From positions 3,377 to 67,376 of the forward strand of contig CAZZLK010000021.1 in the NCBI GenBank assembly GCA_964655195.1: DNA of 64,000 nt. The letters are read 5' to 3'. Positions 1-64,000 of this stretch are shown piece by piece (positions within the stretch are counted from its first letter, which is position 1; each line of letters begins with the position of its first letter). The stretch is from an uncultured bacterium (GTDB lineage Bacteria > DUMJ01). The notes beneath the pieces were generated by a model. That model did no database searches and was not told the DNA's origin. It saw nothing but the letters and a program-made list of their open reading frames with translations. The translations under genes and the position numbers were made by a program.

Positions 1-187
1 ATTTTTAAGGGATGAGTTAGATCTCACAATCATTCTGATAGAGCATGATATGCGTGTAGTAATGAACATATGTGAAAGAGTAATAGTATTAAACTATGGA
101 GAGATTATAGCGGAAGGAACTCCTGATGAAATAAAGACTAAACCTGAAGTATTAGAGGCTTATTTAGGCAGTGCCGCAGTAGGATGA
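1..187 (+). CDS. 3' end of a branched-chain amino acid ABC transporter ATP-binding protein (LivG-like); 5' part lies outside the window
   Basis: Frame from nt 2 reads ...[45 protein letters not shown].. and stops at TGA 185-187. This resembles the C-terminal tail of LivG/LivF-type ATPases (..AYLG). Confidence 0.6.
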
Positions 188-200
188 CGGAGGTGTAAAG

Positions 201-1376
201 GTGAAAAGATATATCAAATACTTTAATGCAGAGTCGGTAACTGAAGGACATCCGGATAAGATAGCTGATCAGATCTCTGATGCTATCCTAGATAGTTATT
301 TAGAGAAAGATCCAGAGTCGAGAGTTGCCTGTGAAACCTTAACTACGCTTGGATTGATCCATGTAACAGGAGAGATATCTAGTAGGGCAATGATAGATAT
401 AAACAAGGTAATAAGAAACACAGTAAAGGAAATAGGATATACTGATGCATCTTATGGACTCGATGCTGATAGTTGTGGAATACTTGTGTCTCTTAAAGAA
501 CAGTCTCCGGATATAGCTCAGGGCGTCATAAAGGACAAAGATATTGGTGCTGGAGATCAGGGACTTATGTTTGGTTATGCAACCAACGAAGCTATGGATA
601 TTATGGAAAGTGCTTCATATATGCCTACACCTATAATACTAGCTCATCGCCTAGCTTATAGACTGGCTGAGGTAAGAAAATCTGGCTTTCTTTCCTATTT
701 AAGACCCGACGGAAAGACTCAGGTCACGGTGGTCTATGATGGAGATAGACCGGTAAGGGTAGATAGGGTGGTCATTGCTGCACAACACGATCCTGACGTA
801 GATATGAACAAACTCAGAGAAGAGATTATAGAATATGTAATAAAGTATACAATCCCTAAAGAATGGTTAGATAAAGATACAAAGTACTATATAAATGCTA
901 CTGGAAGATTTGTAATCGGTGGACCGGCAGGAGATGCTGGACTTACTGGCAGAAAGATAATAGTGGATACCTACGGTGGAATGGCAAGACACGGAGGAGG
1001 ATGTTTCTCTGGTAAAGATCCTACCAAGGTAGATAGGTCTGCTGCTTATATGGCTAGGTATACTGCTAAGAACATAGTGGCTAGTGGATTAGCAGATAAG
1101 TGTGAAGTACAGGTGGCCTATGTGATAGGGGTAAGCGAACCAATCTCTCTATATGTAGAGACATTCAATACTGAAAAGGTTGACCCTGAAAAGTTAAACA
1201 GAGTAGTAAGAGAACTTTTTGACTTTAGGCCCAAGAGCATAATAGAAAATTTCAATCTCAGAAGGCCTATCTACAGAAAACTGGCAGCTTACGGCCACTT
1301 TGGAAGAATAGATCTGGATTTACCTTGGGAAAGGCTTGATAAAGTAGATGAATTAAAGAATGCCTTTAACATATGA
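201..1376 (+). CDS. metK: S-adenosylmethionine synthetase
   Basis: Hallmark MetK motifs [16 protein letters not shown] and [22 protein letters not shown]. Length 391 aa. GTG start at 201 with GGAGGTG 4 nt upstream. Confidence 0.95.
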
Positions 1377-3288
1377 TATTCTTATAGATAGAAATGCCCC
1401 GAAAGATTTGATTTTTTCTTATTCTTCGAATAACGTCCTCCGGATAGGAGATTATGTTGCGGTTCTCTTAAAGGGACATCTGGCGAAAGGTTATGTAATA
1501 AAAGAAAACAAGGAAGTATCTGTCCAAGACTCAAAGATGGTCTTGGACAGAATATTTGATGTGCCTTTAGTCTTACCCCATCTTTTAGATCTTGCATATT
1601 GGATTTCTGAGTATTATATATGTAATCTCTCTCAGGCATTAGCAACAGTAATTCCCCCAGAGATAAGGAATATAGATGTAAAATATGATGGTACCTTAAA
1701 AGTTAAGGTGCCAAAAACAAGAAGAAAGAAAAAGAAAAAAGGTTATGCAGGTTACATACCCCTTTCTGACTATGAAACTCCTCTTCTAGGGGAATACAGA
1801 AATCTTTTAGTAAAGCTTCCAATCGAAGAGAGGCTTAGTGTCTACTTGAAACTTATAGAAAAAGAAAGAGATAATGGCAAAGGAGTAGTTGTACTATTCC
1901 CCGAAGTAGATACCCTCCTAGCAGTAGAAGATAAGTTTAGAAAGGAATATGAAGGGGATATCGCCATGTTATACAGTGGACAGAGCCCTGCAGTAAAGAA
2001 TGAGGAATGGTGGCGTATAAGGTATGGCAAGGTTAAAATAGTCTTAGGAACCAGATCAGCCATATTTGCCCCACTAGAAAATCTAGGATTGATAATTATT
2101 GATGGGGAAGAGAGTGACAGCTATAAAGATGAGAGTAGACCTCTCTATGATGCTAGGACGATAGCTTACAGGATTCAAGAATTGTTAGGATGTAAGGTTA
2201 TATTTGGAAGCAGTACCCCTTCATTGGATACATATAAGAGGGTCACAGAGAACAGAATAAATATCATTACCGAAGATAGAACAAGGGATCTGAGTAATAT
2301 AAAATCAGTAAATATGAAAGGGAGAAGGGGTTTTCTCAGCAGAGAACTGATACATTATTGCAAGGTCTCCTTGGCTAGAAAAAAACAGATACTTATACTG
2401 GTCAATAGAAAGGGATATTTTACCCTTGAAGTCTGTAAGAATTGTGGGTATATCGAGAGATGCCCAAACTGTAATATTGCGCTAGTATATCATAAGGATG
2501 AAGGACTTGAATGTCACTACTGCGGATATAGTATAGATAAAATGGATCAGTGTCCAGAATGTGGGGGAAAAATGGAACTGTTTGGTTACGGTGTAGAGAG
2601 GATAGAAGAGATACTACAGAAGATATTCCCTAAAGCTAGAATAGCCAGAATGGATGCAGACCTTCCCACCAAAGAGATTAACGAGATATGGGAGAGATTC
2701 ATAAACGGGAATATAGACATTCTGGTTGGAACGCAGATGATAGCGAAGGGTTTTCGTCTCCCAAATGTTGCCCTAACTGGAATTTTAGCCTCAGACTTGG
2801 CTCTGAATCTACCTGACTTCAAAGTTAGCGAAAGAATCTTTCAGCTTATATATAGCTTGGCTGAACAAACAGGGAATAACAAATATTTAGTGATTCAGAG
2901 TATGCTTCCCAGTTATTATCCTATAAAGTATGCGAGCAGGTTGGATTATGAGAGCTTCTACAGATATGAATCTCAACTACGGAGGTCTCTTGGATATCCT
3001 CCCTATAGTCACATAGTAAGAATAGTCGTCTCCGGAAAAGATGAGGAGAGTGTAAAAACTATAGCGGCCTCTCTAGCTCTTGACATAGAGAGAAGATTGA
3101 GGATAGACTATTCAGGGCCTGCTAGATGTCCTTTCTATAGGATAAAAAAGACATTTCACTGGCATATTCTTTTGAAGATAAAAGACCTAACTGTAGACAT
3201 AATGAAAGTTGTAAAAGAACTTGTAGGGGCTTATAATTATAAAGACATTGGTATAATGGTAGACGTAGATCCTGTGTCTATGTTATAG
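1360..3288 (+). CDS. priA: Primosomal protein N' (PriA) homolog with degenerate ATPase/helicase motifs
   Basis: N-terminal 3' DNA-binding-domain-like region. Cys-rich zinc module [38 protein letters not shown]. PriA-like blocks GTRSAIF and GTQMIAKGF. Overlaps metK by 17 nt. No Walker A: [14 protein letters not shown] sits where GVTGSGKTEVYL is expected. The DEEH box reads DGEE at nt 2101-2112. The arginine-finger region reads AEQTGNNK. Confidence 0.85.
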
Positions 3289-3309
3289 ATACCTCAGGAG
3301 GGAAAATAT

Positions 3310-3774
3310 ATGTCGGGAGTAGCGATAAGAATTTACGGGGATCCAGTTTTAAGGCAGAAGGCTGTTCCTGTAAATAAGATAGATAGAAGGATAAAGAGGC
3401 TTGTTAGATATATGGAAGAAGCTATGGAAAAGGCTAATGGGATTGGCTTAGCCGCTCCTCAGGTAGGAGTAAGTGAGAGGGTTATTATAGTAAAGATAAG
3501 ATCCCCTATAGTTGTAGTAAATCCAGTAATTACTTATATGGAGGGAGAAGAACTAGGAGAAGAGGGCTGTTTAAGTATTCCAAATGTCGTTGGAGATGTA
3601 AGTAGGGCAACTAGAATTATAGTTAAGGGATTAGATCTAAATGAGAGGGAGATAGAGATAGAGGCAAATAATCTTTCTGCTAGAGCATTTCAACACGAAA
3701 TTGATCATCTAGATGGCATACTATTTATAGATAGAGCCATATCTATAAGGAAGGTGGAAAAATCCTCAGAATAG
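3310..3774 (+). CDS. def: Peptide deformylase
   Basis: Motifs GIGLAAPQVG, EGCLSIP and QHEIDHLDG. 154 aa. GGAGGG SD upstream. Confidence 0.93.
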   Translation: MSGVAIRIYGDPVLRQKAVPVNKIDRRIKRLVRYMEEAMEKANGIGLAAPQVGVSERVIIVKIRSPIVVVNPVITYMEGEELGEEGCLSIPNVVGDVSRATRIIVKGLDLNEREIEIEANNLSARAFQHEIDHLDGILFIDRAISIRKVEKSSE

Positions 3775-4676
3775 TATTTTGGGGCACTCCAGAATTTGCT
3801 CTCCCATCTTTAGAAAGGTTAAAGGATAAGATATCCCTGGTGATCACTAAACCGGATAAACCTCAGGGGAGAGGATTAAAACTAAAGCCTTCTCCAGTTA
3901 AATCGAAGGCGTTAGAGCTTAATATACCTGTACTCTCTCCGGAAAAGTTGAGCGAGATAAAAGATAAACTTTCAGGGTTTGACCTTGGTATAGTGGTGGC
4001 TTATGGACTTATTATTCCAAAGAAGATAATAGATATGTTTCCAAAGGGTATTATAAATCTCCATCCATCTCTCCTTCCTAAATACAGGGGACCTGCTCCA
4101 ATACAGTGGGCAATAATGAATGGAGAAGAAGAGACTGGGGTTAGTATAATATACCTTACTGAAGAATTAGATGCTGGAGACATCATCTTACAGGAAAGAG
4201 TCAAAATCTTTCCAGAAGACACAACAGAAACTCTCTCTGAAAGGTTAAGTATGATTGGTGCAGAGGTACTGGAGAGGGCTATAGGACTGATAGAAACAGG
4301 TAGTATAAATCCTATCCCTCAGGAACTCCTAGGGACCGTATCCTATGCTCCAAAGATCGACCCGGAGATGGGTAAAATTATCTGGAATGCCAGGAGTAAA
4401 GACATCGTAAACAAGATTCGAGCCCTTACCCCCTGGCCTAAGGCATATTTCTACAGATGTGGATTAAGAATAAATATTTTAGAGGGGGAACCTTCTCCTA
4501 TAAAAGGAGAACCAGGAAGAGTCATAAGTGTTGAAGAAAAGGGGATATTAGTTGGGACTCAAGATGGAAGTGTGTGGATCAAAAAGGTCCAACCAGAAAG
4601 TAGAAAGGTCATCAGTGGATATGATTTTGCCAATGGTTATAGGATAAAAGAGGGAAGTTTTTTAGCAGATGAATAA
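3762..4676 (+). CDS. fmt: Methionyl-tRNA formyltransferase; proposed non-canonical ATC start
   Basis: The ORF track starts at an internal GTG (3840). The same frame is open from 3735 and encodes the canonical Fmt N-terminus (I)LRIVFWGTPEFALPSLERL. There is no ATG/GTG/TTG in that stretch. ATC at 3762 sits 4 nt after an AAGGAAGGTGG SD-like element and overlaps the def stop. Catalytic region HPSLLPKYRG is present. Confidence 0.8.
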   Translation: MLRIVFWGTPEFALPSLERLKDKISLVITKPDKPQGRGLKLKPSPVKSKALELNIPVLSPEKLSEIKDKLSGFDLGIVVAYGLIIPKKIIDMFPKGIINLHPSLLPKYRGPAPIQWAIMNGEEETGVSIIYLTEELDAGDIILQERVKIFPEDTTETLSERLSMIGAEVLERAIGLIETGSINPIPQELLGTVSYAPKIDPEMGKIIWNARSKDIVNKIRALTPWPKAYFYRCGLRINILEGEPSPIKGEPGRVISVEEKGILVGTQDGSVWIKKVQPESRKVISGYDFANGYRIKEGSFLADE

Positions 4677-5931
4677 GATAATAGAAGCTAAGAAGATAGC
4701 TTACGAGATTCTCCTATCAGTGGAAAGAAAGATGTCTTATGCTAATACCTTAATGAGAGAGAGATTGAGTGAAATCCCTTCAATATACAATCCCCTTATA
4801 ACTGATATTGTATATGGGGTATTGAGAAGAAAGAATACATTAGACTGGTATATATCAAACTTCGTAAAAACAGAAAGGTTAGACCTAGGTCTCCTTACAA
4901 TCCTTCGTATAGGAGCTTATCAGATTTTGTACCACAGTACTCCTATACCACTTGTGGTGAATGAGGCTGTAGAAATGGGGAAGATTCTAGTAAGTAGGAA
5001 GGCTAGCAGATTAATAAATGCAGTACTTAGAAGGATAGCAACTACCGATCTAAAGCCAGAAGAAAAAACAATAGTCTATTCCCATCCTAAATGGCTTATA
5101 GACAAATGGGAAAAGGAGTTGGGAGAAGAAGATACAAGATTACTGTGTGAGAGGAACAATAACCCTATGCCACTAAGCTTCCGGGTGAATGTCTTAAAAA
5201 CAGATATAGAGACAATAGAGACCGCTCTTACTAAAAGAGGATTAACCGTTACAAGAGGTAAGTTTAGCAGAAATTGCCTAATCTTAAAGGAGGGAGAGAT
5301 AACCCCTATAGTGGAGCTAGAAGATGAGGGTAAGGTTTTTATTCAGTCAGAGCCATCAATGGTTGTAGTAGAGCTATTGGATCTTAACCCTGGACTCAGA
5401 GTTTTAGATGGATGTTCTGGCATCGGAGGTAAAACCACCTACATCGCAGAACTTATGTCAAATATCGGAGAGATCATTGCTGTAGACAAAGTTAAAGACA
5501 AATTAAAATTCCTTAAAGCACTGGCTATCAAGAGGAACATATCAATAATTAGGAGTATTGAGAGCCCAGTAGAAGATCTGAAACCCGAAGAGATAGGATA
5601 TTTTGACAGGATATTGCTAGACGTCCCCTGCTCGGGGTTAGGCACTCTTTCTAGAAAGCCAGAGATAAAATGGAGGCTAAGAATAGATGATATCAGTAAG
5701 TTGTCTGAGATGCAGAAGAAGATACTCAATAGTGGTTCTAAGTTTTTGAAGCCTGGAGGAATCCTAATCTATAGCGCCTGTACAATCTCTAGAGAAGAAA
5801 CTTATGATATAATAAAATCGTTTATAAGTGAAAATAGAGATTATTTTCTTATAGAGGAAAGACAATTCCTCCCACATATAGATGATGTGGAGGGGTTTTA
5901 TATAGCCAAAATTCGGAGAGGCTATGCGTAG
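4669..5931 (+). CDS. rsmB: 16S rRNA (cytosine967-C5)-methyltransferase RsmB/Sun (NusB-like N-terminal domain plus MTase)
   Basis: Motif DVPCSGLGTLSRKPEIKWR and a C-terminal SAM-MTase fold. Position after fmt is as in many bacteria. Confidence 0.88.
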   Translation: MNKIIEAKKIAYEILLSVERKMSYANTLMRERLSEIPSIYNPLITDIVYGVLRRKNTLDWYISNFVKTERLDLGLLTILRIGAYQILYHSTPIPLVVNEAVEMGKILVSRKASRLINAVLRRIATTDLKPEEKTIVYSHPKWLIDKWEKELGEEDTRLLCERNNNPMPLSFRVNVLKTDIETIETALTKRGLTVTRGKFSRNCLILKEGEITPIVELEDEGKVFIQSEPSMVVVELLDLNPGLRVLDGCSGIGGKTTYIAELMSNIGEIIAVDKVKDKLKFLKALAIKRNISIIRSIESPVEDLKPEEIGYFDRILLDVPCSGLGTLSRKPEIKWRLRIDDISKLSEMQKKILNSGSKFLKPGGILIYSACTISREETYDIIKSFISENRDYFLIEERQFLPHIDDVEGFYIAKIRRGYA

Positions 5932-6943
5932 TATCCTTGGGATAAATAGTGAGGAATTAAGAGATATCCTTATAGAGAAAGGATATGAGCCATACAGAGT
6001 TCGCCAGATATTGGAATGGATATATGATAAAGCAGTATTGGATTTTTACTCGATGAGTAATCTACCAAAGGAATTACGAAATTTTCTATCCAGTAACTTT
6101 TCCGTAATACCATTTGATCTGGTGACTTATGCCCAAGATGAGGAAACAATCAAGTTTGTCTTTAAAACTGAAGATAATCTCACATTTGAATCGGTAGTAA
6201 TATTCCATCATAACAGGATAACTCTCTGTCTCTCCTCCCAGATAGGGTGTCCCATAGGGTGTAAATTCTGTGCTACTGGTGAATCTTTTCATAGAAATCT
6301 TACATATGAAGAGATAATAGGACAGTATATCTTTGCTAGAAGTTATGTAAAAAAAGATATACGCAGTATAGTATTTATGGGGATGGGAGAACCTTTTCTG
6401 AATGAGGAGAATGTATTCAGAGCGATAGATACATTTATCCAGGAGTTAAATATATCTCCAAGGCACATAACTGTTTCTACATCTGGAATCCCTCGAGGGA
6501 TAATAAATCTGGCTCACAAACATCCTAAGGTCAGACTGGCATTCTCTTTATGGACCCCTGACGAGAGAAAAAGAGAAGGGCTAGTGCCTTTAGCAAATAC
6601 TTATAAGTTAGAAATTATTCTAAGAAGTCTAAAAGAATACGTAAGTATAACTGGTAACAGGATTTCAGTCGAATATACACTGCTCAAAGGAATTAATGAT
6701 GATATAGATGATGCCCATAGACTTGTAGAGCTTTTTAAGGATGTCCCTGTATTTTTCAATGTAATACTTTACAATCCTAAGGACAGAGATACTGAAGCCT
6801 ATAGGACATCTGTAAAAGAAGCCTTAAGATTTGTTGATCTGATAAAAAGTTTAGGGAAAGAGGCTTATCTGAGGATAAGTAAGGGAGAAAGGATCTCAGG
6901 AGCCTGTGGTCAATTGAGGACCGCCTATGAGAGATCTAGGTGA
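5924..6943 (+). CDS. rlmN: 23S rRNA/tRNA adenine-C2 methyltransferase RlmN (radical SAM)
   Basis: CxxxCxxC cluster SQIGCPIGCKFCATG. C-terminal catalytic Cys context GACGQL. Confidence 0.9.
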   Translation: MRSILGINSEELRDILIEKGYEPYRVRQILEWIYDKAVLDFYSMSNLPKELRNFLSSNFSVIPFDLVTYAQDEETIKFVFKTEDNLTFESVVIFHHNRITLCLSSQIGCPIGCKFCATGESFHRNLTYEEIIGQYIFARSYVKKDIRSIVFMGMGEPFLNEENVFRAIDTFIQELNISPRHITVSTSGIPRGIINLAHKHPKVRLAFSLWTPDERKREGLVPLANTYKLEIILRSLKEYVSITGNRISVEYTLLKGINDDIDDAHRLVELFKDVPVFFNVILYNPKDRDTEAYRTSVKEALRFVDLIKSLGKEAYLRISKGERISGACGQLRTAYERSR

Positions 6944-8411
6944 AAGATTTATTATCTTAGAAGAGTCTAAGGGAGATAGGATAAGAGCTTATGACAAACT
7001 ATTAACAAGGTTTGTTAGTCTAAGACAGATAAGAACTAATCTCGGAGTAGGTAAGGTTATAGCTGTATTGGATAGAATTATAAATCTAAATGATGAGTTC
7101 CTAAAAGTTATTGGGTATCAGGCGTTAGATAATGGGATACTATATGCTATAGAAGAGATCCCTCCACAGGAAAATGTAGAGATAAGAAACAATATAAAAG
7201 AGCTATTACAGGTTACAAGGTATATAGGTAGGATGTTTGAGTATCTTAATGCCCAAGGTTTAAGAATAAAGTTGCCAGATATAGACAAGATATATAAAGA
7301 AAGCGACATAAGGTATCTTGTATCTCCCCTAGATTTGATAGACATAAATAATCCGGAAAAAGTGCAGAGTAAGGAGGAGATATTAAATATTCTCGCATCC
7401 TTCTTTATGAACTATGCCCCCCAATCGTTAAGGGATACTTTGTCTTCACTTATTGAGAGAAATATAATATCTAAGCTTAATAATGTAGAGACGCTGGTAA
7501 ATATGTTGAATACATTCATCCTTCAGGAGGAACGAATGAGAACTAAGTCGGACAGTAAAAAGATTGCTGAAGAGGTAAAAAGAGAGAAGAAAAGAATAAG
7601 TCCCTGGGTCTTTATCATAACAGTACTTCTTGTCCTTGCTGGTATTAGCGTCTGGTTATTATATTCTCTGGGAGAAAGATTATTCTTCTCCGAAGGGACA
7701 ATACCAGACGTTATAGTCCCTGATATAATAAATAGGCCCCTTCCTGAGGCATATAGTATTCTTAAGGCTTCAGGGCTTAATATAGAGATCTCTGGATTGG
7801 AATACAGTAGCGCCATTCCTTCCGGGAATATCATCTCGCAGGACCCTAGTGGAGGATTAAAAGTAAAAGCGGGAAGGAATGTAAAAGTAATAATAAGTAA
7901 AGGGATCGAGCTTGTTAATGTTCCCAATATCGTAGGGCAGGAATTAGGTAATGCTAGGAAAATCCTGGAATCAGTAGGTTTGAAGATAGGGGATATAATA
8001 GAAACCCCTACCAGGACAGTCCCAAATGGTATAGTACTCTCACAAAACCCCAAATATGGTAGTATTACTAGTAAAAATTCTCTAGTAGCTGTAGAGATAT
8101 CCAAACATCTCCAGAGTAATATGCCTAATTTAATAGGCAAGACCCAAGAGGAAGCTGAAAGTTTATTAAGATCTCTCGGTCAGTACATACTTGTGATTAA
8201 AGAGAGAGAAAGCGATAATCCCGGGGTTGTCATATCTCAAAATCCCCCGGCTAATACATCCTTACTGCAGGAGATTCCCAGGATAGAGATTACAATAGGA
8301 ATTCCTAAAAAGGCTATCCCTCAACCTCCATCACATCCAAATCTAGAAGAGGTACCAATCGAAGGGCAGACAGAGACCTCACCCAATACTGAGACATTGC
8401 CATCAGAGTAG
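6927..8411 (+). CDS. PASTA-domain membrane protein with degenerate N-terminal Ser/Thr-kinase-like domain (PrkC/PknB-derived pseudokinase)
   Basis: One TM helix (ISPWVFIITVLLVLAGISVWLLY) followed by three PASTA-like repeats (e.g. PDIINRPLPEAYSILKASGLNIEI...NIISQDPSGG..KVKAGRNVKVIISKG). The N-terminal ~150 aa aligns to kinase subdomains but reads RFIILEESKGD in place of the Gly loop, VSLR for VAIK, RIKLPDID for HRD and SPLDLI for DFG. It occupies the prkC slot after rlmN. Confidence 0.7.
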   Translation: MRDLGERFIILEESKGDRIRAYDKLLTRFVSLRQIRTNLGVGKVIAVLDRIINLNDEFLKVIGYQALDNGILYAIEEIPPQENVEIRNNIKELLQVTRYIGRMFEYLNAQGLRIKLPDIDKIYKESDIRYLVSPLDLIDINNPEKVQSKEEILNILASFFMNYAPQSLRDTLSSLIERNIISKLNNVETLVNMLNTFILQEERMRTKSDSKKIAEEVKREKKRISPWVFIITVLLVLAGISVWLLYSLGERLFFSEGTIPDVIVPDIINRPLPEAYSILKASGLNIEISGLEYSSAIPSGNIISQDPSGGLKVKAGRNVKVIISKGIELVNVPNIVGQELGNARKILESVGLKIGDIIETPTRTVPNGIVLSQNPKYGSITSKNSLVAVEISKHLQSNMPNLIGKTQEEAESLLRSLGQYILVIKERESDNPGVVISQNPPANTSLLQEIPRIEITIGIPKKAIPQPPSHPNLEEVPIEGQTETSPNTETLPSE

Positions 8412-8415
8412 AGAT

Positions 8416-9240
8416 ATGAGAGTTATAGATACTTTACAGATAAGTGACTGTGTAGAAGAATTATGCAAAAGGTTAAATTATAAACTAAATGATAGGGTTT
8501 TATCCCTTATCAAAGACTCAGCAAAAAGAGAAACTTCCAGTATTGGTCAGGATGTATTCTCCCAGATGTTTACCAGTTATAGACTGGCAGAGGAGAATAA
8601 GACTCCTTTATGCCAGGACACAGGGATGGTCTCTGTATTTCTAGATGTAGGCCAGGAAGTATTTTTAAAAGGTCTTCCTGTAGAAGAAGCTATAAACATC
8701 GGAGTAAGGAGAGCTTATACGGGTTCCTTTTTTAGATGTTCTGTAGTAAAAGACCCTATAGGTAGAAGAGAGAACACAATGGATAATACTCCGTGCATTA
8801 TACATACCAGAATTATCGAAGGGGATAAGATTAGACTTTATATGCTGATAAAGGGTTTTGGAAGTGAAAATGCAACGGCATTAAGAATGTTTCCTCCTAC
8901 CGCCAGTAAAAAAGATATAGAAGAATTTTTACTGGATCTGGTGAAAGAAAAAGGTATAAATGCCTGTCCTCCACTTTTTATTGGGATAGGCATAGGAGGA
9001 ACCGCAGACTATGCACTGAAACTCTCCAAGGAAGCATTGCTTCAACTTGAACCAATGGATGAATGGGAGTCTTACCTGTTGAAAAAGATTAATAGTCTAA
9101 GAATAGGACCGGCAGGGCTAGGTGGCGATATTACAGCGGTTTATGTAAAGGTAAAGTCCTTTCCAACCCATATAGCAGGCTTACCGGTAGCTATAAATAT
9201 CAATTGCCATATACTTAGAGTAGGGAGTGTGATCCTGTAG
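8416..9240 (+). CDS. Class I fumarate hydratase (or L-tartrate dehydratase) alpha subunit, Fe-S type
   Basis: CQDTGMV motif of the FumA/TtdA N-terminal domain. 274 aa. Confidence 0.85.
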   Translation: MRVIDTLQISDCVEELCKRLNYKLNDRVLSLIKDSAKRETSSIGQDVFSQMFTSYRLAEENKTPLCQDTGMVSVFLDVGQEVFLKGLPVEEAINIGVRRAYTGSFFRCSVVKDPIGRRENTMDNTPCIIHTRIIEGDKIRLYMLIKGFGSENATALRMFPPTASKKDIEEFLLDLVKEKGINACPPLFIGIGIGGTADYALKLSKEALLQLEPMDEWESYLLKKINSLRIGPAGLGGDITAVYVKVKSFPTHIAGLPVAININCHILRVGSVIL

Positions 9241-9244
9241 CGCT

Positions 9245-10386
<1,142 letters not shown>

Positions 10387-10396
10387 GAAAAAGCTT

Positions 10397-11500
10397 ATGT
10401 TTGTCTTTGGTACCCGTCCTGAGGTATCAAAATTGGCTCCTGTCATATTTGAGGCTCAGAGGGAACCTTCTCTTGAAACTATAATTGTATCCACCGGGCA
10501 ACATAGAGAGATGCTGGATCAGATGTTAAAGATATTCGGTATCAGTCCAGATATAGATCTGGACGTTATGGAAGAGAGACAGAGCTTAAGCAGTATCACA
10601 GTAAGGATTATAGAAAGATTAGATCCTGTAATTCTTCGTTACAAACCAGATATGGTGATAGTTCAAGGGGATACCTCTACCGCATTTTTGGCAAGTCTGG
10701 TAAGTTTCTATAATAAGATCCCGGTGGCACATGTAGAAGCAGGTTTACGAAGCTTCGATATATATAACCCATTTCCTGAGGAGGCAAATAGAAGATTCAT
10801 CTCTGTAGTTGCCAGTCTCAATCTAGCTCCCACCAAGAAAGCTAAGGAAAATCTTCTAAAAGAGGGTATAAAAGAGGAGAGTATTATAGTTACTGGTAAT
10901 ACAATAGTAGATGCGGTCTACTGGATTTCAAAAGACCTGCCAGAGATCACTACAGATAAAAAGTTAATACTGGTAACTGCACATAGAAGGGAGAACTGGG
11001 GAGAACCAATGAAAGAACTGGCGCTGGCTATAAAAGAACTCGTACACGAGTTTCCAGATATAGTTTTTATAATTCCGCTCCACAAAAATCCGATTGTGAG
11101 GGAGATATTTAATGATATCCTATCATCTGTAGAGAGGGTCAAACTCTTGGAGCCTTTGGACTATCCTTCCTTAATAGGTATAATGAAGAATTCCTATCTT
11201 ATCCTTACAGATTCAGGAGGTATACAGGAAGAGGCTCCAACATTTGGGAAACCTGTTCTGGTCTTGAGAGAAACCACCGAAAGACCTGAAGGAGTAGAAA
11301 AGGGAGTAGCCAAGCTTGTAGGGATGCACAGAGAAGCTATTGTAAATAGTGTTAAAGAGCTCCTTATTAACAAATCTGTATACATAGCTATGAGTAAAGC
11401 AGGAAATCCTTATGGTGATGGAAAGGCTGGGAAGAGGGTAGTGAAGGCAGTAATGTATTTCCTAGGGATAGGTGAAAAGCCTGATGAGTTTGAATCTTAA
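10397..11500 (+). CDS. wecB: UDP-N-acetylglucosamine 2-epimerase (non-hydrolysing)
   Basis: MFVFGTRPEVSKLAPV.. and HVEAGLRSFD motifs. The ORF track starts at GTG 10352, giving a 15-aa extension atypical for the family. ATG 10397 is chosen, but the start is uncertain. Confidence 0.85.
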   Translation: MFVFGTRPEVSKLAPVIFEAQREPSLETIIVSTGQHREMLDQMLKIFGISPDIDLDVMEERQSLSSITVRIIERLDPVILRYKPDMVIVQGDTSTAFLASLVSFYNKIPVAHVEAGLRSFDIYNPFPEEANRRFISVVASLNLAPTKKAKENLLKEGIKEESIIVTGNTIVDAVYWISKDLPEITTDKKLILVTAHRRENWGEPMKELALAIKELVHEFPDIVFIIPLHKNPIVREIFNDILSSVERVKLLEPLDYPSLIGIMKNSYLILTDSGGIQEEAPTFGKPVLVLRETTERPEGVEKGVAKLVGMHREAIVNSVKELLINKSVYIAMSKAGNPYGDGKAGKRVVKAVMYFLGIGEKPDEFES

Positions 11501-11699
11501 GAAACCTTATGGGATATGGAGGTATATAGGTATAGCATTTTCCCTAGGTTTTACAATAGTCGCTTCTATACTTGTAGGCTTATATATAGGGGGATTCTTG
11601 GATAAAAAGCTACTTACTGGTTACTCTTTTAGAGTTCTTTTTATGTTTATTGGAGCTTTTACTGGATTGAGAAGTATATACAGGCAATACAGGAAGTGA
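11472..11699 (+). CDS. Small two-TM membrane protein, AtpZ-like (ATP synthase operon gene 1 family)
   Basis: 75 aa with two predicted TM helices, immediately upstream of atpI. Resembles AtpZ/ATPase_gene1 proteins in size and topology only. Confidence 0.45.
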   Translation: MKSLMSLNLKKPYGIWRYIGIAFSLGFTIVASILVGLYIGGFLDKKLLTGYSFRVLFMFIGAFTGLRSIYRQYRK

Positions 11700-12049
11700 A
11701 TAATCCTTTAATTTATATCTTAAAGATTTACTCATTAATAGCCTTTCCTCCTGGAATCATAATCCTGATTATGGCAAAAAGACATTACCTTCAAGGATAT
11801 CTTATAGGGGTTTCTCTAGGTTTACTAGATATCTTCTTTTTGTCTAGAAGTCTCAAAGGTAATTTAAATTACTCCAAAGCCATTATAGATATGCTTTTGA
11901 GGATGTTAGTCTTTGGGGCGATAGTACTCTTACTATTTGTTTGTGATATAATAAATAGGTTAAATATAGCAGGGTTATTTGTAGGGTTACTACTATACCC
12001 TATAGCCATAATAGTAGGAGGACTTAAGATTATAAGATGGAAGAGATAG
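11696..12049 (+). CDS. atpI: ATP synthase protein I (AtpI)-like membrane protein
   Basis: 117 aa, multi-TM, directly precedes atpB as in Bacillus-type operons. Confidence 0.55.
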   Translation: MNNPLIYILKIYSLIAFPPGIIILIMAKRHYLQGYLIGVSLGLLDIFFLSRSLKGNLNYSKAIIDMLLRMLVFGAIVLLLFVCDIINRLNIAGLFVGLLLYPIAIIVGGLKIIRWKR

Positions 12050-12693
12050 CTCCAAGAATAGTTTTTAGTATATTTGGGATACCGGTGACTGACTCTGTGA
12101 CCACTACTTGGGTGGTTATGGGGTTTATCCTGCTTTTAGGATGGATTCTCTCTAAAAATCTATCCGAACGACCAAGCAAGATTCAGGCTGTGCTTGAGAG
12201 CGTTATAGACTTTTACGAAAATATAGCGGTGCAAATAATGGGAGAAGAAGGCAAACAGTTTGTTCCTCTGGCTGTATCTATTGGTCTTTTTATACTGCTT
12301 TCTAACTGGATAGAGATAATACCTGGATTTAACGCGCCAACAAGAGATTTAAGTACAACTATAGCGTTAGCTATAGTTGCTGTCTCTTCTACGTATGTGG
12401 TTGGGATCAAGAAAAAGGGCTTGAGGTTCTTCAAAAAGTATATAGAGCCTAGTCCGATATTTCTGCCTATAAATATTCTAGAAGAACTAGTCAGACCTAT
12501 CTCTCTTAGCTTCCGTTTGTTTGGCAATATCCTAGGGGAAGAGATAGTTATAGCCATATTAGTGATGATCGTACCTCTAATCTTGCCTATTCCTATGATA
12601 CTTTTAGGTCTATTCACTGGTCTAATTCAGGCATTTATCTTCTCCCTTCTAACCCTGCTGTATGTAGCTGGAGCAGTAGGAGAAGAAGTCTAG
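12037..12693 (+). CDS. atpB: F0F1 ATP synthase subunit a
   Basis: Conserved stator Arg region LSFRLFGNILGEE. 218 aa polytopic membrane protein. Confidence 0.9.
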   Translation: MEEIAPRIVFSIFGIPVTDSVTTTWVVMGFILLLGWILSKNLSERPSKIQAVLESVIDFYENIAVQIMGEEGKQFVPLAVSIGLFILLSNWIEIIPGFNAPTRDLSTTIALAIVAVSSTYVVGIKKKGLRFFKKYIEPSPIFLPINILEELVRPISLSFRLFGNILGEEIVIAILVMIVPLILPIPMILLGLFTGLIQAFIFSLLTLLYVAGAVGEEV

Positions 12694-12715
12694 AGTTTGG
12701 AGGTGAAACATATCT

Positions 12716-12982
12716 ATGTTGACAGGTAAAGTATTAGTAATAATAGCTTCTGTAATATCAGCCGGATTTGGAATGGGAATGGCAGTATTGGGTGGAGCCC
12801 TTGGCGAAGGAAATGCTGTCTCCAAAGCGATGGAGTCTCTAGGGAGACAACCGGAGGCTCAAAGTTCTATTATGACAGTATTACTTCTGGGGCTTGCATT
12901 TATAGAATCACTGGTAATATTTATGCTAGTTGTAGCACTTGTATTGATCTTTGTGAATCCTTTTGTGGGGATGGTTCAATAG
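12716..12982 (+). CDS. atpE: F0F1 ATP synthase subunit c
   Basis: 88 aa hairpin proteolipid with the ion-binding Glu in [10 protein letters not shown]. Confidence 0.9.
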
Positions 12983-13477
12983 ATGATAAGGTTCACTTTT
13001 CCTACATTTATATTCCAGATTATAAACTTCTTGGTCACCCTGTACTTGATATATAGGTTTGTCTATAACCCTATAGCCAGGTATATATCTAAAAGGCAGG
13101 AGAGTATAGAGAGTGAGCTTGAGAGGGCTAAAGCTGAGAGAGAATCAGCTGAGGCCCTGAAATTAGCGTATGAAGAGAAGTTAAAAGAGGCACAAAGACA
13201 GGCGGAAGAGATTATAGAAAGGGCTAAACTTCAAGCAGAGGAAGAAAGAAAACAGATATTAGATAGGGCCCAGAGGGAGGCTCAAGCTCTGTTTAACAAA
13301 GCTCAGAACGAACTTCTCCTAGAGCGAAAACATGCGATAGAAAAATTTAAAGAGGAAATTACAGAAATAGTACTCGACCTGGTATCAAAACTTATTATGG
13401 TAGAATTCAACAGTAAGGATAAGATTAGAGAGAAAATACTGGAAAAGTATATGGAGGGGATAAAGAGTTATAAATGA
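12983..13477 (+). CDS. atpF: F0F1 ATP synthase subunit b
   Basis: N-terminal TM helix followed by a long charged coiled-coil (E/K/A/R-rich). 164 aa. Confidence 0.85.
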
Positions 13478-15518
13478 GTGCCACCTCAATTTCAAGTACC
13501 ATAGACGTCTTAACCGAAGAGTTGGTTAAAACAGCCATAAGAGAAGATAGAGAAGAGGATTATAAGTCTCTTCTTAGAAATCTTATAGATGAACTTACCT
13601 ATAACCCTGAACTGAGTAATCTATGGGAAAAAGGGGATGTTATTGAAAAGAAGAGGGTTATAAGAGAGAGATTTTCAGACGCCTCTCCTAGATTCTTTAG
13701 CTTTGTCTCCAAAATTATAGATTCCAATTTGGAGGATTCTCTCTACAGCATCTATCTCAGATTTATTGAGTTATTAGATCACAACCAGTTTTCAAAGGTA
13801 AGAGTAGAATTACCATTTCCTCTGTCGGAAGATAAGATAGAAAGTTTAGAATCATTCCTCTCCAATCTTCTTAACAGGGATGTTGTATGCTCCATTCATA
13901 TTAACGAGAACATTATAAATGGAATTAAGGTAGATCTAGAAGAAGAAGTGATAGACTTATCTCTAAAGACTCAACTAGATATCCTAAAAGAAGATCTGGA
14001 AAACATAGCGGTAGAAGATTCTTTCTATGAGATATTAGAAAAGATCAAAGAAAAAGTATCTTCTTTCTCTGTAAAGCCCTTAAGACTCTCTCTGGGACGA
14101 GTAGAAAGTATAAGAGACTGTGTAGTAAATGCCTCTGGGTTAAAGAATGCAAGATACGGGGAGTTGGTATTATTTCCTGATAACGTCTACGGAATGGTGA
14201 TGAGTTTAGAAGAAGATTCTACAGGTATTATACTTTTAGGGCCATCGGATAAGATCTCCGCAGGAGATACCATAAGAACAACCGGCAGGGTGTTAGAAGT
14301 CCCTGTAGGAGAAGAGCTTATAGGAAGGGTGATAGATCCCCTCGGCAGAGCATTAGATGGAGGTCCCCCTATAGAAGCTACTAAGACCAGAAGAATAGAG
14401 AATCTTGCTCCAACAGTAGTTGAGAGAGAACCGGTAAATACCCCCCTGCAGACAGGATTAAAGGTGATAGATGCATTATTTCCCATTGGAAGAGGACAGA
14501 GGGAATTAATAATAGGTGATAGACAGACGGGAAAGACCGCTATAGCTATTGATACCATCCTCAATCAGAAGAATGAAGATGTTATCTGTATATATGTAGC
14601 TATAGGACAAAAGGCAACAACGGTTGCTGAGATAGTCAAAATACTGAAAGAGAGAGGAGCGATGGATTATACAATTATCGTTTCTGCATTCGCCAGCGAA
14701 CCAGCATCTCTACTATATATAGCTCCATACGCAGGATGCGCTATAGGTGAAGAGTTTATGTATCAGGGAAGAGATGTATTGATAATATACGATGATCTAT
14801 CTAAGCATGCAAAAGCTTATAGAGAGATCTCCCTCCTTTTAAAGCGGCCCCCGGGCAGAGAGGCTTATCCTGGAGATATCTTTTACTTACATGCAAGACT
14901 TCTGGAAAGATCGGCAAAACTTAACAGCTATCTTGGTGGGGGATCTTTAACCGCGTTACCTATAGTAGAGACTCAGCTAGGAGATATCTCTGCCTATATA
15001 CCAACAAATCTAATTTCTATTACTGATGGACAGATATATCTGGATGCCTCGCTCTTTCATGAAGGAATTAGACCAGCAGTGGACATAGGACTCTCTGTAT
15101 CTAGAGTAGGTGGCAATGCCCAGATTAAAGCTATGAGGCAGGTAGCCGGAAGATTGAGGCTAGATCTTGCACAGTATCGAGAGGTAGAGACATTTGCCCA
15201 GATATCTACAGATATAGATCCCGCTACTAGGGGGTTATTAGAAAGAGGAGCTAGGATAAGAGAGATACTGAAACAGCCACAGTACAGTCCTATGGAAGTG
15301 ATAGATCAGGTTATAGTTCTATTTACCGTAACCAGAGGATATATAGATGAGATAGCTATAGAAGAAGTTTCTCATTTTCAGAATGGGCTATTAGATTATA
15401 TAAACAGAAACTACAAAGTTTTAAAAGATAAAATAAAGTCAGAAGGTTTAACCGAAGAAAATATAACAGAACTGACTAGGGCTATATTTGAATTTAAAAG
15501 GACATTTAGTAGCGAGTA

Positions 15519-15519
<1 letters not shown>
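13474..15519 (+). CDS. atpA: F0F1 ATP synthase delta (OSCP)-alpha in-frame fusion protein
   Basis: 681 aa. Residues ~1-180 align to delta/OSCP: [47 protein letters not shown] resembles E. coli delta [45 protein letters not shown]. From ~181 it is canonical alpha: [27 protein letters not shown] and Walker [19 protein letters not shown]. No stop or start codon lies between the parts; the junction ..[19 protein letters not shown].. is near nt 14011. Confidence 0.85.
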
Positions 15520-18193
<2,674 letters not shown>

Positions 18194-18197
<4 letters not shown>

Positions 18198-19441
18198 AGA
18201 TAAAGATAGAAGGTGGAGTAAGGCTGAATGGGGAAGTGAGTATAATCGGGGCTAAAAATTCTGCCCTCCCAATAATGGCTGCCACGTTACTCACTGATGG
18301 AACCACTGTCATTCACAATATACCTGATTTAAAAGATGTTCATACTATGATGAGTATGCTGGAAAATTTTGGAGCTAAGTTAAAATTCAAGAAGAATATC
18401 CTCGAGGTTACTATAAATGAAATACTTCCCGTAGACCCACCGGAAGACCAGGTAAAGCAGATGAGGGCTTCTTTTCTCGTTGCAGGACCCCTTCTGGCTA
18501 GACTTGGCAAGATAAGGATACCTCTTCCAGGTGGCTGTCAAATAGGTTCCAGGCCTGTAGACCTCCATCTAAAAGGATTTCAAGCTTTAGGGGCTAAAGT
18601 AACTAGTGAACACGGTTACGTTGACCTGGAGACTAAAGGCTTAAAGGGAGCTTCTATATACCTTGACATTCCTACGGTTACAGGTACTGAAAATATTATG
18701 ATGGCAGCAGTCCTGGCAAGAGGTAAGACGGAGATCATCAATGCTGCCAAAGAACCTGAGGTTGTTGATCTTGCCGAAGCATTAAATAAGATGGGAGCAA
18801 AGATAAAGGGCGCAGGAACAGACAGGATAGAGATCGAAGGGGTAGACTCTTTATCCCCTGTAGAACATACCATAATACCTGACAGGATTGAGGCAGGGAC
18901 ATTTCTTGTGGCTGGAGCAATTACAGGTGGAGAAGTCACTATTAAAGGTGCAAGAAAAGACCATCTTGGAGCAGTACTGGGCAAACTCGAAGAGATGGGT
19001 CATAAGATAGAAGCAGAAGAGGAAAGAATAAGGATTATAGCAAAGAACGTAGGTAAAGCCTGCGATATTACCACTGCTCCTTATCCTGGATTTCCTACAG
19101 ATATGCAGGCTCTCTTTGCCAGTCTATTAGGTGTATCTAAGGGAACTAGTATTATAACAGAAACTATCTTTGATAGGAGATTTGGTTTTGTAGATGAACT
19201 CATCAGGATGGGAGCAAATATGAGGGTCCAAGGGAATACACTTATAATAGTAGGGATAAAGAGGTATTCTGGAGCCAGTGTTACCGCTGGAGATTTAAGA
19301 GCAGGCGCAGCTCTAATAATGGCAGGACTAAATGCTGAGGGAACTACGGAGATATCAGGAGTAGAACATATAGAGAGAGGATACGAAGCTATAGATAAAA
19401 AGCTCAAGATATTAGGGGCTAAGATTTCCATCGAACCTTAA
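18194..19441 (+). CDS. murA: UDP-N-acetylglucosamine 1-carboxyvinyltransferase
   Basis: N-terminal GAKNSALPIMAATLL and active-site Cys region PGGCQIGSRPVDLH. Follows atpC as in Bacillus. Confidence 0.93.
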
Positions 19442-19445
19442 ATAT

Positions 19446-21395
19446 GTGAGATTCATAGTCTTTAATATGATTAAAGAAAGGAGGGCTAAATTGACTAGGA
19501 AGATAATACTGATATTAGCTTTGCTTATCTTCTTCTGTATTATCTTTAATAGCTATGTCTTATCAGGCGAAAAGATTAAGATATCTGGTATTGAAATCCA
19601 GGGGAACCGTAATATCCCTAAAGAAGAGATAATAAAGATACTCGACCTTCCAGAAGAGATAGACGAAGACATAGTTAGATCAGGACTACAGAGGCTCTTA
19701 AATACAGGATACTTTTCCAATATTGACGCTAGTATGAAAGTGGATGGAAGTAAGTATATCTTAGTTATTAGCGTAAGTGAAGCTCCAGTCTTTAAAGAGA
19801 TTAAAGTGGTGGGTAATAAAGATATAGATACTGCAGAGATAGTAAACCTTATCTCTTTAAAGTCAGGCACCACTATAAATCTTATCACCTTAAACCAGGA
19901 TTTAGGTAAGATTGCAGAACTCTACAAGAGTAGAGGATACATAGGAGCAAACTTCCAGGTCAATATAACTGAAGATGGAATAATAGTCATAAATATAAAC
20001 GAGGGCCCAACTGTTTCAGGTTTTATATTTAAAGGAAACACTGTAATAAAGTCGGAAGATCTGGATAAAGAGCTAGAAAAATACAGAGGAAAGACCTTGA
20101 ATACAAATCTATTAAAGGATATGGCACTAAATATTCAGGAGTTCTATAATAAGAAAGGATATCCTGCCTGTGTTATTCTCAATGCGTACAGCGATACAAA
20201 TGGAGTAGTGACATTTGAAATAGGTGAAGGTAAGATTGCAAAGATAGTTATCGATGGAAATAAAAAGACAAAAGACTACGTAATTCTCAGGGAGATGGAA
20301 ACCAAAGCTGGAGACGTTCTTAATACTACTAAAATTCAAAAAGACCTTCAGAAGATATTTAACCTTGGTTATTTTTCAGATGTAAATGCAGATATCAAGT
20401 CTGCCGAAACCCCTGGTGAAATTATCCTAACAGTCAGGGTAGTGGAGCAACTCACTGGACAGGCAAATGGTGGTATAGCCTATAGCACCGCCGAGGGTTT
20501 TTCTATAATATTAGGAATTAAAGACTCAAATCTATTGGGAACAGGAAGAGATTTAGGTCTGTATCTAAATATAGGAGTTACCGCTCGTGATATAACACTA
20601 AATTATACCGAGCCGTATGCTTTCGGAACCACAGGAACCTTAAGTACTTATCTAGTATGGAGGAAGGCAGATAATACAGATATAATAGAGAACACATCAA
20701 TTAACTATTCGGAGGATAGAAAGACCCTTGAATTGACGTTGACTAAACCGATAGATATAAACCTAAAGGGTACGATAGGATTCTCTTATAATGATATAAC
20801 TTATCAGGCTAAAGAGGATGTAACACTACCAGAGATGATAAAGTCTGGTATCTCTAGCGCCCTAGTCCTGGGAGTTGCCAAAGATACAAGAGATGTAATC
20901 TTAAACCCTATGAAGGGGGACTACTACTCACTAAATATAAAGCAGGGCGGAGGAATATTCGGTGGAGACTTCAATTTTACAAGACTCAATATCGACCTAA
21001 GATGGTATTTCCCAACATCAGACAAAGATACACTTGCTTTAAACTGCACCTTGGGATTAGGTTTTGGTGAGCTACCATATATAGAGAAGTTCAGTGTTGG
21101 AGGGGTAAATTCTGTAAGGGGACTTCCAGAAAACTGGAAAAAGTCAGACTATTTAGAACTTATAAGTCTTGAATATAGAAACAAGATACAGGATAATGTA
21201 TTTGGTGTGATATTTTTAGACTTAGGAAATGGATGGAAGAGTGGAGAAACGATAAATCTTACAGATCTATATACTGGAATAGGCCTTGGGTTGAGAATAA
21301 TGGTCCCTCCTATGGGGTTATTAAGACTAGATTATGGCTGGGGTAGTTATGACTGGCAGGGAAGATTCTATTTTAGTGTGGGACAAAAATTCTAA
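19446..21395 (+). CDS. bamA: Outer membrane protein assembly factor BamA/Omp85 (POTRA repeats plus C-terminal beta-barrel)
   Basis: Signal/TM segment, POTRA-like repeats (ISGIEIQGNRNIPKEEI...) and a C-terminal barrel ending ..GRFYFSVGQKF. Confidence 0.8.
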   Translation: MRFIVFNMIKERRAKLTRKIILILALLIFFCIIFNSYVLSGEKIKISGIEIQGNRNIPKEEIIKILDLPEEIDEDIVRSGLQRLLNTGYFSNIDASMKVDGSKYILVISVSEAPVFKEIKVVGNKDIDTAEIVNLISLKSGTTINLITLNQDLGKIAELYKSRGYIGANFQVNITEDGIIVININEGPTVSGFIFKGNTVIKSEDLDKELEKYRGKTLNTNLLKDMALNIQEFYNKKGYPACVILNAYSDTNGVVTFEIGEGKIAKIVIDGNKKTKDYVILREMETKAGDVLNTTKIQKDLQKIFNLGYFSDVNADIKSAETPGEIILTVRVVEQLTGQANGGIAYSTAEGFSIILGIKDSNLLGTGRDLGLYLNIGVTARDITLNYTEPYAFGTTGTLSTYLVWRKADNTDIIENTSINYSEDRKTLELTLTKPIDINLKGTIGFSYNDITYQAKEDVTLPEMIKSGISSALVLGVAKDTRDVILNPMKGDYYSLNIKQGGGIFGGDFNFTRLNIDLRWYFPTSDKDTLALNCTLGLGFGELPYIEKFSVGGVNSVRGLPENWKKSDYLELISLEYRNKIQDNVFGVIFLDLGNGWKSGETINLTDLYTGIGLGLRIMVPPMGLLRLDYGWGSYDWQGRFYFSVGQKF

Positions 21396-21404
21396 GTATG
21401 GGAG

Positions 21405-21881
21405 TTGATGTATAAAATGGATAAGAGGTTATTAATTTTGGCATTGATTATAGGTGCAGTTGGTATTCTTCTTTGGGGGCTGAGTATCCCGAGGTATGGA
21501 TTTGCGCTAGACACATTTAAGATTGGGTATGTAGATATAAACAAAGTCATAGAGAATCATCCCAGGATCGAAAAGGTAAAGAAGGATATAAATGACTTTG
21601 CTATGAAAACTAAGGCAGAATATCAGAAACAGTTAGATGAAGCGGTAAAAGATAAAACAGCTGTTGAGGCTCAACAACTAAAGGCGGAATATGAAGCCAG
21701 ACTAAATCAAGTTGTAGCTCAAAGACAACAGGAGATGTTAAAGCCAATACTCGATGACATTAAATTGGCAGTGAGAGATATATCTAAAAAAAGAGGCATA
21801 GATATAGTATTAAGGAGTGAGATAGTAATAACTGGTGGTATAGACATTACTGATGATGTCATAAAGGCTATAAAGAAATGA
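21405..21881 (+). CDS. skp: OmpH/Skp-family periplasmic chaperone
   Basis: 158 aa, signal peptide then a long Q/K/E-rich helical region. Canonical position between bamA and lpxD. Confidence 0.7.
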   Translation: MMYKMDKRLLILALIIGAVGILLWGLSIPRYGFALDTFKIGYVDINKVIENHPRIEKVKKDINDFAMKTKAEYQKQLDEAVKDKTAVEAQQLKAEYEARLNQVVAQRQQEMLKPILDDIKLAVRDISKKRGIDIVLRSEIVITGGIDITDDVIKAIKK

Positions 21882-22888
21882 ATTATAAGTTAGAGGAGAT
21901 AGCCAGATTTATAAACGGCAAACTTTTTGGGCCCCCAGACATGGTGATAACTGGAGTAAATTCTCCAGAGTTAGCAGGTGAGAAGGAAATATGTATCATC
22001 TATGATGAAAAGTTTGTAGATGTGATAAAAAATAGAAATGTTGGAGCAGTCATAATCAGAGAAGGATTAAAAGTTGATAAGCCTCATATAGTAGTATCAG
22101 ACCCTAGAGCTATTATGCCAGTTATTCTAAATCTTTTTGCTAAAAAAAAGGAGCTTCGAGGTATAGATAAGTCTGCTATTGTAGGAGATAACTGTACTAT
22201 TCCTGAGAGCTGTTTTATAGGTCCCTATGTAGTTATAGGAGATAGGGTAAAGCTTGGAGAAAGAGTTATCATTATGGCTGGAAGTAAGATTGGAGACGAA
22301 GTTATCATAGGGGATGACTCTTTTATCGGCTACAATGTAATAATAGACGATAGTAGTGTTATAGGGAAGAGGGTCAAAATTCAACACGGAGCGGTTATCG
22401 GGAAAGAAGGCTTTGGCTTCTACAGGGGTCAGGAAGGTTATATAAGGATTCCTCACCTTGGCAATGTGGTAATAGAAGATGATGTAGAGATCGGAGCTAA
22501 TAGTGTGGTTGATAGAGCTACTCTTGGATCCACTATTATTAAGAAGGGTACGAAGATAGATAGCCTGGTATTGGTAGGACATAATGTAAAGGTAGGGGAA
22601 GATACTGCTATAGCTGGACAAAGTGGTGTAGCAGGAAGTTCAGAAGTAGGCAATAGATGTATGATAGGAGGACAGGTAGGCATAGCAGATCACCTCAAGG
22701 TTGGAGATAATACAATAATCTTTGCCAAGACAGGGGTTATAGGAGATATACCTTCAAATTCTGTTGTATCTGGTATACCGGCAAGACCTCATAGAGAGTG
22801 GTTAAAAGCACAGGCTATTTTATTAAAACTACCAAAAATAATCAGGCAGTTAGGGATAAAGGATGTGGCAGACGACAGTAAAGAGTAA
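21878..22888 (+). CDS. lpxD: UDP-3-O-acylglucosamine N-acyltransferase
   Basis: Left-handed beta-helix hexapeptide repeats throughout. Position after skp. Confidence 0.88.
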   Translation: MNYKLEEIARFINGKLFGPPDMVITGVNSPELAGEKEICIIYDEKFVDVIKNRNVGAVIIREGLKVDKPHIVVSDPRAIMPVILNLFAKKKELRGIDKSAIVGDNCTIPESCFIGPYVVIGDRVKLGERVIIMAGSKIGDEVIIGDDSFIGYNVIIDDSSVIGKRVKIQHGAVIGKEGFGFYRGQEGYIRIPHLGNVVIEDDVEIGANSVVDRATLGSTIIKKGTKIDSLVLVGHNVKVGEDTAIAGQSGVAGSSEVGNRCMIGGQVGIADHLKVGDNTIIFAKTGVIGDIPSNSVVSGIPARPHREWLKAQAILLKLPKIIRQLGIKDVADDSKE

Positions 22889-23678
22889 AGTAGAGATAAG
22901 AGGGGTTGGACTGCATACTGGAAAAGAGAGTAGGATTATAATATCTCCAGCATCCGCAGATACAGGTATAGTGTTTAACTTTGCAAAGAATAGCTTCACA
23001 AAGATCAAAGTGGATAGTATGGTCATCTCTACCAATAGAGGGACTATTTTGGCTCATAACGAGTACTCCATATATACAGTTGAGCATATCCTTTCTGCCC
23101 TTAATGGGCTAGAGATAGATAATGTGGAGATCATTGTAGATGGTGAAGAGATACCATCCTGTGATGGAAGTGCTAAGACCTTCGTAGACAAGTTAAAAGA
23201 AGCAGGGATAGAAATATTGGATAAAAAAAGGAAAGTAATTCAGCTTCCGGAACCTGTATGGATATTTAATGGAGAGAAGGGAATATTTGCACTACCCAGC
23301 GATAGACTCTCTATTTATTACACGATAGAATTTCCTCGGATAGGAAAACAGTGGATATTCTATGAACATAATCCCTTGAGATATGAGCTGGAGATTGCAC
23401 CTGCCAGGACATTTGGTTTTGAAGAGGAGATAGAGATGCTAATCACTGAGGGTTTAGCAAAGGGAGGAAACCTTCAGAATTCCGTTATAGTTGGGAAAAA
23501 TGGATACTCGTCACCACTCAGATATCCAGATGAGTTTGTAAGGCATAAACTCTTGGACCTTATGGGAGACATATATTTGTTAGGGAAACGTATTAATGCT
23601 ACAATATTTGTAGTAAAAGGTGGTCATAATCTTCACGTAGAATTAGTAAAGAAGATAAAAGAGGTGATCGATGATTGA
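22863..23678 (+). CDS. lpxC: UDP-3-O-acyl-N-acetylglucosamine deacetylase
   Basis: N-terminus ..KVEIRGVGLHTGKESRIIISPA and zinc-ligand context. 271 aa. Confidence 0.92.
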   Translation: MWQTTVKSKVEIRGVGLHTGKESRIIISPASADTGIVFNFAKNSFTKIKVDSMVISTNRGTILAHNEYSIYTVEHILSALNGLEIDNVEIIVDGEEIPSCDGSAKTFVDKLKEAGIEILDKKRKVIQLPEPVWIFNGEKGIFALPSDRLSIYYTIEFPRIGKQWIFYEHNPLRYELEIAPARTFGFEEEIEMLITEGLAKGGNLQNSVIVGKNGYSSPLRYPDEFVRHKLLDLMGDIYLLGKRINATIFVVKGGHNLHVELVKKIKEVIDD

Positions 23679-24162
23679 TAGAGAGATTTCAACTTTGAAC
23701 ATATATGAACTCTTAAATATACTACCCCACAGATATCCATTCTTATTGGTGGATAAGATTATAGAATACGAAAAGGGGAAGAGGGTAAAGGGTGTAAAGA
23801 ATGTGACCATAAATGAACCATATTTTCCTGGACATTTTCCGGAATTCCCGATTACGCCAGGTGTTATCATTATAGAAGCTATGGCACAGATAGGTGGGCT
23901 CCTTTTACTAGAAGAGGCAAAAGAAAAGGATGAGCTGGCAATATTAAGTGGGGTAGATAAAGTCAGGTTTCGTAGAATGGTAAGACCCGGAGATCAGATA
24001 GTGATAGAGGCAGAAATTCTTCAAAGAAAGATTAATTTTTGCAAATTAAAGTGTACCGCATACGTAGAGAGTAATGTGGTAGCAGAAGGTGAGTTATTAA
24101 TAGCGTTATACAAGGAGGATTCTATCCGTGACATATATACATCCAACAGCGATAATAGATGA
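23671..24162 (+). CDS. fabZ: 3-hydroxyacyl-[ACP] dehydratase
   Basis: Hot-dog fold with YFPGHFPEFPITPGV and EAMAQIGG motifs. Confidence 0.9.
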   Translation: MIDREISTLNIYELLNILPHRYPFLLVDKIIEYEKGKRVKGVKNVTINEPYFPGHFPEFPITPGVIIIEAMAQIGGLLLLEEAKEKDELAILSGVDKVRFRRMVRPGDQIVIEAEILQRKINFCKLKCTAYVESNVVAEGELLIALYKEDSIRDIYTSNSDNR

Positions 24163-24952
24163 GTCGGTCAAGTTAGGAATCGATGTGGAAATTGGGCCCT
24201 ATGTAGTAATAAAACATGATACTGTTATAGGAAGTGGTACTAAGATCGATGCCCATTGTATTATAGGCCCATGGGTCACTATAGGGAGTAAGTGTGAGAT
24301 ATACGGAGGATGTTCTATAGGTGCTCCGCCTCAAGACATAAGATATAAAGGTGAAAGAAGTTTTGTAATAATTGGAGATAATAACATCCTCAGAGAGTTT
24401 GTTACTATACATAGAGCAACAGGAAAAGACAAAGCCACTATAATAGGAGATGGCAATTTCCTTATGGCATATTCCCATATAGCCCATAACTGTAAACTTG
24501 GTAACGGGATAACTATGGCTAATTCTTCTAATCTGGCAGGTTATGTAGAAGTATATGATAAGGCTGTTATAGGAGGAATAGTTGGGATACACCAATTTGT
24601 CAGGATAGGAAGGTTAGCTATGGTAGGAGCCTGCTCTAAAGTTGTTCAGGATGTCCTTCCATTTTCTCTTGTAGATGGACATCCGGCCAAGGCTTACGGT
24701 ATAAATGTAGTTGGACTTAGGAGAGCAGGATACTCACCAGAGATCAGGAGTATCCTACAGAGGGCATTTAAAATTTTCTACTTTGCCCATCCCAACAGAT
24801 CCAAGTCGCTTACTATGCTTTTAGAGGAGCTTGACAGTATACCTGAAGTTGAAGAGATGGTAGAATTTATCAGAAACAGTAGAAGGGGGATCGTAAAAGC
24901 AGCTAAAGAAGCTTTACAATGGGACGTTCAGACATTCTTAGAAAATATGTAA
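24128..24952 (+). CDS. lpxA: Acyl-[ACP]--UDP-N-acetylglucosamine O-acyltransferase
   Basis: Hexapeptide-repeat beta-helix plus the C-terminal helical domain typical of LpxA. 274 aa. Confidence 0.9.
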   Translation: MTYIHPTAIIDESVKLGIDVEIGPYVVIKHDTVIGSGTKIDAHCIIGPWVTIGSKCEIYGGCSIGAPPQDIRYKGERSFVIIGDNNILREFVTIHRATGKDKATIIGDGNFLMAYSHIAHNCKLGNGITMANSSNLAGYVEVYDKAVIGGIVGIHQFVRIGRLAMVGACSKVVQDVLPFSLVDGHPAKAYGINVVGLRRAGYSPEIRSILQRAFKIFYFAHPNRSKSLTMLLEELDSIPEVEEMVEFIRNSRRGIVKAAKEALQWDVQTFLENM

Positions 24953-26091
24953 GAATTGCTATTCTGGCAGGTGAGGTATCCGGAGATATACAGGGGTCTT
25001 ATCTTGCTAATGGACTGTTGAACAATGATTATGGAATAAAAGTAGCACTCTGTGGTATTGGGGGGGAATATATGAGAAATAGGGGAGTCAAGTTATGGGA
25101 GGAAACAGCCAGGTATGGTTCAGTTGGTTTTTGGGAACCAGTAAAATTTCTGCCTAACTGGCTTAAGATTTACAATAAAGTTAAAGAAATGCTAAAGAAA
25201 GAAGAATTAGATGGGGTAATTTTTATTGATAATCAGGGATTTAATCTTCAGGTAGCCAAGTTTATCAAGAGAGAAAGACCTGATTTGTCTATGTTCTATT
25301 ACTTTTCTCCACAGGCATGGCTTTGGGGTAGTGGAATAGCCAAACAGGTAAGAGACCTTGGAATTAAAGTTTTGGCAGTTTTTCAGAAAGAAGCAGAGGT
25401 ATACAGGGAGAATAACGTAGAGGTATATTTCGTAGGACATCCTCTTTTAGATATAGTAGAGGCAAAGGTCCCCTCAGAAAAGATAAGAGAAAGTTTAGGG
25501 ATAAAGGATGACCTTCCCCTTATCGGAATATTTCCTGGAAGTAGACAACAGGAGGTCATTTCTCTATTACCAATTATTTTAGAAGGGATCGCTCCTCTAA
25601 TAAATAGAGAGGCTTACTTTTATATAGCCAGTGCATCTGATTTTACCTACAAGTGGATTGGAGAGATCTTAGAAAAAAAGAATCTATATATACCAATTAT
25701 CTCCAACAATAGATATGACTATATGAATGCCTCTAAACTCCTAATTATGGCGTCTGGAACGGCAGTCTTAGAGGCATCTCTTATAGGTATCCCGGTTATA
25801 GCTCTATATAAACTATCGTGGATTTCCTGGAATATTGCAAAAAAGATAGTTCATTACCCCTATGCTACTATGCCGAATATCTTACTTGAAAAGCCGGTTG
25901 TCATAGAGCTGCTTCAGAAGGATGCTAATCCTGTAAGGTTAAGGGAGACTGTAAGAGAGTTGCTGGGTGATAGTAAAAAGATAGAAAGCATCAAAAAAGA
26001 TCTGGAAGGGGTAAGAGAAGTATTGGGAGAGAAGGGAGCGATAAAGAGAGCGGTCGAATTTATCTTTAAGGGGCTGAACTGTATTGAGTAA
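24919..26091 (+). CDS. lpxB: Lipid-A-disaccharide synthase (glycosyltransferase family 19)
   Basis: N-terminus IAILAGEVSGDIQGSYLANGL aligns with LpxB LVAGETSGDILGAGLI. 390 aa. Confidence 0.85.
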   Translation: MGRSDILRKYVRIAILAGEVSGDIQGSYLANGLLNNDYGIKVALCGIGGEYMRNRGVKLWEETARYGSVGFWEPVKFLPNWLKIYNKVKEMLKKEELDGVIFIDNQGFNLQVAKFIKRERPDLSMFYYFSPQAWLWGSGIAKQVRDLGIKVLAVFQKEAEVYRENNVEVYFVGHPLLDIVEAKVPSEKIRESLGIKDDLPLIGIFPGSRQQEVISLLPIILEGIAPLINREAYFYIASASDFTYKWIGEILEKKNLYIPIISNNRYDYMNASKLLIMASGTAVLEASLIGIPVIALYKLSWISWNIAKKIVHYPYATMPNILLEKPVVIELLQKDANPVRLRETVRELLGDSKKIESIKKDLEGVREVLGEKGAIKRAVEFIFKGLNCIE

Positions 26092-27211
26092 GTTGATTAT
26101 GCTCACCAACAGTCCTGGAGAAATAGGAGGATGGTTTCTACCTTTAGCAAAAGCTATAAAAGAGACTTATCCTGCCATAGATATAATAGCTATTCTTTTG
26201 CCATGTCAGTATGCAAGTGGAACTGAATATAGGGTACTTTTAGAGTCTGGATTATTCTCTAGGGTGATAGATAGAAAAGAACTACTGAAATTTTTTACAA
26301 CTCCGGATTTAAATGACAAAAGGATACTTATTTTGCAGCTTGGAGGAGACCCATACTGGGGAACCCTGCTCAAGATAAGATTAAAGAGTAAGCTCTTTAT
26401 ATATTCTGATAGCCTAGTCCATACAAATCGATGGGCAGATAAGATTCTTCTGAGCGATTCAAGATTCTCTAGAGGGAGAGAAAACGAAGTCGTAGTTGGT
26501 AATCTAATCCTTGAGAGTATAGACAGAGATATCACAGTAAACGGATCTAGTATAGCATTCTTACCTGGTAGTAGGCCATATGGACTCAAGTTGATACTCC
26601 CTCTAATGCTTGAAACCGCTGAGATATTAAGGAAGACTTCAGATAATTCGATAAAATTTATTGTTTCACCATTTATCCCTCTTGAAAGTCTGAATAGATA
26701 TGTTCCAGCTAATTTCGCATTAGAGCAAGATAGGATAATTTCTGGCTCAGGAAACGTCTATATACTCGAATATGGAGGGTCTTGGGATTGGGTGAAAGAT
26801 GTGAGATTGGCTATAAATATTCCTGGAACAAATACCTTACAACTGGCGCTTTTGGGTATACCTCAGATAACTATACTCCCACTTCAATGGGCTGAATATA
26901 TCCCTCTAGAGGGTATAATGGAGTGGATAAGTAGGGCACCTCTTATAGGTAAGCCTATAAAAAGAAAAATAATTTATAGACTTATTCCTAAAATTAGGTT
27001 TATAGCCCTCCCCAATATAGTCTCCAAAAGGAAGATTACAGAGGAACTTATAATGGAGATTACACCGGAACTTCTAGCTCAAAAGATATTAGAACTTCTA
27101 AAAGATCAAGAACGACTAGATAAAATGAAAGAGGAGCTAAAGAGTATAGATTTCCTAAGCGGAGCCGGAAGAAATATAGCTAAAATTATAGGTGAAGAAC
27201 TCTGTGAGTAA
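26084..27211 (+). CDS. Divergent LpxB-like glycosyltransferase family 19 paralog
   Basis: 375 aa. LTNSPGEIGGWFLPLAKAIKETYP resembles the LpxB N-terminus. AFLPGSRPYGLKLILPLMLETAEIL and ALPNIVSKRKITEELI align with LpxB [24 protein letters not shown] and SLPNLLAGRELVKELL. Confidence 0.6.
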   Translation: MSKLIMLTNSPGEIGGWFLPLAKAIKETYPAIDIIAILLPCQYASGTEYRVLLESGLFSRVIDRKELLKFFTTPDLNDKRILILQLGGDPYWGTLLKIRLKSKLFIYSDSLVHTNRWADKILLSDSRFSRGRENEVVVGNLILESIDRDITVNGSSIAFLPGSRPYGLKLILPLMLETAEILRKTSDNSIKFIVSPFIPLESLNRYVPANFALEQDRIISGSGNVYILEYGGSWDWVKDVRLAINIPGTNTLQLALLGIPQITILPLQWAEYIPLEGIMEWISRAPLIGKPIKRKIIYRLIPKIRFIALPNIVSKRKITEELIMEITPELLAQKILELLKDQERLDKMKEELKSIDFLSGAGRNIAKIIGEELCE

Positions 27212-28616
27212 TCTTGATTGGGGTCTTATCATATTTCTCATAGCTATAAGTGGGTTTATAGCGTTTGTAGGTAACTATGTTGGGAGGAGGGCAGGGAAGA
27301 GAAGAATCTCTATACTTGGTATAAGACCATATTATACCTCTATGATTATAACGGTACTTACTGGTATTATAATTACTACTGTAACTTTAATTACTCTTAT
27401 TAGTGTATCTTCAAGTATGAGAAGCGCATTAGAGAATAAAGCTCAACTTCAGGAGACAATAAAACTTCTTTCGCAAAGGTTAAGTGCTACAGAGTCAGAA
27501 CTTTCTATAAGGGCAAGTGAACTAAGTGCAGCCATAGAGTATCAAAAAAAGTTAGAAAAGAGCATAAAGGAGCAGAATGAAAGAGTAAAAGAGCTAGAAA
27601 AGAAGTTAAAAGAGACAGAAGAAGAAATAAAAAATAGAGAGATTATTCTAAAGAATAGAGAGATTGCGTTAGAAGAAAGTAAAGCTCAGTTGAGGGAATT
27701 AGATAGGCAGAGAGAACATCTTATCAAAACAATCTCTGAATTAAATAAAGAAGTGGAACAGCTTAAGAGAGAGAAGAATAGTCTTTTACAGGAAAATACA
27801 CAACTTAAGGACAAATTAAATAAATTAGGAAAAGTGGTATCTTCTCTTGAAGAACAGAGAAAGATTTTGAATAATAAGTTAGAACTATACAGTTCTGAAT
27901 TGGCCGAGTTAAAGAAAGAGATAAACGATTATAAAGCTCAGGCAAAGGAACTTAAGAAAGAGATAAAACAGAAGGAATCACAGCTAAATTTATTAAGACA
28001 CCAGAAAATTCTTTTTTACGGGGGAGAGATAATACTAGCAGAGACCATAAATGGACCCAAAAGTGAACAAGAAGCCAAGGACAGCTTAAAATATATGCTA
28101 GAGAGGGCTGAAGAGATAGCAAGATATAGATATCTGCATTCGGGAGAATCTGTGCCTGATAAGGATACCCCACTAATATCTTATGATCCAAGCGAGTTAG
28201 AAAGTGTAATAAGATCTCTAAAAGAGGAACAGCGACTAATACGTATAAGAGTAAGAAACAATACGTTTGTTTATGAACCGATTTATGTAACTATAGAGTC
28301 TTTAAAGAGTAGATTGATATTTAGTAAGGATGAAACTATCGTCTTTAAATTTATCTCTGCCAAGTTGCCAAGGAATAAAATAATCGAAGAGCTCGATACT
28401 TTACTAAGTGAAGTAAGAAAAGAGGGTATAAGAAGAGGTATGATTATTGACCATCTAACCAATCCTATCAGTAACGTATCTTATGAGACGCTCTTGGGAC
28501 TATCGGTTAGAATAAAAGTCAACTATATGAAATTTGGAAGCACTTTAGTTGTGGTTAAAGCGGAAAGAGACATATACACTGGAGGTCCCTTAAGAATAAA
28601 ATTTGAGCTTCGTTAG
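27192..28616 (+). CDS. Membrane-anchored coiled-coil protein, DUF3084-like
   Basis: N-terminal TM helix plus ..VGRRAGKRRISILGIRPYYTSMIITVLTGIIITTVTL.., typical of DUF3084. Then ~250 aa of heptad-rich coiled coil. Confidence 0.5.
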   Translation: MKNSVSNLDWGLIIFLIAISGFIAFVGNYVGRRAGKRRISILGIRPYYTSMIITVLTGIIITTVTLITLISVSSSMRSALENKAQLQETIKLLSQRLSATESELSIRASELSAAIEYQKKLEKSIKEQNERVKELEKKLKETEEEIKNREIILKNREIALEESKAQLRELDRQREHLIKTISELNKEVEQLKREKNSLLQENTQLKDKLNKLGKVVSSLEEQRKILNNKLELYSSELAELKKEINDYKAQAKELKKEIKQKESQLNLLRHQKILFYGGEIILAETINGPKSEQEAKDSLKYMLERAEEIARYRYLHSGESVPDKDTPLISYDPSELESVIRSLKEEQRLIRIRVRNNTFVYEPIYVTIESLKSRLIFSKDETIVFKFISAKLPRNKIIEELDTLLSEVRKEGIRRGMIIDHLTNPISNVSYETLLGLSVRIKVNYMKFGSTLVVVKAERDIYTGGPLRIKFELR

Positions 28617-28742
28617 GTAGATATAATTAGTCGGATAATATATCTTATGTAAAGTAAAAATAAACTCAGACTGTCTTAGATTCTAAAATCCATCCGACTT
28701 GTTATTCTTATCTCCAATATGCTATCCTTATATAAAATGTAA

Positions 28743-28760
28743 ATTGTGAATATTGTGAAT
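28743..28760. repeat. Tandem direct repeat ATTGTGAAT x2 in the promoter region of the sugar transferase gene
   Basis: ATTGTGAAT at 28743-28751 and again at 28752-28760, in an AT-rich 179-bp intergenic region. Confidence 0.4.
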
Positions 28761-28795
28761 AAGGATTAATTTTTTATATCTTAATTTTAATAAAA

Positions 28796-30037
28796 ATGAG
28801 CGCAGGGACATTTCAGAATCAAAATATATATAGAGTCCTAAATCTGACAGGGATTTTTGCTATCATACTCATCTCTTCTTACCTGTCCTGGAGAACGGCG
28901 GAGTTTTGGAAGATAAAAGAAGGAATCCCTATGGTTTCTCTGATACTCGCAGCCCATATCATATCCTCTCTTATAATCTCTAAGCTCATTATATTCCCTA
29001 AGATCGAACATCTGGGTATAGTCTTCTCTACAGTTAGCTTTATGCTTTTATTAGTTATTGGCATTATCGCAGTAAGTAGAATTTACTATTCACGGAGTTT
29101 CTTGTTATCTTCATATATCTTAGATGTCATCCTCCTTATACTCTGTAATCATAGAAAAAAGAAACCTGTCTTTGCTCTTCTCCCTTTTGACAAAAGAGAT
29201 GAAGACTTACTTAAAATAAGTAACATAGACTGGTGTATCCTCCAGTCTCCTTCTGTTGATAATGTAGATCTAGATGGTATTGTGGTGACCTCTTTGAAAG
29301 ATCTAACCCCTGAATGGGCCCATTTTATTGTTACCCAAAAACTTAAAGGGACCTCAATATACCATGCATCAGAAGTATATGAATTAATACTGGGAAAATT
29401 ACCTCTTAAATATTTCTACTCAGAACTCATAGAAAGTTCGAGTCAGCCTTTTGTTACAAAATTTATAAAGAGATTGTCTGATATTATACTCGCTTCCCTT
29501 CTCTTCCCTATCGCTCTTATATTATCAATTATAATAGCCTTACTTATAAAAATAGACTCTGAAGGACCGGTCTTCTTCACACAGGATAGAATTGGTCAAG
29601 GGGGTAAAACTTATAAGATCATAAAATTCAGGACTATGTACAAGGATGCTGAGATCGACGGACCTAGGTTTACAGAAAGGGATGATCCACGTATTACATA
29701 TATAGGACGTATATTAAGAAGGCTTCATTTAGACGAGCTCCCACAGATCTGGAATATTCTGAAAGGCGAGATGAGTTTTATAGGTCCAAGACCAGAGCAG
29801 GCAAAGTTAGTAAAGGAGTTTGAAAAGGAGATTCCCTTCTATAGTTATAGACACCTAGTGAAACCAGGTATAACCGGTTGGGCACAGGTAAACCAAGGTT
29901 ATGCAGCAGGAATTACAGAAACGATAGAAAAATTGGAATATGACCTCTACTATATAAAGAATCTGTCCCCTTGGCTTGACCTCGTAATACTGCTTAAGAC
30001 CGTAAAGATGATAATAACCAGATGGGGTTCAAGGTAA
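28796..30037 (+). CDS. Polyprenyl-phosphate sugar phosphotransferase (bacterial sugar transferase family, WbaP/WcaJ-like)
   Basis: N-terminal multi-TM region. C-terminal catalytic domain with ..KFRTMYKDAE.. and SFIGPRPE motifs. Confidence 0.85.
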   Translation: MSAGTFQNQNIYRVLNLTGIFAIILISSYLSWRTAEFWKIKEGIPMVSLILAAHIISSLIISKLIIFPKIEHLGIVFSTVSFMLLLVIGIIAVSRIYYSRSFLLSSYILDVILLILCNHRKKKPVFALLPFDKRDEDLLKISNIDWCILQSPSVDNVDLDGIVVTSLKDLTPEWAHFIVTQKLKGTSIYHASEVYELILGKLPLKYFYSELIESSSQPFVTKFIKRLSDIILASLLFPIALILSIIIALLIKIDSEGPVFFTQDRIGQGGKTYKIIKFRTMYKDAEIDGPRFTERDDPRITYIGRILRRLHLDELPQIWNILKGEMSFIGPRPEQAKLVKEFEKEIPFYSYRHLVKPGITGWAQVNQGYAAGITETIEKLEYDLYYIKNLSPWLDLVILLKTVKMIITRWGSR

Positions 30038-30409
30038 CTAAGTACTAGCTTCCAGCTCCTTGAACAGGTTGACAACATAAAAAGATCTTTTATACGGGGG
30101 AACCTTAACTCATTATTCTTGGAATGGAGGAGTGGGCTATTCATATACGCTACTTACAGATTACCGGAAGAGATCTAAGTGATTGGCGTAATCCCAGTAC
30201 AGGTGGATGGTTACTGCTAGGAGAAGGAGCAAATATACTAGAAAGCTATTAAATCTGGAACAGTATTGATAGAATAAATTAGGATTAGAAGTTTCGCTCA
30301 ATTAAATTGATCCCTCACCTCTGCTGAAATATGAAAAATCAAAATTATATGGTAAAATATTACACTGTAAAATAGAGAAGTATTTGATGCCCTGGAGGTA
30401 GTTTGCTGT

Positions 30410-32173
30410 ATGAAATATCTGATTAAACTAGTGAAGATTGCCAGACCATACTGGAAGTATCTTATAATTGCTGGTGTTAGTAATCTAACTATAACTGGGA
30501 TCAATCTGTTAGGACCATGGCTAGCAAGACAACTCATCAATATTATTACAAACCTTAATCAGTATCCAGACGCGAAGAGCTACATAATAAGACTCTCCAT
30601 CATTTTAATATCTTCCTATATAGCCAGAATAATTTTTCAGTTCTTAGCCAGTTACTTGTCTCACTATGCCGCCTGGCATCTAGTAGCCCATATGAGGGGC
30701 CTGGTATACGATAAACTCCAGCAGTTATCGTTTAGATTCTTCCAAGACAAACAGACAGGACAGCTTATGTCAAGGGTGGTAAACGATACTGCTAATTTTG
30801 AAGCACTGATTGCCCATGCTGTGCCAGATTTATTTACAAATGCCCTCATTATCCTAGGAGTTATTATTATACTCTTTATAGTAAATCCAACCCTAGCCTT
30901 TTTGTCACTCCTCCCTATCCCATTTTTAGTATATACAGGAACAAGATTTGCAAAAAGAGTACTACCAAACTTTAGAGAAGCACAGAGGGCTCTTGCAGAT
31001 TTAAATGCAGACCTACAGGATAATATATCAGGCATACGTGAGATACAACTCTTTAACCAGCAGAAGAGGGAGTTAACCAAGATACAAAACAAAGTCTATA
31101 GACATATACAGGCACTTTTAAATGCACTGAGACTTAGCGCCATCTTCCATCCTACGGTCAGTTTTCTAAGTTCGATAGGAACAGTGATCGTCTCCTCCGT
31201 CGGAGGAATTATGGCAGTGAACGGAAAGGTCTCTGCAGGAGACATAGTAGGGTTTATGCTTTACCTGAATATGTTTTATTTTCCGATAACTGCTCTCAGT
31301 CAAGTAATCGAGAATATTCAGCAGGCTCTGGCAGGTGCAGAGAGAGTATTTGAGATATTGGAGACAGAATCGGAAATCAAAGAGAGACCAGATGCGATTG
31401 AACTAAAGGATGTTAAAGGGCGAGTAACATTTGAGAATGTAAGCTTCTCTTATGATAAAAAGGTTCCAGTGTTAAAAAATATAACATTCAACATAGAACC
31501 TGGCCAGATGGTTGCCTTTGTAGGTCCTACAGGGGTTGGGAAGACAACAATAATGTATCTTCTGGTCAGGTTCTTTGATCCGGATTCCGGAAGTATAAAG
31601 ATAGATGGAATATATATTAGAGACGTTACATTAAAGTCTCTCCATGATAATATAAGTATGGTAATGCAAGATGTCTTTCTATTTAATGGGACTATCGCCG
31701 AGAATATTGCGTATGGGAAAGAAGATGCAACTATGGATGAGATAATAAACGCTGCGAAAATAGCCTGCGCACATGACTTTATTGTAGAATTACCAGATGG
31801 ATACTATACCTACATAGGCGAAAGGGGGGTCAAACTCTCTGGTGGACAGAAGCAGAGGTTAGCAATCGCTAGAGCAGTTCTGAAAAATTCCCCCATACTG
31901 ATCTTAGATGAGGCGACCTCATCTGTAGATACTGAGACTGAAACTAAGATTCAGGAAGCAATTAACAACCTTGCCGGAACAAAAACAATCCTTATTATAG
32001 CCCACAGGTTATCTACAGTAAAAAGGGCAGATAAGATTATCGTATTGAAAGAAGGCGAAATTGTAGAAGAAGGAACACACGAAGAACTTATGGCTCTTAA
32101 GGGGCTGTACTACCACTTAAGCTCTGTTCAGTTTTTAGAGGAAGAAGTATATAATTCCAAATTTAATATCTAA
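30410..32173 (+). CDS. ABC transporter, fused permease/ATP-binding protein (MsbA-like lipid exporter)
   Basis: Six-TM domain plus an NBD with Walker A GPTGVGKTT, signature LSGGQKQRLAIARA and Walker B ILILDEATS. Located downstream of the lipid A genes. Confidence 0.8.
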   Translation: MKYLIKLVKIARPYWKYLIIAGVSNLTITGINLLGPWLARQLINIITNLNQYPDAKSYIIRLSIILISSYIARIIFQFLASYLSHYAAWHLVAHMRGLVYDKLQQLSFRFFQDKQTGQLMSRVVNDTANFEALIAHAVPDLFTNALIILGVIIILFIVNPTLAFLSLLPIPFLVYTGTRFAKRVLPNFREAQRALADLNADLQDNISGIREIQLFNQQKRELTKIQNKVYRHIQALLNALRLSAIFHPTVSFLSSIGTVIVSSVGGIMAVNGKVSAGDIVGFMLYLNMFYFPITALSQVIENIQQALAGAERVFEILETESEIKERPDAIELKDVKGRVTFENVSFSYDKKVPVLKNITFNIEPGQMVAFVGPTGVGKTTIMYLLVRFFDPDSGSIKIDGIYIRDVTLKSLHDNISMVMQDVFLFNGTIAENIAYGKEDATMDEIINAAKIACAHDFIVELPDGYYTYIGERGVKLSGGQKQRLAIARAVLKNSPILILDEATSSVDTETETKIQEAINNLAGTKTILIIAHRLSTVKRADKIIVLKEGEIVEEGTHEELMALKGLYYHLSSVQFLEEEVYNSKFNI

Positions 32174-32226
32174 TAATACATTCCTTAATCTCACAACTTT
32201 CCAGTTTTTCGGCAGGTTTTTAAAGT

Positions 32227-32433
32227 TCATGGTTGCCATCCTCTTTCATCAATAATTCTCTTCACCTTTTCCTTTAAAAATGGATGAGTTTATCACGCAT
32301 TCCTGCTAACTGCATCCTGCTTTTCTTCATTTTTGAGGAATTCTTCATAATTGAGTCCGGCTGTATATTTTTCTATTCTTTTGCATGCTTCAAGAATGTC
32401 TAACAGAAATTCTCTGTCGGTTCTTTTAGACAT
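32227..32433 (-). pseudogene. hepT: Decayed hepT (HEPN/DUF86 toxin) remnant
   Basis: Minus-strand ATG (complement of 32431-32433) encodes MSKRTDREFLLDILEACKRIEKYTAGLNYEEFLKNEEKQDAVSRN, a typical HepT N-terminus, then hits TGA. The Rx4-6H motif segment AGMRDKLIH appears in the +1 frame and the remainder in a third frame. This implies an internal deletion plus frameshifts. It overlaps the mntA stop by 8 nt. Confidence 0.6.
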
Positions 32434-32668
32434 ATACTATACTCTCCTTTATCTCCTTTTTAATGTCAAGATATTCAATAAATTCAAGGTATTTTTCAAA
32501 TGTCAGTTTATCAAGATCAAATTCCACATAAATGTTAATATCGCTTTTTTCATTCTCCTCTCCCTTTACAAAAGAGCCATAAATACCTATCTTCACTATG
32601 TGAAACCTTTGCATAATTTCCTCTCTATGCCTCCTTAAAGTTTCAAGAATTCTTTCTAAACTCTTCAT
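32426..32668 (-). CDS. mntA: MntA-like minimal nucleotidyltransferase (antitoxin partner of HepT)
   Basis: 80 aa with the NTase motif GSFVKGEENEKSDINIYVEF. The second carboxylate of GS..D[h]D reads Asn (SDIN rather than SDID). Confidence 0.65.
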   Translation of the reverse strand: MKSLERILETLRRHREEIMQRFHIVKIGIYGSFVKGEENEKSDINIYVEFDLDKLTFEKYLEFIEYLDIKKEIKESIVYV

Positions 32669-32689
32669 AAGCTTACACTTCCAATCATT

Positions 32690-33676
32690 TCATATAACTT
32701 CTTCATTCCCTCTAAGATCTCCTCCTGCTTTGAAATCAGCTTTTCCATCAGTGTAGCAGGGTCTTCGTAAAAAAACTGATTTTGCCCGAATCTTTTCTAG
32801 AGCTACTCTTAAATATCCATCTGACTCTTCCAAGAGTCTTCTACTTTCTTCAGGCCCAAGGTTTCCTACTATACTTATTATTGCTTCCTTTACATTCATA
32901 TTACAAGCTTTTAATCTTTCCAATGCTAATTCTTCTGTAGCTCCTGTAATCTTAGTTATTATCCGGATAGCCCTATTTATAAGCTTCTGATTTGTCGGTC
33001 TCACATCGACCATAATATTTCCGTAGACCTTTCCCAGTTTTACCATACTTATAGTACTGAACATATTTAATACCATCTTCTGAGAAGTTCCTGCCTTAAG
33101 TCTTGTTGACCCTGCAATAACTTCTGGACCTGTATCTATCTCTATTGCTATATCCACAAAATCTTTAGCAGGAGAATTATAGTTGTTTGTCAACAGGATA
33201 GTCCTTGCACCCCTTTTATGTGCTTCTTCCAAGGCAGAAAGAACAAATGGGGTGGTGCCACTGGCAGTTATACCTACCACTGCATCATTATCAGATATAC
33301 TTCTTCTTTCTATCTCTTCCCTTCCCTGTTTAACATCATCCTCGGCATATTCTACTGCAGATGTGATAGCCCTTTCTCCTCCGGCAATTATAGCCTGGAC
33401 CATTTCTGGATCCACCCCGAAAGTAGGTGGACATTCCGCAGAATCTAAGATGCCTAACCTTCCGCTAGTTCCAGCTCCTACATAGAGTAGTCTTCCACCT
33501 TTTTTAAAGCACTCGACTATAATATCAATAGCCCTAGCTATGTCTGGCAAGACCTTTTCTATAGCCAATGGGACCTTCTTATCTTCCTGATTCATAAGTT
33601 TAACCATCTCGATGGTGCTCAGTAGATCAAAATTTGACGTCAACTCATTATAGTCTTCTGTTCCCATACAGTTCAC
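32690..33676 (-). CDS. murQ: N-acetylmuramic acid 6-phosphate etherase
   Basis: SIS domain with GGRLLYVGAGTSGRLGILDSAECPPTFG, near-identical to the MurQ signature. Confidence 0.92.
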   Translation of the reverse strand: MNCMGTEDYNELTSNFDLLSTIEMVKLMNQEDKKVPLAIEKVLPDIARAIDIIVECFKKGGRLLYVGAGTSGRLGILDSAECPPTFGVDPEMVQAIIAGGERAITSAVEYAEDDVKQGREEIERRSISDNDAVVGITASGTTPFVLSALEEAHKRGARTILLTNNYNSPAKDFVDIAIEIDTGPEVIAGSTRLKAGTSQKMVLNMFSTISMVKLGKVYGNIMVDVRPTNQKLINRAIRIITKITGATEELALERLKACNMNVKEAIISIVGNLGPEESRRLLEESDGYLRVALEKIRAKSVFLRRPCYTDGKADFKAGGDLRGNEEVI

Positions 33677-34584
33677 CCCTTTTCTAGATATCTCTGTCCT
33701 ATCAATATAGCTCCAACTATAGGCTCTGCTCTGGCTGGGAAGATACTAACATTTGGGAATTTCTCTCTTATATACCTGGTGAAGGAATCAGTTATTATAT
33801 CTCTTGCCTTAAAGAATCCTCCAGTATATGCTATGTTGAATTTATCTTCACTCTGGTATCCTAAACCTTCTGCTGTTGAAATAGCTAGACAACTTAGCTC
33901 ATAAGCTGCAGATTTCAATATTTCCAACGCTACCTTATCTCCAAGTTCCCCAGCCTTTACAACATATCTAGCGAAACCAGATATTATGTCTTTAGCTTTC
34001 TCGTAAATAATCTTTATTAATGCCTCCATTTCTCCAGCGCCAAGATATTCATAAATCATATCTAAGAGAACCGTTTCTTCCCCCCTTCCATCGTATGCCT
34101 TGAGTCCTGCTATAATCCCTCTTCTACCAACATCATATGCGCTACCCTCATCCCCTAATAGATATCCCCAACCACCAGTTCTCTTTTCTGTATTATTCCT
34201 CCTCCCATAGCCAATTGAGCCTGTACCAGCTATAACTATTATACCTTCAGTATCTAAGAGGGCTCCTACCAAAGCAATATGTGCATCGGTGGTCACTATA
34301 ACATCATTTGCGATATTCAAAGAGAAAAGAAAATCCCTCAATTCCCATTCTTTCTTAGCTACCCCAGCGACTCCAGCGCTAATTAGACTAATTTTAATAT
34401 TAGGGATTTGTCTGAGTGCAGACTCTATCCCCTCTATAATGTTTTCTATGGCAACTTTTCTTGGGGTTGTGGTCCAGTTTGACGGACCACTATAAGCCTT
34501 AGAGATTATCTCTCCTGTATCTGTAGCTACTGCTACTTCTGTCTTTGTTCCTCCACCATCTATACCAAGGATATACCTTGCCAA
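33673..34584 (-). CDS. BadF/BadG/BcrA/BcrD-type ATPase, probable MurNAc/GlcNAc kinase (MurK-like)
   Basis: N-terminal ILGIDGGGTKTEVAVA phosphate-1 motif of the ASKHA sugar kinases. Translationally coupled to murQ. Confidence 0.65.
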   Translation of the reverse strand: MARYILGIDGGGTKTEVAVATDTGEIISKAYSGPSNWTTTPRKVAIENIIEGIESALRQIPNIKISLISAGVAGVAKKEWELRDFLFSLNIANDVIVTTDAHIALVGALLDTEGIIVIAGTGSIGYGRRNNTEKRTGGWGYLLGDEGSAYDVGRRGIIAGLKAYDGRGEETVLLDMIYEYLGAGEMEALIKIIYEKAKDIISGFARYVVKAGELGDKVALEILKSAAYELSCLAISTAEGLGYQSEDKFNIAYTGGFFKARDIITDSFTRYIREKFPNVSIFPARAEPIVGAILIGQRYLEKG

Positions 34585-34596
34585 AATACATCCTCC

Positions 34597-35820
34597 TTAC
34601 TTATAGATCAAATATTTACTCCTTAATCTCAGAAAATCTCCTATACCCTTTTCCCAGGTTTTTATAATTTCTTTAGGATTCATACCACTCTCTATGTACT
34701 TTCTAATCCTATCTGTTCCCATACTTAAATCAAAGATATACCTACCATTAGACCTGTCTCCCCAGTTAAAACTCTTAGGATAAAGCCTGTATATAACGTC
34801 TAGAATATTCAGACAGACTTCCAGTGGTTTAAACTTATTTCTATCGTTTATAAATATCTCTATACCCTTACATACCTCATTCTGAAATTTAGAGTATCGA
34901 GGTATAAAGTAAGCAGCTCTAAATGCAACTCCCTCAATCTTTCTTCTCAAAAGTTCTTCTATCAGTCTATCAGGATCAATGTAAGGGGCTCCAACAAAGT
35001 GAAAAGGTTTAGTCGTTCCAACACCTACAGATAGATACGTATCCCCTATAGGACCAGTACAGGGATATAACATTACTGTCTCAAAGTCCGGGATATTGGG
35101 AGAAGATATAACCCAATGTAATCCAGTCTGATCAAACAACATAGCCCTCCTCCATCCCTTCATAGGAATAACTGTCAGCCTTGAGGATATCCTAAATTCG
35201 CTGTTAAATAGGAGTGCCAATTCTCCAACAGTCATTCCATATATATTAGGTATTGGATAGAGTCCGATAAAAGAACTGAAATCAGTTTCTAACACAGGAC
35301 CATCCACATATACCCCACCGAGAGGGTTAGGTCTATCAAGAACTATAAAATCTATACCATTCTCCTTTGCGGATTGCATAGCCAGAGCCATAGTAGATAT
35401 ATAAGTATAATGTCTTACTCCAACATCCTGTATATCAAAAATAAGGGCATCTATATCCTTTAGCATATCTCGAGTAGGCTTTCTCGTTTCCCCATAAAGA
35501 CTATATAAAGGAAGCCTAGTCTTTTCATCTATATAGCTCTTTACGTACTCTCCCGCTAATCTTTCTCCCCTTATACCATGTTCTGGTGAAAAAAGGGCTG
35601 TTAGCTTTACCTCAGGGTTCCTGTAAAGGAGATCTATATTACTTCTTAACTGACTATCAACACCAGTCTGATTCGTAATAAGCCCTACACGTTTCCCTCT
35701 TATAAGATCAACCCTTTCACTCAGTAAGACCTCTAATCCTAACTTTACTTTACCATTTGCCATAACAATCTCACTAACTATAATACTTAAAGATAATAAT
35801 GCTACTATAAATCTAACCAT
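34597..35820 (-). CDS. DUF1343-family protein (exo-beta-N-acetylmuramidase NamZ/YbbC-like), secreted
   Basis: Signal peptide plus ..RVGLITNQTGVDSQL..LFSPEHGIRG.. characteristic of DUF1343. Clustered with murQ. Confidence 0.65.
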   Translation of the reverse strand: MVRFIVALLSLSIIVSEIVMANGKVKLGLEVLLSERVDLIRGKRVGLITNQTGVDSQLRSNIDLLYRNPEVKLTALFSPEHGIRGERLAGEYVKSYIDEKTRLPLYSLYGETRKPTRDMLKDIDALIFDIQDVGVRHYTYISTMALAMQSAKENGIDFIVLDRPNPLGGVYVDGPVLETDFSSFIGLYPIPNIYGMTVGELALLFNSEFRISSRLTVIPMKGWRRAMLFDQTGLHWVISSPNIPDFETVMLYPCTGPIGDTYLSVGVGTTKPFHFVGAPYIDPDRLIEELLRRKIEGVAFRAAYFIPRYSKFQNEVCKGIEIFINDRNKFKPLEVCLNILDVIYRLYPKSFNWGDRSNGRYIFDLSMGTDRIRKYIESGMNPKEIIKTWEKGIGDFLRLRSKYLIYK

Positions 35821-35880
35821 AAATAAGTATCTCCTTCACTAGAAAGAGTTTATCATATAGGGAAATATCTATCAATTTTA

Positions 35881-35889
35881 TGCTAAAAT
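35881..35889 (+). promoter_or_regulatory. Extended -10 (TGcTAAAAT) 6 nt upstream of the ogg ATG; candidate leaderless promoter
   Basis: TG at 35881-82 and TAAAAT at 35884-89. ATG at 35896. No SD. Confidence 0.4.
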
Positions 35890-35895
35890 TTTTCT

Positions 35896-36534
35896 ATGAA
35901 AGAACTACTGGATAAATTTATTGGGAAGTTGAGGGTAATAGAAGAAAGAGCCAAGCCATCTGTGGATGAAAGGATATCTCAATTTAAAAGACTGGGATCA
36001 TACGGCACGGAAGAGGAACTTTTTTCTGAACTGAGTTTCTGCGTACTTACTGCTAACTGGAGCGCCAGTGGAGGGATAAGAGCTCAGGAAAAGATAGGAA
36101 CCTCAGGTTTTATCAAGTACTCGCAAGAAAAACTATCCCGGATTCTATCTGATCTTGGGCACCGATTCCCATATAAAAGGGCGGAATTCATAGTAGAAAA
36201 TAGGTATCTTCTTGGAAGACTTAAAGAGTTTATCCATTTACCATCAGTAGAAGCGAGGAAAGAGCTGGTAAGATCTGCCAAGGGAATCGGATGGAAAGAA
36301 TCAAGTCACTTTCTGAGAAATGTTGGAAACCTGGAAGTTGCTATTCTGGACAGACACATACTTAGGGTACTTAAAGATCTAGATTTAATAAACGAAATAC
36401 CTAATGGCTGGACAGAGAAGAAATATCTCTCTATCGAAGAGGTATTCAAAGAACTATCTGAGAGATTTGGTAAATTACCCGGAGAGACTGACCTTTATAT
36501 CTGGTATTTAATAAAGGGTAAGGTAGAAAAGTAA
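35896..36534 (+). CDS. ogg: N-glycosylase/DNA lyase, Ogg2/archaeal-type 8-oxoguanine DNA glycosylase family (HhH-GPD)
   Basis: ~210 aa with ..FCVLTANWSASGG.. and helix-hairpin-helix region SSHFLRNVGNLEVAILDRHILRVL. Resembles Thermotoga/archaeal Ogg2. Confidence 0.65.
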   Translation: MKELLDKFIGKLRVIEERAKPSVDERISQFKRLGSYGTEEELFSELSFCVLTANWSASGGIRAQEKIGTSGFIKYSQEKLSRILSDLGHRFPYKRAEFIVENRYLLGRLKEFIHLPSVEARKELVRSAKGIGWKESSHFLRNVGNLEVAILDRHILRVLKDLDLINEIPNGWTEKKYLSIEEVFKELSERFGKLPGETDLYIWYLIKGKVEK

Positions 36535-36548
36535 AGCACTTGACTTAA

Positions 36549-36588
36549 TAAAAAATTTTGATAATATTAAGTAAATAATAAAAATTAT
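36549..36588 (+). promoter_or_regulatory. Putative promoter (TTGACT ... TGaTAATAT) and palindrome ATAATaaaaATTAT upstream of rubrerythrin
   Basis: TTGACT at 36549-54. Palindrome at 36575-36588, between the -10 and the AAGGAGGT SD. Similar in flavour to PerR/Fur-family boxes (TTATAATnATTATAA). Confidence 0.3.
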
Positions 36589-36608
36589 CCTCTAAGGAGG
36601 TTGATAGT

Positions 36609-37112
36609 ATGAGAAAGATGACGGAAGAAAGTCTAAAGGCAGCATTTGCCGGTGAGAGTCAAGCCCATATGAAGTATACAATCTTTGCCGAGATCGCAGA
36701 GCAAGAGGGTAGGCCAAATCTAGCTAGACTATTCAGGGCGATAGCAGATGCAGAAAAGGTTCATGCAACAAATCACTTGAAAGCTCTGTCCGGTATAAAA
36801 GGTTCTTCAGATAATATACAAGTCTGTATAGATGGTGAAAATTTTGAGGTCCAAGAGATGTATCCGGCGTATAATGCCATAGCAGAGCTGCAGAATGAGC
36901 CAGAGGCAAAGAGAAGTATACATTTTGCCCTTGAAGCGGAAAAGATACACTCAGCTATGTATCAAAAGGCAAAGCAAGCTGTAGATAGTGGAAACGATAT
37001 AGAAGTTGGGGATATCTACATCTGTCAGGTGTGTGGTCATACAGTAGAAGGTTCTGTCCCTGACAGATGTCCCATATGTGGTGCACCAAGAGAAAAGTTT
37101 AAAAAATTTTAA
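36609..37112 (+). CDS. rbr: Rubrerythrin
   Basis: Diiron ExxH motifs (EKVHATNH, EAEKIHSAMY) and a C-terminal rubredoxin-like CQVCGH..CPICGAP. Confidence 0.9.
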   Translation: MRKMTEESLKAAFAGESQAHMKYTIFAEIAEQEGRPNLARLFRAIADAEKVHATNHLKALSGIKGSSDNIQVCIDGENFEVQEMYPAYNAIAELQNEPEAKRSIHFALEAEKIHSAMYQKAKQAVDSGNDIEVGDIYICQVCGHTVEGSVPDRCPICGAPREKFKKF

Positions 37113-37117
37113 AAGGG

Positions 37118-37462
37118 GTGATTTATATGAATAAGTGGAGATGTGGAGTTTGTGGTATTATTCTGGATGTAGAGAATCCACCTGATGTATGTCCAAAATG
37201 TGGAGCTCCTAAAGAAAAGTTTTCACAGATCCCCGAGGACCAAGCTAAACTTATAGATAGAGCTAGGTTTACTAATGGACTCCATATAGAACTATTTACA
37301 TTAATGGCAAAAGTCGCAGAGTTGGCTCAAAAAGGAATAGAGGACAATCTAGATCCACCATGCGTTAAGATCTTTACTGAAGCAAAGGAACAGGCTATTC
37401 TATTTCAGCAGAAGATAAAGGCAGAGATTCAGGGACACATAAGTAAGGGTAAGTGGGGATAA
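37118..37462 (+). CDS. Rubredoxin-like zinc-ribbon protein with C-terminal helical domain (function unknown)
   Basis: N-terminal CGVCG..CPKCGAP ribbon. The remaining ~75 aa are helical without ExxH diiron motifs. Confidence 0.5.
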   Translation: MIYMNKWRCGVCGIILDVENPPDVCPKCGAPKEKFSQIPEDQAKLIDRARFTNGLHIELFTLMAKVAELAQKGIEDNLDPPCVKIFTEAKEQAILFQQKIKAEIQGHISKGKWG

Positions 37463-37475
37463 ATACTCAGCAATA

Positions 37476-37519
37476 AAGGGCGACAACTAATAGAAGGTTG
37501 TCGCCCTTTATTTATTTCT
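37476..37519 (+). terminator. Rho-independent terminator after the rubrerythrin/rubredoxin-like pair
   Basis: Perfect 12-bp stem AAGGGCGACAAC (37476-37487) / GTTGTCGCCCTT (37497-37508). 9-nt loop, followed by TATTTATTTCT. Confidence 0.8.
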
Positions 37520-37532
37520 GGTATACTATTTG

Positions 37533-38729
37533 ATGGAGGTGATAATCTTGTATAGGATAGGTAAAGAGGAATTAGAAGAGATACAGAGGGTCTTTGAAAG
37601 TAAGCAGTTATTAAGATATGGTGATCCTAATGTAGGACATCTTCAAGAGGTAGTAACATTTGAAAGGGAATGGGCGGAAAAGATAGGTACCAAATATGCA
37701 TTACTTATGGCTGGAGGAGGAACTTCTGCTTTGGCGAGTGGTCTGATTGGACTTGGGATAGGTCCTGGAGATGAGGTTATTGTCCCAGGTTATACCTTTA
37801 TCGCTACCGCTTCAGCAGTCTTAAATGCAGGAGCCATACCTGTTATAGCAGAAGTAGATGAAACCCTAACCTTAGACCCTGAAGATCTTGAAAGAAAGAT
37901 CACACCAAATACCAGGGCTGTCATACCTGTTCATATGCAGGGATTACCAGCAGATATGGACAGGATAATTGAGATAGCAAAAAGACATAATATAAAGGTT
38001 ATAGAAGATGCCTGTCAGGCTGTAGGGGGAAGTTATAAAGGAAAAAGATTAGGAAGTCTAGGCGATGTTGGTGTGTTTAGCTTTAACTATTATAAGATAA
38101 TAAGCTGTGGAGAGGGTGGATGCATAGTTACAAATGATAGATTGGTTTATGAAAGGGTTCTGGTATATCACGATAGCGGATTCGTCTTTCTCAGTCCCTC
38201 TTCTAAGGAGGTAAGTATACCAATTTTTATAGGATTACAATTGAGAGCAAATGAAATTATGGGTGCAATATTACGGATTCAGCTTAGAAGACTCGATGGG
38301 ATACTTTCAGATTTAAGACGCATCAAAAAGTTTTTCGTCGATGAGCTCAAAAGTACAGGTGTAAAGTTTGTTCCAGTTAATGACCCAGAAGGAGATTGCA
38401 GTGTGGTTGTCGGTTTCCAGTTTGAATCTGAGAAAGAGGCTAGAGAATTTGCTCAAAAAGAAGGAGTAAATGGATGGCTACCAATAGATACGGGAAAACA
38501 TGTATACTCTAACTGGGAACCAATTCTAGAACATAGGGTTGGACATCACCCTAGGTTAAATCCGTTTGAATTTCCAGAAAATAGAGGTCTCAGAATAGAC
38601 TACTCCAAAGATATGTGTCCAAAGACACTTGATATTCTTAGTAGAACTGTATTCATATCTATCAATCCTGACTGGACTGAAAGAGAGATAGAAAAAAGAG
38701 TAGAAGCCTGCCGAAAGGCTCTCAGTTAG
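37533..38729 (+). CDS. DegT/DnrJ/EryC1/StrS-family PLP-dependent aminotransferase
   Basis: Fold-type I sugar aminotransferase sequence ..ALLMAGGGTSAL..PGDEVIVPGYTFIATASAV... Start uncertain: ATG 37533 lies 5 nt after an extended -10 (TGgTATACT, 37519-37527), which would make it leaderless. The alternative is TTG 37548, 5 nt after GGAGGTGA. Confidence 0.8.
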   Translation: MEVIILYRIGKEELEEIQRVFESKQLLRYGDPNVGHLQEVVTFEREWAEKIGTKYALLMAGGGTSALASGLIGLGIGPGDEVIVPGYTFIATASAVLNAGAIPVIAEVDETLTLDPEDLERKITPNTRAVIPVHMQGLPADMDRIIEIAKRHNIKVIEDACQAVGGSYKGKRLGSLGDVGVFSFNYYKIISCGEGGCIVTNDRLVYERVLVYHDSGFVFLSPSSKEVSIPIFIGLQLRANEIMGAILRIQLRRLDGILSDLRRIKKFFVDELKSTGVKFVPVNDPEGDCSVVVGFQFESEKEAREFAQKEGVNGWLPIDTGKHVYSNWEPILEHRVGHHPRLNPFEFPENRGLRIDYSKDMCPKTLDILSRTVFISINPDWTEREIEKRVEACRKALS

Positions 38730-38752
38730 AGTATAATAGGAGGAATAAAGGA

Positions 38753-39184
38753 TTGAAAAATTATAGAAAAGCATTCAGTCTTATATCAATAGTAGTTTTT
38801 CTGTTTGCTATAACCGGACTTAACGGATGCGACTGCAGTAAGCCATTTATAGAAAAAGTCGAGGTATGGATAGATAGAAATACTACAGATGGAATACCCT
38901 ACGAAGAGCAAATCTTCCCTGTAGGGCCTACATATAAGATCCCCCAAAATACAAGTTTCAGAATAAAGATAAAGACTCAAGCGACCATATCTAATCTAAA
39001 TAATAGTACAGTCCAGATCACCCCATCAATCTCTATCCCTATAGAACATCTAGAAGATACATGGTATAAAGCAGACTATGATAATCTTTCTGGGACTTTA
39101 GCTGCTGGGACTTATAATGTTACTATAATTATCAACCACGATGGAAGGATCCTGACACAAAGTATCGTTATTCAGATCGAATAA
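38753..39184 (+). CDS. Hypothetical lipoprotein
   Basis: Signal peptide with lipobox LNGC. Beta-rich mature part. No recognisable family. Confidence 0.5.
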   Translation: MKNYRKAFSLISIVVFLFAITGLNGCDCSKPFIEKVEVWIDRNTTDGIPYEEQIFPVGPTYKIPQNTSFRIKIKTQATISNLNNSTVQITPSISIPIEHLEDTWYKADYDNLSGTLAAGTYNVTIIINHDGRILTQSIVIQIE

Positions 39185-39199
39185 GAGTTTTATCTGATA

Positions 39200-39640
39200 C
39201 TAGAATCTAAAGCCTAAACCCAGTGCAAGTCCCAAATCAGGATAGAAAGAATATTCCGTGGTGCTATCGTAAGTGTACTCTTCTACGCCTAACCTGAGTT
39301 GAATTCCCATTTTGAGTTCCATCCCTAAAGGTCCAACAAATATAAGTCCGCCTTCTGCATAAGGGAGTATAAATACTTCAACCCCTCCCTCTCCATAGAA
39401 ATAAATAGGACCGCCCAAATGGAAGTATCTCCTATAACCTACTCCAAGGAAAGTCAGACCTATAAGAGCCTCTGGTTCTCCTCTTGGACCCAAATCTGTA
39501 TAGTAACCCAAGATGATTGAGTCTAGGCCTACTCTAATCCTCTTGTCCACTAATGAGTCAGCGTAAGCAGGAGTAACAGAGGTTACAGTTATAAGTACTG
39601 CTAAGATAAACCCCAATAACCTAATCCTATACATCTTCAT
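39200..39640 (-). CDS. Small secreted protein, probable 8-strand outer-membrane beta-barrel
   Basis: Signal peptide ending AYA. Alternating hydrophobic/G/Y pattern. C-terminal ..GLGFRF with terminal Phe, as in OMP barrels. Confidence 0.45.
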   Translation of the reverse strand: MKMYRIRLLGFILAVLITVTSVTPAYADSLVDKRIRVGLDSIILGYYTDLGPRGEPEALIGLTFLGVGYRRYFHLGGPIYFYGEGGVEVFILPYAEGGLIFVGPLGMELKMGIQLRLGVEEYTYDSTTEYSFYPDLGLALGLGFRF

Positions 39641-39848
39641 AATACCTCCCTTTTATAATTTTTAATTTAGGAAATTAAGATCCCCTAACCGCATAAAAGA
39701 TTAAAAGATCTTAACTTCTCTAGCTAGAATTATACATCAAGATATAATTTCATTTCAAGACAGAAGGATAATCCGAAGTTGACAAGAAGTCTTTGGGAAT
39801 GATATTATTGAGTTTAGAAAATATCCTATTGGGAGGAGGTAAGATAAG

Positions 39849-40127
39849 ATGGCAGAAATACTGAGCTTAGATGTGAATCCCACTTCGGGAAGGCAAGGGG
39901 ATATGGTGACAGTTGTTGTTAAGGCTTCTCCAGATACCAAGGCTGTTTACGGAAGAATCCCTGAGTACGGTTATATGATCCAGTTCCAGAAGGAAGGGGA
40001 CCTTTTCAAACTCTCTATGCAGGTTCCTTATGGAGCACCTCCAGGGGTTTATATGGTTTCAGTCTATCCGGTGGATAACGAAGGTAACAGGGGTGAAGAG
40101 AAAAGGTTCAACTTCCAGGTTCTATAA
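39849..40127 (+). CDS. Hypothetical small protein (92 aa)
   Basis: Strong SD GGGAGGAGGT upstream. Beta-rich. No recognised motif. Confidence 0.4.
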   Translation: MAEILSLDVNPTSGRQGDMVTVVVKASPDTKAVYGRIPEYGYMIQFQKEGDLFKLSMQVPYGAPPGVYMVSVYPVDNEGNRGEEKRFNFQVL

Positions 40128-40851
40128 ATTCCTGAGTTAGAATTCCAAGAGCCTTAAGGACTTGAAATATCTCTTTATTCTTTTCTTCTTTCTCACATAA
40201 TTCGATCTCTTTTCTGATTCTGGCTATCCCTACAGTCCTTAAGGCTCCACCTTTTATTGCATCCTCCATAAGCTCATAAGTGTGTGGTTCTATAACAAAT
40301 CCAAGTCTTACACTAAATCTTATTGCCCTAAAGATACGGGTAGGATCATCTATAAAACTTCTATCATGGAGGACTCTTATGATTCTATCTTCTAAATCCT
40401 TTATTCCACCTAGTGGGTCGAGTATCTCGCCAGGTTTCTTTTTAGGATAGATAGGAACCGCCAGGGCATTTATGGTAAAATCTCTTCTATACAGGTCTTC
40501 CTCAATAGTTCCTGGTTCTACTATTGGCAATGCTCCAGGTCTAGGATAGACCTCTTTCCTAGCGATGGCTATATCTATATGTTCTATATCATTAGAACCT
40601 ACTTTAAACTTGAATGTGTAGAACCTTTTGAGTAGTCTCCCCTTTATACCAAGATTCTCAATATACTCTAAAAATCTTTCCGCGGAAGTCTCTACCACCA
40701 GGTCTATATCTTTCAGCTTTAGACCCAGAAATATATCTCTAAGAGTTCCCCCAACAAGATAGATAGGGATACATCTTCTATGTGCATTCTTTAAGCACAG
40801 ATCTATATCAGGAATAGATAGAATAGATGAGAGTACGTCTTCTAACTTCAT
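40108..40851 (-). CDS. Minimal poly(A) polymerase/tRNA nucleotidyltransferase-family head-domain protein
   Basis: Motif YLVGGTLRDIFLGLKLKDIDLVV (GG..RD..DxD) and RRDFTINA. Only 247 aa, so it lacks the usual body/tail domains of CCA-adding enzymes. Confidence 0.7.
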   Translation of the reverse strand: MKLEDVLSSILSIPDIDLCLKNAHRRCIPIYLVGGTLRDIFLGLKLKDIDLVVETSAERFLEYIENLGIKGRLLKRFYTFKFKVGSNDIEHIDIAIARKEVYPRPGALPIVEPGTIEEDLYRRDFTINALAVPIYPKKKPGEILDPLGGIKDLEDRIIRVLHDRSFIDDPTRIFRAIRFSVRLGFVIEPHTYELMEDAIKGGALRTVGIARIRKEIELCEKEEKNKEIFQVLKALGILTQEFIEPGS

Positions 40852-42052
40852 CTTTATTTATAGATACAGCCTTTCTTAAAAGATCCATAGCCTTCTTTAG
40901 TGCTTCCTCACTGTTATAGTATATATCTAAAATAGTCTCGCCTTTTTCTACGTAATCTCCAACCTTTTTCTTAAGTATTATACCTACATTAGGATCTATA
41001 ACATCTTCCTTCCTGTATCTACCTGCCCCCAGAGTTCTAACTGCCTCTCCAATAAGATAGGCATCTAGCCTCTCTATATATCCAGAATCTTCTAAAGAAA
41101 AGTTATACAACTTGGCTAACGGCATCAGATTACTGATATCTCCACCCTGAGCTTTGACCATCTCTTCAAATTTACTAAATGCCTTACCGCTTTCAAGAGC
41201 ATCTTTCACCATTTCTTTTGGAGCCAAAGTATTGGCGATCTCAATAGTTAATTCTTTTAAGTCTTGAGGACCTTTACCCTTTAAAGTCTCTATAGCTTCT
41301 ATAACTTCTAGTATATTACCGATTGCACAACCAAGGGGCTGATCCATATCTGAAATTACCGCTTTTACCTCTCTATCAAAAGACCTTCCTATCTCTATAA
41401 GCCAAGATGTAAGCTCTTCTGCATCCTTAATATTCTTCATAAAAGCACCTGAGCCTACCTTAACATCAAATATTATCGTCTTTGCCCCTCCAGCTATCTT
41501 TTTGCTAAGAATACTGCTGGTTATAAGAGGAATGCTGTCTACCGTACCAGTAACATCTCTTAATGAATAGATATCCTTCTCAACAGGAACCAGGTCTTCT
41601 GTCTGACTTATTATGCTACAACCAACATCTTCTACTATCTTTTTAAACTCTTCAAGACTAAGATCAACCCTGAATCCAGGGATAGATTCCAGCTTATCTA
41701 TAGTCCCTCCTGTATGTCCAAGCCCTCTACCAGAAAGTTTTGCTACTTTAAACCCAATAGATGCCAAAAGAGGAACAACTACAAGGCTAAGTTTATCACC
41801 TACACCACCTGTTGAATGCTTATCTACTACAGGAAAATCCCATTCTAATCTCTTACCTGTTGATAGTATAGCTGAGATAAGATTTTTTGTCTCCTCCTTT
41901 GATAAGCCCCTTATAAAAGAAGCCATAAGCCACGCACTCATCTGATAATCTTTTATCTCTTTCTTATGAAATCTATCCACAAAGAATGTTATCTCTTCTT
42001 CGGTCAATATATAACCATCTCTCTTTTTAATAATGATCTCGACAGGATTCAT
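40808..42052 (-). CDS. pdp: Pyrimidine-nucleoside/thymidine phosphorylase
   Basis: Motif HSTGGVGDKLSLVVVPLLASIG..GRGLGHTGGTIDKLESIPGF. Confidence 0.9.
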   Translation of the reverse strand: MNPVEIIIKKRDGYILTEEEITFFVDRFHKKEIKDYQMSAWLMASFIRGLSKEETKNLISAILSTGKRLEWDFPVVDKHSTGGVGDKLSLVVVPLLASIGFKVAKLSGRGLGHTGGTIDKLESIPGFRVDLSLEEFKKIVEDVGCSIISQTEDLVPVEKDIYSLRDVTGTVDSIPLITSSILSKKIAGGAKTIIFDVKVGSGAFMKNIKDAEELTSWLIEIGRSFDREVKAVISDMDQPLGCAIGNILEVIEAIETLKGKGPQDLKELTIEIANTLAPKEMVKDALESGKAFSKFEEMVKAQGGDISNLMPLAKLYNFSLEDSGYIERLDAYLIGEAVRTLGAGRYRKEDVIDPNVGIILKKKVGDYVEKGETILDIYYNSEEALKKAMDLLRKAVSINKDEVRRRTLIYSIYS

Positions 42053-42056
42053 TTTA

Positions 42057-42842
42057 TTATACCCCTCTCTTTATCCATTCTCTCAATAGAATCTCAAGAT
42101 CCTTACTTATCCTATTCCCCATCTCCAGGACTTCTCTGTGGGTTATAGGGGATAGGTCATCTCTATGCACATTAGTTATACTAGATATACCAACTACTTC
42201 CATCCCTAAACTCCTAGCTCTTATAACCTCCAGCACTGTAGACATACCAACGGCATCTCCTCCTATGGTCTTGAAGAATCTTATCTCTGCCGGTGTTTCA
42301 TATGTGGGCCCTTTTACCCCAACATAAACTCCCTCTTTTAGACTTATACCAAGTTCCTCGCCGATACTCTTTAATTGCTCCCTGAATCTATAAGAATAGG
42401 CATTCTTCATATCTACAAAATTTGGTCCTCCGACAAGAGGATTCTCTCCAGTAAGGTTTATATGGTCTTTTATAAGCATTATATCCCCCGGATTATAAGT
42501 ATCATTTATCCCTCCACTAGCATTTGTTATAACCAGGACATCGACACCCAAACCTCTAAGTATCTCTACAGGAAAGACTACCTCCTTTGGAGAATATCCC
42601 TCATATAGATGATATCTTCCCCTCATAATAATAACATCCTGATTCTCAACTTTAACAACATCAAGGCGTCCTTTATGTCCTGGTACTGCTGATAAGGGCA
42701 TATTTGGTATATCTCTATACTCTACAGAAAACAGAAGAGTCTGATTAAATATATCAAGCCCAGAGCCTAAAATAATACCTATCCTTTGGTTAAAACTGTA
42801 TCTCTCTTTAAGAAATTCCAATGTCTCTTTTATTCTATCCAT
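42057..42842 (-). CDS. punA: Purine nucleoside phosphorylase (PNP/MTAP family, PunA-like)
   Basis: N-terminus ..RIGIILGSGLD... Trimeric PNP-family blocks. 261 aa. Confidence 0.88.
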   Translation of the reverse strand: MDRIKETLEFLKERYSFNQRIGIILGSGLDIFNQTLLFSVEYRDIPNMPLSAVPGHKGRLDVVKVENQDVIIMRGRYHLYEGYSPKEVVFPVEILRGLGVDVLVITNASGGINDTYNPGDIMLIKDHINLTGENPLVGGPNFVDMKNAYSYRFREQLKSIGEELGISLKEGVYVGVKGPTYETPAEIRFFKTIGGDAVGMSTVLEVIRARSLGMEVVGISSITNVHRDDLSPITHREVLEMGNRISKDLEILLREWIKRGV

Positions 42843-43013
42843 TGTCTCCTCCTCTCTTTAATTATACCAAGTGAATAAAGGTCTTTCTTTCTGTTACACC
42901 TGTAGAACTTGACAAATAAAGTATAATTCAATATAAAACTACCTTTAGAGTTTTCAAGTGGGAGATTTTTTTTAAATTTTCCACAAGTTTTTTTGGTGGG
43001 AGAAAATAATAAA

Positions 43014-43030
43014 CTTATCCACAGGATAAG
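43014..43030. promoter_or_regulatory. Perfect palindrome CTTATCC-aca-GGATAAG in the punA/tdk divergent intergenic region
   Basis: 7-bp arms with a 3-nt spacer. Candidate operator for a nucleoside-salvage regulator. Confidence 0.35.
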
Positions 43031-43098
43031 CAATAAAACATTATAAAATAATACTTTCTGGCAAACCACCAGTCCTATAGCGAAACTTAAAAAATCTA

Positions 43099-43107
43099 TG
43101 ATATAAT
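43099..43107 (+). promoter_or_regulatory. Extended -10 TGaTATAAT 6 nt upstream of the tdk ATG; candidate leaderless promoter
   Basis: TG at 43099-100, TATAAT at 43102-107, ATG at 43114. No SD. Confidence 0.45.
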
Positions 43108-43113
43108 AAACTT

Positions 43114-43683
43114 ATGAGTACAGGATGGATAGAAGTGATATGTGGAAGTATGTTTAGTGGAAAGAGTGAAGAGCTAATAAGAAGAGTAAAACGAGCAGAG
43201 ATAGCCCGTCAGAAGGTACAGGTATTTAAGCCTGCTTTAGACAATCGATATGCAGACAGAGAGGTCGTCTCTCATGACGGCAATAAATTGTCTGCCTATA
43301 CTGTAGCAAGGGCTAGAGAGATAATCGAACTCCTTCTACCAGATGTCCAGGTAGTAGCTATAGACGAGGCTCAATTCTTTGATGACGAGATTGTAGATGT
43401 ATGTCAGATGCTGGCAGATAACGGAAAAAGAGTAATTATAGCAGGATTAGATCAGGATTTTAGAGGAGAGCCATTTGGACCTATGCCAAAACTACTGGCA
43501 GTTGCCGAGAGGGTCGATAAACTTCAGGCAATATGTATGGTCTGTGGTAAACCTGCAAGCAGGACCCAAAGACTCGTAAATGGCGAACCTGCATATTACG
43601 ATGATCCAACTATACTTATAGGTGCAGAAGACGTCTATGAAGCCAGATGTAGAGAGCATCATATAGTAAGAAGGAGGAAATAG
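43114..43683 (+). CDS. tdk: Thymidine kinase
   Basis: P-loop [16 protein letters not shown] and a C-terminal zinc ribbon [13 protein letters not shown]...C..H. Confidence 0.93.
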
Positions 43684-43684
43684 G

Positions 43685-44551
43685 ATGCAGATCGGAGGAC
43701 AGGCAGTAATAGAGGGAGTGATGATGAGAGGTCCAAATAGCTTCAGTGTAGCAGTAAGGACCCCTTCAAATGGGGTAAGGGTCCATAGGTTTAATACCAA
43801 AAGTATAGCGAATAGCAAGATTGGACGTATCCCCATCTTAAGAGGCTTCTTGGTATTGATAGATAGCCTTATATTAGGGATAAAGGCACTTAATATCTCT
43901 GCAGAAGAGTATGGTGGAGAGGATGTAAAACTCTCAAATATGGATATCTTTCTAGCTATGGTTATGGGAGTAGGTTTGGGAATATTACTCTTTATAGTAT
44001 TTCCAGCTTTTATAGCCAGGATGATACAGAACAGCATCTCGTCAGCCTTTCTTGTCAACATAATAGAAGGACTTGTAAGGATTGGGGTATTCATTATTTA
44101 TCTTTACTCTTTCTCCTTTATAAAGGATATAAGGAGAGTCTTTGAGTATCACGGGGCGGAGCACAAAGTAATCTTTACATATGAAAAAGGAGAGCCTCTT
44201 ACAGTAGACAATGCCATAAAAAATAGTAGGTTACATCCTAGATGCGGGACAAGTTTCCTTCTAATAGTGATGGTAGTCAGTATTCTGGTATTTTCTATCC
44301 TTGGGAAACAGACTCTGCTTTTGAGGATAGTCTCCAGAATAGCACTAATTCCGTTGGTAGCAGGGATATCATACGAAATGATACGGCTGACATCCAAATA
44401 CAGAGATTCAAGATTGGCAAAAATTGTAACATCTCCCGGGTTGGCTCTCCAATATCTTACCACTAGAGAACCTTCTTCTGATCAGATAGAAGTAGCTATT
44501 GAAGCTGTAAAATCAATATTGGCTCTAGAGGGTGTTCCATATGTGGGATAA
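43685..44551 (+). CDS. DUF1385-family membrane protein (YqhQ-like)
   Basis: N-terminus [17 protein letters not shown] typical of DUF1385. Several TM segments. Confidence 0.75.
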
Positions 44552-45608
44552 GTTAGAAGAGATAGAAAAGAGGTATATAGAGTTAGAAGTATCTTTGGCT
44601 AAACCCGAAGTAATAGCAGATCAGGAGTTATTCCAGAATCTTGCCAAGACATACAGTGAACTCGGAGAGATCGTCAGTATATACAGGGAGTATAAAGAGG
44701 TAGAAAAAGAGATAAACGATCTAAAGTCGCTTTTGGATGATCCAGAGATTGGACCTATGGCAGAAGAAGAATTAGAAGAATTAGAGGAGAAGAAGGAAAA
44801 GTTAGAAGAAGAACTAAAGATTAAGCTTCTTCCTAAAGACTATCGAGATGAGAGAAACGTTATTATGGAGATAAGAGCAGGGACAGGGGGAGAGGAAGCT
44901 GCACTCTTTGCAGGAGACCTTCTAAGGATGTACCTTAGGTATGTGGAACGTAAGGGCTGGAAGGCAGAAATAATGAGCAGTAACCCGACGGACTTGGGAG
45001 GATATAAAGAGGTCATCCTTTCTATTCAGGGGAAAGGAGCTTATAGTAGATTAAAGTTTGAAAGTGGTGTCCATAGGGTTCAGAGAGTACCGATAACAGA
45101 ATCTGGCGGCAGGATTCACACATCTACAGCAACTGTTGCGATATTACCTGAGGCAACAGAGGTAGAGATAGAGATAAAACCGGAAGATATAAAGATAGAC
45201 ACATTTAGAGCTGGGGGGCATGGGGGACAGAATGTCAATAAGGTTGAAACCGCGGTAAGGATTACTCATATTCCAACAGGGATAGTTGTTACCTGTCAGG
45301 ACGAACGGTCCCAATATCAAAATAGAGAAAAGGCATTAAAGATACTGAGGGCGCATCTCTTAGAGATTAAGGAGAGGGAAAGGGAAAAGGAAGAAACTGA
45401 ACTTAGAAGAAGTCAGGTAGGTTCGGGTGAGCGTAGTGAAAAGATAAGGACGTACAACTTTCCCCAGAACAGGGTTACAGATCACAGGATAGGATTGACC
45501 CTCTATAACCTGCAGGATGTATTGGATGGGGATCTGGATGAACTTATAGATGCCCTTATAAGAGAATATCAGGTTGAGCAGTTGAAGAATTTATCACTTG
45601 CTAAATGA
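44532..45608 (+). CDS. prfA: Peptide chain release factor 1
   Basis: GGQ motif ([28 protein letters not shown]) and the PxT-region equivalent. Confidence 0.95.
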
Positions 45609-46438
45609 CCCTAGGAGATGTCTATAGAGAAGTTGTCAGTTTATTCAGAGGAAAGATTCCCAATAGTCATCTTGAAGCTATTCTTATTATCTCTTTAGCA
45701 TTAAATAAACCTAAAGAGTATATCTTAGCACATCAAGACCTAGAAATATCACCAGAAGAGATAAAAAGGATAGAAGAGCTTAGCAGTAAGAGAATTTCTG
45801 GGATCCCATATGCATATCTGAAAAAAGAAAAGGAATTCTTTGGTCTCAACTTCTATATAGAAGAAGGGGTATTAATACCAAGGCCAGAAACTGAGACCAT
45901 TGTGGAGGTAGTTTTGCAAGAAGGACCGTTTATAAGTGGACTGGACCTCTTCTCTGGAAGTGGTATAATAGGACTTTCTATCCTTTATTATGATGCCTGC
46001 AAAAGATTTCTGGGGGTAGATATATCTTCTAAGAGTATAGAGATCGCTGATATAAACGCCAGGAGGTTAGGGCTATCGGATAGGTATAGACTTATAAAAG
46101 CGGATGTTAGATACATCTCCTTTGATGAGGAGTTCGATCTTATAGTTGCAAATCCCCCTTACCTTCCGAATTCTGTGTGGGATTCTCTAGATCTAGAGGT
46201 AAAAAACGAGCCAAAAGAGGCACTCTTGGGTGGAGAAGACGGCTTAATCTTTTACCCTGAGATAGCCAGACTCATCTCTGAGAATCTGGCCGAAGGTGGA
46301 TTATTTGCGGTCGAAATAGGGGGAGATGAACAGGTAGATAGAGTAAAAGAAATTTTTGTGAGTTACAATATCAGAAGGATAAATGTAAAAGCAGACCTGG
46401 CTGGTATATCCAGAGTAATATGGGGGAGAAAAGAGTAA
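45605..46438 (+). CDS. prmC: Release factor glutamine N5-methyltransferase
   Basis: NPPY motif (IVANPPY) and a SAM-binding fold. Follows prfA. Confidence 0.9.
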
Positions 46439-46439
46439 A

Positions 46440-47078
46440 GTGCTTATAATTAGACCTGAAGAAAATATAGAAACTCTTGCAGAGCTCCTTAGAGAGGGAA
46501 AATTGATAGCTTTCCCTACAGAGACAGTCTATGGCTTAGGGACCAATGCTCTTATAAAAGAGAGCGTCTACAAGATTTATGAGGTAAAAGGGAGAAAGGA
46601 AGAGAAACCATTAAGTCTACATATAGGTACCTTTGAGGGTCTAGAAGAAATAATTGAGCTCGATCCTTTTATCAAAAGACTCCTACTTCAATTTTTCCCT
46701 GGACCAATAAATATAATTGCGAAGAAAAAAAGTAATATTCCTGAATGGATAGGAAAAGGAGATACCTTGGGCGTAAGATTCCCTTCCCTTTTCATATGTC
46801 AGAAATTACTCAGACTAGCAAAAGTACCGGTGGTGGCTACAAGTGCCAATATATCAGGAGGCGAAGAGCCCAAGAGCGCAGAAGATGTAATAAGGATGAT
46901 AGGAGAAAAGATAGATGGAATACTTGATGCTGGGCCCGTCCCTTTAGGACGACCCTCTACAGTGGTGAACATTTCTAGCGGTACTATAGAGATTATAAGG
47001 GAAGGTCCTGTAGATAGAAAGACGCTAGAGGGTATAATAGAGGAATTAAAGATTAGAGAAAAATCGGAGGGAATATGA
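46440..47078 (+). CDS. tsaC: L-threonylcarbamoyladenylate synthase (YrdC/TsaC, short form)
   Basis: Motif ..KLIAFPTETVYGLGTNAL...TSANISGG.. of the YrdC/Sua5 fold. GTG start. Confidence 0.85.
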   Translation: MLIIRPEENIETLAELLREGKLIAFPTETVYGLGTNALIKESVYKIYEVKGRKEEKPLSLHIGTFEGLEEIIELDPFIKRLLLQFFPGPINIIAKKKSNIPEWIGKGDTLGVRFPSLFICQKLLRLAKVPVVATSANISGGEEPKSAEDVIRMIGEKIDGILDAGPVPLGRPSTVVNISSGTIEIIREGPVDRKTLEGIIEELKIREKSEGI

Positions 47079-47524
47079 AAGTAGCTATTGGAAGCGATCA
47101 TGCCGGCTTTAAACTGAAAGAGGAATTAAAGATCTATATAACCTCTCTCAATGTTGAAGTGAAAGACTTTGGATGTCACTCAGAGGATTCGGTAGACTAT
47201 CCTGATATAGCTAGAGAGGTTGCTTTAAGTGTAGCAAGAGGAGAAGTAGATAAAGGGATTCTTATATGTGGAACAGGGATAGGTATGAGTATAGCAGCTA
47301 ATAAGATTAAAGGGGTGCGGGCAGCTGTAGGTAATGAGCTACTCTCAGTGAGGCTTGCTAGAGAACACAACAATGCGAATGTACTTACCCTAGGGGCAAG
47401 AATTATCGGGATTGAGGTTGCCAAAGAGGCAGTTAAAGTATTCCTAGAAACCCAATTTTTGGGTGGAAGACATCAGAGAAGAATAGAGAAAATAGGAGAA
47501 ATGGAGGGATTAAGATGTATCTAG
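47075..47524 (+). CDS. rpiB: Ribose-5-phosphate isomerase B
   Basis: Motif [16 protein letters not shown]...[14 protein letters not shown]. Confidence 0.9.
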
Positions 47525-48756
47525 AGGTGGTTGATCCAGAGATATTTAACGCCATAAGGGGAGAAAGAATAAGAGAAGAAACAACATTAGAATTGATAGC
47601 CAGCGAAAACTTCACCAGTCTTGCAGTATTGGAAGCTCAAGGTTCTCTGCTTACCAACAAATATGCAGAAGGTTATCCAAAGAGAAGGTATTATGGTGGA
47701 TGTCAATGGGTTGATGTGATAGAGCAGTTAGCTATTGACAGGGCTAAGGCTCTGTTTAAAGCTGAGCATGCAAATGTTCAACCTCACTCAGGTTCTCAGG
47801 CAAATATGGCTGTATACTTTGCCGTTCTAAATCCTGGAGATACTGTACTGGGAATGAATCTATCCCATGGAGGACACTTAACTCATGGTAGTCCAGTTAA
47901 TATATCGGGAAAATATTTCAAGTTTGTCTCATATGGGGTTAATCCAGAGACAGAGACAATAGACTACGACCAGGTTAGAGATATAGCCAGAGAGACAAAG
48001 CCAAAACTTATAGTAGCAGGAGCAAGTGCCTATCCAAGGATTATAGACTTTGGGAAATTCTCAGAGATAGCTAAAGAAGTTGGGGCTCTATTAATGGTTG
48101 ATATGGCACATATTGCCGGACTTGTGGCAGCTGAGATTCATCCTAGTCCTGTCCCGTGGGCGGAATTTGTCACGACCACTACCCATAAGACTTTAAGAGG
48201 TCCAAGGAGTGGCCTTATACTCTGTAAATCTGAGTATGCCAAAGCTATAGATAAGGCTATATTCCCAGGAACCCAAGGAGGTCCACTTATGCACATTATA
48301 GCAGCAAAGGCAGTAGCGTTGAAAGAAGCAATGACTTCAGAGTTCAGAGCTTATCAAAATCAGATAGTAAAGAATGCAAAGGTATTAGCAGAGACCTTGT
48401 TGGAGAATGGTTTCAGGCTTGTCTCAGGTGGAACTGATAACCATCTTATGTTGGTAGATGTAAGACCATTTGGCTTAACGGGTAAAGAGGCTGAAAGATT
48501 ATTAGAAGATATTGGTATTACCGTTAATAAGAATGCGATTCCCTTTGATCCACAGCCACCCACAATCTCCAGTGGGATTAGAATAGGTACACCTGCAGTA
48601 ACAACGAGAGGGATGAAAGAATCTGAGATGAGAGAGATAGGAGATATAATAGCTAAATGTTTAAGGAAAGAAGAAGATAAAGAGGTCCTGAAGGGTAGAG
48701 TTAGAGCCCTATGTGAGGCTTATCCCCTGTTCTATAAAGATATCGGAATAGTCTAA
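47515..48756 (+). CDS. glyA: Serine hydroxymethyltransferase
   Basis: PLP-Lys block ..[12 protein letters not shown].. and a typical SHMT N-terminus. Confidence 0.95.
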
Positions 48757-48761
48757 AACCC

Positions 48762-50657
48762 GTGAGATTCTTTAGAGTTATCATAATATCAGTTATTCTA
48801 ATACTGTTTTTATATACTGATCTTTATGCCCAGAGCTTAGTTGATCAGATTTTTATAGCTCCTGGGTTGAATTATACCGTCTCCAAAACAGATAATCTTC
48901 CTTTGATCATCCATACTGTAGAGGTGGATCTTACAAGTCCTTTCATAAAACTGGAGACTTCTCTTGCCAAAGATACTCTTATGCAGAGGGAAGTTTTGAG
49001 TTCTATAGCCAAGAGAAACAGGGCAACTCTAGCTATAAATGGAGATTTTTTCGATCCGAATACAGGGATGATAATAAATTTTATGGTGACTAATGGAGAG
49101 CTTATCAAACTGCCAATTGCTAGAGGAGCCTTTGCCATCACCAGAGATGGAAGGCCCATCATTTCTCTATTTAGTCTTGATATCAATATAGAAACTAAAT
49201 ATGGAGTTATTCCGATAACCAACTTAAATACTCCGAGAGGTGGTAATGAGGCAGTGCTATTTACAGATAAATTTGGTAAAAGTACAACAATATCAAATGG
49301 AGCCTTCGCCGGAATAGATATAGAGCTTCTAGATTTTTCTCAACCTCTACCTGCCTCCGGGGTGATAACGGCAAGGGTAAGAAATATATTTTATGGTACA
49401 AGTAGTTCTATTATACCAGCTAAGGGCGGTATTCTATCTCTCGGAGGAAGAGCCCTTACGTATCTTCCCTATCTAAAGCCAGGCGATGAGGTAAGAATAG
49501 TCACAAGACTAAATCCTCCCGTCGACATCTTACAGGCTATAGGTGGAGGGGCGATTCTGTTAAAAGATGGTAACATAGTCTTCGGGTCTACTGGTGAACA
49601 ACCCCTTTCTCAGGAGATAACTGAGAGGAAAAATCCAATAACAGCAGTAGCAATAGACAGCAATGATAAAGCCTACTTCTTGGTGATTGATGGAAGAAAT
49701 CCTCGGAGTGCTGGTATGACCTATTTGGAGTTGGCAAATTATCTAAAAACTATCGGTATGAGAGATGCTTTAACACTAGATGGTGGCGGTTCTAGTCAGA
49801 TAGTAATTAATGACAACATAATGAATACCCCTTCAGACGGAAGAGAAAGGGCGATAGCTAACGCGATTATTGTAAGAACATCTGTACTTTCAGGAGAAGC
49901 CAGATTACTCTCCTTACACCCCAAACGACTGACTATAAAAGAGGGAGATACCTATAGTTTCAGATTACTCTTGCAGGATATATATGGGAATACATTTCCC
50001 ATTGATCAAAAGAAAGTTATATGGAAGTTGGAGGGTTTAAACGGAAAAATTACAGATGACGGAACTTTTTATGCCAATATTTCTAGCAGCGGGAAAGTAA
50101 TCGCCGAGCTTAATGGATTAAGGGCAGAATCAGAAGTTACTATTGTTTCAGTACAAAGGTCCTCTAAAATACTAGAGGACTTTGAAAACAACTTCCTAGT
50201 CTCTATATCTGGAAGTGGTTTTGATTTTAACCAGACCAAGGTATCCATCTCAGATTCTCAATATATAAGTGGTAGAAGGTCGCTAAGGCTTGACTACTCT
50301 CTAACAAAGGGAGCTACAAGTTTTGTATATATAAATCTCAATATCCCAATACCAAAAGAAGGTAGAAAGATCGGTCTATATGTATACGGTGACAACAGTG
50401 GTCACTGGCTAAGGGGATTATTTAGAGATAGCTATGGAAGATTATGGGTAGGGAATTTTACTTCCGCTACTAAAGGAATAGACTGGGAAGGATGGAGATA
50501 TCTAGAACTGGATTTGTCCAGTTTGGAGGTCTTTAGTGGGGATAAAAGTGTCACGCCTGAGCCTCCCCTAGAGTTAATCCAGATGTACCTGGTAGAATTA
50601 AAGGAGGAGAGGAAGAACCAGGGGACCATATATATAGACTTGATACAAAGTCTGTGA
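48762..50657 (+). CDS. Secreted phosphodiester glycosidase-family (DUF2233) protein with C-terminal Ig-like domain
   Basis: Signal peptide. AINGDFF and GGGAILLKDG motifs of the DUF2233/NAGPA-like family. A Big_2-like segment follows. Confidence 0.6.
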   Translation: MRFFRVIIISVILILFLYTDLYAQSLVDQIFIAPGLNYTVSKTDNLPLIIHTVEVDLTSPFIKLETSLAKDTLMQREVLSSIAKRNRATLAINGDFFDPNTGMIINFMVTNGELIKLPIARGAFAITRDGRPIISLFSLDINIETKYGVIPITNLNTPRGGNEAVLFTDKFGKSTTISNGAFAGIDIELLDFSQPLPASGVITARVRNIFYGTSSSIIPAKGGILSLGGRALTYLPYLKPGDEVRIVTRLNPPVDILQAIGGGAILLKDGNIVFGSTGEQPLSQEITERKNPITAVAIDSNDKAYFLVIDGRNPRSAGMTYLELANYLKTIGMRDALTLDGGGSSQIVINDNIMNTPSDGRERAIANAIIVRTSVLSGEARLLSLHPKRLTIKEGDTYSFRLLLQDIYGNTFPIDQKKVIWKLEGLNGKITDDGTFYANISSSGKVIAELNGLRAESEVTIVSVQRSSKILEDFENNFLVSISGSGFDFNQTKVSISDSQYISGRRSLRLDYSLTKGATSFVYINLNIPIPKEGRKIGLYVYGDNSGHWLRGLFRDSYGRLWVGNFTSATKGIDWEGWRYLELDLSSLEVFSGDKSVTPEPPLELIQMYLVELKEERKNQGTIYIDLIQSL

Positions 50658-50699
50658 TATATTTATCTAAAAATCCTTGCCAGAAAGGGGGTGATAATG

Positions 50700-51284
50700 A
50701 TGAGAAAGGGAAAGGTACAGTATTATAATACGCTGTACCAAATAACTAGAACCATTACTTCTACCTTGGATTTAGATGAAGTCTTGAAACTGATCACAGA
50801 AAATACCGTTAAAACTATGGGAGTAAAAGCCTGTTCCATAAGGCTTATAAATGAGGACAAGAAGACTCTCAGAATAGCATCAGCCTATGGTTTAAGCGAA
50901 GATTATCTAAAGAAAGGTGCAGTAGAGATAGATAAAAGTCTTATCGATGCAGAAGTTCTAAAGGGCAACATAGTTAAGATCAAAGATGCCACAACTGATC
51001 CAAGATTCCAATATCCAGAAGAGGCTAAAAAAGAAGGAATAAAGTCTGTACTCTGTGTTCCCCTACAACTTAAGGACAGAATAATAGGTGTTATGAGAGT
51101 ATATACAGATAAACCCCATACTTTTGCGAAGAGCGAAGTTGAATTTCTTACCGCTTTAGCAAATTCTGCTGCCATAGCTATAGAGAATGCAAGACTCTAT
51201 GACCTCCTGCGTAGAGAATATAGCAAACTTTACAATGACTTTATGCAGTGGTATGATTCATGGAGTGTAGCGGTTAGTAGATAA
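50700..51284 (+). CDS. Stand-alone GAF-domain protein
   Basis: GAF fold (..ACSIRLINEDKKTLRIASAYGL...LCVPLQLKDRIIGVMRVY..). Start placed at ATG 50700, 5 nt after GGGGGTGA. The track's GTG at 50691 lies inside the SD. Confidence 0.65.
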   Translation: MRKGKVQYYNTLYQITRTITSTLDLDEVLKLITENTVKTMGVKACSIRLINEDKKTLRIASAYGLSEDYLKKGAVEIDKSLIDAEVLKGNIVKIKDATTDPRFQYPEEAKKEGIKSVLCVPLQLKDRIIGVMRVYTDKPHTFAKSEVEFLTALANSAAIAIENARLYDLLRREYSKLYNDFMQWYDSWSVAVSR

Positions 51285-51306
51285 GAATTTTAAAGAGGAG
51301 GCATCT

Positions 51307-52626
51307 ATGAAGTTATTTATCGTTCTTTTTCTAGCTATTTCAATGCTTGTGCTGTACGGTATTACTTACTCAGATGAGCTTACTATAGAGGATATTGGTA
51401 AGAACTTTGTAAGTCTTTTAGCCAAAGGAGACTTTGCCAGAACAAGTAATTTCTTTACTAAAGAGCTGGCACAAGCTATTCCTAAAGAAACGTTAGAATC
51501 CATATGGAAGGGTATTCTCTCTACCATGGGTAAATTTAATGGTATCATCGATATAAAAATTACCGAAATTCAGGGATATAAGGTATCTATTTTGACCTGC
51601 GACTTTGAACTTGGCACTCTGGGAATACAGATAGTACTAGACCATGAATCAAAGATTGCCGGCTTATACTTCTTGCAGCCACAATTTAAGGCTACTTATA
51701 AGATACCTCCATATGTGACCCCGGATAGTTATACGGAGATAGAAGTAACCATCGAATCTAACGGCTGGAAATTACCAGCTACCTTGACGTTACCTAGGGG
51801 TGAAAAATCCTGCCCCGCAGTGATTTTGGTTCATGGCTCTGGGCCTCAAGATAGAGATGAAACCATAGGACCTAATAAACCTTTTAAAGATCTAGCACTA
51901 GGACTAGCTTCCAAAGGGATAGCTGTTTTAAGGTATGAAAAAAGGACTAGATATTATGGAGAAAAGGCTTTAGTAGAAGGTTTTACTGTAAAAGAAGAGA
52001 CTATAGAAGATGCTATTAGTGCTATAGAATTACTCTATCAGAGAAAAGAGATAGACAAGGATAGGATATTTCTCCTAGGACATAGTTTAGGGGGTATGTT
52101 AGCTCCAAGAATAGCAGAAAGAACAGATAAGTTGAGAGGTATCATTATCCTAGCTGGAACGATCAATGATTTACTAGAACTTATACCTAAGCAGGCAAGA
52201 TATCTTGCCTCTTTAGATGACAAGATAACCGAGGAGGAAAAAAGAGAGATAGAAGAAATAGAGAATCAGGTAAATAAGGTCAAATCTCAGGAGATAGAAA
52301 GAAACGAATCTATCCTAGGAGCCCCAGGTTCTTACTGGTTAGACCTAATGAGTTATGACCCCTTAAAGACTCTTAAAGGGATGACTATCCCAGTGCTTAT
52401 ACTTCAGGGAGAAAGAGATTTTCAAGTTACTCTAGAGGAATTTAATATCTGGAAAAATGAGCTAAAGGATAAGCCCAATGTATCCTTTAAACTCTATAAA
52501 GGACTGAACCACCTGTTCATCTCTGGAGAGGGGAAATCAAGCATTGAGGAATACTATAAATCGGGAAATATACCGGAGGAGGTAATAGAGGATATAGCCA
52601 GATGGATCTTATCTATTCAGCCTTAA
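51307..52626 (+). CDS. Secreted alpha/beta-hydrolase (DUF3887-like N-domain plus serine hydrolase)
   Basis: Signal peptide. Nucleophile elbow GHSLGG. Acid/His region near the C-terminus. Confidence 0.65.
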   Translation: MKLFIVLFLAISMLVLYGITYSDELTIEDIGKNFVSLLAKGDFARTSNFFTKELAQAIPKETLESIWKGILSTMGKFNGIIDIKITEIQGYKVSILTCDFELGTLGIQIVLDHESKIAGLYFLQPQFKATYKIPPYVTPDSYTEIEVTIESNGWKLPATLTLPRGEKSCPAVILVHGSGPQDRDETIGPNKPFKDLALGLASKGIAVLRYEKRTRYYGEKALVEGFTVKEETIEDAISAIELLYQRKEIDKDRIFLLGHSLGGMLAPRIAERTDKLRGIIILAGTINDLLELIPKQARYLASLDDKITEEEKREIEEIENQVNKVKSQEIERNESILGAPGSYWLDLMSYDPLKTLKGMTIPVLILQGERDFQVTLEEFNIWKNELKDKPNVSFKLYKGLNHLFISGEGKSSIEEYYKSGNIPEEVIEDIARWILSIQP

Positions 52627-53674
52627 GCAGTTTACTTCCAAATATAAAGACAAATGTAAAAAATGCGATAGTCATACCAAGAGATGTATTCAAAACAAAT
52701 GCGATAGTTCCACTCTCCACTCCGGTAGAGATTCTTATACTTCTGGCTATATAGCCAAGTGGCAGTATCTCCCCAATCCTTCTGAGATATTTTGGAAGAA
52801 ATTCTAATGGGAAGTATACTCCAGAAAAGAAGATCATAACTGTCATAAGTAAGGAGCCCACATTTCCAGCCACACTAGGCTCAGTAAAGATACTGCTTAT
52901 TAGTATCCCCAAAGCCATCATTCCAAGAATACTGGTACTGGCAGTAATAAGATACAATGTCCAGTTTATACTGAACTGAACCTTGAATACTAGCTGGGAA
53001 AATAACAGTACCGCTGTTGCTGAAAGGATAGTAACTACAAATCTACCCAATATCATTCCCACTATAAACTGGTATCCTCTTATAGGAGTAACATTAAATC
53101 TCTTGAGTATTCCTCTCTTTTTATAGTCGCAGAAGATTGAAACCATAGAGAATAGGGCACCATTAAAGATAGAAATTGCCACTACTCCGGGTATCATATA
53201 CCCAAGCTGTGTAGTCACAACCTTCCCAGGCTCTATAGCATTTAGGTTTAGATCCATTATCTTATCGATCCTTAAATTACTCTTGGTGAGCCGATCGGCT
53301 ATAGTCTCCCCTAACATCCTACTAAAAGGATTCCTCTGCATAGTAGTAAGATTCAGTATAAGTCTGAGCTTATCACCATCATAAATTGCTCCTGCATCTA
53401 TACTACCATTAATAATAGCCAGTTTGATACTCTCAATACTGTCAAACCCTTTAGCCTCTAAGTTATCTATGTTGTTTATCACCTCAAGGAGTCTCTTATC
53501 AGATGACAGTACTCCTACTAGAAGTTTATTGTCGCCTCCCGATGAACCCATGCCAAATACAAAGCCAAATATAATGACAAACATAAATGGAAATATTAAG
53601 GTGAAAAAGAATGTCATCCTATCCCTGTAAAAGGTCTTAATTGTAGCCAGAAAAAGTTTCCATATGACTCTCAT
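52613..53674 (-). CDS. ABC-2 family transporter permease
   Basis: N-terminal TM, large extracytoplasmic loop, then five C-terminal TM helices. Adjacent to an ABC ATPase. Confidence 0.7.
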   Translation of the reverse strand: MRVIWKLFLATIKTFYRDRMTFFFTLIFPFMFVIIFGFVFGMGSSGGDNKLLVGVLSSDKRLLEVINNIDNLEAKGFDSIESIKLAIINGSIDAGAIYDGDKLRLILNLTTMQRNPFSRMLGETIADRLTKSNLRIDKIMDLNLNAIEPGKVVTTQLGYMIPGVVAISIFNGALFSMVSIFCDYKKRGILKRFNVTPIRGYQFIVGMILGRFVVTILSATAVLLFSQLVFKVQFSINWTLYLITASTSILGMMALGILISSIFTEPSVAGNVGSLLMTVMIFFSGVYFPLEFLPKYLRRIGEILPLGYIARSIRISTGVESGTIAFVLNTSLGMTIAFFTFVFIFGSKLLKAE

Positions 53675-54841
53675 CTAAGTCTCCTCCAACCTAAATCTCT
53701 TTATTGTAAATATTAGACAGAAGATGATCCAGAGAGCAGGAACAGTTATAGTGAGATAGAAAGGATATGGAGATTTCATTATTCCCAAAGCGTCTCTTAT
53801 ACCAGAAGCCAGATATGTAATAGGGTTAATGAGAACAATCCACCTTATAGCCCAAGGGACACCTGTAACAGGAAAGTATATCCCACCTAGAAACTGTAAT
53901 GGAAAATTTAATATCTGACTTATGGCATTGGCACTACCGGTAGTTTTAGAAACAGAAGCAAGGAAGAAGCCAAGCGAAGAAAGACAAAGCACTGTAAGTG
54001 CAGTATAACCTATAAATGGGAGAGATAAAGGATCGATGGTGGTCTTGTATACGAACTTCGCCATTAAAGTAATAAGTGTCACTTGAATTATGATGAGGTA
54101 GATCTTGGAGATTATGTATGAGATGATAAATCTCGACTTAGGCAGTACGGTAACACTTATCCTCTTCAAGATTCCAGTCTCTTTAAGCCATACCAGATCC
54201 ATACCTATACCAAAGAGTCCTGTCATAAAGATAACAAATATCACTATTCCAGGATAAATAAAATCTATATAGGAGAATGTACTCTTTGTACCAACAATCT
54301 CCGTCTCACTTTCAATCCTCCTCAACTGATATCCGGCTTTTCTAATAAATTCAAACTCTAACTTCTCCAATATGTTCTTCACTATAAGATATGCAGACTC
54401 TGAAGATGTATCGTATTTTAGAGAGTAGACATTGATAACAGGAGGAGATGGAGATACTCCCAGACCCTTTAACATAAAGAAATTTAACATCTGAGCATCA
54501 AATCCTTCCGGTATCTCCACAATAAGATTAACCTTTCTCGCTTTAAGTTTTTCTAATTCTCTTTTCAGATTCTCTTCTGAATTCTGAACCAACGAAAGTC
54601 TAAATATCCTGTTTTCCCCTTTACTGAGCTCTTTGAAGACTCTCTCTATAATCTCTGCAAAAGTTCCCTTTTGAGAGAGTAATGTCAGATTAAAAGTTAC
54701 ATCCTTAGGTTCATATATAGATGGAAAGATGAGCATCAGGATCACAAAAAGAATAACTGGAAATATTATAAGCCAGAATAGATCAAGCTTTTCCCTCACA
54801 AGAGACTTGAAAAAATAGTTAGCTAATCTAATTATCTGCAT
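53675..54841 (-). CDS. ABC-2 family transporter permease
   Basis: Same architecture as the downstream permease. Confidence 0.7.
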   Translation of the reverse strand: MQIIRLANYFFKSLVREKLDLFWLIIFPVILFVILMLIFPSIYEPKDVTFNLTLLSQKGTFAEIIERVFKELSKGENRIFRLSLVQNSEENLKRELEKLKARKVNLIVEIPEGFDAQMLNFFMLKGLGVSPSPPVINVYSLKYDTSSESAYLIVKNILEKLEFEFIRKAGYQLRRIESETEIVGTKSTFSYIDFIYPGIVIFVIFMTGLFGIGMDLVWLKETGILKRISVTVLPKSRFIISYIISKIYLIIIQVTLITLMAKFVYKTTIDPLSLPFIGYTALTVLCLSSLGFFLASVSKTTGSANAISQILNFPLQFLGGIYFPVTGVPWAIRWIVLINPITYLASGIRDALGIMKSPYPFYLTITVPALWIIFCLIFTIKRFRLEET

Positions 54842-55767
54842 TACTCTTCCCTCAAAGACCTACCAGTAAGAGATAGGAATACGTCCTCAAGATTGGGCTG
54901 TCTTATCACAACATCCTTTATCTGAAGAGAACTTTCTTTAGAGAGTCTCAGAAGGAGTTCAATAGTAGCCAGTATATCATTTGTCTTTAATAAGAGTCTC
55001 TTATGTTTCTTATCATATACAGGTTCCAGGCCTGCACTGCTAAGTCTCTCTATCATTACTGAATTAGCTTCAAGCTCGACCTCTATAAGACTCTCCTTTT
55101 CCAGATCTCTTATAAGACTCTGCGGGTCTCCTTCTTTTATTATCTTCCCACGATCCATTATGCAGACCCAGTCAGATAGAAACTCCGCTTCTTCCATATA
55201 ATGAGTTGTAAGTATTATAGTTTTCCCTTTTCTCTTCAGGTCAAGGAGTAAATCCCAAGTATTCCTTCGAGCCTGTGGATCAAGACCTGTTGTGGGCTCG
55301 TCCAGAAACAGTATCAAAGGGTCATTAATCATAGCCAGTCCAATCACAAGTCTCTGCTTTTGACCACCGGATAGATTTTTTATATATGTATTTCCCTTAT
55401 CTTCCAGAGATACCATCCTTAAAACCTCATCAACATCAAGTGACCTCGGGAAGATGGTCTTAAACATATCCAAAGTCTCTCTAACGGTAAGGTAAGGGAT
55501 AAGATTAGTTTCCTGCAGAGAGACACCTATATACTCTTTCTGTTTATTCCCTACCCTAGTTATCTCTTCTCCCATAAAGATAATTCTTCCTTCATCTGGT
55601 ATCCTTAGACCCTCTATGATCTCTATGGTGGTGGTCTTTCCTGCCCCATTAGGGCCAAGGAGAGTAAAGATAGATCCCTGTTTTACCTTAAAACTAACCC
55701 CATCAACAGCCTTAACCGGTCCATAATACTTCTTTATATTCTCTACCTCTAGAATAAAATCAGCCAT
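54841..55767 (-). CDS. ABC transporter ATP-binding protein
   Basis: Walker A GPNGAGKTT, signature LSGGQKQRL, Walker B LFLDEPT. Confidence 0.9.
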   Translation of the reverse strand: MADFILEVENIKKYYGPVKAVDGVSFKVKQGSIFTLLGPNGAGKTTTIEIIEGLRIPDEGRIIFMGEEITRVGNKQKEYIGVSLQETNLIPYLTVRETLDMFKTIFPRSLDVDEVLRMVSLEDKGNTYIKNLSGGQKQRLVIGLAMINDPLILFLDEPTTGLDPQARRNTWDLLLDLKRKGKTIILTTHYMEEAEFLSDWVCIMDRGKIIKEGDPQSLIRDLEKESLIEVELEANSVMIERLSSAGLEPVYDKKHKRLLLKTNDILATIELLLRLSKESSLQIKDVVIRQPNLEDVFLSLTGRSLREE

Positions 55768-56230
55768 TACCTCCCTCTTTTTCTCTCAATATCTCTTCTG
55801 CAATTCTTCTTACAGTCTCACCCTCAGCCTTACCTTTTAAATCCTTCATTGCCTCTTTCATCACCCTACCAAGGTCTTTTACATTAACAGCCCCTACATC
55901 TTTTATAATCCTTTGTAAAGTTGCTCTAATATCTTCCTCTGAAAGTTGCTCTGGAAGATATCCCTGTAGTATCTTTAATTCTTCGGATTCCTTTTCAGCA
56001 AGCTCTAATCTTCCACCATGTTTATAGAGCTCTATGGATTCTCTTCTTCTTTTTATCTCCTGCTTTATAAGTTCTATGATATCACTATCCTCTAAAGTCC
56101 TGCCTTTACCCTTGGCTTCTATCTCCTTATACTTGATATTAGACTTAAGTAGATTTAATACACTTTCTCTCAAGGTATCTCTAGCCTTCTTTGCCTCGAT
56201 ATAGTCTCTGTTTATCTTTTCAAGAAGCAT
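55760..56230 (-). CDS. GatB/YqeY-domain protein
   Basis: 156 aa helical protein with the YqeY-like N-terminus ..YIEAKKARD.. Confidence 0.7.
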   Translation of the reverse strand: MLLEKINRDYIEAKKARDTLRESVLNLLKSNIKYKEIEAKGKGRTLEDSDIIELIKQEIKRRRESIELYKHGGRLELAEKESEELKILQGYLPEQLSEEDIRATLQRIIKDVGAVNVKDLGRVMKEAMKDLKGKAEGETVRRIAEEILREKEGGNG

Positions 56231-56309
56231 AAAAAACCTCCCATCCTTGATATAAGATTCTTCAATAAAATTATAACAGGTTCTTAAAAGTCTTCAATAA
56301 ATATTAAAC

Positions 56310-56975
56310 CTAGCTCTCTTTTAGTCCTCTCAACCTTAGCTCTGCCAGGGCAGATTCTTTTTCTAATCTTATATGTTCCCTACAGTAAAATTCCACATTC
56401 TGTACATTTCTCTTTTCTAGGTTTTGCAATATCTTCTTGTGTTCCTGAAGAGAACTTTCAAGCCTACCTGGTAATGTACAGACTATTGGCAGGACTAATC
56501 TCAGCTGATCATCCAGTATAGAGAGGAAATATATGAGCCTTTTATCCTCGGTAAGTTCTCTCAAGACTGTATGGAAATTTCTATCTGCTTCTTCATATTT
56601 TATGAAGTCACTACTTTTGGCATACCTTTCAGAATCACTTATTATGGTGTTTAGTCTCAAGATGCCAGTATCATTTATCTTCTCAGTCACTCTTCTACCA
56701 CATAGACCTTCTAGATACTCCCTAAGTGTATATATCTCTTCGATATCTTTTAGTGTCAATACAGAGACAAAGGCTCCACGTCTAGGAATATTCTGTACCA
56801 ATCCCTCTTTCTCAAGCGCTATAAGTGCCTCCTTTATAGGCGTAGGACTTACATTAAATCTCCTTGTGAGGTCCTCTACTGTAAGCTTCATTCCACTCTG
56901 CAGGTCTCTATTGAGGATAGCCCGCTTTATACTATCATAGACTGCTAACCTGAGATCCATGACCTCACTTTCCAT
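56310..56975 (-). CDS. GntR-family transcriptional regulator (FadR/FCD-type C-terminal domain)
   Basis: N-terminal winged HTH (..LTVEDLTRRFNVSPTPIKEAL..) and an all-helical C-terminal domain. Confidence 0.85.
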   Translation of the reverse strand: MESEVMDLRLAVYDSIKRAILNRDLQSGMKLTVEDLTRRFNVSPTPIKEALIALEKEGLVQNIPRRGAFVSVLTLKDIEEIYTLREYLEGLCGRRVTEKINDTGILRLNTIISDSERYAKSSDFIKYEEADRNFHTVLRELTEDKRLIYFLSILDDQLRLVLPIVCTLPGRLESSLQEHKKILQNLEKRNVQNVEFYCREHIRLEKESALAELRLRGLKES

Positions 56976-57119
56976 CTTGCCCTTCCTCCTTTCTCTTATC
57001 CTTTATCTTAGATTATAAGATTAAATTCAATATGAAACAAGATGTCGTATTAATGAAAATAAATTATTAATCGAGAAAGAAATTTAATTTTATATTGAAC
57101 TACAGATAAGATATAATTA

Positions 57120-57133
57120 CTTAGGCGCCTAAG
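57120..57133. promoter_or_regulatory. GC-rich perfect palindrome CTTAGGCGCCTAAG upstream of the GntR gene and downstream of the malic enzyme gene
   Basis: A 14-bp perfect palindrome in otherwise AT-rich spacer. Could be an operator or a short terminator-like hairpin. Confidence 0.3.
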
Positions 57134-57176
57134 AAGGAGATACGGAAATAAATTTCAGGTCAATCAGTATTAACTA

Positions 57177-58310
57177 CTATACAAAAACCTCTGCCACTTT
57201 CTCCACTACCAGAGGATTAAATGGACTTGGAATTATAATGCCTCTCTCTAATTCTTCTTCTGTCACTAGGCTTGCTATCGCCTTGGCAGATTCTATCTTT
57301 ATCTTGCTATCAATCCTTCTTCCCGACTTGAGTGCACCTTTTATTAGCCCTGGGAAAACCAGGAGATTATTTATCTGATTTGGATAGTCTGATCTACCGG
57401 TAGCTACAACCCTGGCACCAGCAGAAAGTGCCTCATTATAATCTATCTCCGGTATTGGATTAGCCATAGCAAAGACTATTGGATAAGATGCCATACTCAT
57501 TATCATATCTTTACTGACAATACCTGGAGCTGATAGTCCTATAAATATATCTGCCCCTTTTATTGCATCCTTCAACTCACCTGATAGTTTCTCTGGATTT
57601 GTCTTCTGAGCAAGTCTAAATTTATCTTCATTTAGGTCTTTTCTATTTTCATTTATAATCCCCTTACTATCACAGATGATTATATGTTTAAAGCCAAAAT
57701 CCAGTAGAAGATAAGTAACTGCTGTACCTGCTGCACCTGCCCCGGATATAACAACCTTAACATCTTCTTTCTCCTTTTTCACCACCTTCAATGCATTTAT
57801 CAGGCCTGCTAGGACTGCAACCGCTGTTCCGTGCTGATCATCATGAAAGAATGGAATATCCAACCTCTCACTCAGGGACTCCTCAACCCTGAAACACTCA
57901 GGAGCTTTTATGTCCTCAAGCAGGATAAGCCCAAACGTAGGTGCAATAGAACACACTATCTCTACTGTCTCCTCCCAGGATTTTGACCTTATACATATAG
58001 GGACGGCATTTACTCCGGCGAACTTCTTTATGAGCAGGGCTTTCCCTTCCATAACTGGAAGAGCAGATTCTGGTCCAACATTACCTAGCCCTAATACTGC
58101 ACTTCCATCACTTACTACCGCAACTGTATTGCTCTTCCAAGTATAATCATAAACTTTACCCCTATCTTTGGCTATCTCCTGAGAAACAAACCCTACCCCA
58201 GGTGTATATACCAAGCTGAGATCATTCTTATCTAAAACATCCACTTTGGATTCTATAGAGAGTTTTCCCTTCAGATATCTATGTAATTCCAATGCTAATT
58301 CTTTACTCAA
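57177..58310 (-). CDS. NAD(P)-dependent malic enzyme (short form)
   Basis: N-terminus ..LSLVYTPGVG.. and the Rossmann motif GAGAAG of ~380-aa malic enzymes. Confidence 0.88.
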   Translation of the reverse strand: MSKELALELHRYLKGKLSIESKVDVLDKNDLSLVYTPGVGFVSQEIAKDRGKVYDYTWKSNTVAVVSDGSAVLGLGNVGPESALPVMEGKALLIKKFAGVNAVPICIRSKSWEETVEIVCSIAPTFGLILLEDIKAPECFRVEESLSERLDIPFFHDDQHGTAVAVLAGLINALKVVKKEKEDVKVVISGAGAAGTAVTYLLLDFGFKHIIICDSKGIINENRKDLNEDKFRLAQKTNPEKLSGELKDAIKGADIFIGLSAPGIVSKDMIMSMASYPIVFAMANPIPEIDYNEALSAGARVVATGRSDYPNQINNLLVFPGLIKGALKSGRRIDSKIKIESAKAIASLVTEEELERGIIIPSPFNPLVVEKVAEVFV

Positions 58311-59136
58311 TAGAATCCTCCAGCGTTAGAGAAAAGTCTATAGCCTTTGCAGAATGAGTAATAGCACCTATAGATATAAAATCTATAGGTAGCCCTACAA
58401 GCTGTTCGATATTATCACTATTTATACCTCCTGAGACTTCAACCTGTGCCCTACCACTTATTATTTTAATCGCCTCTTTTATCTGATCTATACTCATATT
58501 ATCTAGAAGGATTATATCTGCCCCACCCTCCAAAGCCTCTTTTACATCTTCAAGAGAGGCTGCCTCTATCTCTATCTTCATATAGTGTGGAGCATTTCTT
58601 TTGGCTATTTCTAAAGCCTTCTTTACTCCTCCAGCCGCTATTATGTGATTATCTTTTATTAAGATCCCATCGTATAAACCGAATCTGTGATTCTTTCCTC
58701 CCCCTACTCTTACAGCATACTTTTCTAAAAATCTTAAACCGGGTAGAGTCTTCCTGGTGTCAAGGATCTTAACCGAAGGAGGAAGTAATTTAACAAACTT
58801 GTTAGTTGCTGTAGCAATACCGGAAAGATGCGAAAGGAAGTTAAGGGAAACTCTTTCTCCCTTGAGTATACTCTTTACCTTTCCCTTTATAAACATCACC
58901 TTTTCTCCCGGATATATCTCTTCTCCATCTGATTTCAAAAATTCCAATATCAGGCTCTCATCAATAGTACGAAAGACCTCTTTTACTACTTCACAACCAC
59001 AAAGAATCCCTCTCTCCTTACATTTTATATAAGCCTTACCCTTAAGCCCCTCATCTATAATAAGATCTGTTGTTATATCTCCGATTCCTATGTCCTCTTC
59101 TAAAGCTAATGATATTATCCTAGATATGCTATTCAT
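58303..59136 (-). CDS. nadC: Nicotinate-nucleotide pyrophosphorylase (carboxylating)
   Basis: QPRTase fold. 277 aa. Coupled to nadB. Confidence 0.9.
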   Translation of the reverse strand: MNSISRIISLALEEDIGIGDITTDLIIDEGLKGKAYIKCKERGILCGCEVVKEVFRTIDESLILEFLKSDGEEIYPGEKVMFIKGKVKSILKGERVSLNFLSHLSGIATATNKFVKLLPPSVKILDTRKTLPGLRFLEKYAVRVGGGKNHRFGLYDGILIKDNHIIAAGGVKKALEIAKRNAPHYMKIEIEAASLEDVKEALEGGADIILLDNMSIDQIKEAIKIISGRAQVEVSGGINSDNIEQLVGLPIDFISIGAITHSAKAIDFSLTLEDSIE

Positions 59137-60713
59137 AGCCTTCCTTTCTTCTTTATAATATGTTTTTGCCAGTAAATATCGTCTCTATAAGGATAGTCGA
59201 TCCTAAAATGGGCACCTCTACTTTCCTTTCTCTCTAAGGCGCTCTCAGCAATCAGCTTTGCAAGTAGGAGCATATTTTTAGTCTCAACATCTTTAAAATT
59301 GTTAACCGGTACATCCATTACCTCTGTCTGTATCTTTTCTAACTCTTCTATCAAGAACCTCAGCCCCTTCTCTTCCCTTCTGATTCCACAGTACTTCCAC
59401 ATAAGAGACTGCATCCTGTATCTAAATTCACCTAGAGCCTCATCCTTATATATCTTCTTATCCAAAGCCTTTATACCTCTTATAACCTCTATATCTCCGT
59501 TGTTGAATACATAGTTAGAAACCTCTTGAGCTATAATTTTACCAAAAACTAGACCCTCTAGCAAAGAGTTACTTGCCATTCTATTTGCACCATGTATCCC
59601 AGTTCCAGCACATTCACCACAGGCGTATAAACCCTTTATACTGGTTTCCCCCCTAAGATTTGTCCTTATGCCTCCCATCATATAGTGGGCTCCTGGAGCT
59701 ACAGGGATGTAATCCCTGGTAATGTCTATACCATATTTTAGACACTCGCTATATATCATAGGAAAGTGGGAGAGGATAAAATCTTTTGGAAGATGTGTTA
59801 TGTCAAGATAAACATAGTCCGAATTTGTCCTTTCCATCTCATCCATAATGATCCTTGAGACAACATCCCTTGGGGCAAGCTCCCCCATCTCATGATATTT
59901 GGGGACAAACCTCTCTCCGTTGATATTTCTCAAGACTCCACCCTCTCCCCTGATCGACTCCGTAATTAACAGCGGAGGAGCTGATGGATGTTTCAATACT
60001 GTAGGGTGGAACTGGACAAATTCCATATCACATAACTCTGCCCCAGCATTATATGCAATAGCCAGTCCATCGCCACAAGCCACAGCTGGATTAGTTGTAA
60101 ATGGATATATCTGACCTATGCCACCAGTAGCTAAAATTATCGCTTTAGAAAATATAGGATAGATCTCTTCTTCTCTTCCATCCCAGACAAGAATCCCCTT
60201 ACATATCCCATCTTCTACGATCAAATCTACAACCATAACCTGATCTCTAACAGGAATTTCTCTTTCCAAGGTATGTCTTATAAGCACATCCATAATAGCC
60301 TTTCCTGTAGAGTCACCCCTGCTGTGGAGAACCCTTCTTCTAGAATGAGCACCTTCTCTTCCTAAATCCAATCTCCCGTTTTCGTCTCTATCAAATTCTA
60401 CGCCAAGCCTGATAAGATCCTCAACTATACTGGGTGCATTATAAACCAGTATCTTTACAGCATCTGGATTACATAGACCATCTCCAGCCCTTATAGTATC
60501 TTGAAAATGGATATCTGGACTATCATCTTCCCCTATAGCAGCAGCTATCCCCCCTTGGGCATTATAAGAATTACTCTCCCTGATATCGCCTTTAGTGACT
60601 ACAAGAACCTTAACCCCTTCCCTTACATTTAAGGCAGTATATAGTCCTGCAATACCGCTTCCTACGATTATTACATCCCAGACATTATTCAATCCAGACA
60701 TTTGACGCTCCAA
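59133..60713 (-). CDS. nadB: L-aspartate oxidase
   Basis: FAD motif VIIVGSGIAGL and succinate-dehydrogenase/fumarate-reductase flavoprotein-like blocks. The 5' end overlaps the dnaE 3' end by 29 nt, or by less if the start is a later Met. Confidence 0.92.
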   Translation of the reverse strand: MERQMSGLNNVWDVIIVGSGIAGLYTALNVREGVKVLVVTKGDIRESNSYNAQGGIAAAIGEDDSPDIHFQDTIRAGDGLCNPDAVKILVYNAPSIVEDLIRLGVEFDRDENGRLDLGREGAHSRRRVLHSRGDSTGKAIMDVLIRHTLEREIPVRDQVMVVDLIVEDGICKGILVWDGREEEIYPIFSKAIILATGGIGQIYPFTTNPAVACGDGLAIAYNAGAELCDMEFVQFHPTVLKHPSAPPLLITESIRGEGGVLRNINGERFVPKYHEMGELAPRDVVSRIIMDEMERTNSDYVYLDITHLPKDFILSHFPMIYSECLKYGIDITRDYIPVAPGAHYMMGGIRTNLRGETSIKGLYACGECAGTGIHGANRMASNSLLEGLVFGKIIAQEVSNYVFNNGDIEVIRGIKALDKKIYKDEALGEFRYRMQSLMWKYCGIRREEKGLRFLIEELEKIQTEVMDVPVNNFKDVETKNMLLLAKLIAESALERKESRGAHFRIDYPYRDDIYWQKHIIKKKGRL

Positions 60714-63700
60714 ATATAGATTGTAATTCTCCTAATAACTTTCCTGATTCTTTTACTTTAAATTCGTTACCAAGGGCTATCTTACAGATCTCTATATCAT
60801 TAACAAGATGAACTATAACGGGAAGATCTCCCGGATACTCTGAGAGGACACTTTTAAGTCTGAATAAGAGAGAATCATCGCACCTGTCTTCTTTGATATT
60901 TATGTGTAAGCTTCTGATCTTGTTACTGTAGAAGGACCTTCCAAGAAGATAGATCTTATCTGCAATAACCTTTACCTCTTCTTCTTTCTTATTAATCTTA
61001 CCCTCAACTATGAATATATTGGTAGAGTTCTCAATATCCTTCTTTATCTCTTTGAGGGTCTTCGGAAAGACAACAACTTCTATACTGCCTGAAAGATCTT
61101 CTAACTGCAAGAAACCCATCTTGCCATTCTTGGTATCTACCAGTTTCACTCCGGAAACCACACCGCCTATGGTCACCAGCGCTTCATCTTCAAAATCCTC
61201 TATATCTTCTATGTTACAGGAAACCCGCTCCTTCAAATCTTCTATATAGTGAAGTAAGGGATTATCAGATATGTAAAGGCCTATAAGGTCCTTTTCCATA
61301 GCTAGAATTTCTTCTATCGGAAATTCTTCTATAGTAGGGATTGGTTCAACTTTCAATCCTTCTGGCTCAAAGAGATTTTTCCTCTTACCCTTCTCCCTAC
61401 TCTTCTTCTCCTGATACTGTTCAAACATTGCCAAAAGTTCTGCCCTGCTTCTACCAAGAGAATCAAATGCGCCTGCTTTTATAAGGCTTTCTATAACCTT
61501 CTTGTTGACCCTCTTCGTATCTATTCTACTAAGAAAATCCTCTAGACTTTTGAATTTACCTCCCTTCTGCCTTACCTCTAAGATTGCCTCCACTGCTCCT
61601 TCCCCTACATTTTTTATAGCTGCCAGACCAAACCTTATACTGTTTCCTACCGGAGTGAAGTGGACATTACTCTCGTTGATATCTGGAGGTAATATTCTTA
61701 TGCCCATTCGTCTTGCCTCTTGAACATACCTAGCAATTTTAGCAGTATTCCCCTCAACGCTCATAAGAAGTGCTGTCATATATGCCAGAGGATAATGGGC
61801 TTTTAAGTAGGCGGACTGATACGCTAGCAAACCGTAGGCTACAGTATGTGACTTATTGAATCCATAACCTGCAAAGTATTCCATCAGGTCAAATACATGA
61901 TTAGCTATTTCTTCAGGAATGCCTCTCTCCAATGCTCCCGTCAAAAACCTGTTTCTCTGCTGAGCCAGGACTTCGGGTAACTTTTTACCCATTGCCCTTC
62001 TGAGAAGATCTGCTTCCCCAAGTGTAAAACCTGCCATTACATTAGCTATCTGCATTACCTGTTCCTGGTAGACTATCACTCCGTATGTGTCTTTAAGAAT
62101 TGGTTCCAGCATAGGATGAGGATATTCTATAGGTTCCTCTCCTCTCTTACGCCTTATAAAGTCACTAACCATACCGCTTCCCAACGGCCCAGGACGGTAA
62201 AGCGCAAGTACGGAGCTTATATCTTCAAAAGATTCTGGCTTCATATCCCTTAACAAATTCCTCATACCAGAACTTTCAAGCTGAAAGACTCCAACTGTCT
62301 CTCCTTCCTGCAAAAGTTTATAAGTCTTTCTATCATCCATTGGTATCTTATTCAGCTCTATATTTTCTCCCGTTGTGTCTTTAATGATCTTTATAGTATT
62401 CTCTAGAAGAGTGAGTGTCCTCAAGCCTAGGAAGTCCATCTTCAGAAGTCCCAACTCTTCAAGATCACCCATCTCGAATTGGGTCATCACATCTCCCTCT
62501 GGTCCTCTCTGAAGAGGGACCAGATCCATAAGAGGAAATTTGGATATAACTACTCCAGCTGCATGTGTTGATGCATGCCTTGGCATTCCCTCTAGCCTCT
62601 TAGCAAAGTTAAGAATATTTCTAGCCCATTCTTCACGCTCATAGAGCTCTCTCAACTCAGGCGAAGACTCTAAGGCCTCTGAGATAGAACTTCCAAAGGG
62701 GATGAGTTTTGCCAATCTATCAACATCAGCGTAAGGTATATTAAGTACTCTTCCTACATCTCTAACCGCCGCTCTGGCCGCCATAGTTCCAAATGTGATG
62801 ATCTGGCATACTTTATCTGAGCCATACTTTTCTGTGACATATCTTATGACCTCCTGCCTCTTCTCATCAGCAAAATCTATGTCTATATCTGGCATACTTA
62901 TCCTTTCTGGATTCAAAAATCTCTCAAATAGAAGTCCCATACCTAAAGGTTCCACGTCGGTAATCCCTAAACAATAGGATACCATACTACCAGCTGCGCT
63001 ACCCCTTCCAGGTCCCACCATTATATTATGAGTCTTGGCAAAGTGGACAACATCCCAGACTATAAGGAAGTAGCCTGGAAATCCCATCATTTCAATTACT
63101 GACAGTTCCTTCTCCAGTCTCTCTCTTGCCTCTTTAGAAGGATTATCTCCATATCTCTTCTTAAAGCCGTCTTCTACCAGCTTCCTGAAATAGCTGACTA
63201 CAGTCTCACCTTCTGGTATGGGATAGTCTGGGATGTGATATTTGCCAAAGGTCAACTCTAAGTTACACCTGTCCGCTATCTCTAATGTATTCTCAAGAGC
63301 TTCAGGTACATCCCGAAAAAGCCCCTCCATCTCCTCCCTGGTTTTGAAATAAAACTCGTTGGTGGGAAATCTCATTTTATCGGGGTCATCTATCTTTTTA
63401 TTTGTTTGAACTCCTAAAAGGATATCATGGTATAGAGCGTCCTCTTTTCTAAGATAATGGACATCATTTGTGATAACAAGAGGGACATTCATCTCTCTTG
63501 CTAATCTCTTCATTACTTCATTGACTCTTTCCTCTTCCTCCATACCATGGTCTTGAAGCTCTAGATAAAACCTATCTTTAAAGACATTTCTATACCAATC
63601 TATAACAGACTTTGCTCCATTTATATCACCCTTAAGTATAAGCTTGGAAATCTCTCCCTGTATACAGGAAGAAAGGGCTATTATACCCTCATTATACTTT

Positions 63701-64000
63701 TCAAGTAGAGACTTATCTGCCCTAGGTTTATAATAAAATCCATTGAGATAAGCTATACTAACTATCCTTGTAAGATTTTTATACCCTGTCTCATCCATAG
63801 CAAGAAGAACCAGGTGATGATTTTCCTCCTGTGGATTCTTCTCGGTCATATCTCCAGGAGAAACATATATCTCACAACCTATTATAGGTTTTATACCTTT
63901 CGCTTTGGCTTTCTTATAAAACTTTATTATGCCATACATATTACCATGATCGGTAATGGCACATGCAGGCATCTCTAACCTTTCCAACTCCTCAACGAGG
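60685..64000 (-). CDS. dnaE: DNA polymerase III alpha subunit (partial; N-terminal ~35 aa lie beyond the window end)
   Basis: PHP-domain sequence ..MPACAITDHGNMYG.. near the window edge. The frame continues upstream to nt 64000. More than 1100 aa are in the window, with the polymerase palm/fingers and a C-terminal OB region. Confidence 0.93.
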   Translation of the reverse strand, partial: LVEELERLEMPACAITDHGNMYGIIKFYKKAKAKGIKPIIGCEIYVSPGDMTEKNPQEENHHLVLLAMDETGYKNLTRIVSIAYLNGFYYKPRADKSLLEKYNEGIIALSSCIQGEISKLILKGDINGAKSVIDWYRNVFKDRFYLELQDHGMEEEERVNEVMKRLAREMNVPLVITNDVHYLRKEDALYHDILLGVQTNKKIDDPDKMRFPTNEFYFKTREEMEGLFRDVPEALENTLEIADRCNLELTFGKYHIPDYPIPEGETVVSYFRKLVEDGFKKRYGDNPSKEARERLEKELSVIEMMGFPGYFLIVWDVVHFAKTHNIMVGPGRGSAAGSMVSYCLGITDVEPLGMGLLFERFLNPERISMPDIDIDFADEKRQEVIRYVTEKYGSDKVCQIITFGTMAARAAVRDVGRVLNIPYADVDRLAKLIPFGSSISEALESSPELRELYEREEWARNILNFAKRLEGMPRHASTHAAGVVISKFPLMDLVPLQRGPEGDVMTQFEMGDLEELGLLKMDFLGLRTLTLLENTIKIIKDTTGENIELNKIPMDDRKTYKLLQEGETVGVFQLESSGMRNLLRDMKPESFEDISSVLALYRPGPLGSGMVSDFIRRKRGEEPIEYPHPMLEPILKDTYGVIVYQEQVMQIANVMAGFTLGEADLLRRAMGKKLPEVLAQQRNRFLTGALERGIPEEIANHVFDLMEYFAGYGFNKSHTVAYGLLAYQSAYLKAHYPLAYMTALLMSVEGNTAKIARYVQEARRMGIRILPPDINESNVHFTPVGNSIRFGLAAIKNVGEGAVEAILEVRQKGGKFKSLEDFLSRIDTKRVNKKVIESLIKAGAFDSLGRSRAELLAMFEQYQEKKSREKGKRKNLFEPEGLKVEPIPTIEEFPIEEILAMEKDLIGLYISDNPLLHYIEDLKERVSCNIEDIEDFEDEALVTIGGVVSGVKLVDTKNGKMGFLQLEDLSGSIEVVVFPKTLKEIKKDIENSTNIFIVEGKINKKEEEVKVIADKIYLLGRSFYSNKIRSLHINIKEDRCDDSLLFRLKSVLSEYPGDLPVIVHLVNDIEICKIALGNEFKVKESGKLLGELQSIFGASNVWIE

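Follow-up and report, generated by a model that had tools for sequence, protein, structure and literature searches.

The lpxA gene at this locus is followed by two overlapping reading frames that both resemble lipid A disaccharide synthase (LpxB), which raises the question of what a second glycosyltransferase family 19 (GT19) protein contributes to a lipid A gene cluster. A preliminary description of the window, by which we mean the whole 64-kb stretch of DNA that was analysed, had read the first frame (ORF1) as a canonical LpxB and the second (ORF2, here called B2 together with its relatives) as a divergent paralogue. The tandem arrangement was recovered to the nucleotide, with both frames on the same strand and an overlap of 8 nt (Table 1). 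They belong to an operon, lpxD-lpxC-fabZ-lpxA-lpxB-B2-DUF3084, in which B2 is co-translated with LpxB and the DUF3084 gene is probably the last member. The DUF3084 family also terminates the LPS clusters of four loci from the neighbourhood survey below (L008, L022, L071 and L085), and it has been described as a conserved family of unknown function in outer-membrane loci of diderm Firmicutes (Antunes 2016). The order lpxD-lpxC-fabZ-lpxA-lpxB is that of ‘four-enzyme’ lineages (Opiyo 2010). Further downstream, the MsbA-like exporter scores 484 bits on the MsbA model TIGR02203, below its cutoff of 602.

Table 1. Outer-membrane and LPS genes of the window, and the family-defining segments of B2 (ORF2)
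Feature	Position	Strand	Basis or correspondence
bamA (Omp85 with POTRA repeats)	19446..21395	+	Pfam POTRA and Omp85; outer-membrane/LPS gene block begins here
skp/ompH-like periplasmic chaperone	21405..21881	+	Pfam OmpH, 65 bits
lpxD	21878..22888	+	phmmer, E. coli LpxD query: 154.5 bits, E=1.4e-47
lpxC	22863..23678	+	phmmer, Pfam-annotated LpxC of L008 as query: 189 bits
fabZ	23671..24162	+	phmmer, E. coli FabZ query: 134.6 bits
lpxA	24128..24952	+	phmmer, E. coli LpxA query: 204.6 bits; 34 nt overlap with lpxB
ORF1, canonical lpxB (lipid A disaccharide synthase)	24919..26091	+	Pfam LpxB, TIGR00215, tree, active-site residues
ORF2, B2, predicted lipid A-directed glycosyltransferase of an unnamed third GT19/LpxB clade	26084..27211	+	Pfam LpxB, profile, AF2, tree
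B2 N-terminal loop T8-N9-S10-P11-G12-E13	26105..26122	+	Stands in for LpxB G-E15-x-S17-G-D19
B2-specific motif P40-C41-Q-Y-A-S-G46-x-E48	26201..26227	+	P40, C41, G46, E48 family-invariant; not in LpxB or TIGR03492
B2 G87-G88-D89, candidate catalytic base	26342..26350	+	HMMER aligns LGGD with E. coli LpxB VGID98
B2 P161-G162-S163-R164	26564..26575	+	LpxB P198-G199-S200-R201; family-invariant
B2 P247-G248-T249-N250-T-L-Q253	26822..26842	+	T249 = LpxB T277 (beta-phosphate), Q253 = LpxB E281 (ribose); 5w8n alignment
B2-specific longer segment, residues 266-300, PL..AE.IPL.G...K	26879..26983	+	At start of LpxB C-terminal swap
B2 L309-P310-N311...E321	27008..27046	+	LpxB SLPN316 and PE326 motif, swapped C-terminal segment
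DUF3084 membrane-anchored coiled-coil protein	27192..28616	+	Pfam DUF3084, 75.5 bits; 20 nt overlap with ORF2
Polyprenyl glycosylphosphotransferase (Bac_transf)	28796..30037	+	Pfam Bac_transf, 227 bits; TIGR03025, 317 bits > cutoff 295.6
MsbA-like ABC exporter	30410..32173	+	ABC_membrane and ABC_tran; 315 bits vs E. coli MsbA

ORF1 (390 aa, ATG start) is the canonical LpxB that it had been taken for. It matches Pfam LpxB (PF02684) over its full length (251 bits, residues 13-372), exceeds the cutoff of the NCBIfam equivalog TIGR00215 (EC 2.4.1.182; 225.3 against 190.25 bits) and clusters with E. coli LpxB in the tree. Its active-site residues are kept, with E19, S21, D104, PGSR 206-209, T281, E285 and N320 corresponding to E. 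coli E15, S17, D98, P198-R201, T277, E281 and N316. ORF2 is an intact frame of 375 aa that starts with TTG and has a Shine-Dalgarno-like AAGGGG 9 nt upstream. An HMM search had been set beforehand as the check on whether it belongs to family 19, and ORF2 does score above the gathering threshold of Pfam LpxB (37.2 bits against 22.6, E=2.1e-9), with the match confined to residues 296-355. It fails both equivalog models, with 46.6 bits on TIGR00215, where ten other B2 members score 25-73 bits, and 28.1 bits on TIGR03492 (‘lipid-A-disaccharide synthase-related protein’, a hypothetical equivalog; cutoff 219.2), where true members from related loci reach 271-333 bits. BLASTP aligns ORF1 with ORF2 across 209 C-terminal residues (24% identity, E=1e-9), bearing out the earlier remark that ORF2 is more divergent toward its N-terminus; most of the divergence falls in the N-terminal half. 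When 56 relatives of ORF2 were combined into a profile, this profile matched E. coli LpxB (5w8n) at E=4e-21, covering positions 23-399 of 404, and the AF2 model (pLDDT 93.1) matches GT-B folds. Like LpxB, ORF2 is a basic peripheral protein (pI 8.8, no transmembrane helices). ORF2 is a genuine but distant relative of LpxB within the GT19/PF02684 superfamily.

A family-19 phylogeny had been proposed as a means of separating an ancient paralogue family from a recent duplication, and it shows the former. In a neighbour-joining tree of 81 sequences, LpxB, B2 and TIGR03492 form three clades (bootstraps of 100, 99 and 100) with 18-20% identity between them, so that by sequence B2 is placed as an ancient, unnamed third clade of the superfamily. 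The family is separate and spread over several phyla, with at least 512 representatives at 50% identity (E<=1e-30), and is widespread in Terrabacteria-type double-membraned bacteria; we found no publication on it in the literature. Single-linkage clustering joined LpxB, B2 and GT2 through fusion proteins, and classification by HMM score was used instead; six locus proteins of 378-412 aa are ordinary LpxBs, although the B2 HMM gives them scores of 120 bits or more. Orthologues of ORF2 at 60-90% identity occur in full synteny in 10 related contigs, and two dN/dS estimates for ORF2 (0.16 and 0.11), which indicate purifying selection, compare with 0.10 and 0.07 for lpxB.

Counting residues in 56 B2 sequences and comparing columns with LpxB and TIGR03492 (MAFFT) allowed us to distinguish what B2 keeps from what it replaces. 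The nucleotide-side residues are kept, namely P161-R164, T249 (T in 54 of 56 sequences) and Q253 (Q in 30 family members, E in 25), as is the predicted base D89 (D in 54 sequences, E in the other two). In LpxB the PGSR block binds uracil and pyrophosphate and provides the leaving-group Arg (PMC5785501). The two conserved blocks that the preliminary description had picked out in ORF2 are indeed there: residues 158-167 read AFLPGSRPYG, and residues 308-319 read ALPNIVSKRKIT (the LPN block). D89 lies at the end of beta-4, as does the predicted base D98 of LpxB; the register of the two is that of HMMER, MAFFT placing D89 two columns off. N311 and E321 of the swapped C-terminal segment are invariant in both B2 and LpxB and absent from TIGR03492. 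In contrast, ORF2 and B2 as a whole retain none of the LpxB-invariant residues E15, S17, N103, P123, W126 and W128: N9, P11 and W92 substitute for acceptor-side residues in ORF2, and the SPxxWAW segment is deleted. B2 has invariant motifs of its own, with N9 to E13 identical in all 56 sequences (NSPGE..W, including W17) and a second motif, PCQYASGxE. It is also longer by ~20 residues at the swap region, where ~38 profile positions stand against 16 in E. coli LpxB between aligned blocks and P266, L267, E271, I273, P274, G277 and K293 are conserved. Overall identity to LpxB is ~20%. B2 is most likely a catalytically competent enzyme, a prediction made because PGSR, N311 and E321 are invariant, T249 and D89 nearly so, position 253 is Q or E, and dN/dS is 0.16 and 0.11. 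Its acceptor is predicted to differ from that of LpxB, since the acceptor-side invariants of LpxB are lost and NSPGE, W17, P40-C41, G46 and E48 are specific to B2. Between the options raised at the outset, the one of a different acceptor or donor is thus favored.

The gene neighborhoods of B2 were surveyed in 78 unrelated loci outside the window’s lineage (1.16 Mb in total), 73 of which hold a downstream gene. An MsbA-like ABC exporter lies directly downstream of B2 in 32 of these 73 loci and within five genes in 41. LpxB is encoded directly upstream in 12 of the 78, with one intervening gene in eight more. Core-type glycosyltransferases are common neighbors; GT2 is found within five genes of B2 in 23 loci and TIGR03492 in 22. 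LpxB and B2 are often one polypeptide, the fusion occurring in 14 clusters (754-831 aa, both halves full length), in some cases on contigs of up to 322 kb. The reading of one such fusion, P0125, as a frameshift artefact was dropped once 13 further independent fusion clusters had been found. The recurrence of these fusions supports a physical partnership with LpxB. Adjacency or fusion to LpxB would also be expected of an enzyme that supplies the acceptor of LpxB.

Other fusions join B2 to GT2, on either side, and to RfaE domain II (an ADP-heptose-synthesis domain); at least 10 clusters combine it with a membrane methyltransferase resembling LmtA (ICMT/PEMT). The module lpxA-lpxB-B2-ICMT is conserved, and its fusion point shifts between lineages. 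LmtA, the lipid A 1-phosphate methyltransferase of Leptospira, is represented here by relatives that are recurrent downstream or fused partners of B2 and not its homologues; one partner scores 60 bits against the LmtA cutoff of 325, and the window’s lineage carries DUF3084 where others have the LmtA relative. Through this partnership B2 is linked to the modification of lipid A on the cytoplasmic side. In Synergistaceae-like loci B2 adjoins gyrB, away from LPS genes, an observation that counts against an LPS role. phmmer searches with E. coli WaaA and LpxK found neither in the 1.16 Mb, a result that covers the gene neighborhoods. B2 as a simple marker of Kdo-less LPS was weakened by L005, where a KdsB+RfaE-II gene lies 7 kb from B2.

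There are several alternative explanations for a second LpxB-like gene. A recent tandem duplicate of lpxB in decay, with no function of its own, might be suspected from the tandem position and the strongly divergent N-terminal half, and is ruled out, with negligible residual probability, by the three-clade tree and cross-phylum spread, the syntenic orthologues in related contigs, the dN/dS of 0.11-0.16, and the intact frame with its ribosome-binding-like sequence. The idea of a B2 that lacks catalytic activity and serves LpxB as a structural or regulatory partner, replacing the LpxB homodimer by a C-terminally swapped heterodimer, draws on the obligate C-terminal-swapped dimer of E. coli LpxB (PMC5785501), on the retention of the swapped segment's LPN and PE motifs, and on recurrent fusions that fix a 1:1 stoichiometry. 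The preliminary description had also entertained a non-catalytic partner, which we consider quite unlikely: residues needed only for catalysis (S163, R164, T249, D89 and Q/E253) vary little or not at all even between phyla, the family-specific invariant N-terminal pocket (NSPGE, PC..G.E) suggests a substrate of its own, and many loci have B2 without an adjacent lpxB. A second disaccharide synthase isozyme for alternative substrates, such as GlcN3N-based precursors, carries a similarly small probability. It would agree with the Pfam LpxB score, with the annotation of lpxB1 and lpxB2 in Leptospira genomes, and with a GnnA-like Gfo/Idh/MocA oxidoreductase gene between fabZ and lpxA in several carrier loci. 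However, the window has no GnnA-like gene, ORF2 and ten other members stay far below the LpxB equivalog cutoff, every LpxB-invariant acceptor-side residue is lost, and a canonical LpxB accompanies B2 wherever the lipid A cluster is visible, even fused to it, which would make an isozyme redundant.

A further possibility is that B2 supplies the acceptor of LpxB. The genes for LpxH, LpxI and LpxG typically adjoin lpxB. As the preliminary description had noted, none is nearby: a Pfam scan of the ~55 window genes found no LpxH/Metallophos, LpxI, LpxK, WaaA or Kds families, and phmmer with E. coli LpxH, LpxK and WaaA and an LpxI gave no match in the 64-kb window. LpxG was covered by the Pfam scan alone, which found no Metallophos-family gene in the window. 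(A TIGR03492 member was likewise not found there, and an Rfam scan of the window gave no match.) The absence of all three hydrolases from the window makes B2 a positional candidate for the step in which UDP-2,3-diacylglucosamine is hydrolysed, and B2 would take the place of LpxH, LpxI or LpxG in lineages without them. As a glycosyltransferase-fold hydrolase with water as acceptor, B2 would cleave UDP-2,3-diacylglucosamine to UDP and 2,3-diacylglucosamine, a non-phosphorylated sugar, whereas LpxH, LpxI and LpxG, whose folds are unrelated, yield UMP and lipid X; the resulting lipid A would be 1-dephosphorylated. Consistent with such a role, the half common to B2 and LpxB, including the LPN and PE motifs absent from TIGR03492, is the donor-binding one that holds UDP-diacyl-GlcN, B2 is tightly adjacent and fused to LpxB, and the gene order is the ‘four-enzyme’ one. 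The reading was downgraded after a bona fide LpxI (204-617 bits) was seen directly beside lpxB+B2 in four of the neighborhoods examined (L008, L022, L036 and L080), so that the two are not mutually exclusive; because of this co-occurrence B2 is probably not the missing LpxH. L097 has a Metallophos gene alongside B2, the characterised relative of the LmtA-like partner acts on the lipid A 1-phosphate, and a glycosylation step accounts better for the fusions to GT2 and RfaE-II and for MsbA as a neighbor. We regard the hydrolase as improbable, if somewhat less so than the isozyme or the silent partner.

Our preferred reading, to which we would give an even chance, makes B2 a glycosyltransferase of the cytoplasmic face that is coupled to LpxB and decorates the lipid A disaccharide with a further sugar before it is flipped. 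On the cytoplasmic side of the inner membrane, B2 and LpxB would be physically associated, and the product of LpxB, the tetra-acyl GlcN disaccharide, would serve B2 as acceptor. Drawing on a nucleotide sugar, B2 would attach to this disaccharide one more sugar (the first of the core or else a substituent on the backbone), and an MsbA-like exporter would then flip the glycosylated molecule. The acceptor, the placement of the reaction after LpxB and the complex are inferred, and neighboring or fused nucleotidyltransferases point loosely to manno-configured donors (GDP-mannose, GDP-heptose or ADP-heptose). A more speculative extension, which we hold to be rather less probable, makes B2 the enzyme that would initiate the core on lipid A, with no WaaA involved, among Terrabacteria-type diderms, including those with clusters of lpxA, lpxC, lpxD and lpxB only. 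Its complex with LpxB would have two active sites, be either a fusion or a C-terminal-swapped heterodimer, and pass the glycosylated disaccharide directly to MsbA, with TIGR03492 acting at the next step.

Comparison with known systems places B2 nearest to LpxB (structures 5W8N, 5W8S and 5W8X from E. coli) and to TIGR03492. The latter is likewise an ancient LpxB-like paralogue of the same LPS clusters, carries, as B2 does, Asn and Glu where LpxB has E15 and D19 (N-x-x-G-E), and matches B2 with a profile-profile probability of 99.6%. It differs in its clade, its identity to B2 of 19%, its SNGHGED motif where B2 has TNSPGE, and its usual place after msbA or between lptC and lptA. WaaA (KdtA, GT30) uses CMP-Kdo. 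It has no sequence relation to B2 and shares with it a generic GT-B fold similarity, so that any resemblance would be an unproven functional analogy.

Nearly all that is understood about how lipid A and the core are assembled comes from Proteobacteria. Part of the set LpxH, LpxI, LpxG, LpxK and WaaA appears to be missing from many diderms that branch deeply or are of Terrabacteria type, among them Cyanobacteria, Dictyoglomi, Synergistota, Vulcanimicrobiota/Eremiobacterota, Armatimonadota and diderm Bacillota. B2, often encoded between lpxB and msbA, is a concrete candidate for one missing LPS step. Pfam-based annotation pipelines call it ‘lipid-A-disaccharide synthase’, probably wrongly. If the proposed role is true, the GT19 fold would have given rise, inside one pathway, to three or more families of enzymes.

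Downstream of lpxA, the preliminary description had placed a canonical lpxB and, in tandem and overlapping with it, a divergent second gene of glycosyltransferase family 19. Both ORFs were recovered at exactly the positions in the table below. Judged by sequence, ORF1 is a textbook LpxB of an already known kind: it matches the Pfam LpxB family over its full length (251 bits), exceeds the cutoff of the NCBIfam LpxB model TIGR00215 (225 versus 190 bits), and retains in alignment every active-site residue of E. coli LpxB. ORF2 passes the HMM check for family 19, scoring above the Pfam LpxB threshold (37.2 versus 22.6 bits, E=2.1e-9), solely through a 60-residue C-terminal stretch, and shares 24% identity with ORF1 across 209 C-terminal residues. 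It fails the NCBIfam cutoffs for TIGR00215 (46.6 versus 190 bits) and for the uncharacterised LpxB-related family TIGR03492 (28 versus 219 bits).

The genes run on the forward strand in the order atpC, murA, bamA, skp, lpxD, lpxC, fabZ, lpxA, ORF1, ORF2, DUF3084, polyprenyl glycosylphosphotransferase and MsbA-like ABC exporter. Successive overlaps join lpxA to ORF1 (34 nt), ORF1 to ORF2 (8 nt) and ORF2 to DUF3084 (20 nt), and the TTG start codon of ORF2 is preceded 9 nt upstream by AAGGGG; the genes therefore form a single operon. The Metallophos protein family includes LpxH and LpxG. Among the approximately 55 window genes scanned, there was no LpxH, LpxI, LpxK, WaaA or Kds enzyme and no Metallophos-family protein, which bears out the reported lack of lpxH, lpxI and lpxG in the cluster, LpxG being judged by the Metallophos result. 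A set limited to LpxA, LpxC, LpxD and LpxB, with the genes ordered as here, has been described for some lineages (Opiyo et al. 2010, PMC3087551). The DUF3084 (COG4372) product is a membrane-anchored coiled-coil protein whose translation is coupled to that of ORF2; its gene comes after lptFG as the last of the LPS/Lpt cluster in other phyla, and Antunes et al. (2016, PMC5007114) listed it among the conserved, priority unknowns of outer-membrane loci in diderm Firmicutes.

Orthologues of ORF2 at 60-90% identity occur in about 10 MAG contigs, in which the gene order between murA and DUF3084 is the same. Hundreds of more distant full-length relatives (28-35% identity) come from MAGs of Aerophobetes, Synergistaceae, diderm Bacillota (e.g. 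Hydrogenispora), Armatimonadota and Vulcanimicrobiota/Eremiobacterota. We call this family B2; an exhaustive profile search yielded 512 representatives at 50% identity (E<=1e-30), and none of 10 sampled members reached either NCBIfam cutoff. The preliminary description had also proposed a family-19 phylogeny. In a bootstrapped neighbour-joining tree of 81 sequences, LpxB, B2 and TIGR03492 form three clades (bootstrap 100, 99 and 100, respectively) with 18-20% identity between them; ORF1 sits with E. coli LpxB, and ORF2, placed inside B2, is no recent copy. Against two orthologues, dN/dS is 0.16 and 0.11 for ORF2 and 0.10 and 0.07 for lpxB, showing that ORF2 is under purifying selection. A recent or decaying duplicate of lpxB is thus refuted. 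These homology criteria put ORF2 in the GT19/Pfam LpxB superfamily, outside both LpxB proper and TIGR03492, and its sequence is unrelated to WaaA. We found no published description of B2 in the literature; source annotations read 'hypothetical protein' or 'lipid-A-disaccharide synthase', the latter probably wrong.

Mapping of residues to E. coli LpxB, with roles taken from the crystal-structure paper (PMC5785501) and position counts from 56 B2 sequences, reveals what is shared and what is not. P161-G162-S163-R164 of B2, equivalent to P198-R201 of LpxB, is invariant; T249, N311 and E321 correspond to T277, N316 and E326, and position 253, the counterpart of E281, carries Q in 30 of the 56 and E in 25. 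D89 lies at the strand end where the predicted base D98 of LpxB sits, the two being directly aligned by HMMER and 2 columns apart in MAFFT. Like ORF1, ORF2 has no transmembrane helix (pI 8.8). In contrast, the invariant G-E15-x-S17-G-D19 of LpxB is replaced by T-N-S-P-G-E, N103 is lost, the SPxxWAW segment is deleted, and B2 has invariants of its own (W17, P20, P40-C41, G46, E48) and, at the start of the LpxB C-terminal swap, a conserved segment of greater length. The N-x-x-G-E loop is common to B2 and TIGR03492, whereas LPN and PE, the swapped-segment motifs, are shared with LpxB only. In this alignment the predicted nucleotide side is kept and the acceptor side is systematically different from LpxB; on the simplest reading, B2 would be an active, inverting glycosyltransferase whose nucleotide site resembles that of LpxB and whose acceptor differs.

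Gene neighbourhoods were drawn from 79 metagenome loci and nine contigs, fetched by exact protein look-up, with ORFs called and HMM-classified; the counts below describe neighbourhoods, not whole genomes, in the 78 loci that do not belong to the lineage of the window. Of these, 73 hold a gene downstream of B2; in 32 the very next gene, on the same strand, encodes an ABC exporter (up to 410 bits against E. coli MsbA), and in 41 the exporter is no more than five genes away. Canonical lpxB is directly upstream in 12/78 loci, and in 8 more it is separated from B2 by one DUF362/4Fe-4S gene, an insertion seen in 8-10 loci in all. This intervening gene, encoding an iron-sulfur protein in a lipid A operon, resembles the Npun_F2552 family below its cutoff (198 versus 500 bits). 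GT2 glycosyltransferases (23/78) and TIGR03492 (22/78) occur within five genes of B2, and genes for GT9, ArnT-like PMT_2 and Wzy_C are further recurrent neighbours. In the most complete clusters the order is lpxC-fabZ-lpxA-(x)-lpxB-B2-msbA-(mannose-1-P-guanylyltransferase-like)-lptC-TIGR03492-lptA-lptB-lptFG-DUF3084. Queries with E. coli WaaA and LpxK turned up no homologue across the B2 flanks (1.16 Mb), which cover neighbourhoods only. In one locus, part of a 3.78-Mb genome, a gene 7 kb away from B2 combines RfaE domain II, which serves ADP-heptose synthesis (189 bits, cutoff 181.5), with KdsB (165 bits, cutoff 155).

The TIGR03492 genes (271-333 bits) are the frequent B2 neighbours of ~370-410 aa that lack a Pfam match, distant relatives by hhalign (probability 99.6%, E=6e-25). 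They constitute a third GT19-like paralogue in B2-bearing LPS clusters, often flanked by lptC and lptA or placed right after msbA; the window has none.

Fusion proteins independently link B2 to its partners. Fourteen 90%-identity clusters (754-831 aa), with sources including Ca. Bruticola MAG contigs of 230-322 kb, carry a full-length LpxB N-terminal to a full-length B2; a Ca. Bruticola example measures 815 aa. In at least 10 clusters, B2 is joined to a membrane methyltransferase of the ICMT/PEMT type; the nearest named relative of this enzyme is LmtA, the Leptospira lipid A 1-phosphate methyltransferase. The lpxA-lpxB-B2-ICMT module is kept while the point of fusion moves; GT2+B2, B2+GT2 and RfaE-domain-II+B2 fusions also occur. 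Directly after one B2-ICMT fusion lies a Metallophos protein with GNRE in block 3, the Arg as in LpxH; BLAST shows no similarity between it and E. coli LpxH, and it may be another type of UDP-diacylglucosamine hydrolase.

Coordinates of the features discussed (L numbers, B2-carrying metagenome loci)
Feature	Sequence	Position	Strand	Detail
PASTA protein	window	6927-8411	+	494 aa; three C-terminal PASTA repeats
ATP synthase delta-alpha	window	13474-15519	+	681 aa; delta (OSCP) 17-175, alpha 217-673
ORF1 (lpxB)	window	24919-26091	+	390 aa
ORF2 (B2)	window	26084-27211	+	375 aa
DUF3084	window	27192-28616	+	
Peptidoglycan-recycling trio	window	32690-35820	-	MurQ-like SIS protein, BadF/BadG-type sugar kinase, NamZ exo-beta-N-acetylmuramidase
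NAGPA-domain protein	window	48762-50657	+	631 aa; phosphodiester glycosidase; downstream of glyA
DUF3084	L008	16672-end		
DUF3084	L071	15087-16268		
DUF3084	L085	18869-20041		
TIGR03492	L072	13274-14512		
TIGR03492	L008	11966-13168		
TIGR03492	L010	9214-10326		
TIGR03492	L005	11243-12370		
TIGR03492	~20 other loci			
DUF362/4Fe-4S ferredoxin-domain gene	L009	6839-7987		
DUF362/4Fe-4S ferredoxin-domain gene	L029	8823-9977		
DUF362/4Fe-4S ferredoxin-domain gene	L021, L023, L032, L046, L070, L076, L078			
RfaE domain II-KdsB fusion	L005	18478-19698		
Metallophos protein	L097	11848-12585		245 aa

Elsewhere in the window, the delta-alpha ORF reflects either a fusion or a lost stop codon. The first 260 residues of the PASTA protein have no kinase or penicillin-binding Pfam match, and a similar gene follows rsmB in Synergistaceae locus L007. 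The Rfam scan of positions 1-64000 returned no family at gathering score, and with it no rRNA, riboswitch or leader.

Taken together, context and fusions put the function of B2 beside that of LpxB and ahead of MsbA, at the cytoplasmic face and on lipid A. We give roughly an even chance to B2 being a lipid A-directed glycosyltransferase, in which LpxB would make the lipid A disaccharide and B2, acting after it and probably in complex with it, would take that product as acceptor and add one sugar, which would either begin the core or substitute the backbone. Neighbouring or fused nucleotidyltransferases of ManC-like, HddC-like and RfaE-II type hint at a manno-configured donor.

A window without LpxH, LpxI or LpxG would suit B2 as a hydrolase that yields an acceptor lacking the phosphate, a fourth way of solving the LpxH step; we consider this unlikely, because four loci have B2 together with an LpxI next to lpxB, and one further locus pairs B2 with a Metallophos gene. 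That B2 is simply a second LpxB isozyme is very doubtful given its loss of every LpxB acceptor-side invariant and its fusion to canonical LpxB. Those same fusions, along with the retained swap motifs, would fit a silent heterodimer partner of LpxB, but the residues at catalytic positions are invariant in B2, and we regard such a role as quite improbable. A sugar-adding B2 would be unsurprising in fold or chemistry; as a candidate for a missing step of non-proteobacterial LPS assembly, the family is well defined, widespread and testable.
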